NCBI GenBank assembly: GCA_963827465.1 | Contig: CAWHBC010000030.1 | Location: 1,422-65,421 of the forward strand | DNA length: 64,000 bases | Source: an uncultured Alphaproteobacteria bacterium | GTDB lineage: Bacteria > Pseudomonadota > Alphaproteobacteria > Rhizobiales > Xanthobacteraceae | Direction of reading: 5' to 3' | Part shown: positions 1 through 64,000 of the stretch, piece after piece | Layout of the letters: each line of letters begins with the position of its first letter | Numbering within the stretch: position 1 is the stretch's first letter | The notes under the pieces: model-generated | The model's database searches: none | Told to the model about the DNA's origin: nothing | Seen by the model: only the letters and a program-made list of their open reading frames with translations | Program-made: the position numbers and the translations under genes

Positions 1-138
1 CAGTCGCGCCCCGCTGTGGGAGATATCGGCGATCGCACAGGCGACCTGTGCATCTCGGTCCGTCAAGATCTTTGCGTTGTAGTGGAAGCTGCGCCGCGGC
101 TTTTTGCGCATTTCGGCGCGATTACGAGACTTTGCCAT
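1..138 (-). CDS. PilZ domain protein, N-terminal part only (gene runs off the left edge)
   Basis: Reverse complement of 1-138 reads MAKSRNRAEMRKKPRRSFHYNAKILTDRDAQVACAIADISHSGARL. It shows both PilZ signatures (KKPRR arginine motif and D-I-S-H-S-G). It is too short for the supplied ORF track. Confidence 0.6.
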   Translation of the reverse strand, partial: MAKSRNRAEMRKKPRRSFHYNAKILTDRDAQVACAIADISHSGARL

Positions 139-358
139 GGCGCCCATCGCAATCCCGTTCCCGCGCGTGCGGTGAAACGGCGTAGGAGAAGCAACCTAGG
201 CAATCGGCCCTAACGGCCCGTTAACCCGGACCGTCACGGTGAATTCCGGCTTTGCTGGTAAGGCCTTAGGCTCCCCTGCGACGGTATCGCATTCTCGCCA
301 TATGTGTCGTTAGTGATACGTTCTTGTGAGGGTGCGATGACATGATGTCGAGTTGCGG

Positions 359-1261
359 ATGAGTTTTGCCTGGCTGTCGTGGTCCAACCCGGTTGCGGTG
401 TGGTGGGGCTTTTTGCTGACGGTCAGCGCGATCAACATCGCCCTGCTATTCGGTTTGCGCGCCTGCTACCGCATCAACCCGTTTGGAGCGCGCGGCATTG
501 CCTTCGCGGTCGAGCCGCTCGCGCTGTTAAGCGCGGCTTACGTGCTTGGCTGCGCCTTCCGCTCGATCCTGCCGCGCGCCGATGTGCAGCGGATTTGTCT
601 GTTCAATACCTGGCTGTCGAGCGTGCTGGTCGGCCGGTCTGTCGCCACCGTGGCCGAGCTGTGCTTTGTCATTCAGTGGGCGATCGTGCTGAGTGAGCTC
701 GGCCGGATCGCGCATTCCGACACGGCGAGAAACATTGCCAAACTGGTCGTGCCGGTGATCGCGCTGGCCGAATGCTGCTCGTGGTATGCGGTGATATCGA
801 GGGATTTCTTAGGCAACGTCCTGGAGAACTCGTTGTGGACCTTAACCTTCGCATTCATCGGCATTGCGCTTGTCCGGCTTGCCTTGAGCTTTCGCGGCGT
901 CGCGCAATTGGCGCTCGCCGCCCTGGCGGCCGGAACGGCGGGCTACGTCGTCTTCATGTGCGGCGTCGACGTGCCGATGTATTTCGCCCGCTGGCAGACG
1001 CAGCTCGCCGGCGGCACGCATTATCTCGGCCTGTTCGCCGGGCTGCGCGACCTCGCCACCCATTGGGTGGTCACCCACAGCTTCGCCCGCTGGCACAATG
1101 AAATACCGTGGATGTCGCTTTACTTCAGCGTCGCGGTGTGGACGAGCCTGTTGCTTGGCGGCTTCGGGCTGATCCGCCATCTCCTGCCGCGCTATCGCGT
1201 GCGCCGGCCGCTCCTGAAAGCGACGCGCCGCCCCGTTCCGGTCGCCATCCGCTCATCCTGA
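359..1261 (+). CDS. hypothetical polytopic membrane protein
   Basis: ORF 353..1261 with an ATG at 359. Several long hydrophobic segments (WWGFLLTVSAINIALLFGL, LALLSAAYVLGCAF, VVPVIALAECCSWYAV). No family recognised. Confidence 0.55.
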   Translation: MSFAWLSWSNPVAVWWGFLLTVSAINIALLFGLRACYRINPFGARGIAFAVEPLALLSAAYVLGCAFRSILPRADVQRICLFNTWLSSVLVGRSVATVAELCFVIQWAIVLSELGRIAHSDTARNIAKLVVPVIALAECCSWYAVISRDFLGNVLENSLWTLTFAFIGIALVRLALSFRGVAQLALAALAAGTAGYVVFMCGVDVPMYFARWQTQLAGGTHYLGLFAGLRDLATHWVVTHSFARWHNEIPWMSLYFSVAVWTSLLLGGFGLIRHLLPRYRVRRPLLKATRRPVPVAIRSS

Positions 1262-1286
1262 CGCCGGCTGGCCTGCCTTTGAGGTG

Positions 1287-1310
1287 GTCTTGACCATAGT
1301 CTTGACCATT
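1287..1310. repeat. tandem direct repeat 2 x 12 bp (gtcttgaccata / gtcttgaccatt)
   Basis: Read directly from the sequence. Lies about 105 nt upstream of the parA-like start. Confidence 0.9.
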
Positions 1311-1372
1311 GGCGATAGGCAGTCCGCCGCGAATCAAATACCATTTTGACGCCGATTCGCGTGCGCCTCGCG

Positions 1373-1402
1373 TTTATTTGGACGGCCTTTATTTGGACGG
1401 CT
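1373..1402. repeat. tandem direct repeat 2 x 15 bp (tttatttggacggcc / tttatttggacggct)
   Basis: Read directly from the sequence. Ends 14 nt before the parA-like ATG at 1416 and is AT-rich relative to its surroundings. Confidence 0.9.
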
Positions 1403-1415
1403 GGAGACGACAGGC

Positions 1416-2061
1416 ATGATCATCACAGTGGCCACCATGAAAGGCGGCAGCGGCAAGAGCACGCTGGCAAGTTGCCTTGCGGTCTATTGGCACCTGCGCG
1501 GCCGGCGTCCGAGCCTCATCGACGCCGATCCGCAACGTTCGATCATGCGGCTCGCCGCGCGCGAGCGCGCACTTGGCGGCGTCAGCGTCATCGAGGACGC
1601 CAGCGACGAGGCCGCGGCCGCAGCGCGGCGGCTTGCCGCCGGCAACGGTCTCGTCATCATCGACACGCCCGGGTTTCGCTCGCGCACTACGCTCGATTGC
1701 CTGGCGATTGCCGACTTTCTGCTCATTCCGGTCAAGCCATCGCCGTTCGACGTTGACCGCATGCTCGATACGGTGAGTCTCCTCACCGGCCGTGCCGATG
1801 GACGGCAGCCGCTGTTTCGCTGCGTGCTGACGCAAACCACGCGCGAATTCGGTGGTCGCCAAACATATCCGCGCCGAATTGACCGCGGCCGGCCTGCCGG
1901 TGCTGCAGAACGAAATGGCGAACCGCGTCGCCTATCCGGAGGCCGCGCTGTGGGGCGCCACGCCGAGCCTCATCAGTTGGAAAGGACCGGCCGCCAAGGA
2001 GATCGCGGCGATCGCCGAAGAGGTCGACATGGTGCTCGGCGCACAGCAGGCCGCCGCATGA
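1416..2061 (+). pseudogene. ParA/MinD-family P-loop ATPase, reading frame broken once near 1841-1848
   Basis: The N-terminus MIITVATMKGGSGKSTLA carries the deviant Walker A, followed by IIDTPG. The frame-3 product turns into Arg-rich nonsense after ...CVLTQTTR. ORF 1852..2061 (VAKHIRAELTAAGLPVLQNEMANRVAYPEAALWG...) is the expected ParA C-terminus. Removing one base from cgcgcgaattc restores TQTTRNSVVAKHIR. Confidence 0.8.
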
Positions 2062-2663
2062 CCCGCAAACCGCTTCCGAAAGCCATCACCCAGCCGCTTG
2101 GCGCGTTGCGGCCGTTCGACCGCTCTACCGCGCCCGACGAAGAGGCGCCGCTACAGCCACTATCGCCGCGGCCAGCCGCCGTTGCGGCGGCCGAGCCGGC
2201 GCTGGCGGTATCCTCCGCACCGGCCGCCAACGATGCCGCGCCCGCGGCTGCCGGCCTGCCGCATCATCTCGCGGTGGAACGGCACAAAGCCGCGCAAAAG
2301 ATCGTCGCCCGCCATAAAAATTACGCCGCGCTCGGCGGCTTGGTGCCGCTGCCGGTCGCCAATATCGGCGCCGTCACCGCGGTCAATCTGCGCATGGTGC
2401 GGCAGCTCTCCGCACTCTATGAAGTGCCATTCGAGCGCGACCGCACTCGCGCGCTTATCGTCGCGCTGGTTGGCGGCGCGGTGCCGACCGGCGTCGGCAC
2501 CGCAGCCTCGACCACGCTGATGTGGGTGATACCGGGCGGCCTGTTGGTCGGGCTCGGCACAGCAGCGCTGACCGCCGGAGCGCTGACCCGCGGCATCGGC
2601 CACGTCTTTATCGAAAGCTTTGAAGCGGGCGCGCTGCCCGGCGGCGAGCGGCCGGCGGAATAA
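2058..2663 (+). CDS. DUF697-like membrane protein with Pro/Ala-rich N-terminal region
   Basis: The ATG at 2058 overlaps the parA stop (ATGA). The C-terminal half reads KIVARHKNYAALGGLVPLPVANIGAVTAVNLRMVRQLSALYEVPF, followed by Gly/Ala-rich hydrophobic segments. This resembles DUF697 (YcjF-like) from memory. Confidence 0.6.
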   Translation: MTRKPLPKAITQPLGALRPFDRSTAPDEEAPLQPLSPRPAAVAAAEPALAVSSAPAANDAAPAAAGLPHHLAVERHKAAQKIVARHKNYAALGGLVPLPVANIGAVTAVNLRMVRQLSALYEVPFERDRTRALIVALVGGAVPTGVGTAASTTLMWVIPGGLLVGLGTAALTAGALTRGIGHVFIESFEAGALPGGERPAE

Positions 2664-2665
2664 AA

Positions 2666-2851
2666 TCAATCCGATTTCGCCTCAGGCGCGTCCGCGGCCG
2701 TCGTGGGTATGCTGTCTTGCTTCTGCGCGCCGCTGCTCGGCGCGGCATCGTCCTCTTCGGCCACGCCGCACGCCGGAAACGGCGTGCCCGGCAGCAACAG
2801 CCGCCACAGCCCTTTGACGTCTTCACCGGGTTTGCAAGGCCGTCCCGTCAT
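2666..2851 (-). CDS. possible small hypothetical protein divergent from ohr (weak)
   Basis: Internal ATG of ORF 2666..3139 gives MTGRPCKPGEDVKGLWRLLLPGTPFPACGVAEEDD... Third-position GC is moderately high. No family, and the start is uncertain (an in-frame GTG at 2959 is also possible). Confidence 0.25.
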   Translation of the reverse strand: MTGRPCKPGEDVKGLWRLLLPGTPFPACGVAEEDDAAPSSGAQKQDSIPTTAADAPEAKSD

Positions 2852-2999
2852 CGAAACAATATGGGTGAAGCGCAGGCTTCCCGCCAGCGCGCGGCAAGCC
2901 TCCCTTGGCGCATTTGCCGCCTCACATGCGTCGAACAAAGCCCCATAATAACTGGTCACAGCAAAGCGAGCCCGGGACGACCACCCTCTGGAGGATATC

Positions 3000-3437
3000 A
3001 TGGACACGATCAAACCGCTTTTCACCGCGACCGCGACCGCCACCGGCGGGCGCAATGGCCACACCGAGGCAAGCGACGGCTCGGTGCGCGCCGACTTGTC
3101 CGTCCCCAAGGCGATGGGCGGTCCCGGCAAACCGAACACGACGACGCCGGAGCATCTGTTCGCCGCCGGCTACGCCGCCTGCTTCGGCGGCGCGCTCGAT
3201 TTTGTCGGCAAGCAGCATAAGAAGGATGCCAGCAAAGCGAGCGTCACTGCCGAAGTGAGCATCGGCCCGCGCGACGGCGGCGGCTTCGGGCTCGCCGTAA
3301 AGCTGCATGTGGCGGACCCGAGCCTCCCGCAGACTGAACTCGAATCGCTCGCCAAGGAAGCGCACGAGAAAATCTGCCCCTACTCCCATGCCACGCGCGG
3401 CAATGTCGACGTGCAGATCGATGTGAAGGGGGCGTGA
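3000..3437 (+). CDS. ohr: organic hydroperoxide resistance protein (OsmC/Ohr family)
   Basis: 145 aa. Carries TPEHLFAAGYAACF and KICPYSHATRGN, the two conserved Cys contexts typical of Ohr. Confidence 0.9.
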   Translation: MDTIKPLFTATATATGGRNGHTEASDGSVRADLSVPKAMGGPGKPNTTTPEHLFAAGYAACFGGALDFVGKQHKKDASKASVTAEVSIGPRDGGGFGLAVKLHVADPSLPQTELESLAKEAHEKICPYSHATRGNVDVQIDVKGA

Positions 3438-3470
3438 GGAGCGGGAGAATTGATATCAGAACAGCTTGTT

Positions 3471-3558
3471 TGGTGCGGACGGCCGGACTCGAACCGGCAC
3501 AGGGATTTCTCCCCGAGGGATTTTAAGTCCCTTGCGTCTACCATTTCGCCACGTCCGC
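3471..3558 (-). tRNA. tRNA-Leu (anticodon TAA)
   Basis: The reverse complement GCGGACGTGGCGAAATGGTAGACGCAAGGGACTTAAAATCCCTCGGGGAGAAATCCCTGTGCCGGTTCGAGTCCGGCCGTCCGCACCA folds as a cloverleaf. Acceptor GCGGACG/CGTCCGC, anticodon loop CTTAAAA, long variable arm, T-loop TTCGAGT, encoded CCA. Confidence 0.9.
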
Positions 3559-3660
3559 GCAGCGGATATTTGCAGCGGCTTCGCCAAGCCTGCCTTGCGT
3601 CAGGTCTTTGCGCGGACCGCAAATCCGCCGCTTAACTTTTAGAGCATGAACCGGAAAAGT

Positions 3661-3688
3661 AAAAACCGCTGCCACAACGCCGGCGGTT
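3661..3688 (-). terminator. putative intrinsic terminator after the 112-aa secreted protein gene
   Basis: On the minus strand, immediately after the stop, the sequence reads AACCGCcggcgttgtggcaGCGGTT followed by TTTTT. The stem is short (6 bp). Confidence 0.4.
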
Positions 3689-4026
3689 CATTCGCCAGGC
3701 TTCTTGGCGCCTTCCGATAATTCCTGCTTCTTGGCCCGCGACAATTCTTGCTTCTTCTTGGCCATGGCTGCGGCCGGCGCCGGGCGCACGGTGGCCCAGG
3801 GATCGTTGACGCTGGTCTGATCGGGGATTTTTTTTGTCGCCGACCGGTAGGCCTGGTCGATTGCCTTATCGTGCGCGATCTCCTCCGGCGTCTTGTGCTT
3901 ATCGTTCTCGAGCGAAAACTGGGGGATTGGCAACTGGGCGGCCGCGCTGCCGGTCAGCACGGCGCTGACAGCGGCGGCTCCGAGCATCGCGCGCAGCATG
4001 TGTCGGCTCTTATCCATCGCATTCAC
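3688..4026 (-). CDS. small secreted hypothetical protein
   Basis: A signal-peptide-like segment MLRAMLGAAAVSAVLTGSAAA precedes a charged, Lys-rich tail containing a KKQELS repeat. Confidence 0.6.
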   Translation of the reverse strand: MNAMDKSRHMLRAMLGAAAVSAVLTGSAAAQLPIPQFSLENDKHKTPEEIAHDKAIDQAYRSATKKIPDQTSVNDPWATVRPAPAAAMAKKKQELSRAKKQELSEGAKKPGE

Positions 4027-4128
4027 CGTATGTCTTCGTCCCGAAATCTTCCCACTTGGCCCGCGCCCTGCCCTTCTGCTTGACCAAACCTTCGAGCGTT
4101 GATCCCCGGAGACCTGATTTGATAGGCC

Positions 4129-4581
4129 CTAATCCTTGAAGATGTGGCCCCACAATTTGTCCCAGTCGGTGCCGGAAATGTCGGTCACGCGGCCGTCGGT
4201 CTCGAAGAATTTGTTGGGCACTTGAAACATGGCAAGCATAAGTCCGCCTTCCGGCGTCCAGGCGACATGGCGGCTGCCGGCCTCGCGCCAGACGAATTCG
4301 CCGGGGCCGACGGTAAAGCCTTTGGCCGGGCCTTCCTTGTCGACGAGCTTGCCCTCGAGCACATAGGTCTGCTCGATCTTGACGTGCTCGTGGTCGGGGA
4401 GCGTCGCGCCGGGAGCAAAGCGCATCAGCGCGGTGACAACGCCACTCTCTTTGTCGAACAACAGGCCTTTGACTTCGCAGCCGGCGAAGCGGGTCTTTTT
4501 CCATTCCATTTCGGCCGGGCGGACGATGTGGGAATGGGTGTCCGGGGTGTCGTGCTTCGATTTTGGCGTGACGGCGTCCAT
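4129..4581 (-). CDS. cupin domain protein (ChrR-like cupin)
   Basis: 150 aa. GATLPDHEHVKIEQTYVLEG...GEFVWREAGSRHVAW matches the two-motif cupin pattern. Confidence 0.75.
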   Translation of the reverse strand: MDAVTPKSKHDTPDTHSHIVRPAEMEWKKTRFAGCEVKGLLFDKESGVVTALMRFAPGATLPDHEHVKIEQTYVLEGKLVDKEGPAKGFTVGPGEFVWREAGSRHVAWTPEGGLMLAMFQVPNKFFETDGRVTDISGTDWDKLWGHIFKD

Positions 4582-4655
4582 CGGGGTCCTCCTGGCGGTC
4601 TTTGAGCCTGCGCGCTGCTTGTGACCCCCAGCATAGCCGATCGCGGCCGCAAGCT

Positions 4656-5177
4656 CTACAAGCCGGCTTCGCGGATCGGCGGCTGGAAGGCGAGCCCGGT
4701 GTCCCAGGGAAAGTAGATCCAGGTGTCCTGCGATACTTCGGTGATGAAGGTGTCGACCAGCGGCCGGCCCAGCGGCTTGGCGTAGACGGTGGCGAAATGC
4801 GCGCGCGGGATCAGCGCCCGCACCACTTTGGCGGTCTTGCCGGTGTCGACCAGGTCGTCGACGATCAGCACGCCGGCACCTTCGCCGCCGGCCGCGGCGA
4901 CAACGCTTGCGGCGACGTCCTTGAGCACCCGCAATTCACCCTGCCGGGTCCCGTTGTAGCTCGAGACGCAGACGGTCTCGATCAGCCGGATGCCGAGCTC
5001 GCGCGACACGATCGCCGCCGGCACCAGGCCGCCGCGGGTGATGCAGACGATCGCCGTGAACGGACCGGCGTCGCTCAAGCGCCATGCAAGCGCGCGGGAG
5101 TCGCGGTGGAATTGATCCCAGGAGACCGGAAAGGCTTTTGCCGGTTGCGGGGGCTGGTCGAGTTCGGTCAGCGTCAT
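4656..5177 (-). CDS. gpt: xanthine-guanine phosphoribosyltransferase
   Basis: 173 aa. Has the [18 protein letters not shown]-binding loop and the overall Gpt-like sequence ([23 protein letters not shown]). Confidence 0.9.
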
Positions 5178-5191
5178 CCCGTCAGATTATA

Positions 5192-6598
5192 TCAAGGAAT
5201 CTCGTAAACAACCGTCTCGTCGGCCATGCCGCGCAACGCCGCCCGCTGCTCGGCCGGGTGCAGGTCCAAATCCTCGATGATCCGCGCGGTGCGCGGATTG
5301 TCGATCACTGGCTTGGTCACGAAGATGGCGCGCGAGGACGCCAGACCCTGCACGCGGGCCGCGACGTTCACCGTCTGGCCGAAATAGTCCTGGCTGTTGT
5401 TGAGCGTGACCGCGAGGCATGGGCCTTCGTGAATGCCGATCTTGAGCAGCAGATCCTCGTGCTCGCGTTCGGCATTGATGCGGGTCATGGCGTCGCGCAT
5501 GCGCAATGCCGCGGCAAGCGCGCGGTCCGGCGTCGCAAACGTCGCCATCACCGCGTCGCCGATGGTCTTGACCACGGCGCCGGTCTCGCCGGCCACGATG
5601 TCGTAGAGCACGCGGAAATGCTGGCGCACCAGATCGAAGGCGACGAGATCGCCGACGCGCTCATACAACGCGGTCGAGCCCTTCAGGTCGGTAAACAGGA
5701 AAGTCAGGCTCGTGATCTTGAGCCGCTGATCGGGATCGAGCGTGTCGGTCTGGTAGATGTCGCGAAACGTCTGGTTGGTCAGAAGCCGCTTCGCGGTCAG
5801 GAACGGCCGGCGGCATTCGAGCAGATGATGCAGCGCATCGCCGGCGATCCACAGTGCCGGCAGCACCCGGCGCTCGGTGCGGTTCTCCAGCGACAGGCGC
5901 AGCGGACCCGGCCGCAGCTCGACGCCGCCTTCCGGCGGCCGGACCTTGTTGAACACCATCGACAGCGTTTGGCGCTCGCGCGTCGGCTCGCCCTTGACGG
6001 CGATGATCTGTCGGCCGTGCGTCACCGGGTCGAACACGATGACGTAACCTTCGGGGAGCTGCACCGACAGCACCGCCTTGTCGCCGGGCGGCAGTTCGAT
6101 CGAATCGATGGTGAATTCCTCGAGCTTCGCCGCCAAATCCTCGGGCAGATCGGCGCCGGAGCTCCAGAAAATCTGCCGGTAATATTCGACCTCGGGAAGC
6201 GAATCCGGATCGTGCCCGGCGATGCGCCGGGCGCGCGGGCTTACCGTGAACGTGACTTCCACCATTTCGTCGAGCGTCGGCTTGTAGTCGGTGGCGCACA
6301 GCGTGCAGGCATATTCTTCGCGGTTGACTGTCTTCAGCGTTGAACTGGCGTCGAGCACGCCGCCGCAGCCGGGGCAGATGACGTTCCAGGACAATTCGAA
6401 CAGGCCGAGCCGCGCCGCGTGCAGGAAAGCGGCCACTGTGCGCTCTTCGTCGAGACCATGCCGACCGGCGAAAGCGAGCACGTTGATGCGGCACAAATCG
6501 CGGTCAGGCGCCTCGTTGACCGCACGCTCGATGGCGGCCGTGCAGTCAGCGTCGGCCGACTGCCGCAAAACGCCGAAGAGGGCTTCAGTTTCGCTCAC
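5192..6598 (-). CDS. class III adenylate/guanylate cyclase with Cys-rich N-terminal sensor domain
   Basis: 468 aa. The C-terminal catalytic core reads FLFTDLKGSTALYE...KTIGDAVMATF...GIHEGPC...DYFGQTVNVAARV. The N-terminus contains CPGCGG...CTLC (DUF5939-like, from memory). Confidence 0.85.
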   Translation of the reverse strand: MSETEALFGVLRQSADADCTAAIERAVNEAPDRDLCRINVLAFAGRHGLDEERTVAAFLHAARLGLFELSWNVICPGCGGVLDASSTLKTVNREEYACTLCATDYKPTLDEMVEVTFTVSPRARRIAGHDPDSLPEVEYYRQIFWSSGADLPEDLAAKLEEFTIDSIELPPGDKAVLSVQLPEGYVIVFDPVTHGRQIIAVKGEPTRERQTLSMVFNKVRPPEGGVELRPGPLRLSLENRTERRVLPALWIAGDALHHLLECRRPFLTAKRLLTNQTFRDIYQTDTLDPDQRLKITSLTFLFTDLKGSTALYERVGDLVAFDLVRQHFRVLYDIVAGETGAVVKTIGDAVMATFATPDRALAAALRMRDAMTRINAEREHEDLLLKIGIHEGPCLAVTLNNSQDYFGQTVNVAARVQGLASSRAIFVTKPVIDNPRTARIIEDLDLHPAEQRAALRGMADETVVYEIP

Positions 6599-6674
6599 CG
6601 CAGAAAACCCCGCTCATGCAACCGTGCTTCGGGAAGGTAGGGAGCAGCGCGCAGTCAAACAAGGCGAGCGCCGC

Positions 6675-7508
6675 TCACAGCGAATTGATCCACGCCACCA
6701 CTTGCGCGCGGGCGGCCAATGGCGTCGTCAGGTGGCCGGCGAAGACTTCAATATATTTGCTCTTCGGATTCTTGGCGGCGGCGTCAAAGGCGTAACTTGG
6801 ACCGCGCCGGTCGATCGGGTCGAGCTTGCCGACCACCCAGAGCAGCGGCACGGGATGCGGCGAAGCGCCGATGGCGGCCGCGTTTTTAGGAATGACGGCC
6901 GGGCCGTCTGGATCGAACCAGCTCAGATAGACGGTAGGCGTGGCATGCGCGATCAGCGGAATGCCTTGCGCCATGTCGGGAAAGGTCTGCACGACGTCGC
7001 CCTTGCCCTCGGCAACCAGTTTTTTGGCTCGCGCAACCGCGCCGGCGACGAAGCTGCGCATGTCGCCGACTTCGGGCAAGTGACCGGGCGACAGCGCGAC
7101 CACCCCGGCAAACTCGGCGAGATTCGGGCGCCGCGCGGCATAGCCGATCGCCGCATTGGCGCCGAGCGAATGGCCGATGATGACGATTCGCCGCGCGCCC
7201 TTTTCTTTCAGCCCGGCAACAGCAGTATCGATCTCCGCCATCGCCTGATCGTAGGTGGCGGCATAACGGCGGTGGAACGACCACGGCATTTCCGGCGTCG
7301 CGGTGAGCGCGCCTTCGTCGCGCAGCGCGCTCAAAATGCCGCCATTGAACGCTCCCGGCCACGCGCCCTTGCCATGCAGGTAGACGACACCGAAATCCCG
7401 CAATCGACCGTCCGCCGCGACGGCACCGACCGACGGCAGCAAACAGGCCACGCACAGCACGAAAAACACGTGTGCAAGAGCCGATGCGGTGCCGTGTCGC
7501 CTGGTCAT
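6675..7508 (-). CDS. secreted alpha/beta hydrolase
   Basis: Signal peptide (ALAHVFFVLCVACLLPSVGAVAA) and nucleophile elbow IIGHSLGAN. Confidence 0.75.
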   Translation of the reverse strand: MTRRHGTASALAHVFFVLCVACLLPSVGAVAADGRLRDFGVVYLHGKGAWPGAFNGGILSALRDEGALTATPEMPWSFHRRYAATYDQAMAEIDTAVAGLKEKGARRIVIIGHSLGANAAIGYAARRPNLAEFAGVVALSPGHLPEVGDMRSFVAGAVARAKKLVAEGKGDVVQTFPDMAQGIPLIAHATPTVYLSWFDPDGPAVIPKNAAAIGASPHPVPLLWVVGKLDPIDRRGPSYAFDAAAKNPKSKYIEVFAGHLTTPLAARAQVVAWINSL

Positions 7509-7562
7509 GCCGTCAACAGTTGCAGTGAGGACCGAATCACGGCGGCGATTGCGCGCCGCACC

Positions 7563-8351
7563 TCAGGCTTTGGCAAGCTCGGCCTTGACCCGCACCAGCA
7601 TCGCCTCGACGGCGGCTTTGACGGCAGCGAGTTTTTGCGTATCGCGCGAACGCATCACGACATTGGTATTGGCCTTGCCGTTGTCATCCTGAAACGGGTA
7701 GGAGCCGATGATCACGTCGGGATTGGCCTTGGCGATCACGCCGAGCTCGGTGCCGATATCGCCCTCCCGGCAATCGGCGCGCACCGTTTCCGAGAGCATG
7801 CGAATGCCGGTCTTCAGCGAAGGCGTGACATAGTCCAGCATCGCCTGCATCACGCTCGGGATGCCCGCCATGACGATGACATTGCCGATGCGGAAGCCCG
7901 GCGCGCCCGAGACTTTGTTGAGCACCAATTCGCCGCCGACCGGAACGCGGGTCATGCGCATGCGGGCCTCGTTCATCGTGCCGCCGGTCGCGGCGGCGCG
8001 CGCCCGCATGATCTCGACCGCGCGGGGATGATATTCGAGCGCGACGCCGAACGCCTTGGCGACGCAGTCGGCCGTAATGTCGTCGTGGGTCGGGCCGATG
8101 CCACCGGTGGTAAAGACATAGGTGTAACGGGAGCGTAGTGCATTGAGAGCCGAGACGATCTCCGGCTCTTCGTCGGGAACGACGCGCACTTCCTTGAGAT
8201 CGATCCCGATATTGGTGAGGTATTCGGCGATATAGCCGATATTCTTGTCCTTGGTCCGGCCCGATAGGATCTCGTCGCCGATCACGAGGACCGCGGCGGT
8301 CACAATCCCGGCGCCGGTCTTGCCCGCCCCATCGGCCACGCTGTCGGACAT
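7563..8351 (-). CDS. CinA-like molybdopterin-binding (MoCF_BD) domain protein
   Basis: Internal ATG of ORF 7563..8609 gives MSDSVADG... Carries VLVIGDEILSGRTKDKN and FTTGGIGPTHDDIT. The upstream extension of the ORF is Arg-rich nonsense. Confidence 0.85.
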   Translation of the reverse strand: MSDSVADGAGKTGAGIVTAAVLVIGDEILSGRTKDKNIGYIAEYLTNIGIDLKEVRVVPDEEPEIVSALNALRSRYTYVFTTGGIGPTHDDITADCVAKAFGVALEYHPRAVEIMRARAAATGGTMNEARMRMTRVPVGGELVLNKVSGAPGFRIGNVIVMAGIPSVMQAMLDYVTPSLKTGIRMLSETVRADCREGDIGTELGVIAKANPDVIIGSYPFQDDNGKANTNVVMRSRDTQKLAAVKAAVEAMLVRVKAELAKA

Positions 8352-8440
8352 TCTCGCTCGCTCCCCGTGTTGCGCCTGTTCCACCGCTCTAGCCCGCCCG
8401 AAGGGGCGGCTCAAGCCACCGCGAGACGGACGGTGGGAGG

Positions 8441-8674
8441 TCAGGATCGCGTCGGGACGACGGTGGAGGCGAGAATATCGTTGCGCTTTTGCAAATATTC
8501 GTCGCGATCGATATCGCCGCGGGCATAGCGTTTGGCGAGCATTTCGAGCCCAGTCGGATCGCGGATGGCTTGCTGCATCGCGGCGAGATTGCGCATGCGC
8601 TTTCGCCACTTATGCTGCACGTACCAGGCGGTGCAGGCGACCACAATTCCAACGATCAGGATCGGCTCAAGCAT
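8441..8674 (-). CDS. SHOCT-domain small membrane protein
   Basis: MLEPILIVGIVVACTAWYV transmembrane segment, then LEMLAKRYARGDIDRDEYLQKRNDIL (SHOCT-like). Confidence 0.6.
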   Translation of the reverse strand: MLEPILIVGIVVACTAWYVQHKWRKRMRNLAAMQQAIRDPTGLEMLAKRYARGDIDRDEYLQKRNDILASTVVPTRS

Positions 8675-8880
8675 GGCTGCAGGCTCCCCGCCGCGATAAC
8701 ACGGCATACAAATTCAGGTTCCATGGACGGCGCGATGATGGTCAAAACGCCCAAAACGTGGGCAATGATATCACGCCCGACGGAAACCAGGCCACCGCCT
8801 CGCGCGTTCGAATTGGCGCGAAGCTTGCTACAAATAGCGGTGCCGCAAACCTTTACGGTGGAAGCCGGGCCGGGGGCAAT

Positions 8881-10290
8881 ATGTTCGATGAGATGCGAGG
8901 CAGCGGGGACGCCGTGCGACCGGCCTATGCCGAGTTGTCGGAATGGCTCACCGAGGTCAAGCCGGACGTGCTGGATTTCCGCCGCCGCGAGGCGGAGCTT
9001 CTGTTCCGGCGCATCGGCATCACCTTTGCCGTCTATGGCGATCCGGAGGCCCAGGAACGCCTCATTCCCTTCGACGTCATCCCGCGCATCATTTCCGCCA
9101 AGGAATGGGAGCTGTTAAAGCGCGGGCTCGAACAGCGCGTCAAAGCCATCAATGCTTACATCAAGGACGTCTATGGCCGCCGCGAAATCCTCAAAGCCGG
9201 CATCGTTCCCGAAGATCTGGTGTTTCAGAATCCGGTATTCCGTCCGGAGATGAACGGGCAAAAAGTCCCGCACGACATTTATGTGCACATTGCCGGCATC
9301 GACATCGTGCGGATCGACGCCGACACCTTTTACGTTCTGGAGGACAATGCGCGCACGCCGTCCGGCGTGTCCTACATGCTGGAGAATCGCGAGATCATGC
9401 TGCGGCTGTTTCCGGAGTTGTTCTCGCGCTATCACGTCGCGCCGGTCGAGAATTATCCCGACGAGCTTCTGGAAACGCTCAAGTCGGTCGCGCCGCCATC
9501 GGCTGCATCCGACCCGACCGTCGTGCTGCTGACGCCGGGCGTCTACAATTCGGCCTATTACGAGCACTCCTTTCTGGCCGACAAGCTCGGCATCGAATTG
9601 GTCGAAGGCCGCGATCTCGTCGTCAAGAACGACGTCGTCTCCATGCGCACGACCGAAGGGCTCAAGCGCGTCGACGTCATCTACCGGCGCATCGACGACG
9701 ATTTCCTCGATCCGCTGGTATTCCGGCCGGACAGCGCACTCGGCGTGCCCGGGCTGATGTCGGCTTATCAGGCCGGCAGCGTCACGCTCGCCAACGCGGT
9801 CGGCACCGGCATCGCCGACGACAAGGCGGTCTACAGCTATATGCCGGATATCGTCAGATTCTTCCTCGGCGAAGAGCCGATCCTGAAAAACGTGCCGACG
9901 TGGCGCTGCCGCGAAGAGGAGCACCTTAGCTATGTCCTCGACAACATCGAAGAACTGGTGGTGAAGGAAGTTCACGGTTCCGGCGGTTACGGCATGCTGA
10001 TCGGGCCGAAAGCGGACAAAGCGAGCGTCGCCGCGTTCCGCGCCAAGCTTAAATCCAATCCGAGAAATTTCATCGGGCAACCCACCCTCGCCTTGTCGAC
10101 CTGCCCGACCTGCGTCGAGGAGGGCATCGCGCCACGCCATGTCGACCTGCGTCCGTTCGTGCTCTCCGGCCGCACCCGCATCCGCATCGTTCCGGGTGGA
10201 TTGACCCGGGTTGCGCTGAAGAAGGGGTCGCTCGTGGTCAATTCGAGCCAAGGCGGCGGCACCAAAGATACCTGGGTGCTGGATGCATGA
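8881..10290 (+). CDS. circularly permuted ATP-grasp protein (COG2308 type), first gene of the Anbu operon
   Basis: ATG at 8881 inside ORF 8245..10290 gives MFDEMRGSGDAVRPAYAELSEWL... The protein is 469 aa. The gene order matches the conserved ATP-grasp/alpha-E/transglutaminase/Anbu cluster. Confidence 0.85.
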   Translation: MFDEMRGSGDAVRPAYAELSEWLTEVKPDVLDFRRREAELLFRRIGITFAVYGDPEAQERLIPFDVIPRIISAKEWELLKRGLEQRVKAINAYIKDVYGRREILKAGIVPEDLVFQNPVFRPEMNGQKVPHDIYVHIAGIDIVRIDADTFYVLEDNARTPSGVSYMLENREIMLRLFPELFSRYHVAPVENYPDELLETLKSVAPPSAASDPTVVLLTPGVYNSAYYEHSFLADKLGIELVEGRDLVVKNDVVSMRTTEGLKRVDVIYRRIDDDFLDPLVFRPDSALGVPGLMSAYQAGSVTLANAVGTGIADDKAVYSYMPDIVRFFLGEEPILKNVPTWRCREEEHLSYVLDNIEELVVKEVHGSGGYGMLIGPKADKASVAAFRAKLKSNPRNFIGQPTLALSTCPTCVEEGIAPRHVDLRPFVLSGRTRIRIVPGGLTRVALKKGSLVVNSSQGGGTKDTWVLDA

Positions 10291-10321
10291 CCGACCGAGC
10301 GAGTAAGAGCTGAGACACGCC

Positions 10322-11263
10322 ATGCTTTCGCGTACCGCCGACAATCTTTACTGGCTCGCCCGCTATGTCGAGCGGGCGGAATATATCGCCCGCATCCTCG
10401 ACACCACACTGCGGCTCACCGCACTGCCGCTCGCCTATGTCGGCAGCACCAATGAATGGGAATTGGCGGTCGCCACGGCCGGCTGCTCCGGCGCGTTTTT
10501 CGAGACTTACGACGAGGCCAATGAAGAGACCGTCATCGAATTCCTCGCCTTCTCCACCGCGAACCCGTCGTCGATCCGCAACTGTTTCGAAAGCGCACGG
10601 TTGAACGCGCGCGCAGTGCGCACCGCTCTGACCATCGAGATGTGGGATGCCATCAACAGCGCCTGGCTCGAGCTCAGACGATGGGGCAACGGTCCGAATT
10701 CCCGCGAGGAATTTGCCCGCTTTCTGCGCTGGGTCCTGGAATTGTCGTTGCGCTTCGATGGCTCGGCCTATCGGACCATGCTGCGCAATGACGCCTACTG
10801 GTTCTCCCGGCTCGGCGTCTATATCGAGCGCGCCGACAACACGGCACGCATTCTCGACGTCAAATATCATCTGCTGCTGCCGGCCGAGGAGAGGGTCGGC
10901 GGACCGCTCGATTACTTTCAATGGTCCTCGATCCTGCGCACGGTCTCGGCGCTCACCGCTTATCACTGGGTCTATCGCGAAAACGTCAAGCCTTGGCTGG
11001 TTGCCGACTTGCTCATCCTCAAAGACGAGATGCCGCGCTCGCTCGCGAGCTGTTACGAGAACCTGGTGCAGAATCTCGATCGTATCGCCAATGCCTATGG
11101 CCGCCAGGGGCCGGCGCAGCGCCATGCCCGCGCCGTGCGCGGCCGGCTGGAAAACGCGAAAATCGAGGGCATTTTCCAGAACGGCCTGCACGAATTTATC
11201 GACGAATTCGTCGAGGACAATAACCGGCTGGGAAGCGCAGTCTCGCAGCAGTATCTGCTGTGA
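10322..11263 (+). CDS. alpha-E domain protein (COG2307 type)
   Basis: 313 aa. Starts MLSRTADNLYWLARYVERAEYIARILD and has the second half-repeat YWFSRLGVYIERADNTARILD, typical of alpha-E proteins. Confidence 0.85.
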   Translation: MLSRTADNLYWLARYVERAEYIARILDTTLRLTALPLAYVGSTNEWELAVATAGCSGAFFETYDEANEETVIEFLAFSTANPSSIRNCFESARLNARAVRTALTIEMWDAINSAWLELRRWGNGPNSREEFARFLRWVLELSLRFDGSAYRTMLRNDAYWFSRLGVYIERADNTARILDVKYHLLLPAEERVGGPLDYFQWSSILRTVSALTAYHWVYRENVKPWLVADLLILKDEMPRSLASCYENLVQNLDRIANAYGRQGPAQRHARAVRGRLENAKIEGIFQNGLHEFIDEFVEDNNRLGSAVSQQYLL

Positions 11264-11371
11264 ACGGGAATCGGTCGCCGGCCGTTCGGTAATCGGAAAA
11301 GCAACGCGACATGGCGCGTGATGTCGTCTATCGTCTGACTGCCGATTGCCGATGGCCGACTTCTGATCCAC

Positions 11372-12178
11372 ATGCGTATCCATATCGCCCACCGCAATGT
11401 CTACCGCTACGATCCGCCGGCGACCGGTGTGATCCAAGTGCTGCGGCTCACCCCGCGAAATTACGAAGGCCAGTACGTCGCCAATTGGCGCATCGACGTG
11501 TCGGCCGATGCCAGGCTGGCGGCGCACGAGGATGCGTTCGGCAATATCACCCACACCTTCTCCGCCGACGGACCTTTTAGGGAGCTTGTCGTCCAGGTCG
11601 ACGGCGTGGTCGAGACGCAGAACGCCAATGGTATCGTGCGCGGCACTGTCGAACGTTTCGGACCGAGTCTGTTCCTGCGCGACACCGCCTTGACCCAGGC
11701 CGATCCGGCGATTCGCAGCTTCGCCCACAGCACCGCCACGGCACAGGAGGGCGGCGTATTGGCGCAGCTCCACGCCCTGCTCGACCGGCTGCATGACGAA
11801 ATGCACCACGAGGCCGATGACGCTCCGGGCGCCGCCAACGCCGCCGAGGCGTTTGCCCGCAAAGGCGGGCCGTCGCGGGACTTGAGTTACATTTTCATCT
11901 CGGCGGCCCATGCGCTCGATATTCCGGCGCGCTTTGTCGGCGGCTATTATCGCGGCGACGACGCCGTTGCCGCGCAGCCGGCGGCGCATGCCTGGGTCGA
12001 GGCATCGGTGCCGGACCTCGGCTGGGTTGCCTTCGATCCGGCCAACGGTTTCTGCCCGACCGAAGGTCATGTGCGGGTTGCCGTGGGGCTCGATGCGCTC
12101 GGGGCGGCGCCGGTGCGCGGCATGCGATACGGCCCCGGCGCCGAAACCCTCGCGGTGGCGATCAAAGTCGGCCAATAA
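11372..12178 (+). CDS. transglutaminase-like cysteine protease family protein
   Basis: 268 aa. N-terminal bacterial transglutaminase-N pattern (MRIHIAHRNVYRYDPP) and C-terminal HAWVEA...GWVAFDPANG core. Confidence 0.85.
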   Translation: MRIHIAHRNVYRYDPPATGVIQVLRLTPRNYEGQYVANWRIDVSADARLAAHEDAFGNITHTFSADGPFRELVVQVDGVVETQNANGIVRGTVERFGPSLFLRDTALTQADPAIRSFAHSTATAQEGGVLAQLHALLDRLHDEMHHEADDAPGAANAAEAFARKGGPSRDLSYIFISAAHALDIPARFVGGYYRGDDAVAAQPAAHAWVEASVPDLGWVAFDPANGFCPTEGHVRVAVGLDALGAAPVRGMRYGPGAETLAVAIKVGQ

Positions 12179-12247
12179 GGGTTCGATCCGCCTACGCCGC
12201 CGGACCGGGATGTTGTATAGACCCCGCTGTTGGGGAGCGCTGAGTCG

Positions 12248-12997
12248 ATGACCTATTGCTGCGGCATATTGGTGCGCGAAGGGCTGGTGATGTTCGCCGA
12301 TACGCGGACCAATGCCGGCGTCGACAACATCTCGACTTTCCGCAAGCTGCATATTTTCAAGGACCCCAAGAAGCGGGTGATGGCGATCGCGTCGGCGGGC
12401 AATCTTTCGATCAGCCAGTCGGTGGTCAGCATCCTCAACGAGGGCTACGAGAATCCGGAGACCGGCGAGCACGAAACGCTGATGAACTCGCCGACCATGT
12501 TCCAGGCCGCCCAGCGCGTCGGCCACGTCATCCGCATGATCCACGCCACCGAAGGCAAGGCGCTCGAAGCTTCCGACGTCAGCTTCGACGTCTCGTTCCT
12601 GTTCGGCGGCCAGATCATGGGCGAACGCATGCGGCTGTTCATGATCTATTCGGCCGGAAACTTCATCGAATGCACCACCGACACGCCTTACCTGCAGATC
12701 GGCGAGCACAAATACGGCAAGCCCGTGCTCGATCGCGCCATCACCTATGAAATGGACATTTACGACGGGCTGAAGGTCGGCCTGGTTTCGATCGATTCGA
12801 CCATGCGGTCCAATCTGTCGGTCGGCCTGCCGATCGACGTCCTGGTATTGCGCCGCGACACCTGCGACCCGGAACTCATTTACCGCATCGAGCCCGGCGA
12901 GCCGTATTTCACCGACCTGCGCGAGCGCTGGTCGTCGGCGCTGCGCGCCGCCCATATCGGCATTCCGCGCCCGCCTTATCTCAACAAGCGGGCCTGA
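12248..12997 (+). CDS. Anbu (ancestral beta subunit) proteasome-type peptidase
   Basis: MTYCCGILVREGLVMFADTRTNAG places Thr directly after the initiator Met (Ntn nucleophile position). Proteasome beta-like length. It is the last gene of the four-gene cluster. Confidence 0.8.
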   Translation: MTYCCGILVREGLVMFADTRTNAGVDNISTFRKLHIFKDPKKRVMAIASAGNLSISQSVVSILNEGYENPETGEHETLMNSPTMFQAAQRVGHVIRMIHATEGKALEASDVSFDVSFLFGGQIMGERMRLFMIYSAGNFIECTTDTPYLQIGEHKYGKPVLDRAITYEMDIYDGLKVGLVSIDSTMRSNLSVGLPIDVLVLRRDTCDPELIYRIEPGEPYFTDLRERWSSALRAAHIGIPRPPYLNKRA

Positions 12998-13158
12998 GCG
13001 CGCGCTTTGCCGGCCGGCCATCGTTTACGTCTCGTTAACGACGGCGGCCGGAAGGACGCGCGATACAGCCTGGGCGCGCGTCCGCGGTCATATTGCAAGC
13101 CATTGGAAAGCTTTGCTCTCTAAGTTCCCTCCCGAGCCAGTGACGCAAAGGGTGGAAC

Positions 13159-15420
13159 GTGTTGCCTTCGGCGCGTTTGCAAATCGCCGGGGAAAGGCAA
13201 GGGTCGCGGTGGGATCAGGCGCGCCTGGTTCTTCCGCTCGGCGCTATCGTTGTGATTGCGATCGTCTGCATCGTCGTCGCGGTGGTCGCTTCCGCCCGGC
13301 GCGCCGACGAGGTTGCCTTCAGCACCCAGCGCGAACTGATCAAGCAGTCGATCTTCGAGCACGGCCAGCACGCCCTGCACCTGGCCGAAGGCGTCACCGC
13401 CGCACCGCAAGCCGTCGCCAAGATACGCGACGGCTTCGACCCGCAATGGGTCGATCAACAGGTCGGCTCCTGGCTGGCAAAGTCTGATTTCGACCTGGTG
13501 GCGATCGTCGGCCCCGACGACAATCTCGAATTCAGCCGTTACCTCGACGGCGTCTTTAATCCGCCGACGGATCTGGCCGTGCAATTCAAGCCGACGGTCG
13601 ATCTGTTGCGCGGCCGGCTCACGGCGTTTCCCGGGCAGAGCCTGCCGCTGATCGAGGGCCAAAATCCGGCGGATCCGGGCTACAAGACCGTCCTCATCGA
13701 AAGCTTTCTCGACCGGCCGGTCTATATCACGGCCATCGCGGTCGGCTCCGCCGCCGATTTGGCGCATGGCAACGGCCATGCCCCGATCGTGCTCGCGGTC
13801 AAAAGCCTCGGCAGCCGCCTGTTGACCAAGATCGGCAGCCATTTGCAGTTGGCCAATCTGCACATGATCGAGGACCCGAGACAGGCCGGCAACGACAGCA
13901 CCGTCGATCTCGCCGATCCGCAGGGCACCGCCGTCATCCGCCTGGCGTGGCAGTCCACCCAGCCCGGCGGCGCCATCGTCGTTAGCGTCGTGCCTTTTGT
14001 CGCGGTGGCCCTTGCCGGATTCGCGCTGTTTATGTGGCTCGGCATCCGCTACATGCGGCGCACCGCCGCCGACCTCGCCGCCGGCGAGCGCCAGCTTCGC
14101 CACCTGGCGCTGCACGACCCGGTCTGCGGCCTGCCCAACCGCATTTATTTCGGCGAGCGGCTCGAACAGAGCATCAACAATGTGCGCGGCGGCGGCCTGT
14201 CCGCCGCGGTTTTCTACATCGACCTCGATCACTTCAAGGACGTCAACGATACGCTCGGCCACCATATCGGCGACGAACTGATCCTCAACGTCACCCAACG
14301 CCTGAGCCGCATCATGCGCGGCGACGACCTCGTCGCCCGGCTCGGCGGCGACGAATTCGCCATCATCACCACCTGCGCCTCGGATTCCTATTCGCTGCAG
14401 GCGATCGCCGGGCGCATCATCGCCGCGGTCTGCGCGCCCTACGCCATCTCCGGGCATAACATCATCATCGGCGCCTCGATCGGGATTGCCGTGATCGACC
14501 GCCGCGTCGGCGACGCCGCCGATATTCTGCGCTACGCCGACATGGCGCTCTATCGCGCCAAGAACGAGGGCCGCAACCGCGCCTGCATCTACGACGCGGC
14601 GATGGACGCCGATCTGTCCAGCCGCAAATTGCTCGAAGGCGATCTGCTGCAGGCGATCAAGACCGACGGCCTGCGCTCGCACTATCAGCCGATCGTCAAC
14701 GCCGCCGGCGATACCGTGGTCGGCGTCGAGGCGCTGGCGCGCTGGCAGCATCCGACCCACGGCGACATTCCGCCGTCGCGCTTCATTCCGATCGCCGAGC
14801 ATTCGGGACTGATCATCGAGCTCGGCGAGTGGATGCTGCGGCGCGCCTGCCTCGACGGCCGCAACTGGCCGAATCTCGCCGTCTCGGTGAACGTGTCGCC
14901 GCTGCAATTCCGCCGTTCCGACTTCGTCGAAGTGGTCGAGCGCATCCTTACCGAGACCGATTTCGACGCCAGCCGCCTCGAGCTCGAGCTCACCGAGAGC
15001 ACGCTGCTCGGCAACCTGGAGACCGCCGAACTGTCGATGCTCCGGCTGAAGGCGATCGGCGTGCGCTTCGCACTCGACGATTTCGGCACCGGCTATTCGA
15101 GCCTGCTCTATCTGCGGCGCTTCCCCTTCGACAAGCTCAAGATCGATTCGAGCTTCGTGCGCGCGATCGAGAAGGCGCCGGATGCGGCGGCCATCGTGCA
15201 CGCGGTGGTGTCGCTCGGCCGCGGTCTCGGCATGAAGGTCACCGCGGAGGGCGTGGAGACCGCCGAGCAGCATCTGTTCCTGCGCGCCGCCGGCGTGCAT
15301 TCGATGCAGGGCTACCGCTTCGGCAAGCCCGGCCCCGCGGGCGAGATCGACGACCGGCTGGCCGCCCCCGACGCCTACCGCGTCGGCAGCCCCGACAAGG
15401 AAGTCGCGCTGGCGAGCTAG
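13159..15420 (+). CDS. membrane-anchored GGDEF-EAL (diguanylate cyclase/phosphodiesterase) sensor protein
   Basis: 753 aa. Two transmembrane segments flank a periplasmic-type domain. Carries RLGGDEFAII and EALARWQHP...DDFGTGYSSL motifs. Confidence 0.9.
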   Translation: MLPSARLQIAGERQGSRWDQARLVLPLGAIVVIAIVCIVVAVVASARRADEVAFSTQRELIKQSIFEHGQHALHLAEGVTAAPQAVAKIRDGFDPQWVDQQVGSWLAKSDFDLVAIVGPDDNLEFSRYLDGVFNPPTDLAVQFKPTVDLLRGRLTAFPGQSLPLIEGQNPADPGYKTVLIESFLDRPVYITAIAVGSAADLAHGNGHAPIVLAVKSLGSRLLTKIGSHLQLANLHMIEDPRQAGNDSTVDLADPQGTAVIRLAWQSTQPGGAIVVSVVPFVAVALAGFALFMWLGIRYMRRTAADLAAGERQLRHLALHDPVCGLPNRIYFGERLEQSINNVRGGGLSAAVFYIDLDHFKDVNDTLGHHIGDELILNVTQRLSRIMRGDDLVARLGGDEFAIITTCASDSYSLQAIAGRIIAAVCAPYAISGHNIIIGASIGIAVIDRRVGDAADILRYADMALYRAKNEGRNRACIYDAAMDADLSSRKLLEGDLLQAIKTDGLRSHYQPIVNAAGDTVVGVEALARWQHPTHGDIPPSRFIPIAEHSGLIIELGEWMLRRACLDGRNWPNLAVSVNVSPLQFRRSDFVEVVERILTETDFDASRLELELTESTLLGNLETAELSMLRLKAIGVRFALDDFGTGYSSLLYLRRFPFDKLKIDSSFVRAIEKAPDAAAIVHAVVSLGRGLGMKVTAEGVETAEQHLFLRAAGVHSMQGYRFGKPGPAGEIDDRLAAPDAYRVGSPDKEVALAS

Positions 15421-15528
15421 GCGCCTGTCGTGCCCGCGAAAGCGGGCATCCAGTAATCGCCGGCCGTGGTGTACAATCGCAAGCTTCGAGGATACTGGAT
15501 CGTCCGCCTTCGCGGACGATGACAAGCG

Positions 15529-16312
15529 TTGAGCAATGGGGAGGCGCACTTGGCCGCAAAAAAGGTTGCAGTGGTGACGGGAGCCGGGACCGGAGTCGGC
15601 CGGGCGGTGACGCTGGCGCTGATGAAGGAGGGCTATGCGGTGGTGCTGGCCGGCCGGCGCAAGGACATGCTGGAAGCGGTCGCCAAGGAAGGCGCCCAGA
15701 CCCCCGGCGAAGCGCTGTGCGTGCAAACCGACGTCGCCGATCCGGCCTCGATCAAGGCGCTGTTCGCCAAGGTCAAGGAGACCTATGGCCGGCTCGATCT
15801 TTTGTTCAACAATGCCGGCATCGGCGCCCCGGCGATGCCGATCGAGGACATCCCGTTCGACAAATGGCAGGCTGTCGTCGCCACCAATCTCACCGGCGTG
15901 TTCCTGTGCACCCAGGAAGCGGTCAGGATCATGAAGGCGCAAAACCCGCGCGGCGGGCGCATCGTCAATAACGGCTCGATCTCGGCGCACACGCCGCGCC
16001 CGGGCGCCGCGCCTTATTCCGCCACCAAGCACGCCGTCAGCGGGCTCACCAAGCAGACCGCGCTCGACTGCCGCGGCTACGACATCTGCTGCGGCCAGAT
16101 CGACATCGGCAATGCCGCGACGCCCGCTCACCGACCGCATGGTGCAGGGCGAAGGCGTGCTGCAGCCCGACGGCACCAAAAAGATCGAAGCGCGCATGGC
16201 CGCCGACGACGTCGGCCGCGCCGTGGTCTACATGGCAAGCCTGCCGCTCGACACCAACGTGCTGTTCATGACGGTGATGGCCAATCTGATGCCGTTCGTC
16301 GGGCGGGGGTAA
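15529..16312 (+). pseudogene. short-chain dehydrogenase/reductase (SDR), frame broken near 16123-16127
   Basis: Carries [16 protein letters not shown] and YSATKHAV. After IDIGNAATP the frame gives Arg-rich nonsense. ORF 16112..16312 supplies the expected end ([16 protein letters not shown]...[16 protein letters not shown]). One extra base in the run cgcccgctc explains the break. Confidence 0.8.
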
Positions 16313-16322
16313 AGCGATTTTC

Positions 16323-16352
16323 AAAAAGTACGAGGCCAAAAAGTACGAGGCT
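16323..16352. repeat. tandem direct repeat 2 x 15 bp (aaaaagtacgaggcc / aaaaagtacgaggct)
   Basis: Read directly from the sequence, just after the SDR stop. Confidence 0.9.
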
Positions 16353-16358
16353 TTGTCT

Positions 16359-16483
16359 CCCGGATGCGGTGCAGCGTGAAACGGTGCACCGCTGATCCGG
16401 GACCGTCGTAGACTCAGCGTGCTTGACGATCCCGGTTCTGCAGCGCACCACTTCGCTCCGCTTCGTGCTGCGCAGCGCCCGGG
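16359..16483. repeat. two REP-like imperfect palindromes
   Basis: cccggatgcggtgcagcg...cggtgcaccgctgatccggg (16359-16401) and cccggttctgcagcgcac...gtgctgcgcagcgcccggg (16431-16483). Both have GC-rich arms ending in CCCGG/CCGGG. Confidence 0.7.
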
Positions 16484-16537
16484 ATATGCAGTTGCATTAA
16501 TCCATCTGTTTTGCCGAACAGAATAGTACCGGTACAA

Positions 16538-17047
16538 ATGCTCTCCACCTGGCATGAATTCTATACTCTCCTCGGCACCGCGGCGGCGGCGCTGGTGGCG
16601 CTGTTGTTCGTCGCGGTATCGATCGCGACTGACGTGCTGACCACCGAACCGGAGAGCCAGCGCAACACCGCGACCTATATGACCCCGGTCGTGTTCCATT
16701 ACGCCAATCTGTTGTTTCTCAGCCTGATCGTTCTGGTTCCGACGCAGACCTGGGAATCCTTCGGCATCGTCATCGCCGTGGCCTCGATCGGCAGCTTCGG
16801 CTATTCGCTCGTCGTCATGATGCGCGTGCACCGCAATTCCATCTCGGATTTTTCCGACCGCCTCGGCTACGGCGCGGTGCCGATGCTGTGCTACGCCGCG
16901 GGCCTGGTGTCCTCCTGGCTCATTTTCCAGGAACGGACCGCGGGGCTTGATCTTCTGGCCGCGGCGGCGCTGTCGTTGCTCGTGATCAATATCCGCAACG
17001 CCTGGGATCTGATGATTTCGCTGGCGCGGCGGGTGAAGCCGCGCTGA
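16538..17047 (+). CDS. hypothetical membrane protein
   Basis: ORF 16511..17047 with an ATG at 16538. At least four hydrophobic helices. No family recognised. Confidence 0.55.
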   Translation: MLSTWHEFYTLLGTAAAALVALLFVAVSIATDVLTTEPESQRNTATYMTPVVFHYANLLFLSLIVLVPTQTWESFGIVIAVASIGSFGYSLVVMMRVHRNSISDFSDRLGYGAVPMLCYAAGLVSSWLIFQERTAGLDLLAAAALSLLVINIRNAWDLMISLARRVKPR

Positions 17048-17113
17048 ACGGCGAGACCGCTGTCCCGCACATTGGCACGACGACCCTACCCCTTTCATCG
17101 TCGCCCAGCGCGA

Positions 17114-17485
17114 TCAGGAAACGGCGCTCACGGTAATTTTCGCACCGGCTTTGACCTTCGCCAGCGTCTTCACGTCGCCGCGCGCTTTCGCCCAGATATT
17201 GCAGGGGCTGGCGAGCCGGGTTTCGCCGCCTTGCGAAATCGGCGTGCGGCCGAAGCCGATGGCGATGGCGTGGCCGTCCGGCCAATAGGCGATCTCGCCC
17301 GGCGTCACCACCGCGCGCGCATCTTTTTCGCGCGCGACCTGCACCGGAATCTCGAAATAGACTTCCTCGCCCCAGGTCAGCGCCGACGCGGTGAACGGCA
17401 GCGCCCGCTCGATCGCTTTCGCCGTCGGCGTGTCGAGCGTGTCAACGTCAAGCGTGAGCGAACCGAAGTCGAAGCGGATATGCAT
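17114..17485 (-). CDS. cyclophilin-like fold protein (DUF3830-like)
   Basis: 123 aa. The pattern [11 protein letters not shown]...[17 protein letters not shown] recalls the cyclophilin-like superfamily (from memory). Confidence 0.65.
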
Positions 17486-17570
17486 AGTGTCTTCCTTGCC
17501 GATCAGTTGACCCGTTACCCATGTCGCCGGTCTATTCTGTCACCCATCTAGCCGGTTTGGACCCCTGCTC

Positions 17571-17594
17571 CCTCTCCCCGCGTGCGGGGAGAGG
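17571..17594. repeat. palindromic REP-like hairpin cctctccccg-cgtg-cggggagagg
   Basis: 10-bp perfect arms and a 4-nt loop. It lies inside a roughly 600-bp stretch without credible coding. Confidence 0.8.
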
Positions 17595-18104
17595 TGGCAA
17601 GCCTCCATCGTTCTCGCGATGCCCCTTCGCATCCGAGGTCTCCCCACGCCACGGTAAGAAAGCCCTTCCATCATCTGCCCCCCTTCAAAAAGAAGGGAGG
17701 CGGGCGCCGCTTGGCGCGCCCCGGGGATCCGTCCTCGCCGCAGATAGGACAAAAGCCTGCTGCGAGGCCGGCGAGCACCATCGCTTCTTCCCGCTACCGT
17801 GCGGGATGAAAGCGGCGGCGCCCTCGCCTTACGGCGCCCACCGCGGTCATGCGCCGAGAGTGTGACCTCTCGACTCGGCCTCGGGCCGCGCTTCCTGGAA
17901 TCACCGGGTGCAAACGGGAGGACCCTCCCCGGCGCCAGTGCAGCGAGCACCTCGCACTCCGATCACGCGCCGGAGGGTTCGATGCCCAAGGCCGCCCGGC
18001 ATGCAGTGTATCGCTGCATCCCGGGAACCGCTCCCGCCCCGTCTCCGGAGTACCCTCGCGAAGGCGTCCCTTCGAGGGCGGAATGATTTGTCACGGTATG
18101 TAGT

Positions 18105-18386
18105 CTAAACGGGGACATTTGTCAAGCGTCGTCGCGTTATCGGCGACGCACCGCTGCGAGGCCGTGATGGCCACGCTGTCCGGGCCATCCACTCATCGAG
18201 AAAGACGCGGGCAAAGAAGGCGGGATCGCGCAATGGCTCGACCATCTCGCCGCCCTCGGCGATCATATCGGCAAAATCACGCTCGCCTTCGGTGCCGTCG
18301 GAAAAGCCGATTGCCAGCCGATAGCCGCTGTGCGGCTCGACCCGCGTCACGTCGATCAGTTCGAATATCTGGTCCCGCACGTTCAT
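18105..18386 (-). CDS. DUF2442 domain protein
   Basis: MNVRDQIFELIDVTRVEPHSGYRLAIGFSDGTEGERDFADMI...LRDPAFFARVFLDE. The ATG overlaps the stop of the upstream DUF4160 remnant (ATGA). The C-terminal tail looks atypical. Confidence 0.55.
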   Translation of the reverse strand: MNVRDQIFELIDVTRVEPHSGYRLAIGFSDGTEGERDFADMIAEGGEMVEPLRDPAFFARVFLDEWMARTAWPSRPRSGASPITRRRLTNVPV

Positions 18387-18650
18387 TCTACGTCTGCTCC
18401 CGGGATGCGCTGCAAGGGCCGCCGTGCTCGCGCTCGCTCCCAATTGTCTAGCAACTCCTCACGATGCCGGCCGGCCCAGTCACGAACAAGGCGATGCACC
18501 GCGGGTGGCAACGTGCCGGCGATGATAGCACCGGTTTCGACCAATCCCGGCCCGATAGCGTTGATAAGCGACATGAAAATGCGGCGGCGGATGGTCCGAG
18601 AAGAACATCCGGACCGCGATACCGAAGAACCGCTACTGCCGACTTGGCAC
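18383..18650 (-). pseudogene. DUF4160 domain gene remnant (in-frame TAG plus one frameshift)
   Basis: One frame reads (V)PSRQ*RFFGIAVRMFFSDHPPPHFHVAYQRY with a TAG at 18633-18635. Another frame continues LVETGAIIAGTLPPAVHRLVRDWAGRHREELLDNWERA. The switch is near 18541-18560. Confidence 0.6.
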
Positions 18651-18931
18651 TTAATCATTCTCGATCATCTTCGAAATCCGCAAGCCGCTTTCGGCTGCGC
18701 CTCGGCAGCATCCTTCGAGGCCCGCCTTCGGCGGGCACCTCAGAATGAGGAGGGAAGAGCGGATTGCGCTTCAGCAAGTAGCAGCCGGATGGAGCGCAGC
18801 GCAATCCGGGAACGATCGCGAAGAAAATCGCCGGCGTGCCACGTCAACGTCGACGCAAACGAACGTCAGACGTGGGCACGCTTCGCTTTGCCCACCCTAC
18901 GCAACTCCCGGCAACACAGCGCCCTGCGCCC

Positions 18932-19270
18932 CTACCGCCAATGGCCGCCGTGCCGATAGCCGTAGGCGTAGCGCGGGCCGTAGCCGTGCCAATAGCCGCG
19001 GCCGTAATAGTACGGCGCCACGTAATAGGCCGGCGTGTCATAGGCATAATAGGCGACCGGCGGCGGCGCGTAATAGGCGGGCGGCGGCGGCGGATAGACG
19101 TAAGCTTCCTCGACCGGCGCCGGGGCATAGGCAGGCGGCGGCGCATATTGCGCTTGCGGCGGCTGGTATGGCGGCGCCACGCTCATATCGGCGGCGCTGG
19201 CGGAAAGCGGCGTGAGCGCGCCGAGCGCGACGGCGCCGGCGGTCAATGACAGCATGATCGGATTGCGCAT
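18932..19270 (-). CDS. secreted Pro/Tyr/Gly-rich low-complexity protein
   Basis: Signal peptide MRNPIMLSLTAGAVALGALTPLSASAA, then PPYQPPQAQYAPPPAYAPAP...YYAPPPVAYYAY...YYYGRGYWHGYGPRYAYGYRHGGHWR. Confidence 0.6.
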   Translation of the reverse strand: MRNPIMLSLTAGAVALGALTPLSASAADMSVAPPYQPPQAQYAPPPAYAPAPVEEAYVYPPPPPAYYAPPPVAYYAYDTPAYYVAPYYYGRGYWHGYGPRYAYGYRHGGHWR

Positions 19271-19486
19271 GGATTGGCCTCTTCCAAAAAGCGGATTCAA
19301 ACGACCGTTTCATTAGAGGCCGGTGCCCGGGCAGAATTAGAGCCGGTTGGCGGCGGATTTGGGCAATTTCGGCAACAGGCGTTCATCGCACGCCGGCTTG
19401 CGCCATCCGGCCGGGAACTCATTGCCCGCGGCGGCATTAAAATGTCGGGCTGGAGTGTCACTCACCTGCGCGGGTGAAGGGGGCCG

Positions 19487-21449
19487 ATGGAATCGCCGGA
19501 TCAACTCGACTTGCCGCGGACGCTTGACGAACGCTATCGCCTCTTGATCGAGGCGGTGACCGACTATGCCATCTACATGCTGGATCCCAGCGGCATCGTC
19601 GTGAGCTGGAACCCCGGCGCCCAGCGCTTCAAGGGCTATTTTGCCCACGAAATCATCGGCCAGCATTTTTCACGGTTTTATACCGAGGAAGACCGCGCGA
19701 CCGGACTGCCGAAACGCGCACTGGCGACCGCAGAGCGCGAGGGCAAGTTCGAGAGCGAAGGCTGGCGCGTTCGCAAGGACGGCAGCCGGTTTTGGGCGGC
19801 CGTGGTCATCGATCCGGTCCGCTCGCCGGCCGGCAAGCTCATCGGCTACGCCAAGGTCACCCGCGATCTCACCGAGCGCAGGCAAGCCGAGCAGACGCTC
19901 AAGCTCAGCGAACAGCAGTTCCGGCTGCTGGTGCAGGGCGTCACCGACTACGCCATTTTCATGCTCGACACCAACGGCATCGTCACCAACTGGAATCAGG
20001 GGGCGCAGCGGATCAAGGGCTACACGCCCGACGAAATCATCGGCCGGCATTTCTCGCAATTTTATACCGATGAGGATCGCGCCACCGGCGAGCCGGCACG
20101 CGCGCTTGAGACCGCAAAGCGCGACGGCAAATTCGAGAAGGAAGGCTGGCGCGTGCGCAAGGACGGGTCGCGGTTTTGGGCGCATGTCGTGCTCGATGCG
20201 CTGCGCGACGAGACCGGCTCGCTGCTCGGCTTCGCCAAGATTACCAAGGATATCACCGAGCGAAAGGACGCCCAGGAGAAGCTCGACCGGACCCGCGAAG
20301 CGCTCGCGCAATCGCAAAAAATGGAAGCCATCGGCCACCTGACCGGCGGCATCGCCCACGATTTCAACAATCTGCTGATGGCGGTGTTGAGCGGTCTCGA
20401 GCTTATCCGCAAACGTCTGCCGGACGATCCGAAGCTCACGATGCTGCTCGACAATTCGGTGCAGGCGGCGCGGCGCGGCGCCGCGCTAACCCAGCGCATG
20501 CTGGCCTTCGCGCGGCGGCAGGAGCTGAAAACCGAAACCATCCGTATTCCGCAACTGGTGCACGGCATGAGCGATCTGCTGGAACGCTCGCTGGGGCGGT
20601 CGATCTCGATCGAGACCCGGTTTCCGCTGCGATTGCCGGCGATCCTGGCCGACGCCAATCAGCTCGAAATGGCGCTTCTCAATCTGGCGGTGAACGCGCG
20701 CGATGCGATGCCGCAGGGCGGCAAAATCGTCGTCGCCGCGGAGGAACATTCGATCGGCGCCGACAACGACTACGATCTCAAGCCGGGGCGCGTATGTCCG
20801 CCTCAGCGTGACCGATAACGGCGCCGGCATGGACGCGGCCACGCTGCGGCGCGCGACCGAGCCGTTCTTCACCACCAAGGGCGTGGGCAAAGGCACCGGG
20901 CTCGGCTTGCCGATGGTCAATGGGCTTGCCGAACAGTTCGGCGGCCGTTTCGAGCTGCGCAGCCGCGTCGGCGACGGCACGATCGCGGAAATCTGGCTGC
21001 CGGCCGGCGAAGCGCCGGCAGTGCCGGCCGCCCGCGCCGCCGGACCGCCCGCCGAGACGGCCCGCGAGCCGCGGGTAATACTCGCCGTCGACGACGATCC
21101 GCTGGTGCTGACCAACACCATCGCCATGCTGGAGGATCTCGGCCACACCGCGTTTGCGGCGGAGTCCGGCCGCGAGGCACTGGAGATTCTCCGCGGCGAC
21201 AATCCGATCGATCTCGTCCTCACCGACCAGATCATGCCCGGCATGACCGGCGCGGAGCTGGCGGCGGCGATCCGCGCCGAATGGCCGGGCCTTCCCGTCG
21301 TTCTCGCCACCGGTTACGCCGAGACGCCGCGCGGGGTGGCGTTGCCGCGGCTGTCGAAACCGTTCGGCCAGGCGGAATTGGCCGAGCGCATTGCGTCCCT
21401 GCATGGCGAAGTGAACAAAATGGCGGCGCTTGCCGCGGCTCCGAAATAA
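19487..21449 (+). pseudogene. hybrid sensor histidine kinase (2 x PAS, HisKA, HATPase, receiver), frame broken at 20785-20788
   Basis: Two near-identical PAS modules (GAQRFKGY/GAQRIKGY). H-box LTGGIAHDFNNLL and N-box LAVNARDAM. ORF 19487..20818 ends in nonsense after DLKPG. ORF 20703..21449 supplies YVRLSVTDNGAGMD...GKGTGLGL plus a receiver (ILAVDDD...DLVLTDQIMPGMTG). There is an extra base in the gggg run. Confidence 0.85.
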
Positions 21450-21496
21450 AAAGAAGCCCCGGCGCGGTGCCGGGGCTTTTAGAACATCATGCAGTT

Positions 21497-21736
21497 TTAG
21501 TTTTTGTTTTGACTAGCGGTTCTGCTGGCCGCCGTGCTGTCCGCCTTGGCCGCCGTGCTGGCCGCCCTGTCCGCCCGACCGCCTTGCTGGCCGCCCTGTT
21601 GGCCGCCTTGGCCCGGCTTCTGGTTGGGCTGCTGATTCTGCTGGTCGTTGCGCTGACCGCCCTGACCGCCGCCCTGCTGCTGGCCACCCTGGCCACCTTG
21701 CTGCTGCGTGTGCTGCTTGTTTTCTTGATCGGCCAT
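21497..21736 (-). pseudogene. small Gln/Gly-rich low-complexity (stress-protein-like) gene with a probable 1-nt deletion near 21574-21580
   Basis: MADQENKQHTQQQGGQGGQQQGGGQGGQRNDQQNQQPNQKPGQGGQQGGQQGG, then the repeat pattern is lost (RADRAASTAAK...). A +1 shift restores GGQGGQHGGQGGQHGGQQNR* with a stop at 21513-21515. Confidence 0.55.
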
Positions 21737-21987
21737 TGATTGTTTCCTTGTTTGAATTGCCGGAGCCTCGCCGTTTTCGATCGAATCAAAAACGGGCGCC
21801 GGCTTTTTCGATTGAGCGTGATCTTGGTCCGAAAACCGAAGTCCGCTTTTCGGGATCATGCCCTGGCCGACTTCAAGTATCCGATAACGCGTTACGTTCC
21901 TTGTGACGAATCGGAAAAATATGGTGCGCCGCACTGCGTCAATTGCCGCAAGCCGCGAGCGCATCGCCTGCATCATTTCGAAACAAT

Positions 21988-22013
21988 GGAACTAATAGTT
22001 CCCGAGCCCGCTT
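21988..22013 (+). promoter_or_regulatory. possible EcfG-type (general stress sigma) promoter
   Basis: GGAAC-N16-CGCT about 30 nt upstream of the 24-codon ORF. The consensus as I recall it is GGAAC-N16/17-CGTT, so the -10 element is only a partial match. Confidence 0.25.
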
Positions 22014-22050
22014 GATGTGTGCGGTCGAGGCGGCCGCACAGGAGACTGAC

Positions 22051-22125
22051 ATGCCGGTTCTGCTCTGGTTGCTGGGTGTCCCAGCCATTGTCGTGATCGC
22101 GCTCGTGGTCACTCACGTTATCTGA
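22051..22125 (+). CDS. 24-aa hydrophobic peptide (MPVLLWLLGVPAIVVIALVVTHVI)
   Basis: GGAG Shine-Dalgarno 7 nt upstream of the ATG and a single transmembrane helix. Below the ORF-track size cutoff. Confidence 0.45.
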   Translation: MPVLLWLLGVPAIVVIALVVTHVI

Positions 22126-22213
22126 ATCTGACGGTCTTTCTTTGTCGCCGCCGCGAGGCGGCCGTTCGGTCTTTGACGATCGGTCGCCGCGAGCGCGCAA
22201 ACAGGGGGCACCC

Positions 22214-22297
22214 ATGGAATTGATTTTGATTATTGTCGTGCTGGTTCTGCTTTTTGGCGGCGGCGGCTATTACGGCCGGCGCAGAGGCCATTGGTGA
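22214..22297 (+). CDS. 27-aa hydrophobic peptide (MELILIIVVLVLLFGGGGYYGRRRGHW)
   Basis: GGGGG Shine-Dalgarno-like run 6 nt upstream. A transmembrane helix followed by a Gly/Tyr/Arg tail. Below the ORF-track size cutoff. Confidence 0.45.
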   Translation: MELILIIVVLVLLFGGGGYYGRRRGHW

Positions 22298-22341
22298 GCA
22301 GCGCCGTCTGCGCGGCTTTGCGCTAAGGCCGCGCCCAGCGT

Positions 22342-23556
22342 TCACAGCGACAGGTTCGTCACCGGTACCGTCATGGCGACGGTCAGGCCCTCGGGCTTCC
22401 AGTCATATTTCAGCTCGCCCTGGAATTGACCGACGATGGTGGATTGCGACAGCTTGGTGCCGAAGCCGGTCACGTCCGGCGGCCGGGCGATCGCCGGGCC
22501 GCCGCGCTCCGACCAATCGATCACAAGCCGCTCGCCTTGCGTCCGCCATTTCAGCTCGACCGTGCCGCGCTCCGCCGTCAGCGCCCCATACTTCGCCGCG
22601 TTGGTCGCGAGTTCATGCAGCACCAGCGCCAGACCGTTGGTCGCGCGCTCGCCCAATGACACCGCCGGGCCCTTGGCGACGAAGTGATTGCGCTTTTCGG
22701 GCGGCGCGTGCGGCCGCATGATCTTTTCGACCAGTTCCGCCAGATCGGCGCGTTCGGCGACCGCTTTGTCGGCAAAGCTCCGGCGCACCAAAGCGTTGGC
22801 TTCCTGCAGCGCTTCCAGTCGCCCCGATAGAATTTCCGACATTTCCGCCGGCGTCGACGCCGCCTTTTCGCTCACCCGCACGATGCCGGCGGTGACCGCG
22901 AACAGGTTCTTGACGCGGTGGCTCATTTCCTTGGTCAGCGTCTCCTGCTGCTCCAGCGCCTCCTTGAGACGGTGCTCGGTATTGAGCATGCGCAGCGCGA
23001 TGCCGACAAACGCCGCCAGTTCGGTCATCGCGCGCGCATGACCGCTGTCGAAGTGGCCTTCCTTGTCGGAGACGATCCACAGCGTTCCGAGCGGCGCGTT
23101 GCTGCCCAGATAAAGCGGGACCAGCAGCACCTCGGGAACGACGATATTGGCGTTGGCAATCCAATCGTAGACCCGCTCCGGGTGCAACGACAGGACGGGC
23201 CGGTTGCAGTCGAGCGTCACGCCGCACGGGCTGAAGTTTCGCGGCGTGGTGGCTTCCTCGAACGGCGCCAAGACGCCGCGCAGATAGCGCCAGCGGAACA
23301 CGCCCGGTGCCGGTTTTTCCTCGAACAGGCTGAGACCGGCCGAGACCCCGCCGGTGATCTCCATGGCCAGATCGACGAACCGCGGCAGGATCTGCTCGGG
23401 CTGGTCGGCCATGCGCGCCGCCAGATCCTGCAGCGCCAGCTTTTCCTGGAGGAAGTCGGTTTTCTTCGGAACGCGGCGGTCGAGCTCTTCGGTGATGTAC
23501 ACGGCCTCGACCGGCACACCGTTGCTTTGGACTTCCCGCTTCAGAGGCTGGTTCAC
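22342..23556 (-). CDS. GAF-domain HWE/HisKA_2-type sensor histidine kinase
   Basis: 404 aa with a GTG start. H-box EMSHRVKNLFAVTAGIV and ATP-lid region LHELATNAAKYGAL...WSERGGP. Confidence 0.85.
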   Translation of the reverse strand: MNQPLKREVQSNGVPVEAVYITEELDRRVPKKTDFLQEKLALQDLAARMADQPEQILPRFVDLAMEITGGVSAGLSLFEEKPAPGVFRWRYLRGVLAPFEEATTPRNFSPCGVTLDCNRPVLSLHPERVYDWIANANIVVPEVLLVPLYLGSNAPLGTLWIVSDKEGHFDSGHARAMTELAAFVGIALRMLNTEHRLKEALEQQETLTKEMSHRVKNLFAVTAGIVRVSEKAASTPAEMSEILSGRLEALQEANALVRRSFADKAVAERADLAELVEKIMRPHAPPEKRNHFVAKGPAVSLGERATNGLALVLHELATNAAKYGALTAERGTVELKWRTQGERLVIDWSERGGPAIARPPDVTGFGTKLSQSTIVGQFQGELKYDWKPEGLTVAMTVPVTNLSL

Positions 23557-23647
23557 CCGTCACCCGATCGCGAAAGCAATCCGCGGCTCGCTACTCTATA
23601 GTGTTACATAGGGGACCGCAGAAAGCACGACGAGACATCGTCTCCCT

Positions 23648-23680
23648 TAACTTTATGTCATTTGTAACTTATGTCATTTG
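23648..23680. repeat. tandem direct repeat (taactttatgtcatttg / taacttatgtcatttg) in an AT-rich divergent promoter region
   Basis: Read directly from the sequence. 17 + 16 nt, one indel between copies. Confidence 0.85.
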
Positions 23681-23834
23681 ACATGGTTCCACTGTGGATT
23701 CGCAAAAGCTTGGCGGCTTGGCCATGGCCGGCGCGCCGCCGCCCAGCGGAATAAGGCAGCGTGAACCAGCAATGACTCGGCGACGTATTTCTCTATAGTG
23801 CGGCCAGGTTGCCGCGCCTGCCCCGGAGGCGATC

Positions 23835-24131
23835 TTGCCGATCGAACATGACGACGACGCAACGCGGGCGGTGGCGCGGCTGCCGGGGCTCGACATCGCG
23901 ATCGAACACCGCCGCTCGGACCATGCCGAGCAGATTTCCATTCACCTGCAGGCGACGCCGTCATTCAAGGCGTTCGGCGATTATATCGACACCGCTAATC
24001 CGTTCGCGTTCTGGGCGCGCGCCGCCCAACTCGCCTGGCTGCCTTGGCTGGCCTGGTCGCCCTGGCTCAATGCCACGCGCGCCCTGCTGCCGCCACGCGC
24101 CGAGGATACGCCGCCGACGGCGCCGGAATAG
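23835..24131 (+). CDS. hypothetical protein (98 aa, TTG start)
   Basis: High third-position GC over the whole ORF. Trp-rich C-terminal part (AQLAWLPWLAWSPWLNAT). No family recognised. Confidence 0.4.
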   Translation: MPIEHDDDATRAVARLPGLDIAIEHRRSDHAEQISIHLQATPSFKAFGDYIDTANPFAFWARAAQLAWLPWLAWSPWLNATRALLPPRAEDTPPTAPE

Positions 24132-24227
24132 GGGGATAGCGGCGGGGCGCAGGCGGCTCGATCACTTCGCTTCGCCGGCAATGACGCATACACTGCGCCG
24201 CCGGGGAATCGGGGCCGAAATCCGAAC

Positions 24228-25478
24228 ATGCCAAATCTGCAATCGGCGCTGGGCGTGATCGCTATTCTGGCGTTCGCCTTCGTCATCAGCGAGAACCGGC
24301 GCGCGGTGCCGTGGCGGCCCGTCGTCATCGGACTGGCGCTGACATTTGCGCTTGCCGCGCTGATGCTCAAAGTGCCGCAGACGCAAGTCGCCTTCAACTG
24401 GATCAACAGCGCGGTCGAGGCGGTGGCCGGCGCGACCAAGGCCGGCACCAGCTTCGTGTTCGGCTATGTCGGCGGCGGCGCGCCGCCGTTCGACGTCAAG
24501 ACGCCAGCGGCGCAATTCATTCTCGGCTTCCAGGCGCTGCCGGTGGTGCTGGTGATGAGCGTATTGTCGTCGCTGTTGTTCTATTGGCGCATCATGCCGC
24601 CGATCGTGCGCGGCTTCTCCTGGGCGCTGGAGAAAACGCTCGACGTCGGCGGCGCGGCGGGGCTGTCGACCGCGGCCAATATTTTTGTCGGCCAGGTCGA
24701 GGCGCCGCTGTTCATCCGGCCCTATCTGCCGCAGCTCTCGCGCAGCGAAATGTTCATCGTCATGACCGGCGGCATGGCCGGCATCGCCGGCACCGTGTTC
24801 GTGCTCTATGCCACCATCCTCGCCGATGCCATCCCCAATGCCGCCGGCCATATCGCGGTATGCTCGGTGCTCGGCGCGCCGGCCGCGATCCTGATTTCGC
24901 TGATCATGGTGCCGGATCCTTATCAGCAGCACACCGGCGGCACGCTCGACGACGTCGAGCAGGTGGCGCATTCGACCATGGATGCCATCGTCAAAGGCAC
25001 CGGCGCGGGGCTCGAGCTGCTGCTCAACATCGTCGCCATGCTGATCGTGTTCGTGGCGCTGGTCTATCTCGCCAATGCCATCCTCGGCGCGCTGCCGGAC
25101 GTGCTGGGCGCGCCGCTGACCATGCAGCGCATGCTCGGCTGGATCATGGCGCCGGTGTGCTGGCTGATGGGCATCCCGTGGTCGCAGGCCGTCACCGCCG
25201 GCGGCTTGATGGGGATCAAGACAATTTTGAACGAGCTTGTCGCCTATCTGCAGCTCGCGGCGCTACCGGAAGGCGCGCTCGATGCCCGCTCGCGGGTGAT
25301 CATGCTCTATGCCTTGTGCGGCTTCGCCAATTTCGGCTCGCTCGGCATCATGATCGCGGGGCTGTCGACCATGTGCCCGGAAAAGCGCGGCGAGGTGGTG
25401 TCGCTGGGGCTCAAATCGATCGTGTCGGGGACGCTGACCACGTGTTTGCTGGGCGCCATCGTGGGCGTGCTGACGTAA
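24228..25478 (+). CDS. nupC: NupC/NupG-family concentrative nucleoside transporter
   Basis: 416 aa and polytopic. Typical CNT N-terminus MPNLQSALGVIAILAFAFVISENRR and conserved GFANFGSLGI near the C-terminus. Confidence 0.88.
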   Translation: MPNLQSALGVIAILAFAFVISENRRAVPWRPVVIGLALTFALAALMLKVPQTQVAFNWINSAVEAVAGATKAGTSFVFGYVGGGAPPFDVKTPAAQFILGFQALPVVLVMSVLSSLLFYWRIMPPIVRGFSWALEKTLDVGGAAGLSTAANIFVGQVEAPLFIRPYLPQLSRSEMFIVMTGGMAGIAGTVFVLYATILADAIPNAAGHIAVCSVLGAPAAILISLIMVPDPYQQHTGGTLDDVEQVAHSTMDAIVKGTGAGLELLLNIVAMLIVFVALVYLANAILGALPDVLGAPLTMQRMLGWIMAPVCWLMGIPWSQAVTAGGLMGIKTILNELVAYLQLAALPEGALDARSRVIMLYALCGFANFGSLGIMIAGLSTMCPEKRGEVVSLGLKSIVSGTLTTCLLGAIVGVLT

Positions 25479-25494
25479 CCGTCGCCTCTACGAT

Positions 25495-26014
25495 CTATTT
25501 CAGGCTGACGGTAAAGACGCCGTCGAATTTGGTCCGGTCGGCGGCGGGAGTTCTCGGCATGGCCTGCCGCCAAAGCCGGCGCCACGGCTGCGGCCGCCGC
25601 CGCGGCATGCTGGCGTTCCAAAAACTGGGCTGGCTTGGTCATGAACGCCGTGTCGATCTTCAGCCTGAGCGCTTGCGCATCGAACGGCTTGACGATGTAG
25701 CTGTTGGCGCCCGCTTTCTTCGCGGCGATGACATCGTCCGATTTGGATTCACCGGTTACGACCACGGGAATGCGATTGAGGCACGGATCGCTGCGCATCT
25801 CATGAAGCAATTCGCGGCCGGTCACCGGCGTCATGTCCCAGCTCGAAATGACGAGGCTGTAGTGCCGCTCGCGCATCTTGGCGAGCGCTTCGCTGCCATC
25901 GGCCGCATCGTCGACGTCAAGGCAGCGTAATCGCCGCAGCAGGGCGCGGATAATCCGAATCTCCGCTTCGTGGCCGTCGACCACGAGCACCGGCGCGAAT
26001 GAATCGAATGCCAT
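25495..26014 (-). pseudogene. CheY-like single-domain response regulator with extended tail, probable frameshift near 25546-25548
   Basis: VLVVDGHEAE...LVISSWDMTPVTG...YIVKPF. As read, the ORF (25307..26032) runs 170 nt antisense into nupC with low third-position GC. A frame one base over has high GC3 and ends DRTKFDGVFTVSLK* at 25495-25497. Confidence 0.7.
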
Positions 26015-26217
26015 GTTATGCCACCGGCTCATGCAATCGGTGCATCACGGTCGCGCCCTGGGCGTCGAAAACGGCCGGACCCTCCAGGCGATCCCAGTGT
26101 ATCGTCGGCGAAGCTACACCAATAGATTGAACCACAGGTAAAGGGCGGTTGGCGATCAGCCCGGGGCAGAGCAATCTCTGAGCCCGGTATCGCCCTGCAA
26201 TCCAGGGGAGAATCGCT

Positions 26218-26244
26218 CCCGGATCGCGCCAGGCGCGATCCGGG
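26218..26244. repeat. perfect 13-bp-arm hairpin cccggatcgcgcc-a-ggcgcgatccggg
   Basis: Read directly from the sequence, 9 nt downstream of the usg stop. There is no U-tract, so it is REP-like rather than a classical terminator. Confidence 0.8.
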
Positions 26245-26252
26245 CTAGGAAT

Positions 26253-26522
26253 TCAATGCAGCCGGAATTCGCCGTCCACGGCGCGGATTTCGGCCGGCTT
26301 GATCAGCTTGGCATGGGCCACGGTGACCGAGTGCAGCGGCCCTTCAAGCTTCTCCAGCCAGAAATTGAGGAATTTGTTGAGCACCGGGAAGTTCGGGCAG
26401 AGGTCGTAATCCTGCCAAACATAGGTCTGTAATAGCCACGGGTGGTCGGGCCGCCGGTAGAGGATATTGGCGGTGGTCAATCCGTAGCCTTCGAGCTGAC
26501 TGCGAAACTCTTTCGACACCAT
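26253..26522 (-). CDS. usg: Usg family protein
   Basis: MVSKEFRSQLEGYGLTTANILYRRPDHPWLLQTYVWQDYDLCPNFPVLNKFLNFW matches the Usg protein pattern from memory. Confidence 0.8.
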   Translation of the reverse strand: MVSKEFRSQLEGYGLTTANILYRRPDHPWLLQTYVWQDYDLCPNFPVLNKFLNFWLEKLEGPLHSVTVAHAKLIKPAEIRAVDGEFRLH

Positions 26523-26766
26523 AGTGCCCTCCAATCCCGGCACGGGAATGTTTCGAGACTCGCTTTGCTATTGCAAGCCTCAAAAGTGAATAAGTTGTGT
26601 ACTTTCAAGGCACTAGCAGCATCCTTGCGGCGGTGCTAACAGCGCGATCGGAACTACACCGTTCCGATTCCAACGGAACTTTCTGGGACAAGTTTCCTGG
26701 TCTGGAACCGGAATATTTCGCCGCAGCGTTTGGAACCCGACGGAATAATCCGCCCGCCAATTCTTG

Positions 26767-26793
26767 TTGGCAGTCCGATCCGATGAGTGCTAA
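26767..26793 (+). promoter_or_regulatory. CIRCE (HrcA operator) upstream of groES
   Basis: TTGGCAGTC-N9-GAGTGCTAA against the consensus TTAGCACTC-N9-GAGTGCTAA. The right arm is perfect, the left arm matches 7/9, and the spacing is exact. Confidence 0.75.
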
Positions 26794-26927
26794 ATAATTT
26801 TCCGAGACCTCTTGTGGGCGCCAAAACCACGCCCCAATTCAGCATCAAGCGGTCTGCCGAGGGACTCTTGAAGGCCGCTCACACGAAATCACAAACGTCT
26901 TTGTTTTCAACAACTTAGGAGGACACC

Positions 26928-27242
26928 ATGAAGTTTCGTCCGCTTCACGATCGCGTCGTCGTCAAGCGCATCGATGCCGAGGAAAAGACCACCGGCGGCA
27001 TCATCATCCCGGACACCGCCAAAGAGAAACCCTCGCAGGGCGAAGTCATCGCCGTCGGCCCGGGCGGCCGCGACGAGGCCGGCAAGCTCATCCCGATCGA
27101 CATTAAAGTCGGCGAGCGCGTGCTGTTCGGCAAATGGTCGGGCACCGAGGTCAAGATCGACGGCGAGGATCTCCTGATCATGAAGGAGTCCGACATCATG
27201 GGCGTGCTCGACGAGCCGGTTGCCCGCAAGAAGGCCGCGTAA
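26928..27242 (+). CDS. groES: co-chaperonin GroES
   Basis: [46 protein letters not shown], with AGGAGG upstream. Confidence 0.97.
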
Positions 27243-27359
27243 TCAGAAAACCCGTCATCCTGAGGTGGCCGCGCAGCGGCCCTCGAAGGATGACATTCCG
27301 AAACAGCACCCTTCGAGGCGAGCTTCGCTCGCACCTCAGGGTGACGAACCAGGAGTTAA

Positions 27360-29000
<1,641 letters not shown>

Positions 29001-29025
29001 ATCCATCTCCGAGTCAATCTACGAA

Positions 29026-29053
29026 GGGCGCGGCGCAAGCCGCGCCCTTTTTC
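29026..29053 (+). terminator. intrinsic terminator of groESL
   Basis: gggcgcggc-gcaa-gccgcgccc followed by ttttt. 9-bp perfect stem with a GNRA-like loop. Confidence 0.85.
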
Positions 29054-29101
29054 TTGTTCGACAAGTGACTACAATGGCGCCGAACAGAGAGACATCCCGG
29101 C

Positions 29102-29662
29102 ATGAACGTCCAGCTGCCCGTACATATGGACCAGCAGCACTTCCTCGCCTGGATACAGGACCGCGAGGAACGCTACGAGCTCGATCGGGGGCGTGTGATC
29201 ATGATGACCGGCGGCTCGCGCGCGCACTGGCAGATCACTTTAAATCTCGCGAGGACTCTGGTCGAACGTCTCGACCCTGACCGCTTCGCTGTTCTGCCCG
29301 AATTCGGTGTCGATCTTGGCCCCGATACCATTCGCTTCCCCGATGTCGTCGTTGACGCAGCGGGGGAAGCGTCCGGCGATCTGAAGGCGACCGCTCCGGT
29401 GCTGATTGCCGAAGTTCTCTCGCCGTCATCCGAGCGGATCGACCTCGGCGACAAAGCAGCGGAGTGTCTTCGCCTGCCAAGCCTGCTGGCCTATTTTGTG
29501 TTCGCGCAGGACGAGATGAAAGCGTGGGTATGGGCGCGCGGTCCGGCGAATTTTCCGGCCAGCGCCGACGTGCTTGAGGGTGAAGGAGCGGTCGTCCGCA
29601 TCGAGCGGCTATCGCTCGATTTGCCCTTTACAGCGGTTTACGAGCGCGTGCGATTAAAATAA
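29102..29662 (+). CDS. Uma2-family (DUF820) PD-(D/E)xK-like endonuclease
   Basis: 186 aa. YELDRGRVIMM...PDVVVD...LIAEVLSPSS...DLGDKAAEC pattern is typical of Uma2 proteins. Confidence 0.75.
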   Translation: MNVQLPVHMDQQHFLAWIQDREERYELDRGRVIMMTGGSRAHWQITLNLARTLVERLDPDRFAVLPEFGVDLGPDTIRFPDVVVDAAGEASGDLKATAPVLIAEVLSPSSERIDLGDKAAECLRLPSLLAYFVFAQDEMKAWVWARGPANFPASADVLEGEGAVVRIERLSLDLPFTAVYERVRLK

Positions 29663-29674
29663 TGGCGGCGTCGG

Positions 29675-30659
29675 TTACGCGGCAGCGAGCGCGTAAGCCT
29701 GATCGATCAACCGCACGAAGCGCGCGCAGTCCTGCACGGAAATCGGCGGCGCCTTGCCTGCTTGCCAATGATCGAGCGCGTCGCGGACCGCGGTGAAATA
29801 CGGCGCGGTGAGATCGACGCCCGGCAAAACCTTGTCGCCGTCCTTGGTGGAAAGCTTCACCACGTTGTCTTTCATGGTGAGGATGGCGTCGCGGCCGGCG
29901 AGCTTCCATTCGCCGTCGGTGCCGTCGCGCGGGAATGTGTTGCCGACTTCGACGGTGCCGAGAATGCCGCTCGCCGAGCGCAGCAGCACCGAGGCGTAAT
30001 CCTCCACGGCATTGCCATGCGCGCGCGAGCTGAATTGCGCGCCGGTGACTTTGGCCTCCTCGCCGGTCAGATGCCAGAACATGTCGAGGCCGTGCGGCCC
30101 GAGATTGCGCAAAGCGCCGCCGCCGGCCTCCGCCGGGTCCATCATCCACGGGCAGTCCCAGGCCGCATAGCGCGGCGGCGCCGGCCGGTTTACGCGGACA
30201 TAAAGGTGCGACAGCGGGCCGAAGGTCTTGGCGGCAAGGAATTCCCGGGCGCGCTGCGGCGAAGGGGCTATAGCGCTGCGCCATCGGCACGGCGACGAAA
30301 GCATTCTTGCGCGCCGCCTTCTCGGCGACCGCGTCGACTTCCTTGGCGCTCACGCCCATCGGCTTTTCCATGAGAAACGGATAGCCGGCATCGATCAGAT
30401 CGTGCGCAATCGCCGCCATCTGGCTGTGCCGTCCGAGCGCGACGACAAAATCGGGACGCAGCGTCTTGAGCATGTCGTGGTAGTCGGTGAAGACCGGCGG
30501 GTTGCCGACCTCGGCGGCGCGCTTGGCGACGAGGCCGGCGTCAAAATCCTGCAGGCCGACCAGTTCGACGTCCTTCATGGCGAGGAGGTGGCGCAGATAG
30601 GCGGCGTCGTTGAGCGCGTGCCAGTGGCTCACTCCGATGGCGGCGACGCGAATGGTCAT
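29675..30659 (-). pseudogene. Gfo/Idh/MocA-family oxidoreductase, frame broken near 30250-30258
   Basis: N-terminal Rossmann part in ORF 29628..30659 (MTIRVAAIGVSHWH...GYPFLMEKPM...VAVPMAQRYSPFAA). The C-terminal part is in ORF 29675..30304 (RAREFLAAKTFGPLSHLYVRVNRP...). The first frame degenerates to Arg/Pro/Gly nonsense after the junction. Confidence 0.8.
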
Positions 30660-30722
30660 GTTTGCTCCCTTTGGCGTTTTTGCTGTTGGGCCGGTGGTGT
30701 GCGGAGACGGCGGGCGACGCGA

Positions 30723-31611
30723 TCAGATATTGGACGGCGCCATGCCGAGGATTTGCCGCGCTTCGCGCGGGGTGGCGACGAAATCGCCGAGCACCTCGAT
30801 GATTTTTGCCGCCTTCTCGACCAGCGCGGCGTTGCTCGGCGCGAGCTTGCCCTTTTCCAGATAGATATTGTCCTCGAGCCCGACGCGCGGATGACCGCCA
30901 AGCAGCAGCGTCTGCGCCACCATCGGAAACTGGTGCAGCGAAATGCCGAACGCGAACCACGGCGAGTCCGGCGGCAACAGGTTGCGCATATAGGTCATCG
31001 CCTCCGGCGTCGCCGGCTGGCCCCAGGAAATGCCGAGGCAGATCTGGAACATGCCCGGCGGCTTGACGTAGCCCTGCTCGAGAAACCGCTTGGCAAGCAG
31101 CAAGATGGCCGGTCTCGAACACTTCCAGCTCGGGCATCACGCCGGCGCCTTGATCGCCTCCGCCATGGCCTGCAGATGGCGACGGCGTGTTGACGAAAAC
31201 CCGGTCGCCCATATTGAGGCTGCCCATGTCGAGGCTGCAGATATCGGGCTTGAGCTCGACGACATGGCGCACGCGGTCGGCCGGCGATTTGAGCGAGCTG
31301 CCGGGCCCGGGCTTTGACGGATCGCTTTCGTCATGGGCGAAGCGCGCGCCGGGACCGGTGGTGAGGTTGATCAGCACGTCGCCGTTCTTCGCCCTGATCC
31401 GCTCCATCACTTCGCGGTAATGCGCGCCGTCCATGCTGGGCTTGGTGGTCTTCGGATCGCGCACATGAATATGCACGATGGCGGCGCCGGCCTTGGCGGC
31501 ATCGAGCGCCGAAGTGGCGATCTGTTCCGGCGTCACCGGCACCGCCGGGTTGCGCCCGGGCGTGTCCGCCGAACCGGTAACCGCGCATGAGATGATGACT
31601 TTACGCTGCAT
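30723..31611 (-). pseudogene. BKACE-family (3-keto-5-aminohexanoate cleavage-like, DUF849) enzyme with three indels within about 90 bp
   Basis: MQRKVIISCAVTGS...IVHIHVRDP. The sense sequence hops frames: VFVNTPS | HLQAMAEAIKA | GVMPELEVFETGH | LLLAKRFLEQGYVKPPGMFQICLG... Breaks are near 31178-31182, 31141-31148 and 31103-31106. The first two compensate each other. Confidence 0.8.
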
Positions 31612-31754
31612 GAAATCCCCCGAATGCCCGACCGTTCTCGGCGAGCCCGGTAAGGGCTCGCGGCGCCGATGCCTTCCCGCTTTATAGCGGGACGGCAGCC
31701 CAATGTCGCGCCGTCTTAGGATGACGGCCAAGGGCCCGCGCGATATAAGGCGCC

Positions 31755-34700
31755 ATGGCGGGAACCAAGGCCTGTTCGAGCTGCAGCCATCAAATTCCGG
31801 CTGACGCGCGGTTTTGCCCGCAATGCGGCACGGCGCAGGCGGTGGCTTGCGCCGCCTGCGGCCACGCCAATGCGGCGGGCTCGAAATTCTGTGCGCAGTG
31901 CGGCGCCAAGCTCGGTGCCGCGGCGACGCCGGCGCCCTCTCCTGCGCCGGCGGCTCCGCCGGTCGCCCGCGGCGCGACTGCCGCCGAGCGGCGGCAGCTC
32001 ACGGTCATGTTCTGCGATCTGGTCGGTTCGACGGCGCTCTCCACCAGGCTCGATCCGGAAGACCTGCGCGAGGTGATCGCGGCCTATCACAAATGCACAG
32101 CCGACGTCGTCACCCGGCTCGGCGGCTATGTCGCCAAATATATGGGCGACGGCGTGCTGATCTATTTCGGCTATCCGGAAGCGCACGAGGCCGACGCCGA
32201 AAATGCGGTGCGCGCGGCGCTGGCGCTGATCGAGGCGGTGGCGCGGCTGTTCGCCGAAGGCGGCCACGAGATCCGCATCGGCGTCGCCACCGGCCTCGTC
32301 GTCGTCGGCGAACTGGTCGGCGCCGGCGAAGCGCAGGAGCGCAATGTGGTCGGCGAGACGCCGAACCTCGCGGCCCGGCTGCAGTCGGCCGCGGCGCCGA
32401 ATACCGCGGTGGTCGACGCCACGACGCGGCGGCTGGCCGGCGACCTGTTCGCCTATGAAGCCATTGCACCGGCCGCGTTCAAAGGCTTCGCCGAACCGGT
32501 CGGCGCCTGGAAAATCCTGCGCGAGCGCAGCATTGCCAGCCGCTTTGAGGCGCTGCGCGACGCAATGCTTGCGCCGCTCATCGGCCGCGAGGAGGAGATG
32601 GAGCTCCTGCTGCGCCGCTGGCAACAGATCGCCGACGGCGAAGGCCGGGTCGTGCTGCTCGCCGGCGAGGCCGGCATCGGCAAATCGCGCCTGACGGCGG
32701 CGCTCGAAGAGGGCGTGAAGAACGAAGCCCACATGTGCCTGCGGTATTTCTGCCAGCCGCATATTCAAGGCAGCACGCTGGCGCCGGTCATCGCACAAAT
32801 CCAGCACGCCTGCGATTTCAAGCCGGACGATACGGCGGCCGAGAAGCGCGCAAAACTTCAAGAACTGCTCGGACCCGAGACCGACGCCGGGCCTTTCGCC
32901 GAGTTACTGGGTATCGCCGAGCGGCCCGCCGAGGGCATTCCGGATCCGCAGCGCGCCCGCCGCCGCATTCTCGCCGCGCTGGTCGGACGGCTCGAAGCGC
33001 TGTCGCGCCGCGGCCCGGTGCTCATGGTGTTCGAGGACGCGCATTGGGCCGATCCGACCTCGCTCGAGCTTTTGACGCTCGCGATCGAGCGGCTGCAGAC
33101 ACTGCCGATACTTCTCGTCATCACCTTTCGCCCGGATTTCCAGGCACCGTGGGCCGGCCAGCCGCACGTCACCGCCGTTGCGCTCAACCGGCTCTCGCAG
33201 CGCGCCCGCACCGCGCTGGTCGAGCACATCGCCGGCGGCAAGGCGCTGCCGCCGCAGCTTCTCGCCCAGATCGTCGAGCGCACCGACGGCGTGCCGCTGT
33301 TCGTCGAGGAATTGACCAAAGCGGTGCTGGAAAGCGAGCAACTGCACGAGGATCAGGACCGCTACGTGCTCGAGCAGCCGATGCAGCAGTTGTCGATCCC
33401 GACCACGCTGCAGGCTTCGCTGATGGCGCGCGTCGACCGGCTCGGCTCGGCGCGCGAAGTTTTGCAGATCGGATCGGCCATCGGCCGCGAATTCTCCTAC
33501 GACGTTCTTGCCGCCGTGGCCGGGCTGCCCGACGCCGTGCTGCAGGACGCGCTCATCCGCCTGATCGAAGCGGAGCTTCTGTTCATGCGCGGCACGCCGC
33601 CGAACGCCGTCTATTCGTTCAAGCATGCGCTGGTCCAGGACACCGCCTATTCCGCCATGCTGCGCGCACGCCGCCAGCAACTGCATGCGGCCATCGCGCT
33701 GGTCATGGAAAAGCGCCATCCCGAACTCGTCGCGGCGTCGCCCGAGGTGCTGGCCCAGCAATTCGAGCAGGCCGGCCAGAGCGAAAAGGCGATCGCGTAT
33801 TGGCTGCGCGCCGGCGATCGCGACCTGCGCCGCTTCGCCATGAAGGAATTGATCGCGCATTATTCCAGTGCATTGCGCTTAATTCTCGCGATGCCCGATA
33901 CGCCGCATCGCGACGGCCTGGAACTCGACGGCTGCCTCAAAATCGCTTTGGCGGAGCAAATCAGTCACGGGCCGAGCGCCAAAGAAGCGGACCAACACTA
34001 TCTGCGCGCTCTGGCGCTTGCGGAAAAGCTGCCGGACCGCGGCCGCGAACGTTTCCTGGCCACCTGGGGCATCTGGTTCGCCGCCGTCATCAGCGGCCGG
34101 GGCGCCGACGGTTTGCGGCTGGCCGAAGATCTCCTCGCCATCGCCCGGCAGCTCGGCAATCCCGACCTCCTGCTTGAAGCCTACCACTCGCAGGTGCCGA
34201 TGCTGTTGAAGCGGCCCGATTTTGCCGGCATGGCTCATGCGGCGCAGGAAGTCGTCCGGCTTTACGACCGTGAGCGTCATCGCGATCACGCCTTTTACTT
34301 TGGCGGCCACGATTCCCGCATGTGCGGCCGCTCCTTTCATGCTCTCGCGCTCTGGGGCCAGGGGCTATTCGCGCAGGCTCAAGCCATGTCGTGGCGGGCC
34401 GTCGAGGATGCCCGCGACCTCGGCCATCTTTTTTCCCTGACGCATGCGTACCAGCGCGCCGGCATGACGATGATGCTGCTGCGGGACTTAGCCGCCTGCC
34501 GCACCGTCGCCGACGATCTCTATCCTATCGCCGAGCGTAACAAATTCGCCTGGCCGCTCGCCGACGCGATTTACCTGCGCGGCTGGCTGGCGACGCAAGA
34601 TGGCGATTCCTCCGGCATCGCCGCCATGCTGGAGTCGGTCTATCAGCCGTTTTTCGCCGCCTTCCGCCCGGTCTATCTCATTCTGATTGCCGCCGAACAT

Positions 34701-35069
34701 TTGCGCGCCGGCGATTTCGAAGCCGCCACGGCGCTGCTTGACCGCACTGTCACGGAGTCCGAACAACAGACCAACCATTTTTGTGAGCCGGAAATTCCAC
34801 GGCTGCGCGGCGAAATCCTGCTGGCGCGGTCGCGCGATAACGCCGCGGCGGCGGAGCGGGCCTTCCGCGACGCGCTGGCGCTGGCGGCACAGCAAGCGTG
34901 CCGGCCGCTTGAACTGCGCGCCGCGACCAGCTTGGCGCGCCTTTTGGCCGATGGAAGTCGCCGCGAAGAAGCGCGCGGCGTGCTGGCGCCAATCTACGCC
35001 ACCTTCACCGAGGGCTTCGAAAAACCCGATTTGGCCGAGGCTAAGGCGCTGCTCGCCGCATTGGGCTGA
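31755..35069 (+). CDS. double zinc-ribbon / class III nucleotide cyclase / STAND-type P-loop NTPase / TPR-like multidomain protein
   Basis: 1104 aa and intact. N-terminus CSSCSHQIPADARFCPQCG...CAACGH...FCAQCG. Cyclase core VMFCDLVGST...KYMGDGVLIYFG...VVGETPNLAARL. Walker A LLAGEAGIGKSRL and Walker B-like LMVFEDAHWAD. Long helical repeat C-terminus. Confidence 0.85.
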   Translation: MAGTKACSSCSHQIPADARFCPQCGTAQAVACAACGHANAAGSKFCAQCGAKLGAAATPAPSPAPAAPPVARGATAAERRQLTVMFCDLVGSTALSTRLDPEDLREVIAAYHKCTADVVTRLGGYVAKYMGDGVLIYFGYPEAHEADAENAVRAALALIEAVARLFAEGGHEIRIGVATGLVVVGELVGAGEAQERNVVGETPNLAARLQSAAAPNTAVVDATTRRLAGDLFAYEAIAPAAFKGFAEPVGAWKILRERSIASRFEALRDAMLAPLIGREEEMELLLRRWQQIADGEGRVVLLAGEAGIGKSRLTAALEEGVKNEAHMCLRYFCQPHIQGSTLAPVIAQIQHACDFKPDDTAAEKRAKLQELLGPETDAGPFAELLGIAERPAEGIPDPQRARRRILAALVGRLEALSRRGPVLMVFEDAHWADPTSLELLTLAIERLQTLPILLVITFRPDFQAPWAGQPHVTAVALNRLSQRARTALVEHIAGGKALPPQLLAQIVERTDGVPLFVEELTKAVLESEQLHEDQDRYVLEQPMQQLSIPTTLQASLMARVDRLGSAREVLQIGSAIGREFSYDVLAAVAGLPDAVLQDALIRLIEAELLFMRGTPPNAVYSFKHALVQDTAYSAMLRARRQQLHAAIALVMEKRHPELVAASPEVLAQQFEQAGQSEKAIAYWLRAGDRDLRRFAMKELIAHYSSALRLILAMPDTPHRDGLELDGCLKIALAEQISHGPSAKEADQHYLRALALAEKLPDRGRERFLATWGIWFAAVISGRGADGLRLAEDLLAIARQLGNPDLLLEAYHSQVPMLLKRPDFAGMAHAAQEVVRLYDRERHRDHAFYFGGHDSRMCGRSFHALALWGQGLFAQAQAMSWRAVEDARDLGHLFSLTHAYQRAGMTMMLLRDLAACRTVADDLYPIAERNKFAWPLADAIYLRGWLATQDGDSSGIAAMLESVYQPFFAAFRPVYLILIAAEHLRAGDFEAATALLDRTVTESEQQTNHFCEPEIPRLRGEILLARSRDNAAAAERAFRDALALAAQQACRPLELRAATSLARLLADGSRREEARGVLAPIYATFTEGFEKPDLAEAKALLAALG

Positions 35070-35161
35070 TCGGCCATTGGCGCCGTGGGGCTGCGCGCTC
35101 GCCAGCCCCTCCCCGCCGGCTGTCCAGTTGACATTATAAACAGAACTGATATTGTTCTGTT

Positions 35162-35572
35162 ATGGCGGCGAACAGCCTTCTTGCCGGAGCGGTGCAAATC
35201 CTGTGCGTGCTTGCATGGCGCAAGCGCGACACCACGTCGGCGCAGATCGCGCGCAGCCTGCAAACCAACCCGGTCGTGGTCCGCCGCATTCTCAAGACGC
35301 TGGAGCATGCTGGCCTGGTAAAGGTGCGGCCCGGGCGCGACGGCGGCGTAGCGCTGCTGCGGTCTCCGGCCGACATCACGCTCGACGATATCTACAAGGC
35401 CGTCGAGCCCGGCAGCACGCTGTTTGCGCTGCGCGAGCGCGGCAGCCCGCGCTGCCCGGTCAACCTCGCCATGAAACATCTACTGCCGCCGGTCTTCGAC
35501 GCCGCCGATGCGGCGGTCGACTCAGTCTTGCGCAAGACCAAGCTCGCTTCCCTCGTCGAACGGATCGAATAA
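35162..35572 (+). CDS. Rrf2-family transcriptional regulator
   Basis: 136 aa. wHTH region TSAQIARSLQTNPVVVRRILKTLEHAGLV. Confidence 0.8.
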   Translation: MAANSLLAGAVQILCVLAWRKRDTTSAQIARSLQTNPVVVRRILKTLEHAGLVKVRPGRDGGVALLRSPADITLDDIYKAVEPGSTLFALRERGSPRCPVNLAMKHLLPPVFDAADAAVDSVLRKTKLASLVERIE

Positions 35573-35673
35573 AGCCACGCGGTGCGATTGGAGAAAGCGG
35601 CTCCCCTCCCGCGCCCATCGTTTTGCGGCGCCAAACAAAACAAATGCTGTTTAGTATTAGATTGGAAAATGCA

Positions 35674-37155
35674 ATGAGCTCCATCACCGACGGTCCCGCT
35701 CTGCCAAACGCCGTGCTGGCCGACACCACGCCGATGCACGGGCGGTCCGCCGCCCGCGCGGTGACCGCTAAGAGTCCGAAAGCCGCCGGCGGCAAAAGGG
35801 TCGAACCGAATCAGGTCCTCGCTATCGCCTGCGTCGGGATCGTGCTGGCCAATCTCGACCTGTTCATCGTCAACGTCGCTTTGCCGCGTATTGCGGATAG
35901 CTTTCCCGGCTCGAGCCTCGACGGCCTGTCGTGGATTCTCAACGGCTACGCCATTGTCTATGCCGCGCTGCTGGTGTTTTTCGGCCGGCTCGCCGAGCGC
36001 TATCGCCGCGACCGCAGCTTTCTTATCGGCGTTGTCCTGTTCACGGTCGCGTCGGCTGCCTGCGCCGCGGCGCAAAGCGTTGACATGCTGGTGGCCTTCC
36101 GCGTGTTGCAGGGCGCCGGCGCGGCGCTGATGACGCCGACCTCGCTCGGACTGTTGCTCGCGACCTTCGCGCCGGAAAAGCGCAGCGGCGCGGTTCGCGC
36201 CTGGACCGCGGTGGGCGGCTTTGCCGCGGCCGTCGGCCCGCTCGCCGGCGGGCTTCTGGTGTCGGCAAACTGGCGCTGGATCTTTCTGGTCAATGTGCCG
36301 ATCGGCCTCGCCGCGCTCGCGGTCGGCCTGTTCAAGCTGCCTGCCGTTCCGGGCCACGACGTGCGGCCGCCGCACGCCCGCGACGCCGTGCTGGTGACAT
36401 TCGGCATCGGCGCGCTCACGTTCGCCATCATGCAGGGTCCGGTCTGGGGATGGACGTCGCACGGCGTCGTCTTAAGCTTCGCCGCCGCGGTGCTGCTGCT
36501 CGCCGTCTTCGTTGCCGATTGTCTGCGCTCCGATAATCCGTTCGTCGACCCCGCATTGTTCCGAATCCGGCCGTTCGCCGGCGCGACGCTGATCATGGCG
36601 CCCTATTCGATCGCTTTCGGCGCCATGCTGCTGTCGCTGGCGCTGTGGATGCAGCAAGGCTGGGGCTGGTCGGCGCTGAAAACCGGCATCGCGATCTCGC
36701 CGGGGCCGTTCATGGTTCCGGTCACGTCCTTCCTCGTCGCCGGACGCCTGATTGCGCGGTTCGGTGCGGCGGCCGTGCTTACGCTCGGCATTCTGCTGTT
36801 TGCCCTAGGCTTCGTCTGGTTTGCGACCGTCCCCGGTCTGACGCCCAGCATGGCTGACGCACTGGTCGGAATGCTGCTCACCGGCACCGGCGTTGGCCTG
36901 ACCTTCCCGACGCTGATGGGTGTCGGTACCGGCGCGCTGCCGCCCTCTTCGTTCGCGACCGGCTCGGGGGTGCTCAACATGACGCGGCAGACTTGCCTTG
37001 CGGTAGGCGTCGCGCTCTTAGTCGCCATGCTGGGCGCGCCGGCTTCGCCGCTCGCCCGGCTTGACGCGTTCGACCGCGCCTGGTGGGCGATGGCCGGCAT
37101 CACTTTGCTGAGTGTATTGCCGCTGATGTTGCTGCGCGGCGCCGACCGGCGCTGA
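35674..37155 (+). CDS. MFS transporter, DHA2 (EmrB/QacA-like, 14-TMS) type
   Basis: ATG at 35674 inside ORF 35152..37155. Carries LDLFIVNVALPRI, GRLAERYRRDRSF and LQGAGAALMTPTSL motifs. Confidence 0.85.
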   Translation: MSSITDGPALPNAVLADTTPMHGRSAARAVTAKSPKAAGGKRVEPNQVLAIACVGIVLANLDLFIVNVALPRIADSFPGSSLDGLSWILNGYAIVYAALLVFFGRLAERYRRDRSFLIGVVLFTVASAACAAAQSVDMLVAFRVLQGAGAALMTPTSLGLLLATFAPEKRSGAVRAWTAVGGFAAAVGPLAGGLLVSANWRWIFLVNVPIGLAALAVGLFKLPAVPGHDVRPPHARDAVLVTFGIGALTFAIMQGPVWGWTSHGVVLSFAAAVLLLAVFVADCLRSDNPFVDPALFRIRPFAGATLIMAPYSIAFGAMLLSLALWMQQGWGWSALKTGIAISPGPFMVPVTSFLVAGRLIARFGAAAVLTLGILLFALGFVWFATVPGLTPSMADALVGMLLTGTGVGLTFPTLMGVGTGALPPSSFATGSGVLNMTRQTCLAVGVALLVAMLGAPASPLARLDAFDRAWWAMAGITLLSVLPLMLLRGADRR

Positions 37156-37217
37156 CGCGGAGGTGTGGCGCGACAGTTGGTGCGGCACGCGAAATCAGAC
37201 GGCTACCACCGGGGACC

Positions 37218-37253
37218 GCGTTCATCCAGCATCGCCGATCTCACCGTGGCCGT
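37218..37253 (+). repeat. copy A of a recurrent intergenic motif (GCGTWCATCCRGCRTCGC ... GTGGCCGT)
   Basis: gcgttcatccagcatcgcc-gatctcacc-gtggccgt. See copies at 38655 and 39879. Confidence 0.7.
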
Positions 37254-37384
37254 TGTGGCCGGGACGGAGTAAGCTGACGGGTTCGCTCCATTTAAGGCCA
37301 ATAAGCCTCGCAGAATTCGAACCCGGCCCTATTTAAAGGGTTCGCCGGACGGCAAGAGGCTTCAACGCGCGCATGAATTAGGCT

Positions 37385-38608
37385 TTGGCCGTCGCATTGC
37401 CGGAATGGCTGACGCAGGCCGGTTTGGCCGGAACGTCGGAGTCCGACATCGTTTCGGGTTTCTGCGACCGATGCGTCGGCGCCGGGCTTCCGCTCGGCCG
37501 CGCCCAAGTGTTCATCGACACGCTGCATCCCGTCCATGAAGGCCGCTTGTTCCGCTGGGGGCATGATCCGGGCGAGGAGCCGCTGGTCGACTATGGCCGC
37601 ACCACCGTCGATCCGCTCGCGCCGACCGGGTCTTACCCGCTCGACGTCGTCGCCGCGGAACGCTGGCGCGAAAGCCCGTTCTATAAAATGCTGCAAACCG
37701 GCGAGTCGACATTGCGGCGTCGCGTGAGCGCCGCAGCGCTGGGCGAATTCGCGCTGCTGCCGGAACTGCTGGCGGCCGGGATCACCGATTACGTCGCCAT
37801 CATCACCCGCTTCGCCGCCGACGGCGTCATCGGCGACATGGACGGCGTCTATTCGTCATGGGCAACGCGGGCGCCGGACGGCTTTACCGACGCGCAGCTC
37901 GCCGCCCTTGAGAGCGTCGTGCCCTACCTCGCTCTCGCCATCAAATCGATCTCGCTCGCCCGCATGACCGATACTTTGATGCAAACCTATCTCGGCCGCG
38001 ACGCCGGCCGCCGCGTGCTGTCCGGAAAAATCGTCCGCGGCATCGCCGAGCGTATCGAAGCCGCCGTGTGGTTCAGCGATCTGCGCGGCTTCACCCGGAT
38101 CACCGACACCACGCCGGAACACGTCATCCCGCTGCTCAACGACTATTTCGACGTCATCATCTCGGCGATCAAGAAACACGGCGGCGACGTTCTCAAGCTG
38201 ATCGGCGACGGCACGCTCGCCATCTTCACCGCGGCCGACCGGACGGCGGCCTGTGACATGGCGCTCGGCGCCGCGATCGCCGCGCGCCGCGGCGTCGCCG
38301 AACTGAAAAAGCTGCGCGCACAGGCCGGCAAGCCGGTCACCGACATGTATCTCGGACTGCATGTCGGCGAAGTGTTCTTCGGCAATGTCGGCAGCCGCGA
38401 GCGGCTCGACTTCACCGTCGTCGGGCCGGCGGTGAACGAAGCGAGCCGGATCGCGGCGATGTGCCGCTCGCTGGATCAGCCCATTCTGATGTCGGAGACA
38501 TTCGCCGAGGTCGGGGATTTAGGGCAGCGTCTCGTCTCGGTCGGCCGCTATGCGCTGCGCGGGGTCTCGCACGCCCAGGAATTGTTCACCCTCGATCCCG
38601 ATGCCTGA
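37385..38608 (+). CDS. class III adenylate/guanylate cyclase with uncharacterised N-terminal domain
   Basis: 407 aa with a TTG start. VWFSDLRGFTRI...LIGDGTLAIF...GLHVGEVFFGNVG...DFTVVGPAVNEASRI. Confidence 0.8.
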   Translation: MAVALPEWLTQAGLAGTSESDIVSGFCDRCVGAGLPLGRAQVFIDTLHPVHEGRLFRWGHDPGEEPLVDYGRTTVDPLAPTGSYPLDVVAAERWRESPFYKMLQTGESTLRRRVSAAALGEFALLPELLAAGITDYVAIITRFAADGVIGDMDGVYSSWATRAPDGFTDAQLAALESVVPYLALAIKSISLARMTDTLMQTYLGRDAGRRVLSGKIVRGIAERIEAAVWFSDLRGFTRITDTTPEHVIPLLNDYFDVIISAIKKHGGDVLKLIGDGTLAIFTAADRTAACDMALGAAIAARRGVAELKKLRAQAGKPVTDMYLGLHVGEVFFGNVGSRERLDFTVVGPAVNEASRIAAMCRSLDQPILMSETFAEVGDLGQRLVSVGRYALRGVSHAQELFTLDPDA

Positions 38609-38654
38609 CTCGAAGAATTCGGCGCCGGATACCAAAACGACCACATGCGGGCGC

Positions 38655-38685
38655 GCGTTCATCCGGCGTCGCCTACAGTGGCCGT
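38655..38685 (+). repeat. copy B of the recurrent intergenic motif
   Basis: gcgttcatccggcgtcgcc-taca-gtggccgt. Confidence 0.7.
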
Positions 38686-38762
38686 TGCGGCGATGAAGAA
38701 CTCAAAACAACACGCAACATCGCCTAAGCATCTGAAATCTATCATTCCTTGGTGACAGTCCC

Positions 38763-39629
38763 ATGACTCGAAAAATGACTCGAAAGACGCCTCCGAAAGA
38801 GCCGCCGAAAAAGCCGCCGCAGGCGCCCGCGAAAGGCGGCGCGATCTTTGTCGGCATCGGCGGCTGGACCTTCGAGCCCTGGCGCGGCGCGTTCTATCCG
38901 AAGGGTCTGCCGCATGCGAAGGAGCTTGGCTATGCCAGCGAGCGGCTCACCTCCATCGAGGTCAACGGCACCTTCTACCGCACGCAGACGCCGGCCACGT
39001 TCCGCAAATGGGCGGGCGAGGTGCCCGAAAACTTCGTCTTCGCGCTGAAAGGCCCGCGCTTTGCGGTGAACCGGCGCGTGCTCAAGGAGGCCGGCGACTC
39101 GATCAAACGTTTCCTCGATTCCGGAATTACCGAGCTCGGCGACCATCTTGGACCGCTGTTATGGCAATTCGCGCCGACCAAGAAATTCGACGCCGCCGAT
39201 TTCGGCGGCTTCCTCGAACTGTTGCCGAATACGTTCGACAAGCGTGCTTTGCGTCACGTGATCGAGGTGCGGCATGACAGCTTTCTGACATCCGAATTTG
39301 TCACGCTGTTGCGCCGCTTCAATTTTCCCGTCGTCTTCACCGACCACGCCAAATATCCGAACATCGCCGACGTCACCGGCGATTTCCTCTATGCCCGGCT
39401 GCAGCGCGGCAAGGACACGATCCCGACCGCCTACCCGCCGAAAGAGATCGCGGCCTGGGCGCGGCGGCTGCAAGACTGGGCGCATGGCGACGAACCGGAC
39501 GATTTGGGACGCGTCGAGCCGCCCGCAAAGAAAAAATCGGCGGCCCGTGACGTTTTTGCTTACGTGATCCACGAGGGCAAAGTGCGGGCGCCGGCGGGCG
39601 CGATGGCCTTGATTGCGGCATTGCAATGA
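38763..39629 (+). CDS. DUF72 (YecE-like) protein
   Basis: IFVGIGGWTFEPWRGAFYP...IEVNGTFYR...FVFALKG. The first 24 nt are a 12-nt tandem duplication (ATGACTCGAAAA ATGACTCGAAAG), so the start could be 38763 or 38775. Confidence 0.85.
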   Translation: MTRKMTRKTPPKEPPKKPPQAPAKGGAIFVGIGGWTFEPWRGAFYPKGLPHAKELGYASERLTSIEVNGTFYRTQTPATFRKWAGEVPENFVFALKGPRFAVNRRVLKEAGDSIKRFLDSGITELGDHLGPLLWQFAPTKKFDAADFGGFLELLPNTFDKRALRHVIEVRHDSFLTSEFVTLLRRFNFPVVFTDHAKYPNIADVTGDFLYARLQRGKDTIPTAYPPKEIAAWARRLQDWAHGDEPDDLGRVEPPAKKKSAARDVFAYVIHEGKVRAPAGAMALIAALQ

Positions 39630-39800
39630 GACGCTGTCACGCCATTGCCATCACATATTACAACGCGATGACCCGGCATTCCGGCAACGTCGTGACAGCG
39701 TCATGCCCGGTGTCATCATGGACGGCATGATCGTCGCCTGGGTTTGTCGCCTTGCGCCAAGGCCAAGCGGGCCGCCGGTTCGTGCAAAGTCTCAAAAATG

Positions 39801-39860
39801 AATGGCCCGAAAAACGCCAATGGCCCGAAAAACGCCAACGGCCAGAAATGCTAACGGCCA
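39801..39860. repeat. tandem repeat of an 18-bp unit (aatggcccgaaaaacgcc x2, then two degenerate or partial copies)
   Basis: Read directly from the sequence. Non-coding context between DUF72 and hdeD. Confidence 0.9.
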
Positions 39861-39878
39861 CATGTTCCGAAAGAGCGC

Positions 39879-39917
39879 GCGTACATCCGGCGTCGCTCAG
39901 ATCGTAACAGTGGCCGT
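39879..39917 (+). repeat. copy C of the recurrent intergenic motif
   Basis: gcgtacatccggcgtcgc-tcagatcgtaaca-gtggccgt. Confidence 0.7.
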
Positions 39918-40078
39918 CCCGCAACGGAGCCGCAAGCTCGACGTTGCAGAACCTAAATAGGAGCTTGAGGCAGGTTATGCAAGGCCGGCTTTGGTGTAAC
40001 ATCATGAGACCGGACCGGTTCCAAAATGGTTAACAAAGCGGCCAAGACCGATTTCCGCCGCTTGCCAGGGAGCAGATT

Positions 40079-40663
40079 ATGACAATGAATCAATCGCCTA
40101 ACAGCGACCAATTCCGGCGCGACGTGGTCAGCGCGATCCATGCCCATTGGGGCTTGTTCCTGTTCGAGGGCATTTTGCTGATGGTGCTCGGCGCCGCCGC
40201 GATCATCTTGCCGGTGGTCGCCACACTCGCCTTCACGCTCGTCATCGGCTGGCTGTTTTTGATCTCCGGCGGCGTCGGCCTGGTTACGACGTTCTGGATG
40301 CGCAACGCGCCGGGGTTCTGGTGGTCGCTGCTGTCCGCGGTCATCGCGCTGGCCGCCGGCATCATCCTGATCCGCTGGCCGATCAGCGGCACCGTTTCAC
40401 TCACTCTGGTGCTGATCGCCTTCTTCCTCGTCGAGGGCATCGCCACGCTGATGTACGCCTTCGAGCATCGCGCCCAGCTTTCCGGACGTTGGGGCTGGAT
40501 GCTGGTGAGCGGCATTGTCGATCTGATCCTTGCCGGTATCATCTTCGCCGGCCTGCCCGGCAGCGCGACCTGGGCGCTCGGGCTTCTCGTCGGTATCAAT
40601 ATGCTGTTCGGCGGCTCGGCGATGATCGCCATGGCGCTGGCGGCAAAAAACCGCACGGCCTGA
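40079..40663 (+). CDS. hdeD: HdeD-family (DUF308) acid-resistance membrane protein
   Basis: 194 aa and six hydrophobic helices. HWGLFLFEGILLMVLGAAAIILP is typical of HdeD. Confidence 0.8.
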   Translation: MTMNQSPNSDQFRRDVVSAIHAHWGLFLFEGILLMVLGAAAIILPVVATLAFTLVIGWLFLISGGVGLVTTFWMRNAPGFWWSLLSAVIALAAGIILIRWPISGTVSLTLVLIAFFLVEGIATLMYAFEHRAQLSGRWGWMLVSGIVDLILAGIIFAGLPGSATWALGLLVGINMLFGGSAMIAMALAAKNRTA

Positions 40664-40680
40664 GCCGGGCCGGCCACGCG

Positions 40681-40776
40681 TCACCGCAAAAATCGATCGG
40701 CAATCAGGACCACGCCGATCAGGCCCATCAGCAGCAGCACCAGCCGCTGGAACGGGTCGAAAGGAGCACGCGTCAT
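40681..40776 (-). CDS. possible 31-aa membrane peptide (MTRAPFDPFQRLVLLLMGLIGVVLIADRFLR)
   Basis: AGGAA 10 nt upstream of the ATG, GC-rich third positions, one transmembrane helix. Not in the ORF track because of its size. Confidence 0.35.
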   Translation of the reverse strand: MTRAPFDPFQRLVLLLMGLIGVVLIADRFLR

Positions 40777-41037
40777 CGGATTTCCTGGACAGGACGCCAT
40801 TGGCTGCGGAATGCCGAAGGCCTCGGTATTGCATGCCGCTACACCACCGCACCGCCGCGGTCAGCCTAGCTAGTTGGAGAGGTTTAAAGCGCGCCGCACG
40901 CCACCGTTCGGCCCTTGCCGAACGCCTGGGCTGGAATTCGCAGGCGCCCGGTATGATGGCCTATCTGCCCGATATTTAATCCAATTTCAGGAATTGCTGC
41001 GAAACTGGGCCGGGGTGGAACGGCTGGGGGTCTCTCG

Positions 41038-43525
41038 TTGCGCGAGAAAGAACTCCGCATCGCGCTGGTGTTTTTTGGCGGCGTTTCGCTTGCCGTCTAC
41101 ATGCACGGCATTTGCAAGGAAGTCCTCAAACTGCTGCGGGCTTCGAGCGCGCTGCACCGCATCACCGACCGCACCCGGCGGGCGCAAGCGGCGTTTTTCG
41201 ACGGCGCCGACCCGAACGATCCCGAATACGACACCGAGGCCGAATATTTCGAGCTGTTGCGCGACATCGGCCGCAAGCTCGAGCTGCGCGTCATCGTCGA
41301 TGCCATCGCCGGCGCTTCCGCCGGAGGCATCAATGCCGCGATGCTGGCGCGGGCGCTCAGTCATGACTTGCCGACGCTGTCGTTGCGCGATCTGTGGCTC
41401 GACAATGCCGATGTCACCGTGCTGCTGGCGCCGGAGGCCCGCGCCGGAACCTGGAGCAAGGCGGTCCTGAAACCCTTTATCTGGGGCGTAGCGGCGAGCG
41501 GCCTGTTCGGCAAGATCCGCGACAAGGAATTGCGCCAGAAGGTCTCGATGTTCCTGCGCTCGCGCTGGTTCAAGCCGCCGTTCTCCGGTCCCGGCATGGC
41601 CGGGCTGATGTACGACGCGGCCGTCGCCATGGGCCGGCCGAAGACGCCGACGGCGTCCTTGCTGCCCTCCGGGCACGGCCTCGATCTGTTCGTGACGCTC
41701 ACCGACTATTACGGCTACCGGCAGCTTGTCGAAATTCACGACCCCGCGGTGATCTACGAACTCGAACATCGCCACGTGCTGCATTTCAAATATCGCCGGC
41801 GGCCGGGCGGCGAGGTGGAGAGCGATTTCGACCTCGACAATGCGCCGGCGCTCGCCTTCGCCGCGCGCGCGACGTCGTCGTTTCCCGGCGCATTTCCGCC
41901 GGCCCAGATCGTCGAAATGGACGCGCTCGTGGCGAGCCGCCGGGCGCAATGGCCGCGCCGCGAGGAGTTCATCCTGAAAAATTTCGAGCAGCATTTGCGG
42001 GCCGACAGCGACCCGGCGACGGCGGCCTTCATCGACGGCGCGGTGCTCAACAACCGGCCGTTCCGCGACGTCGTCGCCGCGATCCGCGGCCGCTCGGCCT
42101 ATCGCGACGTCGACCGCCGGCTGATCTTCGTCGATGCCAATCCCGCGTCGGCGGCCGTGGTCCGGCCCGCCGGCGTACCGAACTTCTTCTCGACCATTAA
42201 GGGCGCGCTGTCGGACTCTGCCGGCCGGGCAACCCGTCGCCAACGAACTGACCTGGGTCAATAACCTCAATGCGCAAGTCCGCGGCATCAAGTCGATCAT
42301 CGAAGGCGCCCGCCCGCATGTCAGCGGTCTGGTCGGCGACATCATCGACAAGCCGTTCGACCATCGGTTCTCGGAGCACGACATCCGCGGCTGGCGCGAG
42401 CAGATCAACGCTCGGGTCGCCCGCGAGGCCGGCTTCGCGCATGAAGGCTATGCGCGGCTGAAGCTCGCGTCGGTCCGCGGTTTCGTCGCGCGCATGATCG
42501 TTATCTGCGGCGGCGAGTCGGTCGATTCCCCGATGGCCCGCATCGTCGAGGACGTGATCAATGCCTGGGCCATCAAGCGGGGCATCGTCTACAAGACCGC
42601 CGAGAGCGATGCGCTCAAGCACGAGAGCGCGGCGGGACCGGAGCTGCCGTCACTCCCCTCCTGGGTCGAATTCGTCCTCGCCTTCGATGTCGCCTATCGC
42701 CGGCGCCGGCTGAACTTTTTGATCGAGGGGCAAAACCGCCTGTACCGCCTGCTCGACGAAACCCGCTTTCCGGGGCTCGATCCGGCGGTCGTCGATCGGC
42801 TCAAGCGCGACTTCTACCTGAAGCTCGACATTCTGCAGCGCTGCGAGGAGCCGGGCTTCTTTAGCGCCGCGCTGCATTCGATGGCCCATGATCTGTTCGA
42901 GAGCATGCCCGCGGCGGCCGAGATCAGAAATTCCCTGCTCTACGCGGAGGAATTCGCCGGCGGCGAAACCATCGACAAGATCGACCGGCTGGTGGCGGCG
43001 CTGGGCAAGGAAATCGATCTCAACGCCAGCACGCGCGACCTTGACGAGCTGTTGGCCTCGCTCGATCCCGCCGACTGGCATCCGGACGCACGCCGCGAGG
43101 TTCTGGTCAACTACCTGGGATTTCCGTTCTGGGACGTGCTCACGTTTCCGGTCATCGGGCGGGATACGAGCGAACTGCAGGAAATTCTGGTCGACCGCAT
43201 CAGCCCGGAAGAAGCACGCACGCTGAAGGATTTTTCCGGCACCAAAAGCCTAAAGGGCGTCGGCTTCGAAAATTTCGCCGCCTTCTTCTCGCGAAGCTTT
43301 CGTGAAAACGACTACCTGCTCGGCCGCCTGCACGGACTCGACCGGCTGATCGATATCGTCTGCGACGTCGCCGGCATCGATCGGGTGCATGACGGCATCG
43401 ATATCCTGGCGCTGAAGCGGCGGGCCTTCCAACGCATTCTCGATGCCGAGGCCCCGCACCTGCCGCACAGCGCCGGGCTGATCGCCGCGATCCGGCGCGG
43501 CGTTGCCGAAATCGGAAAAACCTGA
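41038..43525 (+). pseudogene. patatin-like phospholipase with long DUF3376-type C-terminal region, frame broken near 42211-42218
   Basis: FFGGVSLAVYMHG (oxyanion region), GASAGGINA (GxSxG) and IDGAVLNNRPF (catalytic Asp region). ORF 41038..42264 ends ...FFSTIKGALSD plus nonsense. ORF 42134..43525 continues LPAGQPVANELTWVNNL... to the DUF3376-like end (ENDYLLGRLHGLDRLIDI). Confidence 0.8.
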
Positions 43526-43550
43526 CCGTGGCGCCGGCCGGCAGGGAAAA

Positions 43551-44801
43551 CTAACCCGCCGGCTGCGGCAGGCGCGCCTTTTCCACCTTGCCGGCGATCG
43601 TGGCGATGGCCAGGACCGCCATGAGAAATCCGAGCGCGATGACCGCAGTGGCGCCGAGCACGAGGCCGAAGCCGCCGCGGCCATATAGGATCGCGATCAT
43701 CGACACCGCCACGCCGGAGACCATGAAAGTCAGAAAGTAGCGCACCGCGTAAACGCGGCTGCGCCAGGCATCGGCGGTATAGCGGGCGATGACGAGATCG
43801 TTCACGGTGATCTGGCCGTAAATGGCGGCCATCGTGAACGCCAGCGCGAACAAAAGAGTGATGCCGCCGGCGTAAGCGGACCAAAGCACGGCCGAGAATT
43901 GCATGACGGCGAGCACGGCGAACAGGATGTGCAGCGGGAAGCGTTCGACCAACCGGCCCACCGTGAGCTGGGCAAGCGCGCCGCACAGAAACACCGCCGT
44001 GGTCAGGCCGCCGACCGCGATCAGGGATATGTCGTTGCCGACGCGCTCGTCGACGATCTTCGGCAAGGAAACCGAAATGGTGTTGAACACCAGGCCGGCG
44101 CTGACCGCGACGACGATGAACAGCACGAACAAGGTTGCCGCGATCGGCAGCGACACCGAGACGTCCGCCGATTTGGACCGCGCCGCGGCGTGATGCTTCT
44201 CCTCGACCGGAACGAGCCACGGATAAATCAATCCGGTGGCGAGACAAACCACGCCGGGGACGAGAAACGCGCCGCGCCACGACAGCATCGCCGTCAGCGT
44301 GGCGGTGATGCCGGCCGCGAGCGAAACGCCGAGATTGCCGCAGACGCCGTTGAACGCCAAAGTGCGCCCGCGCACCGTCGCCTTCTCCAGGATCACCGCG
44401 GTGCCGACCGGATGATAGATCGCGGCGAACACGCCAAGGGCGAACAACGCCACGGCGAGCATGTGAAGCGACGGCGCGGCCGCGGCGGCGATCAGCGAGG
44501 CGCCGCAGCCGAGATAAAAGGCGACCATCAGGTTGCGGCGGCTCCAGCGATCGCCGAGCCAGCCGGCCGGCAGCGAAAACAGGCCGAAGGCGACAAACGA
44601 GGCGGTCGAGAGCCAGATCAGATCGGCGTAAGAGCGGCCGTAGACCACCGTCAGCTCGATCACGACGGTCGGATAAATCAAGATGACGTAATGATCGAGC
44701 GCGTGAGCCCAATTCATGAAGCCGATCGCCAGCCGCTTGCGCGACAGTTCGGTGGCGGGGTCGGCAGCCAAAACGGCCGGCGATGTCGTGGTGATTGTCA
44801 T
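43551..44801 (-). CDS. MFS transporter
   Basis: ATG at 44801 (MTITTTSP...). 12 hydrophobic segments and a GWLGDRWSRRN loop motif. Confidence 0.8.
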   Translation of the reverse strand: MTITTTSPAVLAADPATELSRKRLAIGFMNWAHALDHYVILIYPTVVIELTVVYGRSYADLIWLSTASFVAFGLFSLPAGWLGDRWSRRNLMVAFYLGCGASLIAAAAAPSLHMLAVALFALGVFAAIYHPVGTAVILEKATVRGRTLAFNGVCGNLGVSLAAGITATLTAMLSWRGAFLVPGVVCLATGLIYPWLVPVEEKHHAAARSKSADVSVSLPIAATLFVLFIVVAVSAGLVFNTISVSLPKIVDERVGNDISLIAVGGLTTAVFLCGALAQLTVGRLVERFPLHILFAVLAVMQFSAVLWSAYAGGITLLFALAFTMAAIYGQITVNDLVIARYTADAWRSRVYAVRYFLTFMVSGVAVSMIAILYGRGGFGLVLGATAVIALGFLMAVLAIATIAGKVEKARLPQPAG

Positions 44802-45049
44802 CGGTCGAATCCCGGATTCCGGTTCGAGGTATAACCCGGACCGCCGCCTCGACATACCCGATTGCTGCAAGGCTGGTCGGCGGGGTCACCCTCCCCCTGG
44901 CGGGAGCCGCCTCAACCCCCGCCGCCTAGGACGAATTTCCCAGCCGACTTTTCCACAGGGCAAAAAGGCTGCCCGCAACCGCGTCCGCCTTGGCTAAATT
45001 TGCAACCGGTGTAACTTACGGTTGCTTCAACGGGGCGTTGGGGGCCTCG

Positions 45050-45779
45050 GTGTCAGTGATACGGTGGGTTGTCGCGGCGGCATTTGCTGCCGCCTGGTTC
45101 GTCCTGTCGGGCATGGCGGTCCGCGCCGGCGCCGCTATGCCGGATGTACCGACAGTCCTGCTGTTCGGCGGCGCCGATCTGTGGCGCTACGGCGATTTTC
45201 TTTACGGCGGCACGCTGTGGGCGCCGAATGGACTTCGATTCCAGCGGCTTCACGCTGAAGCTCTTGGTCAACGGCGGCCGCTACAGCTACGCCTCGGGCA
45301 GCCTCGGCACGACGGTCGACGGCACCATGATCTCCGGCGCCGCGCTGCCGGGCTTAAGGCTGGTGCACGACACGCTCACGGTCAGCCTGTTCGCCGGCCC
45401 CGTCGTCCAAGACTACCGGCTGTCGCCGTTCGATCCCGGCAGCCGGCTGCACGGGTTTTATGCCGGCGGCGAGTTCGCCGGCGATCTCTGGTATCAGCCG
45501 ACGCCCGCCGTCATGGCCGCGCTCAACGGCTCGCTGCTTTCGATCGGCCCGACCGGCTATGTGCGCGGCGCGCTCGGCTATCGGGTGTTCGACGCGATGT
45601 TTATCGGCCCCGAATCCGCAATGCTGTGGTGTGGCGATTTCCAAGAGCGCGAATTCGGCGCGCACATCACCGGCCTTCGCGCGGCGGCGATGGAATGGTC
45701 GGCCGGCGGCGGCTGGGCCATGGATTCCGACCGCCGCAGCGGGCCTTATCTGCGGGTCGGCGTCAGCACGCGCTATTGA
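45050..45779 (+). pseudogene. bcsS: BcsS-like outer-membrane beta-barrel (cellulose biosynthesis accessory) gene, frame broken near 45229-45232
   Basis: Signal peptide and start in ORF 44990..45829 (VIRWVVAAAFAAAWFVLSGMAVRAGA...LLFGGADLWRYGDFLYGGTLWAPNG). The remainder is in ORF 45069..45779 (DFDSSGFTLKLLVNGGRYSY...SGPYLRVGVSTRY). Family assignment is from memory. Confidence 0.65.
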
Positions 45780-45791
45780 CGGCCGCCACGA

Positions 45792-46953
45792 TCAGTCGAG
45801 CGTGCGGCGGAAGCGCGTCACCGCGATAGCCATGGCGATCAGCGTCAGCACCAACAGCGCCGCGGTGTCGTCGGCCATGACGGAGAGCCCGGCGCCCTTG
45901 AGCATGATGGCGCGGACGATGCGCAGATAATGCGTCAGCGGCAGCGCCTCGCCGACCCACTGCGCCCAGGCCGGCATGCCGGCGAAGCGGGAACATGAAA
46001 CCGGACAACAAAATATTCGGCAAAAAGAACATCAGCGACATCTGCATCGCCTGCAACTGGTTCTGGGCGATGGTCGAGAAGGTATAGCCGATCGCCAGAT
46101 TGGCGGTGATGAACAGCGTCGACAACAGCGCCAAGAGCATCAGGCTGCCCATCAGCGGCACGCCGAACAAGGCGATGCCGACGCCGACGATCAGCGCCGC
46201 CTGCACGAAGCCGACCAGCACATAGGGCGCGATCTTGCCGAGCATGATCTCGAGCGGCGTGATCGGCATGGCGAGCAGGCTTTCCATGGTGCCGCGCTCG
46301 ATCTCGCGCGTCACCGACAAGGCGGTGAAGATCAGCATGGTCATGGTGAGGATGGTGCCGACCAGGCCGGGCACGATGTTGAGCTGGCTCAAGCCGGCGG
46401 GGTTGTAGCGGACATGGGTGCGGATCTCGAAACGGCGGCGTGCCGCTTTGCGGCAGGCCGTGATCGTGATCGAGCGCGGACTGCACGACTTCGTCGAGCG
46501 CGCCGAGCGCCGAGCCCGAGGCCACCGGATCGGTGCCGTCGGCGGCGACCAGCATCGCCGGATCGTCGCCGCGGCGCACGGCGCGCTCGAAATTCGCGGG
46601 AATCTCCACGGCGAACAGCACCTGTCCGGAAAGCAGCAGGCGGTCGAGTTCGGCCTCGTTCCGCGGCAGCGCCGTGACCTTGAAATATTTGGTGTTCTGC
46701 AGCGCCGCCAGGATCGAGCGGGCAAGATCGCTGTGCTCCTGCAGCAGCACCGCGGTCGGCAAATTGCGCGGGTTGGTGTTGATGGCGTAGCCGAACAAAA
46801 CGAGCTGCATCAGCGGGATCATGATGATCATGACGAAGGAAACGCGGTCGCGTTGAGCTGGATGAATTCCTTCACCAGCACCGCCCAGGTTTTGCGCAAC
46901 AGTCCGCTGCCGCCGAGACGGCGCGGCGCCTCCGAGGGCAGCAGGTGCGCCAT
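45792..46953 (-). pseudogene. ABC-2 type transporter permease with three frame breaks
   Basis: Sense sequence is spread over four frames: MAHLLPSEAPRRL...LVKEFIQL | RDRVSFVMIIMIPLMQLVLFGYAINT...SGTPP | FEIRTHVRYNPAGLSQ...LLSGFMFP | FAGMPAWAQWVGEALPLTHYLRIVRAIMLKG... Breaks are near 46852-46855, 46430-46432 and 45987-45990. Confidence 0.8.
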
Positions 46954-47904
46954 CAGTAATTGTCCTTCGACTTGCCCATCAGGTCGATGAACACGTCTTC
47001 CAGCGAGGGCTCGGCGCTCTTCCAGATGAGATCCTTGCGCGGCCGGTAGGGCGCGATCGCGGCTTCCAGCGCGCCGGCATCGCGGCCGGAGACGTGCAGG
47101 CTGGTGCCGAACTGCGCCACCATGTCGACGCCGGACCGGCCGGTCAGTTCATCGGACAGCCGGCTCAGTCCCTCGCCGTGTTCGGCGCTGACGGCAAAAG
47201 TGGTCAGGTGCGAGGCCGCGATGACCTCTTCGACGGTGCCGCGCGCCAGCAATTTGCCGTAGGCGATATAGGCGATCTCGTTGCAGCGCTCGGCCTCGTC
47301 CATGTAGTGGGTGGTGACCAGCACGGTGAGGCCGCCGGCGGCGAGGCCATGAATCTCGTTCCAGAATTCGCGCCGCGCCTTCGGGATCGACGCCGGCCGT
47401 CGGCTCGTCGAGCAGCAACAGCCGCGGGCTCGGCAATGTGCACGCGCCGAGCGCCAGCCGCTGCTTCCAGCCGCCGGACAGGTCGCCGGCAAGCTGTTCC
47501 TCGCGGCCGGAGAGTCCGAGCCGCTCGATCGCCGCGCGGGCGGTCGCGACCGGGCGGGCGATGCCGTAGATGCGGGCGATGAATTCCATATTCTCGCGCA
47601 CGGACAGGTCTTCATAAAGGCTGAAGCGCTGCGTCATGTAACCGATCTGCAGCTTGATCTTGTCGGTCTCGGTGCGGATGTCGTAGCCGAGACAGGTGCC
47701 GGTGCCTTCGTCGGGCGTCAGCAGCCCGCATAGCATGCGGATGGTCGTGGTCTTGCCGGAGCCGTTGGGCCCGAGGAAGCCATAGATGGTGCCGCGCTTG
47801 ACCTGCATCGACAGGTCGCTCACCACCACGCGGCCGTCGAATTTCTTGGTCAGGCCGTGCACGTCGATGGCGATGTCGGGGCTGGCATCGGCGGTGGCGC
47901 TCAT
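46953..47904 (-). pseudogene. ABC transporter ATP-binding protein, frame broken at 47383-47385
   Basis: Walker A GPNGSGKTTT, signature LSGGWKQRL and Walker B LLLLDEPTAGVDP, then nonsense. ORF 46953..47615 supplies ARREFWNEIHGLAAGGLTVLVTTHYMDEAE... An extra c in gatcccgaagg explains the break. The stop overlaps the permease ATG (TGATG). Confidence 0.85.
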
Positions 47905-48689
47905 CGCGGCGCTTCCTGCGCCGTCCGCGCTGGCGGCGGAACGAGCGCGACGTCGACCGGCTGGCCGACCCGCACGGCGCCGGGATTTTCCGGTCTCGCC
48001 TCGACCAGGAACACGAGCCGCGCGCGCTCTTCGCGGCTGTAGATCACCGGCGGCGTGTATTCGGACTGTTTGGCGATGAAGCTCACATGGGCGGTGAGAT
48101 CGCCGGCGCAGCCGTCGCAGGCGATCTTGACCGTGTCACCATAGGCAATATGCGGCAGCACCGATTCGGGCACGAAGAAGCGCACCTTGATATTGCCCGG
48201 CGGCAGCAAGGCCAGCACCGGACGGTCGGCGGGAACCATCTCGCCCGGCCGATAATAAACTTCCTGCACCGTGCCATTGACCGGACTGAACACGCTGCGC
48301 CGGTTGAGCCGGGTCTGCGCCGAGTTGAAGCGTGCCTGCGCGTCGCGCAGCGCCGCTTGCGCGGCATCGAAATCCTTTTGCGTGCCGGCGCCGGTCTTGA
48401 GCAGCATGCTGGCGCGATCGTAGGTCTGCTGCGCATTGACCAGCGAGGCTTTCACTTGGGCGAGATCGGCCTCCTGCAAATCGTCGTCGACGGTGTACAG
48501 GAGTTCGCCGGTCTTGACGGTGTCGCCCTCTTGCACCGACAAGGTCTGCACCCGCCCGACCTCATCCGGTGCGACGAAAATCAGGTCCGCCTCGATCCAT
48601 CCCTGATAGCTCGCGGGGTTGTCGTTGCAGGACGCGAGCGCCAGCGCGAGCAGGCAAACGGCGGCGGCGGTGCGCAGGCGTGCTGTCAT
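47901..48689 (-). CDS. HlyD-family membrane fusion lipoprotein
   Basis: Lipobox LALASC. Biotinyl-lipoyl-like hairpin (VQEGDTVKTGELLYTVDD), coiled-coil region and beta-barrel part. The stop overlaps the ABC ATPase start. Confidence 0.85.
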   Translation of the reverse strand: MTARLRTAAAVCLLALALASCNDNPASYQGWIEADLIFVAPDEVGRVQTLSVQEGDTVKTGELLYTVDDDLQEADLAQVKASLVNAQQTYDRASMLLKTGAGTQKDFDAAQAALRDAQARFNSAQTRLNRRSVFSPVNGTVQEVYYRPGEMVPADRPVLALLPPGNIKVRFFVPESVLPHIAYGDTVKIACDGCAGDLTAHVSFIAKQSEYTPPVIYSREERARLVFLVEARPENPGAVRVGQPVDVALVPPPARTAQEAPR

Positions 48690-49366
48690 GCCGGCCTCCG
48701 CGCCGCGAACAGGTGGTCGAGATTGGCGCGCATCATCGCCCGCACGTCGAGCGGTTCGAAGCGGTCGAACAGGCCGCTCCAGAAGATCGCGATGATGCCG
48801 GGCGCGACCAGCAATTGCGGGAAGCGCACCAGCGCGTCGTCGGCAAGCTCGCCGCGCTCGAACGCACGGCGCAACAGCGTCCGCACCGTCTTGATCAGAT
48901 GCGACAGCACCTCGCGGTAATAGAACTCGGCGAGCTTGGGGAACCGGCGGCCTTCGGAAATGATCAGGCGGATCACATCGCGGCGCCGGGTCTCGTAGAC
49001 CTCGCGCACGAATAGATCGATGAACCGCTCGCCCAACACGTTCATGGGCACGTCGCGCGCGCCCAGCGCAGCGATGGCGCCGATCATCGGGCTGAGCATG
49101 ACCCGGATCAGCTCCTGGAACAGGCTCTCTTTGTCGGCGAAGTGCAGATAGATGGTGCCCTTGGCGACATTGGCGCGTTTCGCCACGTCGTCGAGGCGCG
49201 CGGCGGCAAAGCCTTTGGCGGAAAATTCATCGAGCGCCGCGGCAAGAATGGCATCGCGGCGCGCGGCGGCCTTGGCCTGGCGCCGGGGCGGCCGGGCCGC
49301 CGCAGCCGCCCGCTTGCGGGATTTACGCTTTCGCCCGGGGAGCGCTTTTTCTGTCATTTTCGCCAT
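48686..49366 (-). CDS. TetR/AcrR-family transcriptional regulator
   Basis: RDAILAAALDEFSAKGFAAARLDDVAKRANVAKGTIYLHFADKESLF HTH region. Lys/Arg-rich N-terminal extension. The stop overlaps the hlyD start. Confidence 0.85.
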   Translation of the reverse strand: MAKMTEKALPGRKRKSRKRAAAAARPPRRQAKAAARRDAILAAALDEFSAKGFAAARLDDVAKRANVAKGTIYLHFADKESLFQELIRVMLSPMIGAIAALGARDVPMNVLGERFIDLFVREVYETRRRDVIRLIISEGRRFPKLAEFYYREVLSHLIKTVRTLLRRAFERGELADDALVRFPQLLVAPGIIAIFWSGLFDRFEPLDVRAMMRANLDHLFAARRPA

Positions 49367-49372
49367 TGACGT

Positions 49373-49398
49373 AATATGACTGACCGGTCAGTCATATT
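49373..49398. promoter_or_regulatory. 26-bp perfect palindrome, candidate TetR operator
   Basis: aatatgactgacc|ggtcagtcatatt, beginning 7 nt upstream of the tetR start codon. Confidence 0.6.
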
Positions 49399-49635
49399 CA
49401 AGACCCGGGCCCCGCATGGCGCAACGTCATAGAACCCGGGCAGCGCCAAGGCCTTGATTTCGATCAAAAGCAGCCGAGCCACGACGGCCCCAAACTAGGG
49501 GCGGAACCGGCCCATCAGGGCGGTTGTTGGCTATCGACAGAGGCCCGGATTGCGCTCGTGCGGAATCGGGGTACAGGTCAATCCGGAAGAATCGACCGCC
49601 TCGGCGAAGATCAGGAGACCGCTTTGACCGCCACC

Positions 49636-50940
49636 ATGACTGCCCCGCTCCCGACGCGCAGCGCGCAGCCGTGGTGGCGGCAACTGTGGGTCTGGGTGCT
49701 GATCGGCATGGCCGCGGGCGTCGCGCTCGGAATGGCCGCGCCCAATCTGGCAATCGCCATGGGACCGCTCGGCGACGCTTTCATCAAGCTGATCCGCATG
49801 CTGATCGCGCCGATTATTTTCTGCACGGTGGTGACCGGCATCGCCCGCATGGCGGACATGGCGAAGATCGGCCGGGTGGCGATCAAGGCGCTGGTCTATT
49901 TCGGAGTGATGACGACCGTGGCGCTGATCATCGGCCTGGTCGCCGTCAACCTGTTGCGCCCCGGCGTCGGCATGAATGTCGACGTCTCAAAGCTCAATCC
50001 AAGCGTCATCGAACCCTACGTCAAGCTGACCCACCAAGTCGGCGCGGTGCCGTTTCTGATGAACATCATTCCGAACAGCTATGTCGGCGCCTTCACCGAG
50101 GGCAACATTCTGCAGGTGCTGTTCGTCGCCATCCTGTCCGGCTTCGCGCTGGTCTTTGTCGGCGACAAAGCAAAGCCGCTAGTCGACCTGATCGATATCG
50201 CCGCCAAGATGGTGTTTCGCATCGTCGGCATGGTGATGTGGACGGCGCCGCTCGGCGCCTTCGGCGCGATCGCGTTCACCGTCGGCAAGTTCGGCGTCGG
50301 CTCGCTCGCTTCGCTCGGCTATCTGTTGCTCGGCTTTTATCTGACCTGCATCGTCTTCATCATTGTCGGTTTCGGCCCGGTGGCGCGGCTGTGCGGGTTC
50401 AGCCTTTGGCGCCTGATCCGCTATATCAAGGAAGAGTTGCTGATCTGCATCGCGACGACATCGTCGGAGACCGTGCTGCCGCGCATCATCGCCAAGCTCG
50501 AACAGCTCGGCTGCGAGCAAAGCGTAGTCGGGCTGGTGGTGCCGACCGGCTATTCGTTCAATCTCGACGGCACGTGCCTTTATCTCGCCACCGCCACGGT
50601 CTTTCTCGCTCAGGCCACCAACACCCCGCTCGATCTGTGGCATCAGATCGGATTGCTCTTGATATTGCTGCTCACCTCGAAGGGCGCGGCGGGCGTCGCC
50701 AGCGCGGCCTTCGTGGTTTTGGCCGCGACGCTCGGTGCGGACTCGACCATTCCGGTCGCCAGCGTGGCGCTGATCCTCGGCATCCATCGCCTGATGTCGC
50801 AGGGCCTGACGCCGACCAATCTGCTCGGCAATGCCGTCGCCACCATCGCCATGGCCAAGTGGGAAGGCGCGCTCGACGAGACGCGCCTGCATAGCGAGCT
50901 CGACAGCAACCCGGATCGAAACGTGCCGGTGGCCGCTTAG
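49636..50940 (+). CDS. dctA: C4-dicarboxylate / dicarboxylate-amino acid:cation symporter (DctA)
   Basis: ATG at 49636 in ORF 49558..50940. FIKLIRMLIAPIIFCTVVTGIA, TSSSETVLP and VPTGYSFNLDG motifs. Confidence 0.9.
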   Translation: MTAPLPTRSAQPWWRQLWVWVLIGMAAGVALGMAAPNLAIAMGPLGDAFIKLIRMLIAPIIFCTVVTGIARMADMAKIGRVAIKALVYFGVMTTVALIIGLVAVNLLRPGVGMNVDVSKLNPSVIEPYVKLTHQVGAVPFLMNIIPNSYVGAFTEGNILQVLFVAILSGFALVFVGDKAKPLVDLIDIAAKMVFRIVGMVMWTAPLGAFGAIAFTVGKFGVGSLASLGYLLLGFYLTCIVFIIVGFGPVARLCGFSLWRLIRYIKEELLICIATTSSETVLPRIIAKLEQLGCEQSVVGLVVPTGYSFNLDGTCLYLATATVFLAQATNTPLDLWHQIGLLLILLLTSKGAAGVASAAFVVLAATLGADSTIPVASVALILGIHRLMSQGLTPTNLLGNAVATIAMAKWEGALDETRLHSELDSNPDRNVPVAA

Positions 50941-50946
50941 AACGCC

Positions 50947-51319
50947 CTAGCCCTTTTCGTCACAGGCCCAGGCGCGCACCATGCAAGCGTGACCGCCGAA
51001 CTGGGCGCAGCGCTGCATCGAAATATTTTCGGCCTTGCCGAGATGCGAATTGAGCGCCCAGCCGTAGGAGCCGCATGGGTTCTTGGCGTCGACCGCCATG
51101 GCGGCGCAGCCCTTGCGGATGACGCCGACGATTTTGCACGTGCCGCCCGTGCATTTGCTCATCGCGGCGGCGCGGGCATCCGCGATTTTGCTGTAATCGA
51201 AGCCGTAGCCATAAGCGCCGCAGCTGCCGACGGCGAGCGCACCGGCGGCTTCGGCGAGAACTCGCGGCAGACAATGAAAACGCAAGCACAAGCGCTAAAC
51301 TGCGCAGAACGACCGGCAT
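50947..51319 (-). pseudogene. DUF4189 domain secreted protein, signal peptide in a different frame (break near 51262-51266)
   Basis: Signal peptide MPVVLRSLALVLAFSLSAA in ORF 50960..51319. The mature Cys-rich domain VLAEAAGALAVGSCGAYGYGFDYS...CTGGTCKIVGVIRKGCAAMAV...CAQFGGHACMVRAWACDEKG is in ORF 50947..51291. Confidence 0.65.
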
Positions 51320-51385
51320 GGAAGCCCCTCCCCCGAGGAACGCGGCAAAGCTAACCGGGAAGGGTTGCGAGTTAGTGAACGGCGG

Positions 51386-52999
51386 TTACGTCTTCTCCAG
51401 CTCTTTTTTTACCGCCGCCAGCGCTTCGGGCGTATCGACATCGGTGAGCGCGGCAGCGCCCGAAACCGGCACTTCCGCGACGGCTTCAGGGTAGCGGCCG
51501 ATCAGATAGCGGGCGCCGACGTCGCCCTCGACCGTCATCAGATCGGCAAAGAAGCGCCGCGACCACACCACCGGATTGCCGCGCTTGCCGTCGATGGTCG
51601 GCACCGCAACAAGCGCGCCCTTGTCGGGATCGAGCGCGCCGATCAGCCGGTCGATCAGGCCGGCATCGACCTGCGGCATGTCGCCGAGGCAGACGATGAC
51701 GCCGTCGACACCGGCCGGCAGCGCGGCAATGCCGGTTTTGAGCGAGGTGCCCAAGCCGTCGGCGAACACCGGATTGTGCACCAATGTCACCGGCAGCCCG
51801 GAAAGCGCCGCCTCGACGCGCTCGCGCTGATGGCCGGTGACCACGATCACCGGCCGCGCGCGCGAGGCCAGCGCTTGCTCGATCACAATCCGGATAAGCG
51901 GACGGCCGCCGATCTCCGCCAAAAGCTTGTTCGGGCCGCCCATACGGCTTGAACGGCCGGCGCCAAGGACGATCGCGGCCACCGCGCGAGCCGGACGCAC
52001 CGGCTCCTCGCGCGGCTGCGGCCGGGTGACAATTTCCATCAGGAGGCCGCCGACGCCGAGCCCGGTGATGTCCTCGCGCGGCACCGCTAGACCGGCCAAC
52101 ATCCGCATCAAGACCCAATCGAATCCGTTCTCCTTGGGACTGCGGGCGCAGCCCGGCGCGCCGATCACCGGGCGCGCACCGGCGGCGCCGATCATCAACA
52201 GGTTGCCGGGATCGACCGGCATACCGAAATGCTCGATGCGGCCGCCGATCTCTTCCAAGGCTGCGGGAATAACATCGCGGCGATCGGCAATCGCCGAAGC
52301 ACCGAACACGATGACGAGCTCAGAGCCTGCTTTAAGGACTTCATTCAATGCACGAGCGAGCGCCGTGCTGTCATGCGGCACGCGCCGCTCGGCGACAATC
52401 GTAGCGCCGGCGGGCGCCAGCCGCTCCGCCGTGATCTTGAGCGTCTTTTCGATGACCTTCGATGCCAAGCCCGGCAACACGGTCGACACCACGCCCACTT
52501 TGCGGATGCGGTAGGGCGCGATGCGAATGAGCGGGGCTTTGACGCCGGCAAGCGCTTTGTCGCGCGCCGCGCCAGCGACCGCGAAGGGAATGATTTTCAC
52601 GGTCGCGATCATCTCGCCGGCGACCACCGGCTTATAGGCCGGCAGCGTCGCCAAGGTGATCGCCTCGTCGACCCGGTTGAGCCGATCGATGGCGTCCTTG
52701 TCGACCACCAGCACGCCCGAGCTTTGCGCGAACAGATTGGCGCGGCCGGTGAAGGCGCGATCGACATGCACGCCCTCCCCGGCGACCGCCTCGGCGATTT
52801 CGGCAGCCGCGACATCCTCGGACACGTCGCCCGGTTCGAGCCGTGCCACCACGACATCCTTGATTCCAGCCGCCTGCAGCGCCGCGGCTTCGGCGGCGCC
52901 GATCAGCGTGCCTTTCTTCAGGACGAGGCCGTCCTGCCGGATGGTGTGCACGGCGGTGGCGCCGATGGCCTCCGCCGGCGCGACCGCACCGAATTTCAT
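51386..52999 (-). CDS. fusion of a molybdopterin-binding (MoCF_BD) domain and a MobA/MocA-like nucleotidyltransferase (molybdenum cofactor cytidylyltransferase-type)
   Basis: ATG at 52999 inside ORF 51386..53335, overlapping the XdhC stop (ATGA). The C-terminal part VLGAGRSSRMGGPNKLL...VVTGH...CLGDMPQV is MocA-like. Confidence 0.8.
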   Translation of the reverse strand: MKFGAVAPAEAIGATAVHTIRQDGLVLKKGTLIGAAEAAALQAAGIKDVVVARLEPGDVSEDVAAAEIAEAVAGEGVHVDRAFTGRANLFAQSSGVLVVDKDAIDRLNRVDEAITLATLPAYKPVVAGEMIATVKIIPFAVAGAARDKALAGVKAPLIRIAPYRIRKVGVVSTVLPGLASKVIEKTLKITAERLAPAGATIVAERRVPHDSTALARALNEVLKAGSELVIVFGASAIADRRDVIPAALEEIGGRIEHFGMPVDPGNLLMIGAAGARPVIGAPGCARSPKENGFDWVLMRMLAGLAVPREDITGLGVGGLLMEIVTRPQPREEPVRPARAVAAIVLGAGRSSRMGGPNKLLAEIGGRPLIRIVIEQALASRARPVIVVTGHQRERVEAALSGLPVTLVHNPVFADGLGTSLKTGIAALPAGVDGVIVCLGDMPQVDAGLIDRLIGALDPDKGALVAVPTIDGKRGNPVVWSRRFFADLMTVEGDVGARYLIGRYPEAVAEVPVSGAAALTDVDTPEALAAVKKELEKT

Positions 53000-53703
53000 G
53001 ACGCCGCCTTGATCGGCTCGGCGTCGACCTCTTCGCGCAGCCGCTCGGTGATCTGCGCCATGATGGCAACCGCGATCTCGGCCGGCGACACCGCGCCGAT
53101 ATCGAGCCCGATCGGCGCGGCGATGCGGCCGATGGCGGCGTCGCCGAGGCCGGCCGCCTTGAGCCGCTCGACGCGGCGGCCATGAGTTTTGCGCGAGCCG
53201 AGCGCACCGACATAAAAACAGTCGCGCTCCAGCGCGTGCAGGAGCGCCCGATCGTCGATCTTCGGATCGTGGGTGAGCGCGACAAATGCCGTGTAGCGGT
53301 CGACGTTGAGAGGCGGCAGCGCCTTGTCCGGCCACTCGGCGATCACCTTGACGTCCGGGAAGCGTTCCGGCGAAGCGAACGCGGTACGCGGATCGACGAT
53401 GGTGACGTCATAGCCGAGAAGCTTGCCGATCGGCGCCAGCGCCTGGCTGATGTGAACCGCGCCGATGATGACAAGCTGCGGCGCCGGAACATAGACAGTG
53501 AGAAACACCCTGCCTTCGGCGGTCTCCTCCATGCCGCTTTTGCTGGTGCGCAAATGCTCGGTGAGGATGCCGCGCAGCGGATCCTTGCCGATGTCGGCGG
53601 CTTTCACCAGCCGCTGCCGGCCGCTCTCGACGTGGGTCACGACGATCACGGCGCGGCGCGCGGCGCGTTCGGCGTTCAGGGCGGTGAGGATGGCGAGCTT
53701 CAT
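52996..53703 (-). CDS. XdhC/CoxI-family accessory protein (Rossmann-like C-terminal domain type)
   Basis: LVIIGAVHISQALAPIGKLLGYDVTIVDPR...VALTHDPKIDD...YVGALGSRKTH. Confidence 0.85.
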   Translation of the reverse strand: MKLAILTALNAERAARRAVIVVTHVESGRQRLVKAADIGKDPLRGILTEHLRTSKSGMEETAEGRVFLTVYVPAPQLVIIGAVHISQALAPIGKLLGYDVTIVDPRTAFASPERFPDVKVIAEWPDKALPPLNVDRYTAFVALTHDPKIDDRALLHALERDCFYVGALGSRKTHGRRVERLKAAGLGDAAIGRIAAPIGLDIGAVSPAEIAVAIMAQITERLREEVDAEPIKAAS

Positions 53704-53712
53704 GGCCTCTGA

Positions 53713-54036
53713 CTACTCCACCTTTTCGACAAGCACCCGGATGGTGCCGCCGCAGGACAGGCCGACCTTCCAGGCGGTTTCGTCGGCGACGCCGAATTCC
53801 AGCATTTTGGGCTTGCCGCTTTCGATGACGTCGAGCGCTTCGGTGACGACGGCGCCTTCGACGCAGCCGCCGGATACCGAGCCGAGGAAATTACCGTCCT
53901 GGTCGATGACGAGGTTGGAGCCGACCGGCCGCGGCGCCGAGCCCCAGGTCTCTACCACGGTGGCGAGCGCCACCGCGCGGCCGGATTTGCGCCAGTCCTC
54001 GGCGGCCTTGAGAATGTCGTTGTCGGTCGAAAGCAT
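53713..54036 (-). CDS. XdhC-family N-terminal domain protein
   Basis: 107 aa. VALATVVETWGSAPRPVGSNLVIDQDGNFLGSVSGGCVEGAV. Confidence 0.8.
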   Translation of the reverse strand: MLSTDNDILKAAEDWRKSGRAVALATVVETWGSAPRPVGSNLVIDQDGNFLGSVSGGCVEGAVVTEALDVIESGKPKMLEFGVADETAWKVGLSCGGTIRVLVEKVE

Positions 54037-54077
54037 GATTGACCTCCTTACCGCTATATCCGCCCGAATATAATGCT

Positions 54078-55283
54078 TTACGCCACGCTTTGCATCCAGG
54101 CTTTCGGATCACCGGCCCGGTCGCCGCCGCCGGACAGCGCGGCAACCAGGGCGCCCATGGATTCCAGGTTGTGGATGGCGCGGAATTCGTCGACATGCGG
54201 CAGCATCGCCTTGATGCCGCGGGCGCGCGCCTCGAAGCCCTCGAAGCGGAGCAGCGGATTGAGCCAGATCAGCCGCCGGGCGGAGCGGTGCAGGCGATCG
54301 ATCTCGAAGGCGAGCGTATCGTCGGAGTCGCGCTCCAGCCCATCGGTGATCAGCAGCACGATGGCACCCTGGCCGAGCACGCGCCGCGCCCACTGCTTGT
54401 TGAAGACGTGCAGCGACGAGGCGATGCGGGTGCCGCCCGACCAGTCCGGCACGGCGCCGGAGCAGGCCGCCAGGGCATCGTCGGGGTCGCGCTCGCGCAG
54501 CGCGCGGGTGACATTGGACAGCCGCGTGCCGAACAGAAACGTCGACACCCGCTTGCGCGCATCGGTCAGCGCGTGGAGGAAATGCAGGAAGATGCGGCTG
54601 TACTGACTCATCGAGCCGGAGATATCGAGCAGCGCCACGATCGGCGGCGGCTTGGTCTTCGGTCCGATGAAGCGCAGATCGATGAAGTCGCCACCGCCCT
54701 TCATGCTGGCGCGCAGCGTGCGGCGGATATCGATGAAGTGACCGTGGACGTGCGGGGCGAGCCGCCGCGTGCGCACTTCGGCGAGCGGCAAGACCAGGCG
54801 CTTCATGGCATCCTTGGCTTTGGCGATCTCGGCAACCGTCATCTGGGCGAAATCCTTGCGCTGCAGCACCTCGCGATCCGACACCGTCATGCGGGCGTCG
54901 AGCTCAATCTCGCTTTCCTTTTTCAGCTTGTCGTCAAGGCCGGCGAACAGCGCCTCGTGCACGCGCGTGGCGCCGGCCTGGGGCGCCTGCGGCGGCGCCG
55001 GCGACTGCGGCAGCATCATCGCCAGCAGTTGATCGACATAGCCGCGGCGGCGGAAGAAGATGCGGAACGCCTGATCGAACAGGATCGCGTGCTCGTGCCG
55101 TTTCACGAATACGGCGTGCAGCGTCCAGTAAAAATCATCGCGGGTGCCGACGCCGGCGGTCTTTAACGCCTCCAAGGCGTCGAGCACCGCGCCGGGGCCG
55201 ACCGGAATCCCGGCGGCGCGCAAGGCGCGGGCGAAATAAAGCACGTTCTCGGCAAGCCGGCCGGATGGTTGGGGCTCGGTCAT
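54078..55283 (-). CDS. coxE: VWA domain protein, CoxE-like
   Basis: 401 aa. The C-terminal VWA has a MIDAS-like LLDISGSM. Sits in the cox accessory gene context. Confidence 0.85.
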   Translation of the reverse strand: MTEPQPSGRLAENVLYFARALRAAGIPVGPGAVLDALEALKTAGVGTRDDFYWTLHAVFVKRHEHAILFDQAFRIFFRRRGYVDQLLAMMLPQSPAPPQAPQAGATRVHEALFAGLDDKLKKESEIELDARMTVSDREVLQRKDFAQMTVAEIAKAKDAMKRLVLPLAEVRTRRLAPHVHGHFIDIRRTLRASMKGGGDFIDLRFIGPKTKPPPIVALLDISGSMSQYSRIFLHFLHALTDARKRVSTFLFGTRLSNVTRALRERDPDDALAACSGAVPDWSGGTRIASSLHVFNKQWARRVLGQGAIVLLITDGLERDSDDTLAFEIDRLHRSARRLIWLNPLLRFEGFEARARGIKAMLPHVDEFRAIHNLESMGALVAALSGGGDRAGDPKAWMQSVA

Positions 55284-55439
55284 GCGGCCTGCCCGGCTTG
55301 CGCCGCGTGGCGGCTTGCGATAGATGCTGCAGCCGACGCGGCCTCCTCCGCGCCGTAAGCGTTCACGTCAGTCAACGCGCCAGTACGATCGCTGTCCGCA
55401 AGGTGCGGAGAGAAGCGATCCGGCGCTTGGAGCCATGAC

Positions 55440-56684
55440 GTGTCGCGCATCTTCAAAGTCCTGATTTCTCCGTTCACCACGTTTCGTGCCGCGCCTCCCG
55501 CGGCGCGGGTCGGTTCGTTCCTGTTTTTTGTCGCCAGCGTCGCCGACGGCACGCTGATGCCGTTTTTCCCGCTATGGGCGCGCAACGACGCCGGCATACC
55601 CGTGCAATATATCGGTTTGCTGCTCGGATGCTATGCGGGCGGCGAACTCTTGGCCACGCCCTTTGTCGGCGGGATTGCCGACCGCGTCGGGCGGCGGCCG
55701 GTGCTTCTGGCCTCGACGACCGGCATCGGCATCGGCTTTCTGCTGCTGTACTGCGCTCCGGGCATTATCGCCACCGCGGGGTCGCTTCTCGTCATCGGCT
55801 TGTTCGAAAGCGTTCTCCACCCCACCGCCGCGACCGTGATTACCGACGTGGTACCGGTGGAAGACCGCCGCGGCCATTTCGCCATGACGCGGATGATGTC
55901 GAACGCCGGCCGGATCATCGGTCCGGCGCTCGGCGGCGTGCTGGCGCTGTGGTCGCTGCACCTCGTCTTCTTCGGTGCCGCCGCCACCATCCTGACCGGC
56001 GCGGTCGCGGTCGCGGCGCTGTTGCCGGAGACATGGCACAAGACTTGGCACGGCGCAGCCGAGCGCGAGGAGGACGATGACGACGAAAGCCTCACCGCGC
56101 TCGGCGCGGCGCTGCGCGACCGGCGGCTTGCCGGGTTGCTGTTGTCGATATCCGCACTCGAAATCGCCGTAAGCTGGATCGAGGCCGTCACGCCCCTTTA
56201 TGCCACCGCGGCAGGCGCGGTGACACCGACCGGCGTCGGGCTGCTGTTCGCTTATGCGGGCGTCGTCGGCGTCATCTTCCAGTTGCCGGTGACGCAGGCC
56301 TCGCAGCGCGTCAGCGGCTTCAGTACCGTCTTGGCGGCAGGCGCCATCGAGGCGATCGGTTTCGCTTTTCTGTTGCCGGCACCGGCGCTGCCGCTTCTGA
56401 TCGCAGCCATCACCTGCATGTCGTTTGCACGCATGCTGTCAGGCCCGCTGGTTCAGGCCATCGTGTCGGAGCTGGCGCCGCGCAACGCGCAGGCGACCTA
56501 TCAAGCCGCATTCTCGGTGGTGTTCGATCTGAAAGACGCCGCCGGACCCGCGGTCGGGACCTGGCTCTACGCGATCTCGGCCGTGCTGCCCTGGGGCACC
56601 GGGATTGCGGTTTCGCTTGTCGCTTCGGGCGCACTGGCCGTCGCAACGCGGCGGCACGAAGCAGAAAAAGCCAAGACGCCGTGA
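55440..56684 (+). CDS. MFS transporter
   Basis: 414 aa with a GTG start. GGIADRVGRRPVL loop and 12 hydrophobic segments. It lies on the opposite strand inside the cox accessory cluster. Confidence 0.8.
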   Translation: MSRIFKVLISPFTTFRAAPPAARVGSFLFFVASVADGTLMPFFPLWARNDAGIPVQYIGLLLGCYAGGELLATPFVGGIADRVGRRPVLLASTTGIGIGFLLLYCAPGIIATAGSLLVIGLFESVLHPTAATVITDVVPVEDRRGHFAMTRMMSNAGRIIGPALGGVLALWSLHLVFFGAAATILTGAVAVAALLPETWHKTWHGAAEREEDDDDESLTALGAALRDRRLAGLLLSISALEIAVSWIEAVTPLYATAAGAVTPTGVGLLFAYAGVVGVIFQLPVTQASQRVSGFSTVLAAGAIEAIGFAFLLPAPALPLLIAAITCMSFARMLSGPLVQAIVSELAPRNAQATYQAAFSVVFDLKDAAGPAVGTWLYAISAVLPWGTGIAVSLVASGALAVATRRHEAEKAKTP

Positions 56685-56696
56685 GAAAGCGGCGCC

Positions 56697-57629
56697 CTAC
56701 TCGGCCGCGCGCAAGTCCGACTTCACCTCGTCGAGCAGCTCCTTCACTTTTGAGCCTTCGAGCTTGGCGATGTCGTCCTGATATTTGAGGAGCACGCCGA
56801 GGGTATCGGACACCGTTGCCGGATCGAGCGCCACCACGTCGAGCTCGGACAGCGCCGCGGCCCAATCGAGCGTCTCGGCGACGCCGGGCGATTTGAACAA
56901 ATCCTGCTTGCGCAGGCGCTGCACGAAAGCGACGACCTGCTCCGTGAGCTTCTTGCTCACGCCGGGTATCCTTGTGCGCACGATGGCAAGCTCGCGCTCG
57001 GCCGTCGGGTAACCGACCCAGTGGTAGAGGCAGCGGCGCTTGAGCGCATCATGCACCTCGCGGGTGCGGTTCGAGGTAATGACGACGACGGGCGGATGCG
57101 CGGCCTTCACCGTGCCCATTTCCGGGATGGTGATCTGAAAGTCGGCCAAGACTTCAAGAAGGTATGCCTCGAACGCTTCGTCGGTGCGGTCGATCTCGTC
57201 GATCAGCAGCACCGGCGCCCCGGCGGTATCGGGCTCGAGCGCCTGCAGGAGCGGCCGCTTGATCAGAAACCGCTCGGAGAACACGTCGTGCTCCAGCCGG
57301 GCGCGGTCGTGCTCGCCTTCGGCTTCGGCGACGCGGATGGCGATCATCTGCGCGGCGTAATTCCACTCATAGACGGCGGTGGCGACGTCGAGGCCCTCAT
57401 AGCATTGCAGCCGGATCAAATGGCGGCCGAGCGTCGTCGACAACACTTTGGCAATCTCGGTCTTGCCGACGCCGGCCTCGCCTTCAAGGAAGATGGGCCG
57501 GCCCATCTTGAGCGCCAGAAACAGTACGGTGCCGAGCGAGCGGTCGGCGAGATAACCGGCCTCGGCCAAGAGATTGACGGTGGCGTCGATCGAGGCCGGC
57601 AGCGGGCGGGGCGAAGAAACCGGGTTCAT
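56697..57629 (-). CDS. coxD: MoxR-family AAA+ ATPase, CoxD-like
   Basis: ATG at 57629 (MNPVSSP...). Walker A GEAGVGKT and Walker B LLIDEIDR. The ORF extension to 57752 is AT-rich and unlikely to be coding. Confidence 0.9.
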   Translation of the reverse strand: MNPVSSPRPLPASIDATVNLLAEAGYLADRSLGTVLFLALKMGRPIFLEGEAGVGKTEIAKVLSTTLGRHLIRLQCYEGLDVATAVYEWNYAAQMIAIRVAEAEGEHDRARLEHDVFSERFLIKRPLLQALEPDTAGAPVLLIDEIDRTDEAFEAYLLEVLADFQITIPEMGTVKAAHPPVVVITSNRTREVHDALKRRCLYHWVGYPTAERELAIVRTRIPGVSKKLTEQVVAFVQRLRKQDLFKSPGVAETLDWAAALSELDVVALDPATVSDTLGVLLKYQDDIAKLEGSKVKELLDEVKSDLRAAE

Positions 57630-57787
57630 GCCGCCTGGATATAGGCCTTCGGGGCCGCGATCAAATCCACCCTCCCAGGCGGAGTTTGGAGATTGGGGTT
57701 GTGTCCCTTTATTTAGGACTATGTCCTTTTTATCTCGACACTCGTCTCTCACACGATTACGTGCGCTGATGGTTGGAGGGGAACCGA

Positions 57788-59019
57788 ATGCTCCATCAAG
57801 TCTGGCGTCTCAGTGAACCGGGCAACGACAATCTCGGTCTCGCTTGCGATGAGCGGGGTTTGGTCCTGGGCCGCACGCCGCTGATCGAACGGCGGGATGG
57901 GCGCTTTAGGGTGATGCAGGCGAGATCGAATGCTTGTTCGACCGGGCCTACGGCCGCGCGTTACCACTCCAACGCATCATGTCTGGGCTTGCCACGGTGG
58001 CTAACGCGTTGAACGCCGACGATGCGTGCCTGGCGAGCATCGCTGCGGTCCATTTGCAGATTCCCGATCTCCCTAGCCACGCCGCGCGCGACGATATGGA
58101 AGCGGCGGATCTGCTTATAAAATCCGGCGATTGGAATCCTGCGCTACACCCGCGCGCTGGAACGCCGCCCAATCCCGGCTGGTTTGCTCCGACCGGCGGC
58201 GCCGACCAAGAGCTGTCGCCGGTCAGAACGGCGGAGAACCTATCGCCGAATCAAGCTTCGGATGCACCGATCGCCGGCGGCAATCGGGTCAGGCTACCGT
58301 CCGGTCCGAAACGCATCGACGAACTGGCGGATTTCGCGGAGTGGCTTGCTAATGCGACCCCTCAAGACGAAGGCGCGATCCGGGCGGAAATTAAAAGATA
58401 CTATGCCGATGTCGGCTGGCAGGCCGCCGCAGACGATCTCAACAGCAAACTGAGCGTCGTCCTGCGGCCCGGCGTAACTCAGGCCACGCGGCAAAGCATC
58501 CTCAACAGCATCGACCTCTACACCCGCGTCGACCCAGCGGAATACGTCGGCACGCGCGACTTTCTCAATGCCGTAGTCCTAGCAAGCGCAGGGCTCGCGG
58601 CAGGTGGTGCCGCGGCCGACGAACCCTCACCGGTTTGGCAATTGGGCTGGGCTAAACGCGGTCAAATGATCAATGAGAAACTCGGCGAGCCCACTTTCCC
58701 CGCTAATTATCCAATCATTGATAAAATCCCTAACGGCATCGCCACCAGCGTTAAATCGATCGACCTCAATGCGGCGACGTATCAGAACGATATAAGTCTA
58801 GCGAATAGATTGCTCCAATACGTTGAAGACGTAAGGGACTTTGACGGTGCCACCTGGGGAGGCAAGGAGGTGAGGTCCGATCAAATTGCCGGTTGGGCGG
58901 TCCAACTGATCGTTCCCAAGGGCAGCACGACCGCCGCACAACGAGCTATCATCGACCAAGTCCGCGAGATAGCGAAACTCAGTAACAGGCCCGTCGATAT
59001 CATCGTCACAGAATTCTAG
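57788..59019 (+). pseudogene. large hypothetical protein with C-terminal PD-(D/E)xK-like (toxin-type) module, one frame break near 57917-57924
   Basis: GGAGGG Shine-Dalgarno 7 nt before the ATG at 57788. ORF 57773..58012 (MLHQVWRLSEPGNDNLGLACDERGLVLGRTPLIERRDGRFRVMQA) joins ORF 57934..59019 (EIECLFDRAYGRALPLQRIM...) after a 1-nt shift. C-terminal residues read GQMINEKLGE...FPANYPIIDK...GIATSVKSIDL. Lower GC than the flanks. Confidence 0.6.
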
Positions 59020-59028
59020 GAATCCGCA

Positions 59029-59514
59029 ATGTTGTACAAATGCTATTTGAAAAAGCATACGGTTTATCTGCCAACTACGGTGAATCAGGGAATTGCCGTT
59101 TACATGGATGTCGATCCCGTCACGGTGGTCCCGGTCGCGGATACGGATCACTTGCGACGAGCCATGCTCAATACAATCCCCAAAGAAAATCCATTTCGCG
59201 CGCCGACAGTCGAGGACGCGCGCAAGCCGCCGGTCATGTTGAAATATACCGGCGACAAAAGCTGGTCGGCATTCATGCGCGGTGCGTCAGTTTGGTCGAT
59301 CTACGAAAAGGACGGAATCTTCCAGATCGAACCCTATCGCGTGCATTCGAAGGGCTATTGGGAGCCGGATCGCGAGAACTTCATAAAATTTCCATCCGAA
59401 ACGTCGATCAACGTCGTGATTGATCGCATGATCGCGACTTTGCAAAGCGCGGCGAGCGCTTCGGGCAAATCATCGTCGCCGCCGATACGTAAAAAGAGTA
59501 GTTCAGGGCGTTAA
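59029..59514 (+). CDS. 161-aa hypothetical protein, candidate cognate immunity/antidote partner
   Basis: Starts 10 nt after the upstream stop with an AGGAA Shine-Dalgarno. AT-rich codons. No signal peptide or transmembrane segment. Ser/Lys-rich tail. Confidence 0.55.
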   Translation: MLYKCYLKKHTVYLPTTVNQGIAVYMDVDPVTVVPVADTDHLRRAMLNTIPKENPFRAPTVEDARKPPVMLKYTGDKSWSAFMRGASVWSIYEKDGIFQIEPYRVHSKGYWEPDRENFIKFPSETSINVVIDRMIATLQSAASASGKSSSPPIRKKSSSGR

Positions 59515-59529
59515 ATCGTGGTCTGGCCG

Positions 59530-60342
59530 TTAGTCCGCCGGCTTGCCGATCGCCTCGGCGACAGCACGGCGCGCCAGCACGCTGACCAGATGTGCGCGAT
59601 ATTCGGCGCTGCCGTGGATGTCGGAGTTCATGCCGTCCGCAGGGATGGTCAGGCCTTCGAGCGACTTCGGGGCGAAGCGCTTCTTCAGCGCCTCCTCGAA
59701 CGACGGCACGCGGAACACACCATTCGAGCCGGCGCCGGTGACGGCGACGCGGATCTCGCTGCCGCGTTTGGCGACGAACACGCCGACCAGCGCGAAGCGG
59801 GACGCCTGATTGCGGAATTTCTGATAGCCGGCCTTCTTCGGCAGCGGGAAGATCACCTTGGTGATGATCTCAGCCGGCTCGAGCGCCGTGGAGAACATGC
59901 CGGTGAAGAAGTCGTCGGCCTTGATACGCCGCTTGTTGGTGACGATGGTGGCGCCGAGACCGAGGCAGGCGGCCGGATAATCGGCGTTCGGATCGTTATT
60001 GGCGATCGAGCCGCCGATGGTGCCGCGATGGCGCACCGCGGGGTCGCCGATCAGCCCGGCGAGCTTGGCGAGCACCGGCGCGGCCTGCTGCACCACCGTC
60101 GAGGTGTTGACTTCGTTATGCGTGGTCATGGCGCCGATGGTCAGGTTGCGGCCGCTCTGCTCGATGCCGGACAAGCCCTCGATCTTGGTCATGTCGACGA
60201 TCTGCGGCGGCCCGGCGAGCCGTAGCTTCATTGTCGGCAGCAAAGTCTGGCCGCCGGCAAGCAATTTGGCGTCTTCGTTCTTGCCGAGGAGGCCTGCGGC
60301 CTGCCGCACGGTTTGCGGGCGATGGAAGGTGAAAGCGTACAT
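59530..60342 (-). CDS. coxM: FAD-binding medium subunit of a form-II CO dehydrogenase / xanthine dehydrogenase-family enzyme
   Basis: 270 aa. [15 protein letters not shown] and [21 protein letters not shown] Shine-Dalgarno. Confidence 0.9.
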
Positions 60343-60354
60343 CGAAGTCCTCCG

Positions 60355-62721
<2,367 letters not shown>

Positions 62722-62805
62722 GGTCGTTTCCTCCGGCATTGCCGCTCGGCAATGTCCTTGAAACTCAACTGCCCGCCGGCAGTGTTCTTTTTGCGTTTCT
62801 TCTCC

Positions 62806-63321
62806 TTATTCGGCGGCCTTGGTCGTAGCGGCGCTGCCGCGCATGGCCTTGGCCCCGGCGGCGATCGCCTTCACGATATTGTGGTAGCCGGTGCAGCGGC
62901 AGATATTGCCTTCCAGCTCCTCGCGGATGGTGCGATCTTCCAGATCGTTGCCCTTGCGCCGCACCATGTCGACTGCGGTCATGATCATTCCCGGCGTGCA
63001 ATAGCCGCATTGCAAACCGTGGTTCTCGCGGAAGGCCTCCTGCATCGGATGCAGCGGCCCGTCGGCGGGAGCCAATCCTTCAATGGTGAGAACGTTGGCG
63101 CCTTCGAGCTGAAGCGCCAGCACGGTGCAGGATTTGATCGCCTGACCGTTGACGTGGACGACGCAGGCCCCGCACTGCGAGGTGTCGCAGCCAACGTGAG
63201 TACCGGTCAGCCGCAAATTTTCGCGCAGCAATTGCACCAGCAATGTGCGCGGATCGACATTGGCGCTGATGGGTTTGCCGTTCACGGTCATGGAAACCGC
63301 TACCGTGTCGGTTGCCGCCAT
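62806..63321 (-). CDS. coxS: [2Fe-2S] small subunit
   Basis: The ATG at 63321 is preceded by GGAGGAG. Carries [12 protein letters not shown] and [10 protein letters not shown]...CRCTGY. Confidence 0.9.
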
Positions 63322-63579
63322 GGGACTCCTCCCCTTCAATATTCCGGTCAAACGTGACGATTCACCGGTTGTTCTGGCCCGCCGGCCAGGTCCCGTTACG
63401 AATTCGAGGCGATTTTTGCCGATTTCGTAGCTTGGAACAAGAATTACTCTGAACCGAGGGCCGCCTTTCGGTCAAGGGAGTTTCGCGATGGCCTCTGGCG
63501 GCGCAAGCCAGCACTACGGCAAGAGCGGCCTTCGAGAGCCGCCGAAACCGCGCGCCGGAAGACCCCCCGCCCGGCCAGG

Positions 63580-64000
63580 TTATGCGGCCTTCGGATTAAC
63601 GGCGGCGGCGAAGTTGCCGAAGAAATCGTCGGCGACTTTCTTGGCGGCGCCGTTGACCAGCCGCTGGCCGAGCTGCGCCAATTTTCCGCCGATTTGCGCA
63701 TCGACGTCGTAACTCAAGAGCGTGCCGCCATCCTTGGGCGTCAGCTTGACCGTGGCGCCGCCCTTGGCGAAGCCGGCCACGCCGCCGTCGCCCTGCCCCG
63801 AGATCTTGTAGCCGTGCGGCGGATCGAGATCGGACAAGGTGACTTTACCTTTGAACTTGGCCTTCACCGGGCCGATTTTGACGGTCGCCACGGCCTGCAT
63901 TTCGGTGTCGGAAAGTTTGTCGAGCTGCTCGCAGCCGGGAATGCAGGCCTTCAGCGTCGCCGGATCGTTGAGCTTCTCCCAGACCGTTTCCGGCGTGGCC
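63580..64000 (-). CDS. coxG: CoxG-like SRPBCC protein (5' end beyond the right edge)
   Basis: The reading frame continues upstream of the listed ORF: ...PETVWEKLNDPATLKACIPGCEQLDKLSDTEMQAVATVKIGPVKAKFKGKVTLSDLDPPHGYKISGQG... Confidence 0.8.
   Translation of the reverse strand, partial: ATPETVWEKLNDPATLKACIPGCEQLDKLSDTEMQAVATVKIGPVKAKFKGKVTLSDLDPPHGYKISGQGDGGVAGFAKGGATVKLTPKDGGTLLSYDVDAQIGGKLAQLGQRLVNGAAKKVADDFFGNFAAAVNPKAA

Follow-up and report, generated by a model that had tools for sequence, protein, structure and literature searches.

A candidate polymorphic toxin–immunity cassette with a CdiA-CT-type nuclease tail between coxM and coxD of an uncultured Xanthobacteraceae bacterium

Two Plus-Strand Genes Between coxD and coxM

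The DNA analyzed here is a stretch of 64,000 nucleotides from an uncultured member of the Xanthobacteraceae, hereafter termed the window. Between the minus-strand genes for a coxD-like ATPase and for CoxM it carries two genes on the plus strand, gene 1 (57788–59019) and gene 2, at the positions that had been given in an initial annotation and that are corroborated by open reading frames and Pfam domains (Table 1). A GGAGG sequence is located 9 nt upstream of the ATG of gene 1 at 57788. Gene 2 had been described as starting 10 nt past the stop codon of gene 1 with a Shine-Dalgarno sequence of its own. The latter is present as an AGGA overlapping the stop codon, and the ATG at 59029 is located 9 nt past the TAG. 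Only 15 nt separate the stop of gene 2 from the stop codon of coxM. When the surroundings of the cassette were scanned for repeats, promoters and terminators, neither flanking repeats nor mobile-element signatures were detected, and no sigma-70 consensus was found in the divergent region between the starts of coxD and gene 1. Ten large open reading frames of the window were spot-checked for secretion or phage genes; five of them contained ordinary domains only and five were without match, and the latter may be non-coding shadow reading frames.

Table 1. Features of the cassette and of the genes flanking it (positions refer to the window).
Feature	Position	Strand	Basis and remarks
coxD-like MoxR/AAA_5 ATPase gene	56697..57629	-	Pfam AAA_5 and AAA; left flank of the insertion
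Intergenic, divergent, between the starts of coxD and gene 1	57630..57787	.	sequence read directly
Gene 1, 5' fragment with start of D1, MLHQVWRL…RFRV	57788..57912	+	aa 1–41 and part of codon 42; matches N-terminus of 411-aa homologues
Site of 4-nt deletion (CCGA in L090), frameshifts gene 1	57912..57913	+	alignment to L090
Gene 1, rest of N-terminal domain D1	57913..58119	+	domain HMM matches; no known family
Gene 1, predicted disordered linker with conserved linear motif WNPALHPRAGTPPNPGWFAPTGG (58132–58200)	58120..58203	+	homologue alignment, model
Gene 1, helical middle domain D2, RIDELADF…IRAEIKRY…DPAEYVG	58291..58551	+	domain HMM; model helices 179–268; many invariant residues
Gene 1, hydrophobic Gly/Ala-rich segment FLNAVVLASAGLAAGGAAAD directly before the toxin domain	58561..58620	+	sequence; GC falls from about here
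Gene 1, C-terminal toxin domain, CdiA-CT EC869-o11/YpIII type, PD-(D/E)xK nuclease fold	58621..59019 (incl. stop)	+	PF21111; Foldseek
Candidate catalytic residues Asp (58720–58722), Ser (58747–58749), Lys (58753–58755)	58720..58755	+	conservation
Hypervariable segment DGATWGGKEVRSDQIAG, predicted beta-hairpin, candidate immunity-binding determinant	58843..58893	+	entropy, model
Gene 2, 161-aa immunity protein, CdiI (EC869-o11 type) fold	59029..59514	+	AF2 model, Foldseek
coxM, CO dehydrogenase flavoprotein subunit	59530..60342	-	Pfam FAD_binding_5 and CO_deh_flav_C; right flank

With regard to base composition, the cassette had been characterized as more AT-rich than its flanks. The underlying counts, 25/60 G+C at 59041–59100 and 38/60 at 59581–59640, proved exact on recount, and the statement applies to the toxin tail and gene 2 (58621–59514, 52.0% GC) but not to the first two thirds of gene 1, which at 62.5% are close to the value for the window (64.3%). 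A GC scan of the window (mean 0.644, sd 0.027) placed the 894-bp stretch with the lowest GC in the region of the tail and gene 2, with the minimum of 0.528 at 58601. The drop starts at the boundary between D2 and the tail, in the window as well as in all of the five relatives examined. The pair is not carried by all relatives and, where present, features a low-GC tail and immunity gene rather than native GC.

A Four-Nucleotide Deletion in Gene 1

Gene 1 had been proposed to contain a 1-nt break near 57920. Comparison with L090, L001, L003 and L007 revealed instead a deletion of four nucleotides directly after 57912, where metagenome contig L090 reads GGGT-CCGA-GATG and the window reads GGGT-GATG; the extra 4 nt are also present in the other three. 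Past 57912 the frame is no longer maintained, the net result being a -1 frame shift together with the loss of one codon. L090, which is 99.1% identical to the window, encodes an intact 411-aa allele. Programmed frameshifting was considered and dismissed, the 4-nt gap being absent from this contig and from all other relatives.

The toxin of the window is either freshly inactivated with its immunity gene retained, or mis-assembled. If the deletion is real and recent, the toxin is dead in this organism, and the locus constitutes an "orphan immunity" that protects from the intact toxin, which would still be in circulation within the population, possibly supplemented by a truncated, undeliverable product from an internal start. 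We give this explanation slightly less than an even chance. It is favored by the deletion being the sole indel among 6410 aligned bases of window and L090 and lying outside any homopolymer, by the intactness of both toxin tail and gene 2, and by the source annotation, in which gene 1 is represented only by the 336-aa product P0001. Degenerate toxins with conserved immunity genes also occur elsewhere in the family, i.e., in L030, L087 and the fusions P0379, P0385 and P0388. On the other hand, domains are also split over reading frames in about eleven other loci, and the deletion may be an error of assembly.

The C-Terminal Domain of Gene 1

The strings GQMINEKLGE, FPANYPIIDK and IATSVKSIDL, on which the initial annotation had based its reading of the last ~130 aa as a PD-(D/E)xK nuclease toxin module, are present and begin at 58660, 58696 and 58738, respectively. 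In agreement with that reading, Pfam family PF21111 (CDI_toxin_EC869_like) is matched above its gathering threshold by the window protein (37.5 bits, cut-off 27), with scores of 34 bits in the intact relative P0003 (89% identical) and 49–59 bits in distant family members. An AF2 model of P0003, with pLDDT values of 72–91 in the toxin domain, yielded the CdiA-CT structures 4g6u_A (E 3.5e-6) and 4zqu_A (E 9.6e-6, TM(target) 0.74, rmsd 3.2 Å over 123 columns) as the sole PDB matches at E < 1e-3 in Foldseek. The tail of gene 1 is accordingly of the same Pfam family and nuclease fold as the toxins of the CdiA-CT/CdiI pairs from EC869-o11/TA271 (4G6U) and YPIII (4ZQU), while the sequence match of the tail to 4zqu_A is weak and identity with the solved CdiA-CT amounts to only ~24%.

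Solved members of this toxin family are Zn-dependent DNases with catalytic residues E177, D198, S209 and K211, and relatives of the fold include tRNases besides DNases (PMC9086364). In 49 homologues of gene 1, D313, S322 and K324 (P0003 numbering) are invariant. Serine and lysine align with the S-x-K of 4ZQU, and the invariant aspartate falls three residues from D198 in the pairwise alignment. Asp and Ser-x-Lys of CdiA-CT appear to be kept in the gene 1 tail as candidates for a site of the D198/S209/K211 type. As to the acidic/Asp/S-x-K triad proposed earlier, the latter two elements stand, whereas the first acidic residue, the helix glutamate of INEK, is present in the window but not conserved among the homologues, in contrast to its counterpart E177 in CdiA-CT. 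By analogy with the solved proteins, the tail would act as a DNase.

In an alignment of 41 toxin tails, the segment DGATWGGKEVRSDQIAG belongs to the runs with the highest entropy. It corresponds to a short hairpin between helix 336–351 and strand 370–377 in the P0003 model. This variable hairpin seems to be positioned like the one that enters CdiI in the solved toxins, and we infer that it is equivalent to the beta-augmentation hairpin of 4G6U and 4ZQU.

The Gene 2 Model Matches CdiI Immunity Proteins

Sequence searches in Pfam, NCBIfam, PADLOC and PDB sequences returned no match for the gene 2 protein, and it was identified by fold comparison only. The top five PDB matches of its AF2 model (pLDDT 87.6) in Foldseek, 2gkp, 4zqv, 4g6u_B, 4zqw_B and 4zqu_B, all with probability 1.00, comprise CdiI proteins that belong to precisely this toxin family as well as the uncharacterized Neisseria protein NMB0488, which bears out the suggestion that the gene in the immunity position encodes the immunity protein. 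For 4g6u_B, an E value of 3.7e-5 and a TM score of 0.60 were obtained. The matches to CdiI of EC869-o11, YpIII and Y. kristensenii extend over the full length of the protein (159–171 aligned columns for 161 residues) at identities of 10–16%, and the last ~17 aa form a low-complexity tail.

Toxin tail and immunity gene are linked and co-vary. A gene 2 homologue is located 8–20 nt 3' of every PF21111-type tail for which the sequence continues past the tail (~60 loci), and L021, with a partial toxin tail, is without gene 2 match. Distances between toxin tails correlate with those between immunity proteins (r = 0.67), also when D1 is controlled for (partial r = 0.59; permutation p = 0.001), while the partial r for D1 and immunity distances is 0.15. 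Pairs of the gene 1/gene 2 kind that have been annotated as "hypothetical protein" can now be named.

The N-Terminal Two Thirds of Gene 1

The first ~270 aa of gene 1, for which no family had been recognized before, indeed lack matches in Pfam and PDB. According to the model of P0003, D1 consists of four strands and four helices (pLDDT 80–90 over aa 21–110) and is followed by a linker (pLDDT < 50 at aa 116–166) that holds the conspicuous motif already pointed out in the initial annotation. Its W, H-P and P-N-P-G-W-F are invariant among 49 homologues, the form found in the window being WNPALHPR…PPNPGWF, and in distant members the motif is replaced by the variant EPRDxxGRWT. Single-sequence and profile searches with D1 and the motif against PDB sequences and Pfam gave noise only, no fold match was obtained in the PDB, and comparison of the whole P0003 model with predicted viral structures (BFVD) yielded nothing significant. 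Nothing relevant to the N-terminal motif or its family was found in the literature. Since D1 and the motif are without structural or sequence relatives, we can only infer their role. The Gly/Ala-rich segment FLNAVVLASAGLAAGGAAAD could conceivably participate in membrane translocation.

Variable C-Termini and Distribution of the Family

The occurrence of variable C-termini on one and the same N-terminus had been named as the decisive test for a polymorphic toxin. Sequences matching the N-terminal 220 aa are found in 489 clusters at 50% identity, and their C-termini are of PF21111, deaminase, WHH, colicin-DNase/HNH, DUF4329 and other REase-like types. Among 52 long members, 23 carry PF21111, single ones carry WHH, colicin-DNase, DUF4329 or deaminase domains, and many tails are unannotated. 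A Tox-REase-7-like tail that is joined to D1 and the motif is a weak match below the cut-off. Different tails are accompanied by different downstream partner families. As the same N-terminus bears variable toxin tails, gene 1 therefore belongs to a true polymorphic toxin family with C-terminal polymorphism. Tandem toxin/immunity arrays (L016), orphan tail/immunity modules (L043) and extra immunity copies (L007, L013, L020, L079, L089) are also present, and up to six loci reside in one genome.

All of the 79 listed genome loci stem from metagenome-assembled genomes, mostly of Xanthobacteraceae, and the family appears to be confined to uncultured soil Xanthobacteraceae, Stellaceae and their relatives. 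When the toxin was compared by tblastn with phage and plasmid collections, only matches to the tail domain were retrieved. The closest annotated relative of the tail in the plasmid collection is the C-terminus of a plasmid-encoded hemagglutinin-repeat protein from Rhizobium sp. CB3171 (NZ_CP121657.1; 36.7% identity over aa 284–408, E 5e-14). From its annotation we read this protein as a two-partner-secretion (CdiA-like) exoprotein. The tail is common to both proteins, whereas D1, motif and D2 of gene 1 have no match in the plasmid-encoded one.

The coxM–coxD Junction

The view that the cassette constitutes an insertion between coxD and coxM is substantiated by 34 related metagenome contigs in which this junction is empty and the gap between coxM and coxD measures 86–290 bp. 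The spacers of the empty sites are too diverged from the window to be aligned for placing the exact insertion boundaries. The cassette is not unique to the genome of the window; several related species-level genomes carry it at this junction as well. The PF21111 type is found there in the window, in L001, L003, L007, L012–L014, L047, L072 and L090, each with a coxD orthologue next to the same cassette, and in L093. A short-tail type with a 190-aa partner occupies the junction in L030 and L105 and likely in L098, where the contig ends before coxM, and a P0282-type tail with a 131-aa partner does so in L095. Insertion and allelic diversity at this site are thus evident, with at least three toxin/immunity types among close relatives. 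Between the window and L001, protein identity decreases from 98% for the cox flanks to 93% for D1–D2 and to 80% each for the tail and the immunity protein. With its empty sites and alternative types, the junction cleanly illustrates how toxin cassettes are turned over in nature at one fixed position of the chromosome.

That at least nine related genomes or contigs carry the pair precisely at this junction could also be taken to indicate an accessory of the CO-dehydrogenase cluster, i.e., a domesticated nuclease-fold protein that acts with its partner in cox expression or maturation. Because 34 related cox clusters have empty coxM–coxD sites and do without the pair, a cox-related function was rejected, and we attach next to no probability to it. 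It is further contradicted by the unrelated contexts in which more distant homologues reside, by the replacement of the pair by other toxin and partner types at the same junction, by its orientation opposite to cox and its low-GC tail, and by its divergence, which is far faster than that of the cox genes.

Proposed Function and Delivery

Taken as a whole, the cassette is probably a polymorphic toxin–immunity module, i.e., an exported toxin with a nuclease tail that is used against other bacteria and paired with a partner of CdiI fold. The modular toxin of ~411 aa encoded by gene 1 would begin with D1, a domain confined to this family, and continue with linker motif, D2 and Gly/Ala-rich segment. 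At its C-terminus it would carry a PD-(D/E)xK nuclease akin to the Zn-dependent DNases that form the tails of CdiA in E. coli EC869-o11/TA271 and Yersinia pseudotuberculosis YPIII. Gene 2, presumably translationally coupled to gene 1, would provide the cognate immunity protein of CdiI fold. Judging from the solved complexes, this protein may neutralize the toxin by clamping the variable beta-hairpin of the nuclease, in which case beta-augmentation would be the mode of binding. Tail and immunity gene are likely to be exchanged and to evolve as one unit on the conserved N-terminus, and the coxM–coxD junction may represent a recurrent landing site of the family in one lineage of Xanthobacteraceae.

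The toxin would be exported, and neighboring bacteria lacking the matching immunity gene would be killed. D1 and the motif most likely serve as a handle that is recognized by an unlinked export or injection apparatus, for which a type VI system is our leading guess. As had been stated before, a signal peptide is not evident by eye in gene 1, and none of the known trafficking domains (PAAR, VgrG, Hcp, MIX, LXG, FHA repeats, MuF, Rhs) was detected in it. Clustering of all open reading frames within ±10 kb of ~75 non-cox loci did not reveal any recurrent secretion, phage or adaptor gene. The neighbors of these loci are metabolic genes, and recurrence is limited to the toxin, the immunity families and generic paralogues (SDR, ABC transporter, CoxL-like, luciferase-like, patatin, UbiD). 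A "type I secretion ABC transporter" cluster was discarded as a lead to delivery as it represents a generic ABC family with inconsistent positions.

The same observations, absence of an evident signal peptide and of linked secretion genes at the ~75 non-cox loci, would also fit an intracellular toxin–antitoxin, addiction or abortive-infection module, in which the nuclease is freed upon phage attack or stress and D1 with the motif acts as sensor or regulator. The compact two-gene format among housekeeping genes at varied sites and N-terminal domains without assigned function are likewise compatible with this alternative. We nevertheless regard it as unlikely, since neither protein matched the defense-system models of PADLOC at E ≤ 1 and the fold of the partner is that of CdiI immunity proteins, which neutralize delivered toxins. 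Moreover, a constant N-terminus with swapped tails and matched partners, together with orphan arrays and several immunity copies, is characteristic of polymorphic toxins acting between bacteria, and the same tail type is borne by a hemagglutinin-repeat (CdiA-like) protein. In type-B relatives, the nuclease or deaminase tails are preceded by a long hydrophobic segment, which would suit translocation into a target cell.

We tentatively consider, though with clear reservation, that D1 with WNPxxHPR…PPNPGWF (variant EPRDxxGRWT) marks a class of polymorphic toxins from uncultured soil Alphaproteobacteria that has not been described before, takes a new delivery route and uses the linker motif as docking or processing site. 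With the same reservation, this route might be a new handle for a known machine, be it the type VI system or another, or one not yet tied to interbacterial toxins. If D1 and the motif are an export handle, they offer a search marker for the toxin/immunity arsenal of abundant soil bacteria, including the unannotated tails, and a pointer to toxin delivery in these organisms.

Relation to Known Toxin Systems

With contact-dependent inhibition systems (CdiB/CdiA/CdiI, type Vb) the cassette shares the toxin and immunity modules but not the carrier. CdiA proteins exceed 3000 aa, whereas the gene 1 protein of 411 aa looks cytoplasmic, contains neither FHA repeats nor a PT-VENN match and has PF21111 as the only Pfam domain detected. 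Furthermore, a cdiB-like or FHA gene is not present in any of the flanks of gene 1-family loci examined. Known CDI-type toxin/immunity modules are encountered here in combination with a small carrier, for the N-terminal two thirds of which the searched domain and structure libraries contain no match.

A different resemblance exists to "orphan" type VI effectors, which are defined by N-terminal marker domains of the classes MIX, FIX, RIX and PIX (bioRxiv 10.1101/2023.07.16.549128). Like the gene 1 family, these effectors are mid-sized proteins without signal peptide that combine a conserved N-terminal marker with polymorphic C-terminal toxins and an immunity gene directly downstream, and several copies per genome are scattered away from the secretion gene cluster. 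Unlike type VI effectors, D1 and the motif do not match any Pfam model (PAAR, MIX, FIX etc.), and vgrG, hcp, PAAR or adaptor genes do not recur within 10 kb of the ~75 non-cox loci of the gene 1 family.

A general account of polymorphic toxin systems, among them the Rhs, MafB and MuF toxins, has been given by Zhang, Aravind and colleagues (2012, PMC3482391). While the N-terminus of gene 1 fits none of the recognized types listed there (T2SS, T5SS, T6SS, T7SS, PVC, PrsW, MuF, TcdB/TcaC), the family resembles these systems in that toxin cassettes recombine at the C-terminus of an otherwise constant protein, in its cognate immunity genes along with orphan cassettes and poly-immunity arrays, and in the compositional break at the toxin boundary.

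The toxin/immunity pair between coxD and coxM

A form-II-like cox cluster occupies part of the window's minus strand, and its coxD-coxM interval holds two plus-strand ORFs, gene 1 and gene 2, for which the initial annotation had proposed a toxin/immunity cassette of low GC content. The motif and the three peptide strings quoted for gene 1 were found where they had been placed.

Positions of the cox genes, of the two inserted genes (window coordinates) and of the domains in the structure model of P0003, an intact relative of gene 1 (amino acids)
Feature	Position	Strand	Remarks
coxS-like	62806-63351	-	
coxL	60355-62739	-	
coxM	59530-60342	-	Pfam FAD_binding_5 and CO_deh_flav_C
Gene 2	59029-59514	+	161 aa
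Gene 1, ORF after the break	57934-59019	+	361 aa as ORF
Gene 1, 5' ORF	ATG at 57788	+	other frame, precedes the 57934-59019 ORF
coxD	56697-57629	-	Pfam AAA_5
coxE	54078-55283	-	Pfam VWA_CoxE
D1	aa ~16-115		folded N-terminal domain
Disordered stretch	aa 116-166		contains the invariant motif
D2	aa 175-255		helical domain
Linker	between D2 and C-terminal domain		Gly/Ala-rich, hydrophobic
C-terminal domain (tail)	aa 283-411		confident

The C-terminal ~100 aa of gene 1 matched Pfam family PF21111 (CDI_toxin_EC869_like) at 37.5 bits, above the cut-off of 27. Structure was modeled with AlphaFold2, from 49 homologues, on P0003 (89% identical to gene 1), and a Foldseek comparison of this model with the PDB returned only two significant matches, both of them CdiA-CT toxins (contact-dependent inhibition toxin tails), i.e., 4g6u_A from E. 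coli EC869-o11/TA271 and 4zqu_A from Y. pseudotuberculosis YPIII (TM 0.74, rmsd 3.2 Å, 123 columns). The 4g6u/4zqu toxins are Zn-dependent DNases of the PD-(D/E)xK superfamily with the catalytic residues E177, D198, S209 and K211, and the EC869-o11 and YPIII toxins are neutralized by their immunity proteins, CdiI, through beta-augmentation of a toxin hairpin (reviewed in PMC9086364). In the 49 homologues of gene 1 an Asp and a Ser-x-Lys are invariant and the helix Glu of the catalytic set is not conserved; the S-x-K of gene 1 aligns with that of 4ZQU. A predicted hairpin at 58843-58893 ranks among the segments of the gene 1 tail that vary most.

Gene 2 found no match in sequence-family searches. 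Its model (pLDDT 87.6) matched over the whole length the folds of CdiI from EC869-o11 (4g6u_B, 4zqw_B), YPIII (4zqu_B) and Y. kristensenii (4zqv) as well as 2gkp, the uncharacterized Neisseria protein NMB0488; each of these five matches had a probability of 1.00 and no other was significant. The gene 1 tail and gene 2 are thus distant homologues of a solved toxin-immunity pair and belong, as distant members, to a known, structurally characterized family. The observation is real, and the toxin/immunity reading was supported in every part that could be tested.

A polymorphic toxin family with an unannotated N-terminal carrier

The N-terminal 220 aa alone retrieved 489 clusters (50% identity) among 1.84 billion representatives. 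Domain HMMs built from the homologue alignment distinguished three architectures, of which the main one is D1-motif-D2-PF21111, where the motif reads WNPALHPR…PPNPGWF. The second combines D1 and motif with another middle region and other tails, and the third comprises more distant D1-D2-PF21111 proteins with EPRDxxGRWT in place of the motif. Among 52 long members, Pfam detected PF21111 in 23 and, in a single member each, a WHH, a colicin-DNase, a DUF4329 and a cytidine-deaminase domain; another matched Tox-REase-7 weakly, below cut-off. The other tails fall into about ten mutually unrelated sequence groups. Wherever the locus extends past a PF21111-type tail, a gene 2 homologue follows, and non-PF21111 tails are followed by other families of small ORFs.

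Locus L016 contains three full tandem toxin-immunity pairs and an extra D1 fragment (7900-16400), and L043 a full gene followed downstream by two orphan tail/immunity modules (10000-13900). Arrays of this kind are known at CDI and Rhs loci. Immunity genes are duplicated at L007, L013, L020, L079 and L089. In the proteins P0379, P0385 and P0388, D2 is fused to one or two gene 2-like immunity domains and the nuclease domain is lost or truncated; possibly they represent degenerate toxin genes whose reading frame runs on into the immunity gene.

In 41 complete pairs, tail and immunity distances were correlated (r = 0.67; partial r = 0.59 given D1; permutation p = 0.001), and D1 and immunity protein were nearly independent given the tail (partial 0.15). 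Tail and immunity protein were also the most divergent parts, with mean distances of 0.52 and 0.50 vs. 0.38 for D1. A tail of the gene 1 type is also encoded on a Rhizobium plasmid, as part of a hemagglutinin-repeat (CdiA-like) protein. Swapped tails, matched partners, arrays, co-varying distances and the CdiA-like carrier together agree with how polymorphic toxin systems are defined (PMC3482391). The N-terminal carrier, a domain family without annotation, marks out a large class of polymorphic toxins in uncultured soil Alphaproteobacteria.

The EPRDxxGRWT string occupies the motif position in the distant members P0374, P0386, P0351, P0359, P0361 and P0334 (example YNPDEPRDERGRWTTGG), in P0374 at the extreme N-terminus. 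Both strings seem to be versions of a single short linear motif, NPxx(H/E)PRxxxG(R/x)(W/F). The type-B relatives P0291, P0301, P0305, P0306, P0320, P0338 and P0356 have a second middle module in common, FWSN…W…E.VPEYDLESG..VGERPRW.AIAPY. Behind it come a hydrophobic Gly/Ala-rich segment of ~35 aa, possibly a membrane-translocation element, and then deaminase, WHH or REase-like tails.

Delivery

By eye, no signal peptide or transmembrane segment was evident in D1, and D1 plus motif had no relatives in Pfam, PDB sequences, PDB folds or viral folds. No secretion, adaptor or phage gene recurred near the loci, no mobile-element signature was found in the cassette flanks, and neither protein matched a known defense system. 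The architecture most closely resembles that of 'orphan' type VI effectors with an N-terminal marker domain, with which the family shares the constant N-terminus, a conserved linear motif within a disordered linker, a hydrophobic segment ahead of a nucleic-acid-targeting tail and scattered, multi-copy loci. The relationship is one of resemblance rather than of membership; the linkage and the marker domains that define type VI effectors were looked for and not found.

The frameshift in gene 1

The toxin gene in the window is frameshifted. Its homologues typically comprise 411 aa, with …RFRVRDAGEIECLF… spanning the break, and DNA alignment with contigs L001, L003 and L007 revealed a 4-nt gap in the window. 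The metagenome contig L090, 99.1% identical to the window across 6410 bp, carries at the same junction an intact 411-aa allele (P0391) and a gene 2 of identical length (161 aa). Its 1.9-kb cassette differs from that of the window by six substitutions and four additional bases, CCGA, after window position 57912, the sole indel in the entire alignment. Measured against the family, the break is therefore real, and it is recent; it represents either a mutation or an assembly error. Domains are split between frames at several other loci of the family, too.

Distribution and turnover at the coxM-coxD junction

A scan of 185,579 species (one genome per species) yielded 160 encoding stretches. Among the 79 loci listed, all stem from MAGs, labeled mostly as Xanthobacteraceae or uncultured Alphaproteobacteria, with a few Stellaceae, single Hyphomicrobiaceae and Rhizobiaceae bins and one 2-kb Verrucomicrobiia-binned contig; up to six of the listed loci occur per genome. 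The non-alphaproteobacterial labels, those of L039 (2077 bp, Verrucomicrobiia) and P0006 ('Candidatus Binataceae', one source), probably reflect mistaken binning and not wide transfer; P0006 is encoded on a 131-kb contig (L003) whose cox context is typically Xanthobacteraceae-like.

The pair resides between coxD and coxM in the window, L001/L002, L003-L006, L007, L012, L013, L014, L047, L072 and L090, and distant members occupy unrelated contexts, e.g., between aldehyde dehydrogenase and 2-oxoacid dehydrogenase E1 genes in L008. A metagenome search with the CoxD of the window uncovered 34 contigs with an empty junction (coxM-coxD spacing 86-290 bp), 16 of which encode a CoxD at least 88% identical to that of the window. 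Where the site was occupied, L093 bore the PF21111 type and L095 a tail of the P0282 type whose partner has 131 aa; L105, L030 and likely L098, whose contig ends before coxM, combine a short tail with a partner of 190 aa. Empty sites and alternative occupants therefore identify the cassette as an insertion and the junction as a hotspot of tail/immunity type turnover. Between window and L001, Cox proteins are 98% identical, D1-D2 93%, and tail and immunity protein 80% each.

In nine contigs (L103, L133, L136, L141, L145, L147, L155, L161, L166) a gap of ~670-960 bp holds other cargo. ORFs of ~200 aa, glyoxalase/VOC-like by eye, stand alone in the junction of L103 (4366-4974, minus strand) and adjoin the toxin cassette in L095 (2967-3557, minus strand); the junction therefore accepts other cargo as well. 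An MFS transporter gene (Pfam MFS_1; 55440-56684, plus strand) lies opposite to the cox genes between coxD and coxE; present in L001/L002 and missing in L003 and L007, where coxD adjoins coxE, it is a second variable insertion within the same cluster.

Base composition

The G+C counts given in the initial annotation for the cassette and for coxM (25/60 and 38/60) were reproduced exactly. The N-terminal part of gene 1 has 62.5% GC (window, 64.3%), and toxin tail plus gene 2 (58621-59514) have 52.0%; the lowest-GC 894-bp stretch of the 64 kb falls in this region (scan minimum 0.528 at 58601; mean 0.644, sd 0.027). In all five relatives examined, the N-terminal part is near host GC and tail plus immunity gene range from 0.49 to 0.58. 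The shift in GC content thus falls within gene 1, at its toxin-domain boundary.

The second-lowest stretch (~26000-26600, about 0.556) is mostly intergenic DNA without sign of an island, situated beside a response-regulator gene and upstream of groES/groEL (26928-29000), and contains a 96-aa ORF (26253-26543, minus strand) that is Usg-like by eye. Among the longest ORFs of the window, several lack a Pfam match at E <= 1e-5: 10238-13021 (-), 13120-16197 (-), 6291-8138 (+), 27336-29006 (-) and 49524-50894 (+). Long ORFs in this high-GC DNA are not reliable as genes; at least the one at 27336-29006 is merely a shadow ORF antisense to groEL.
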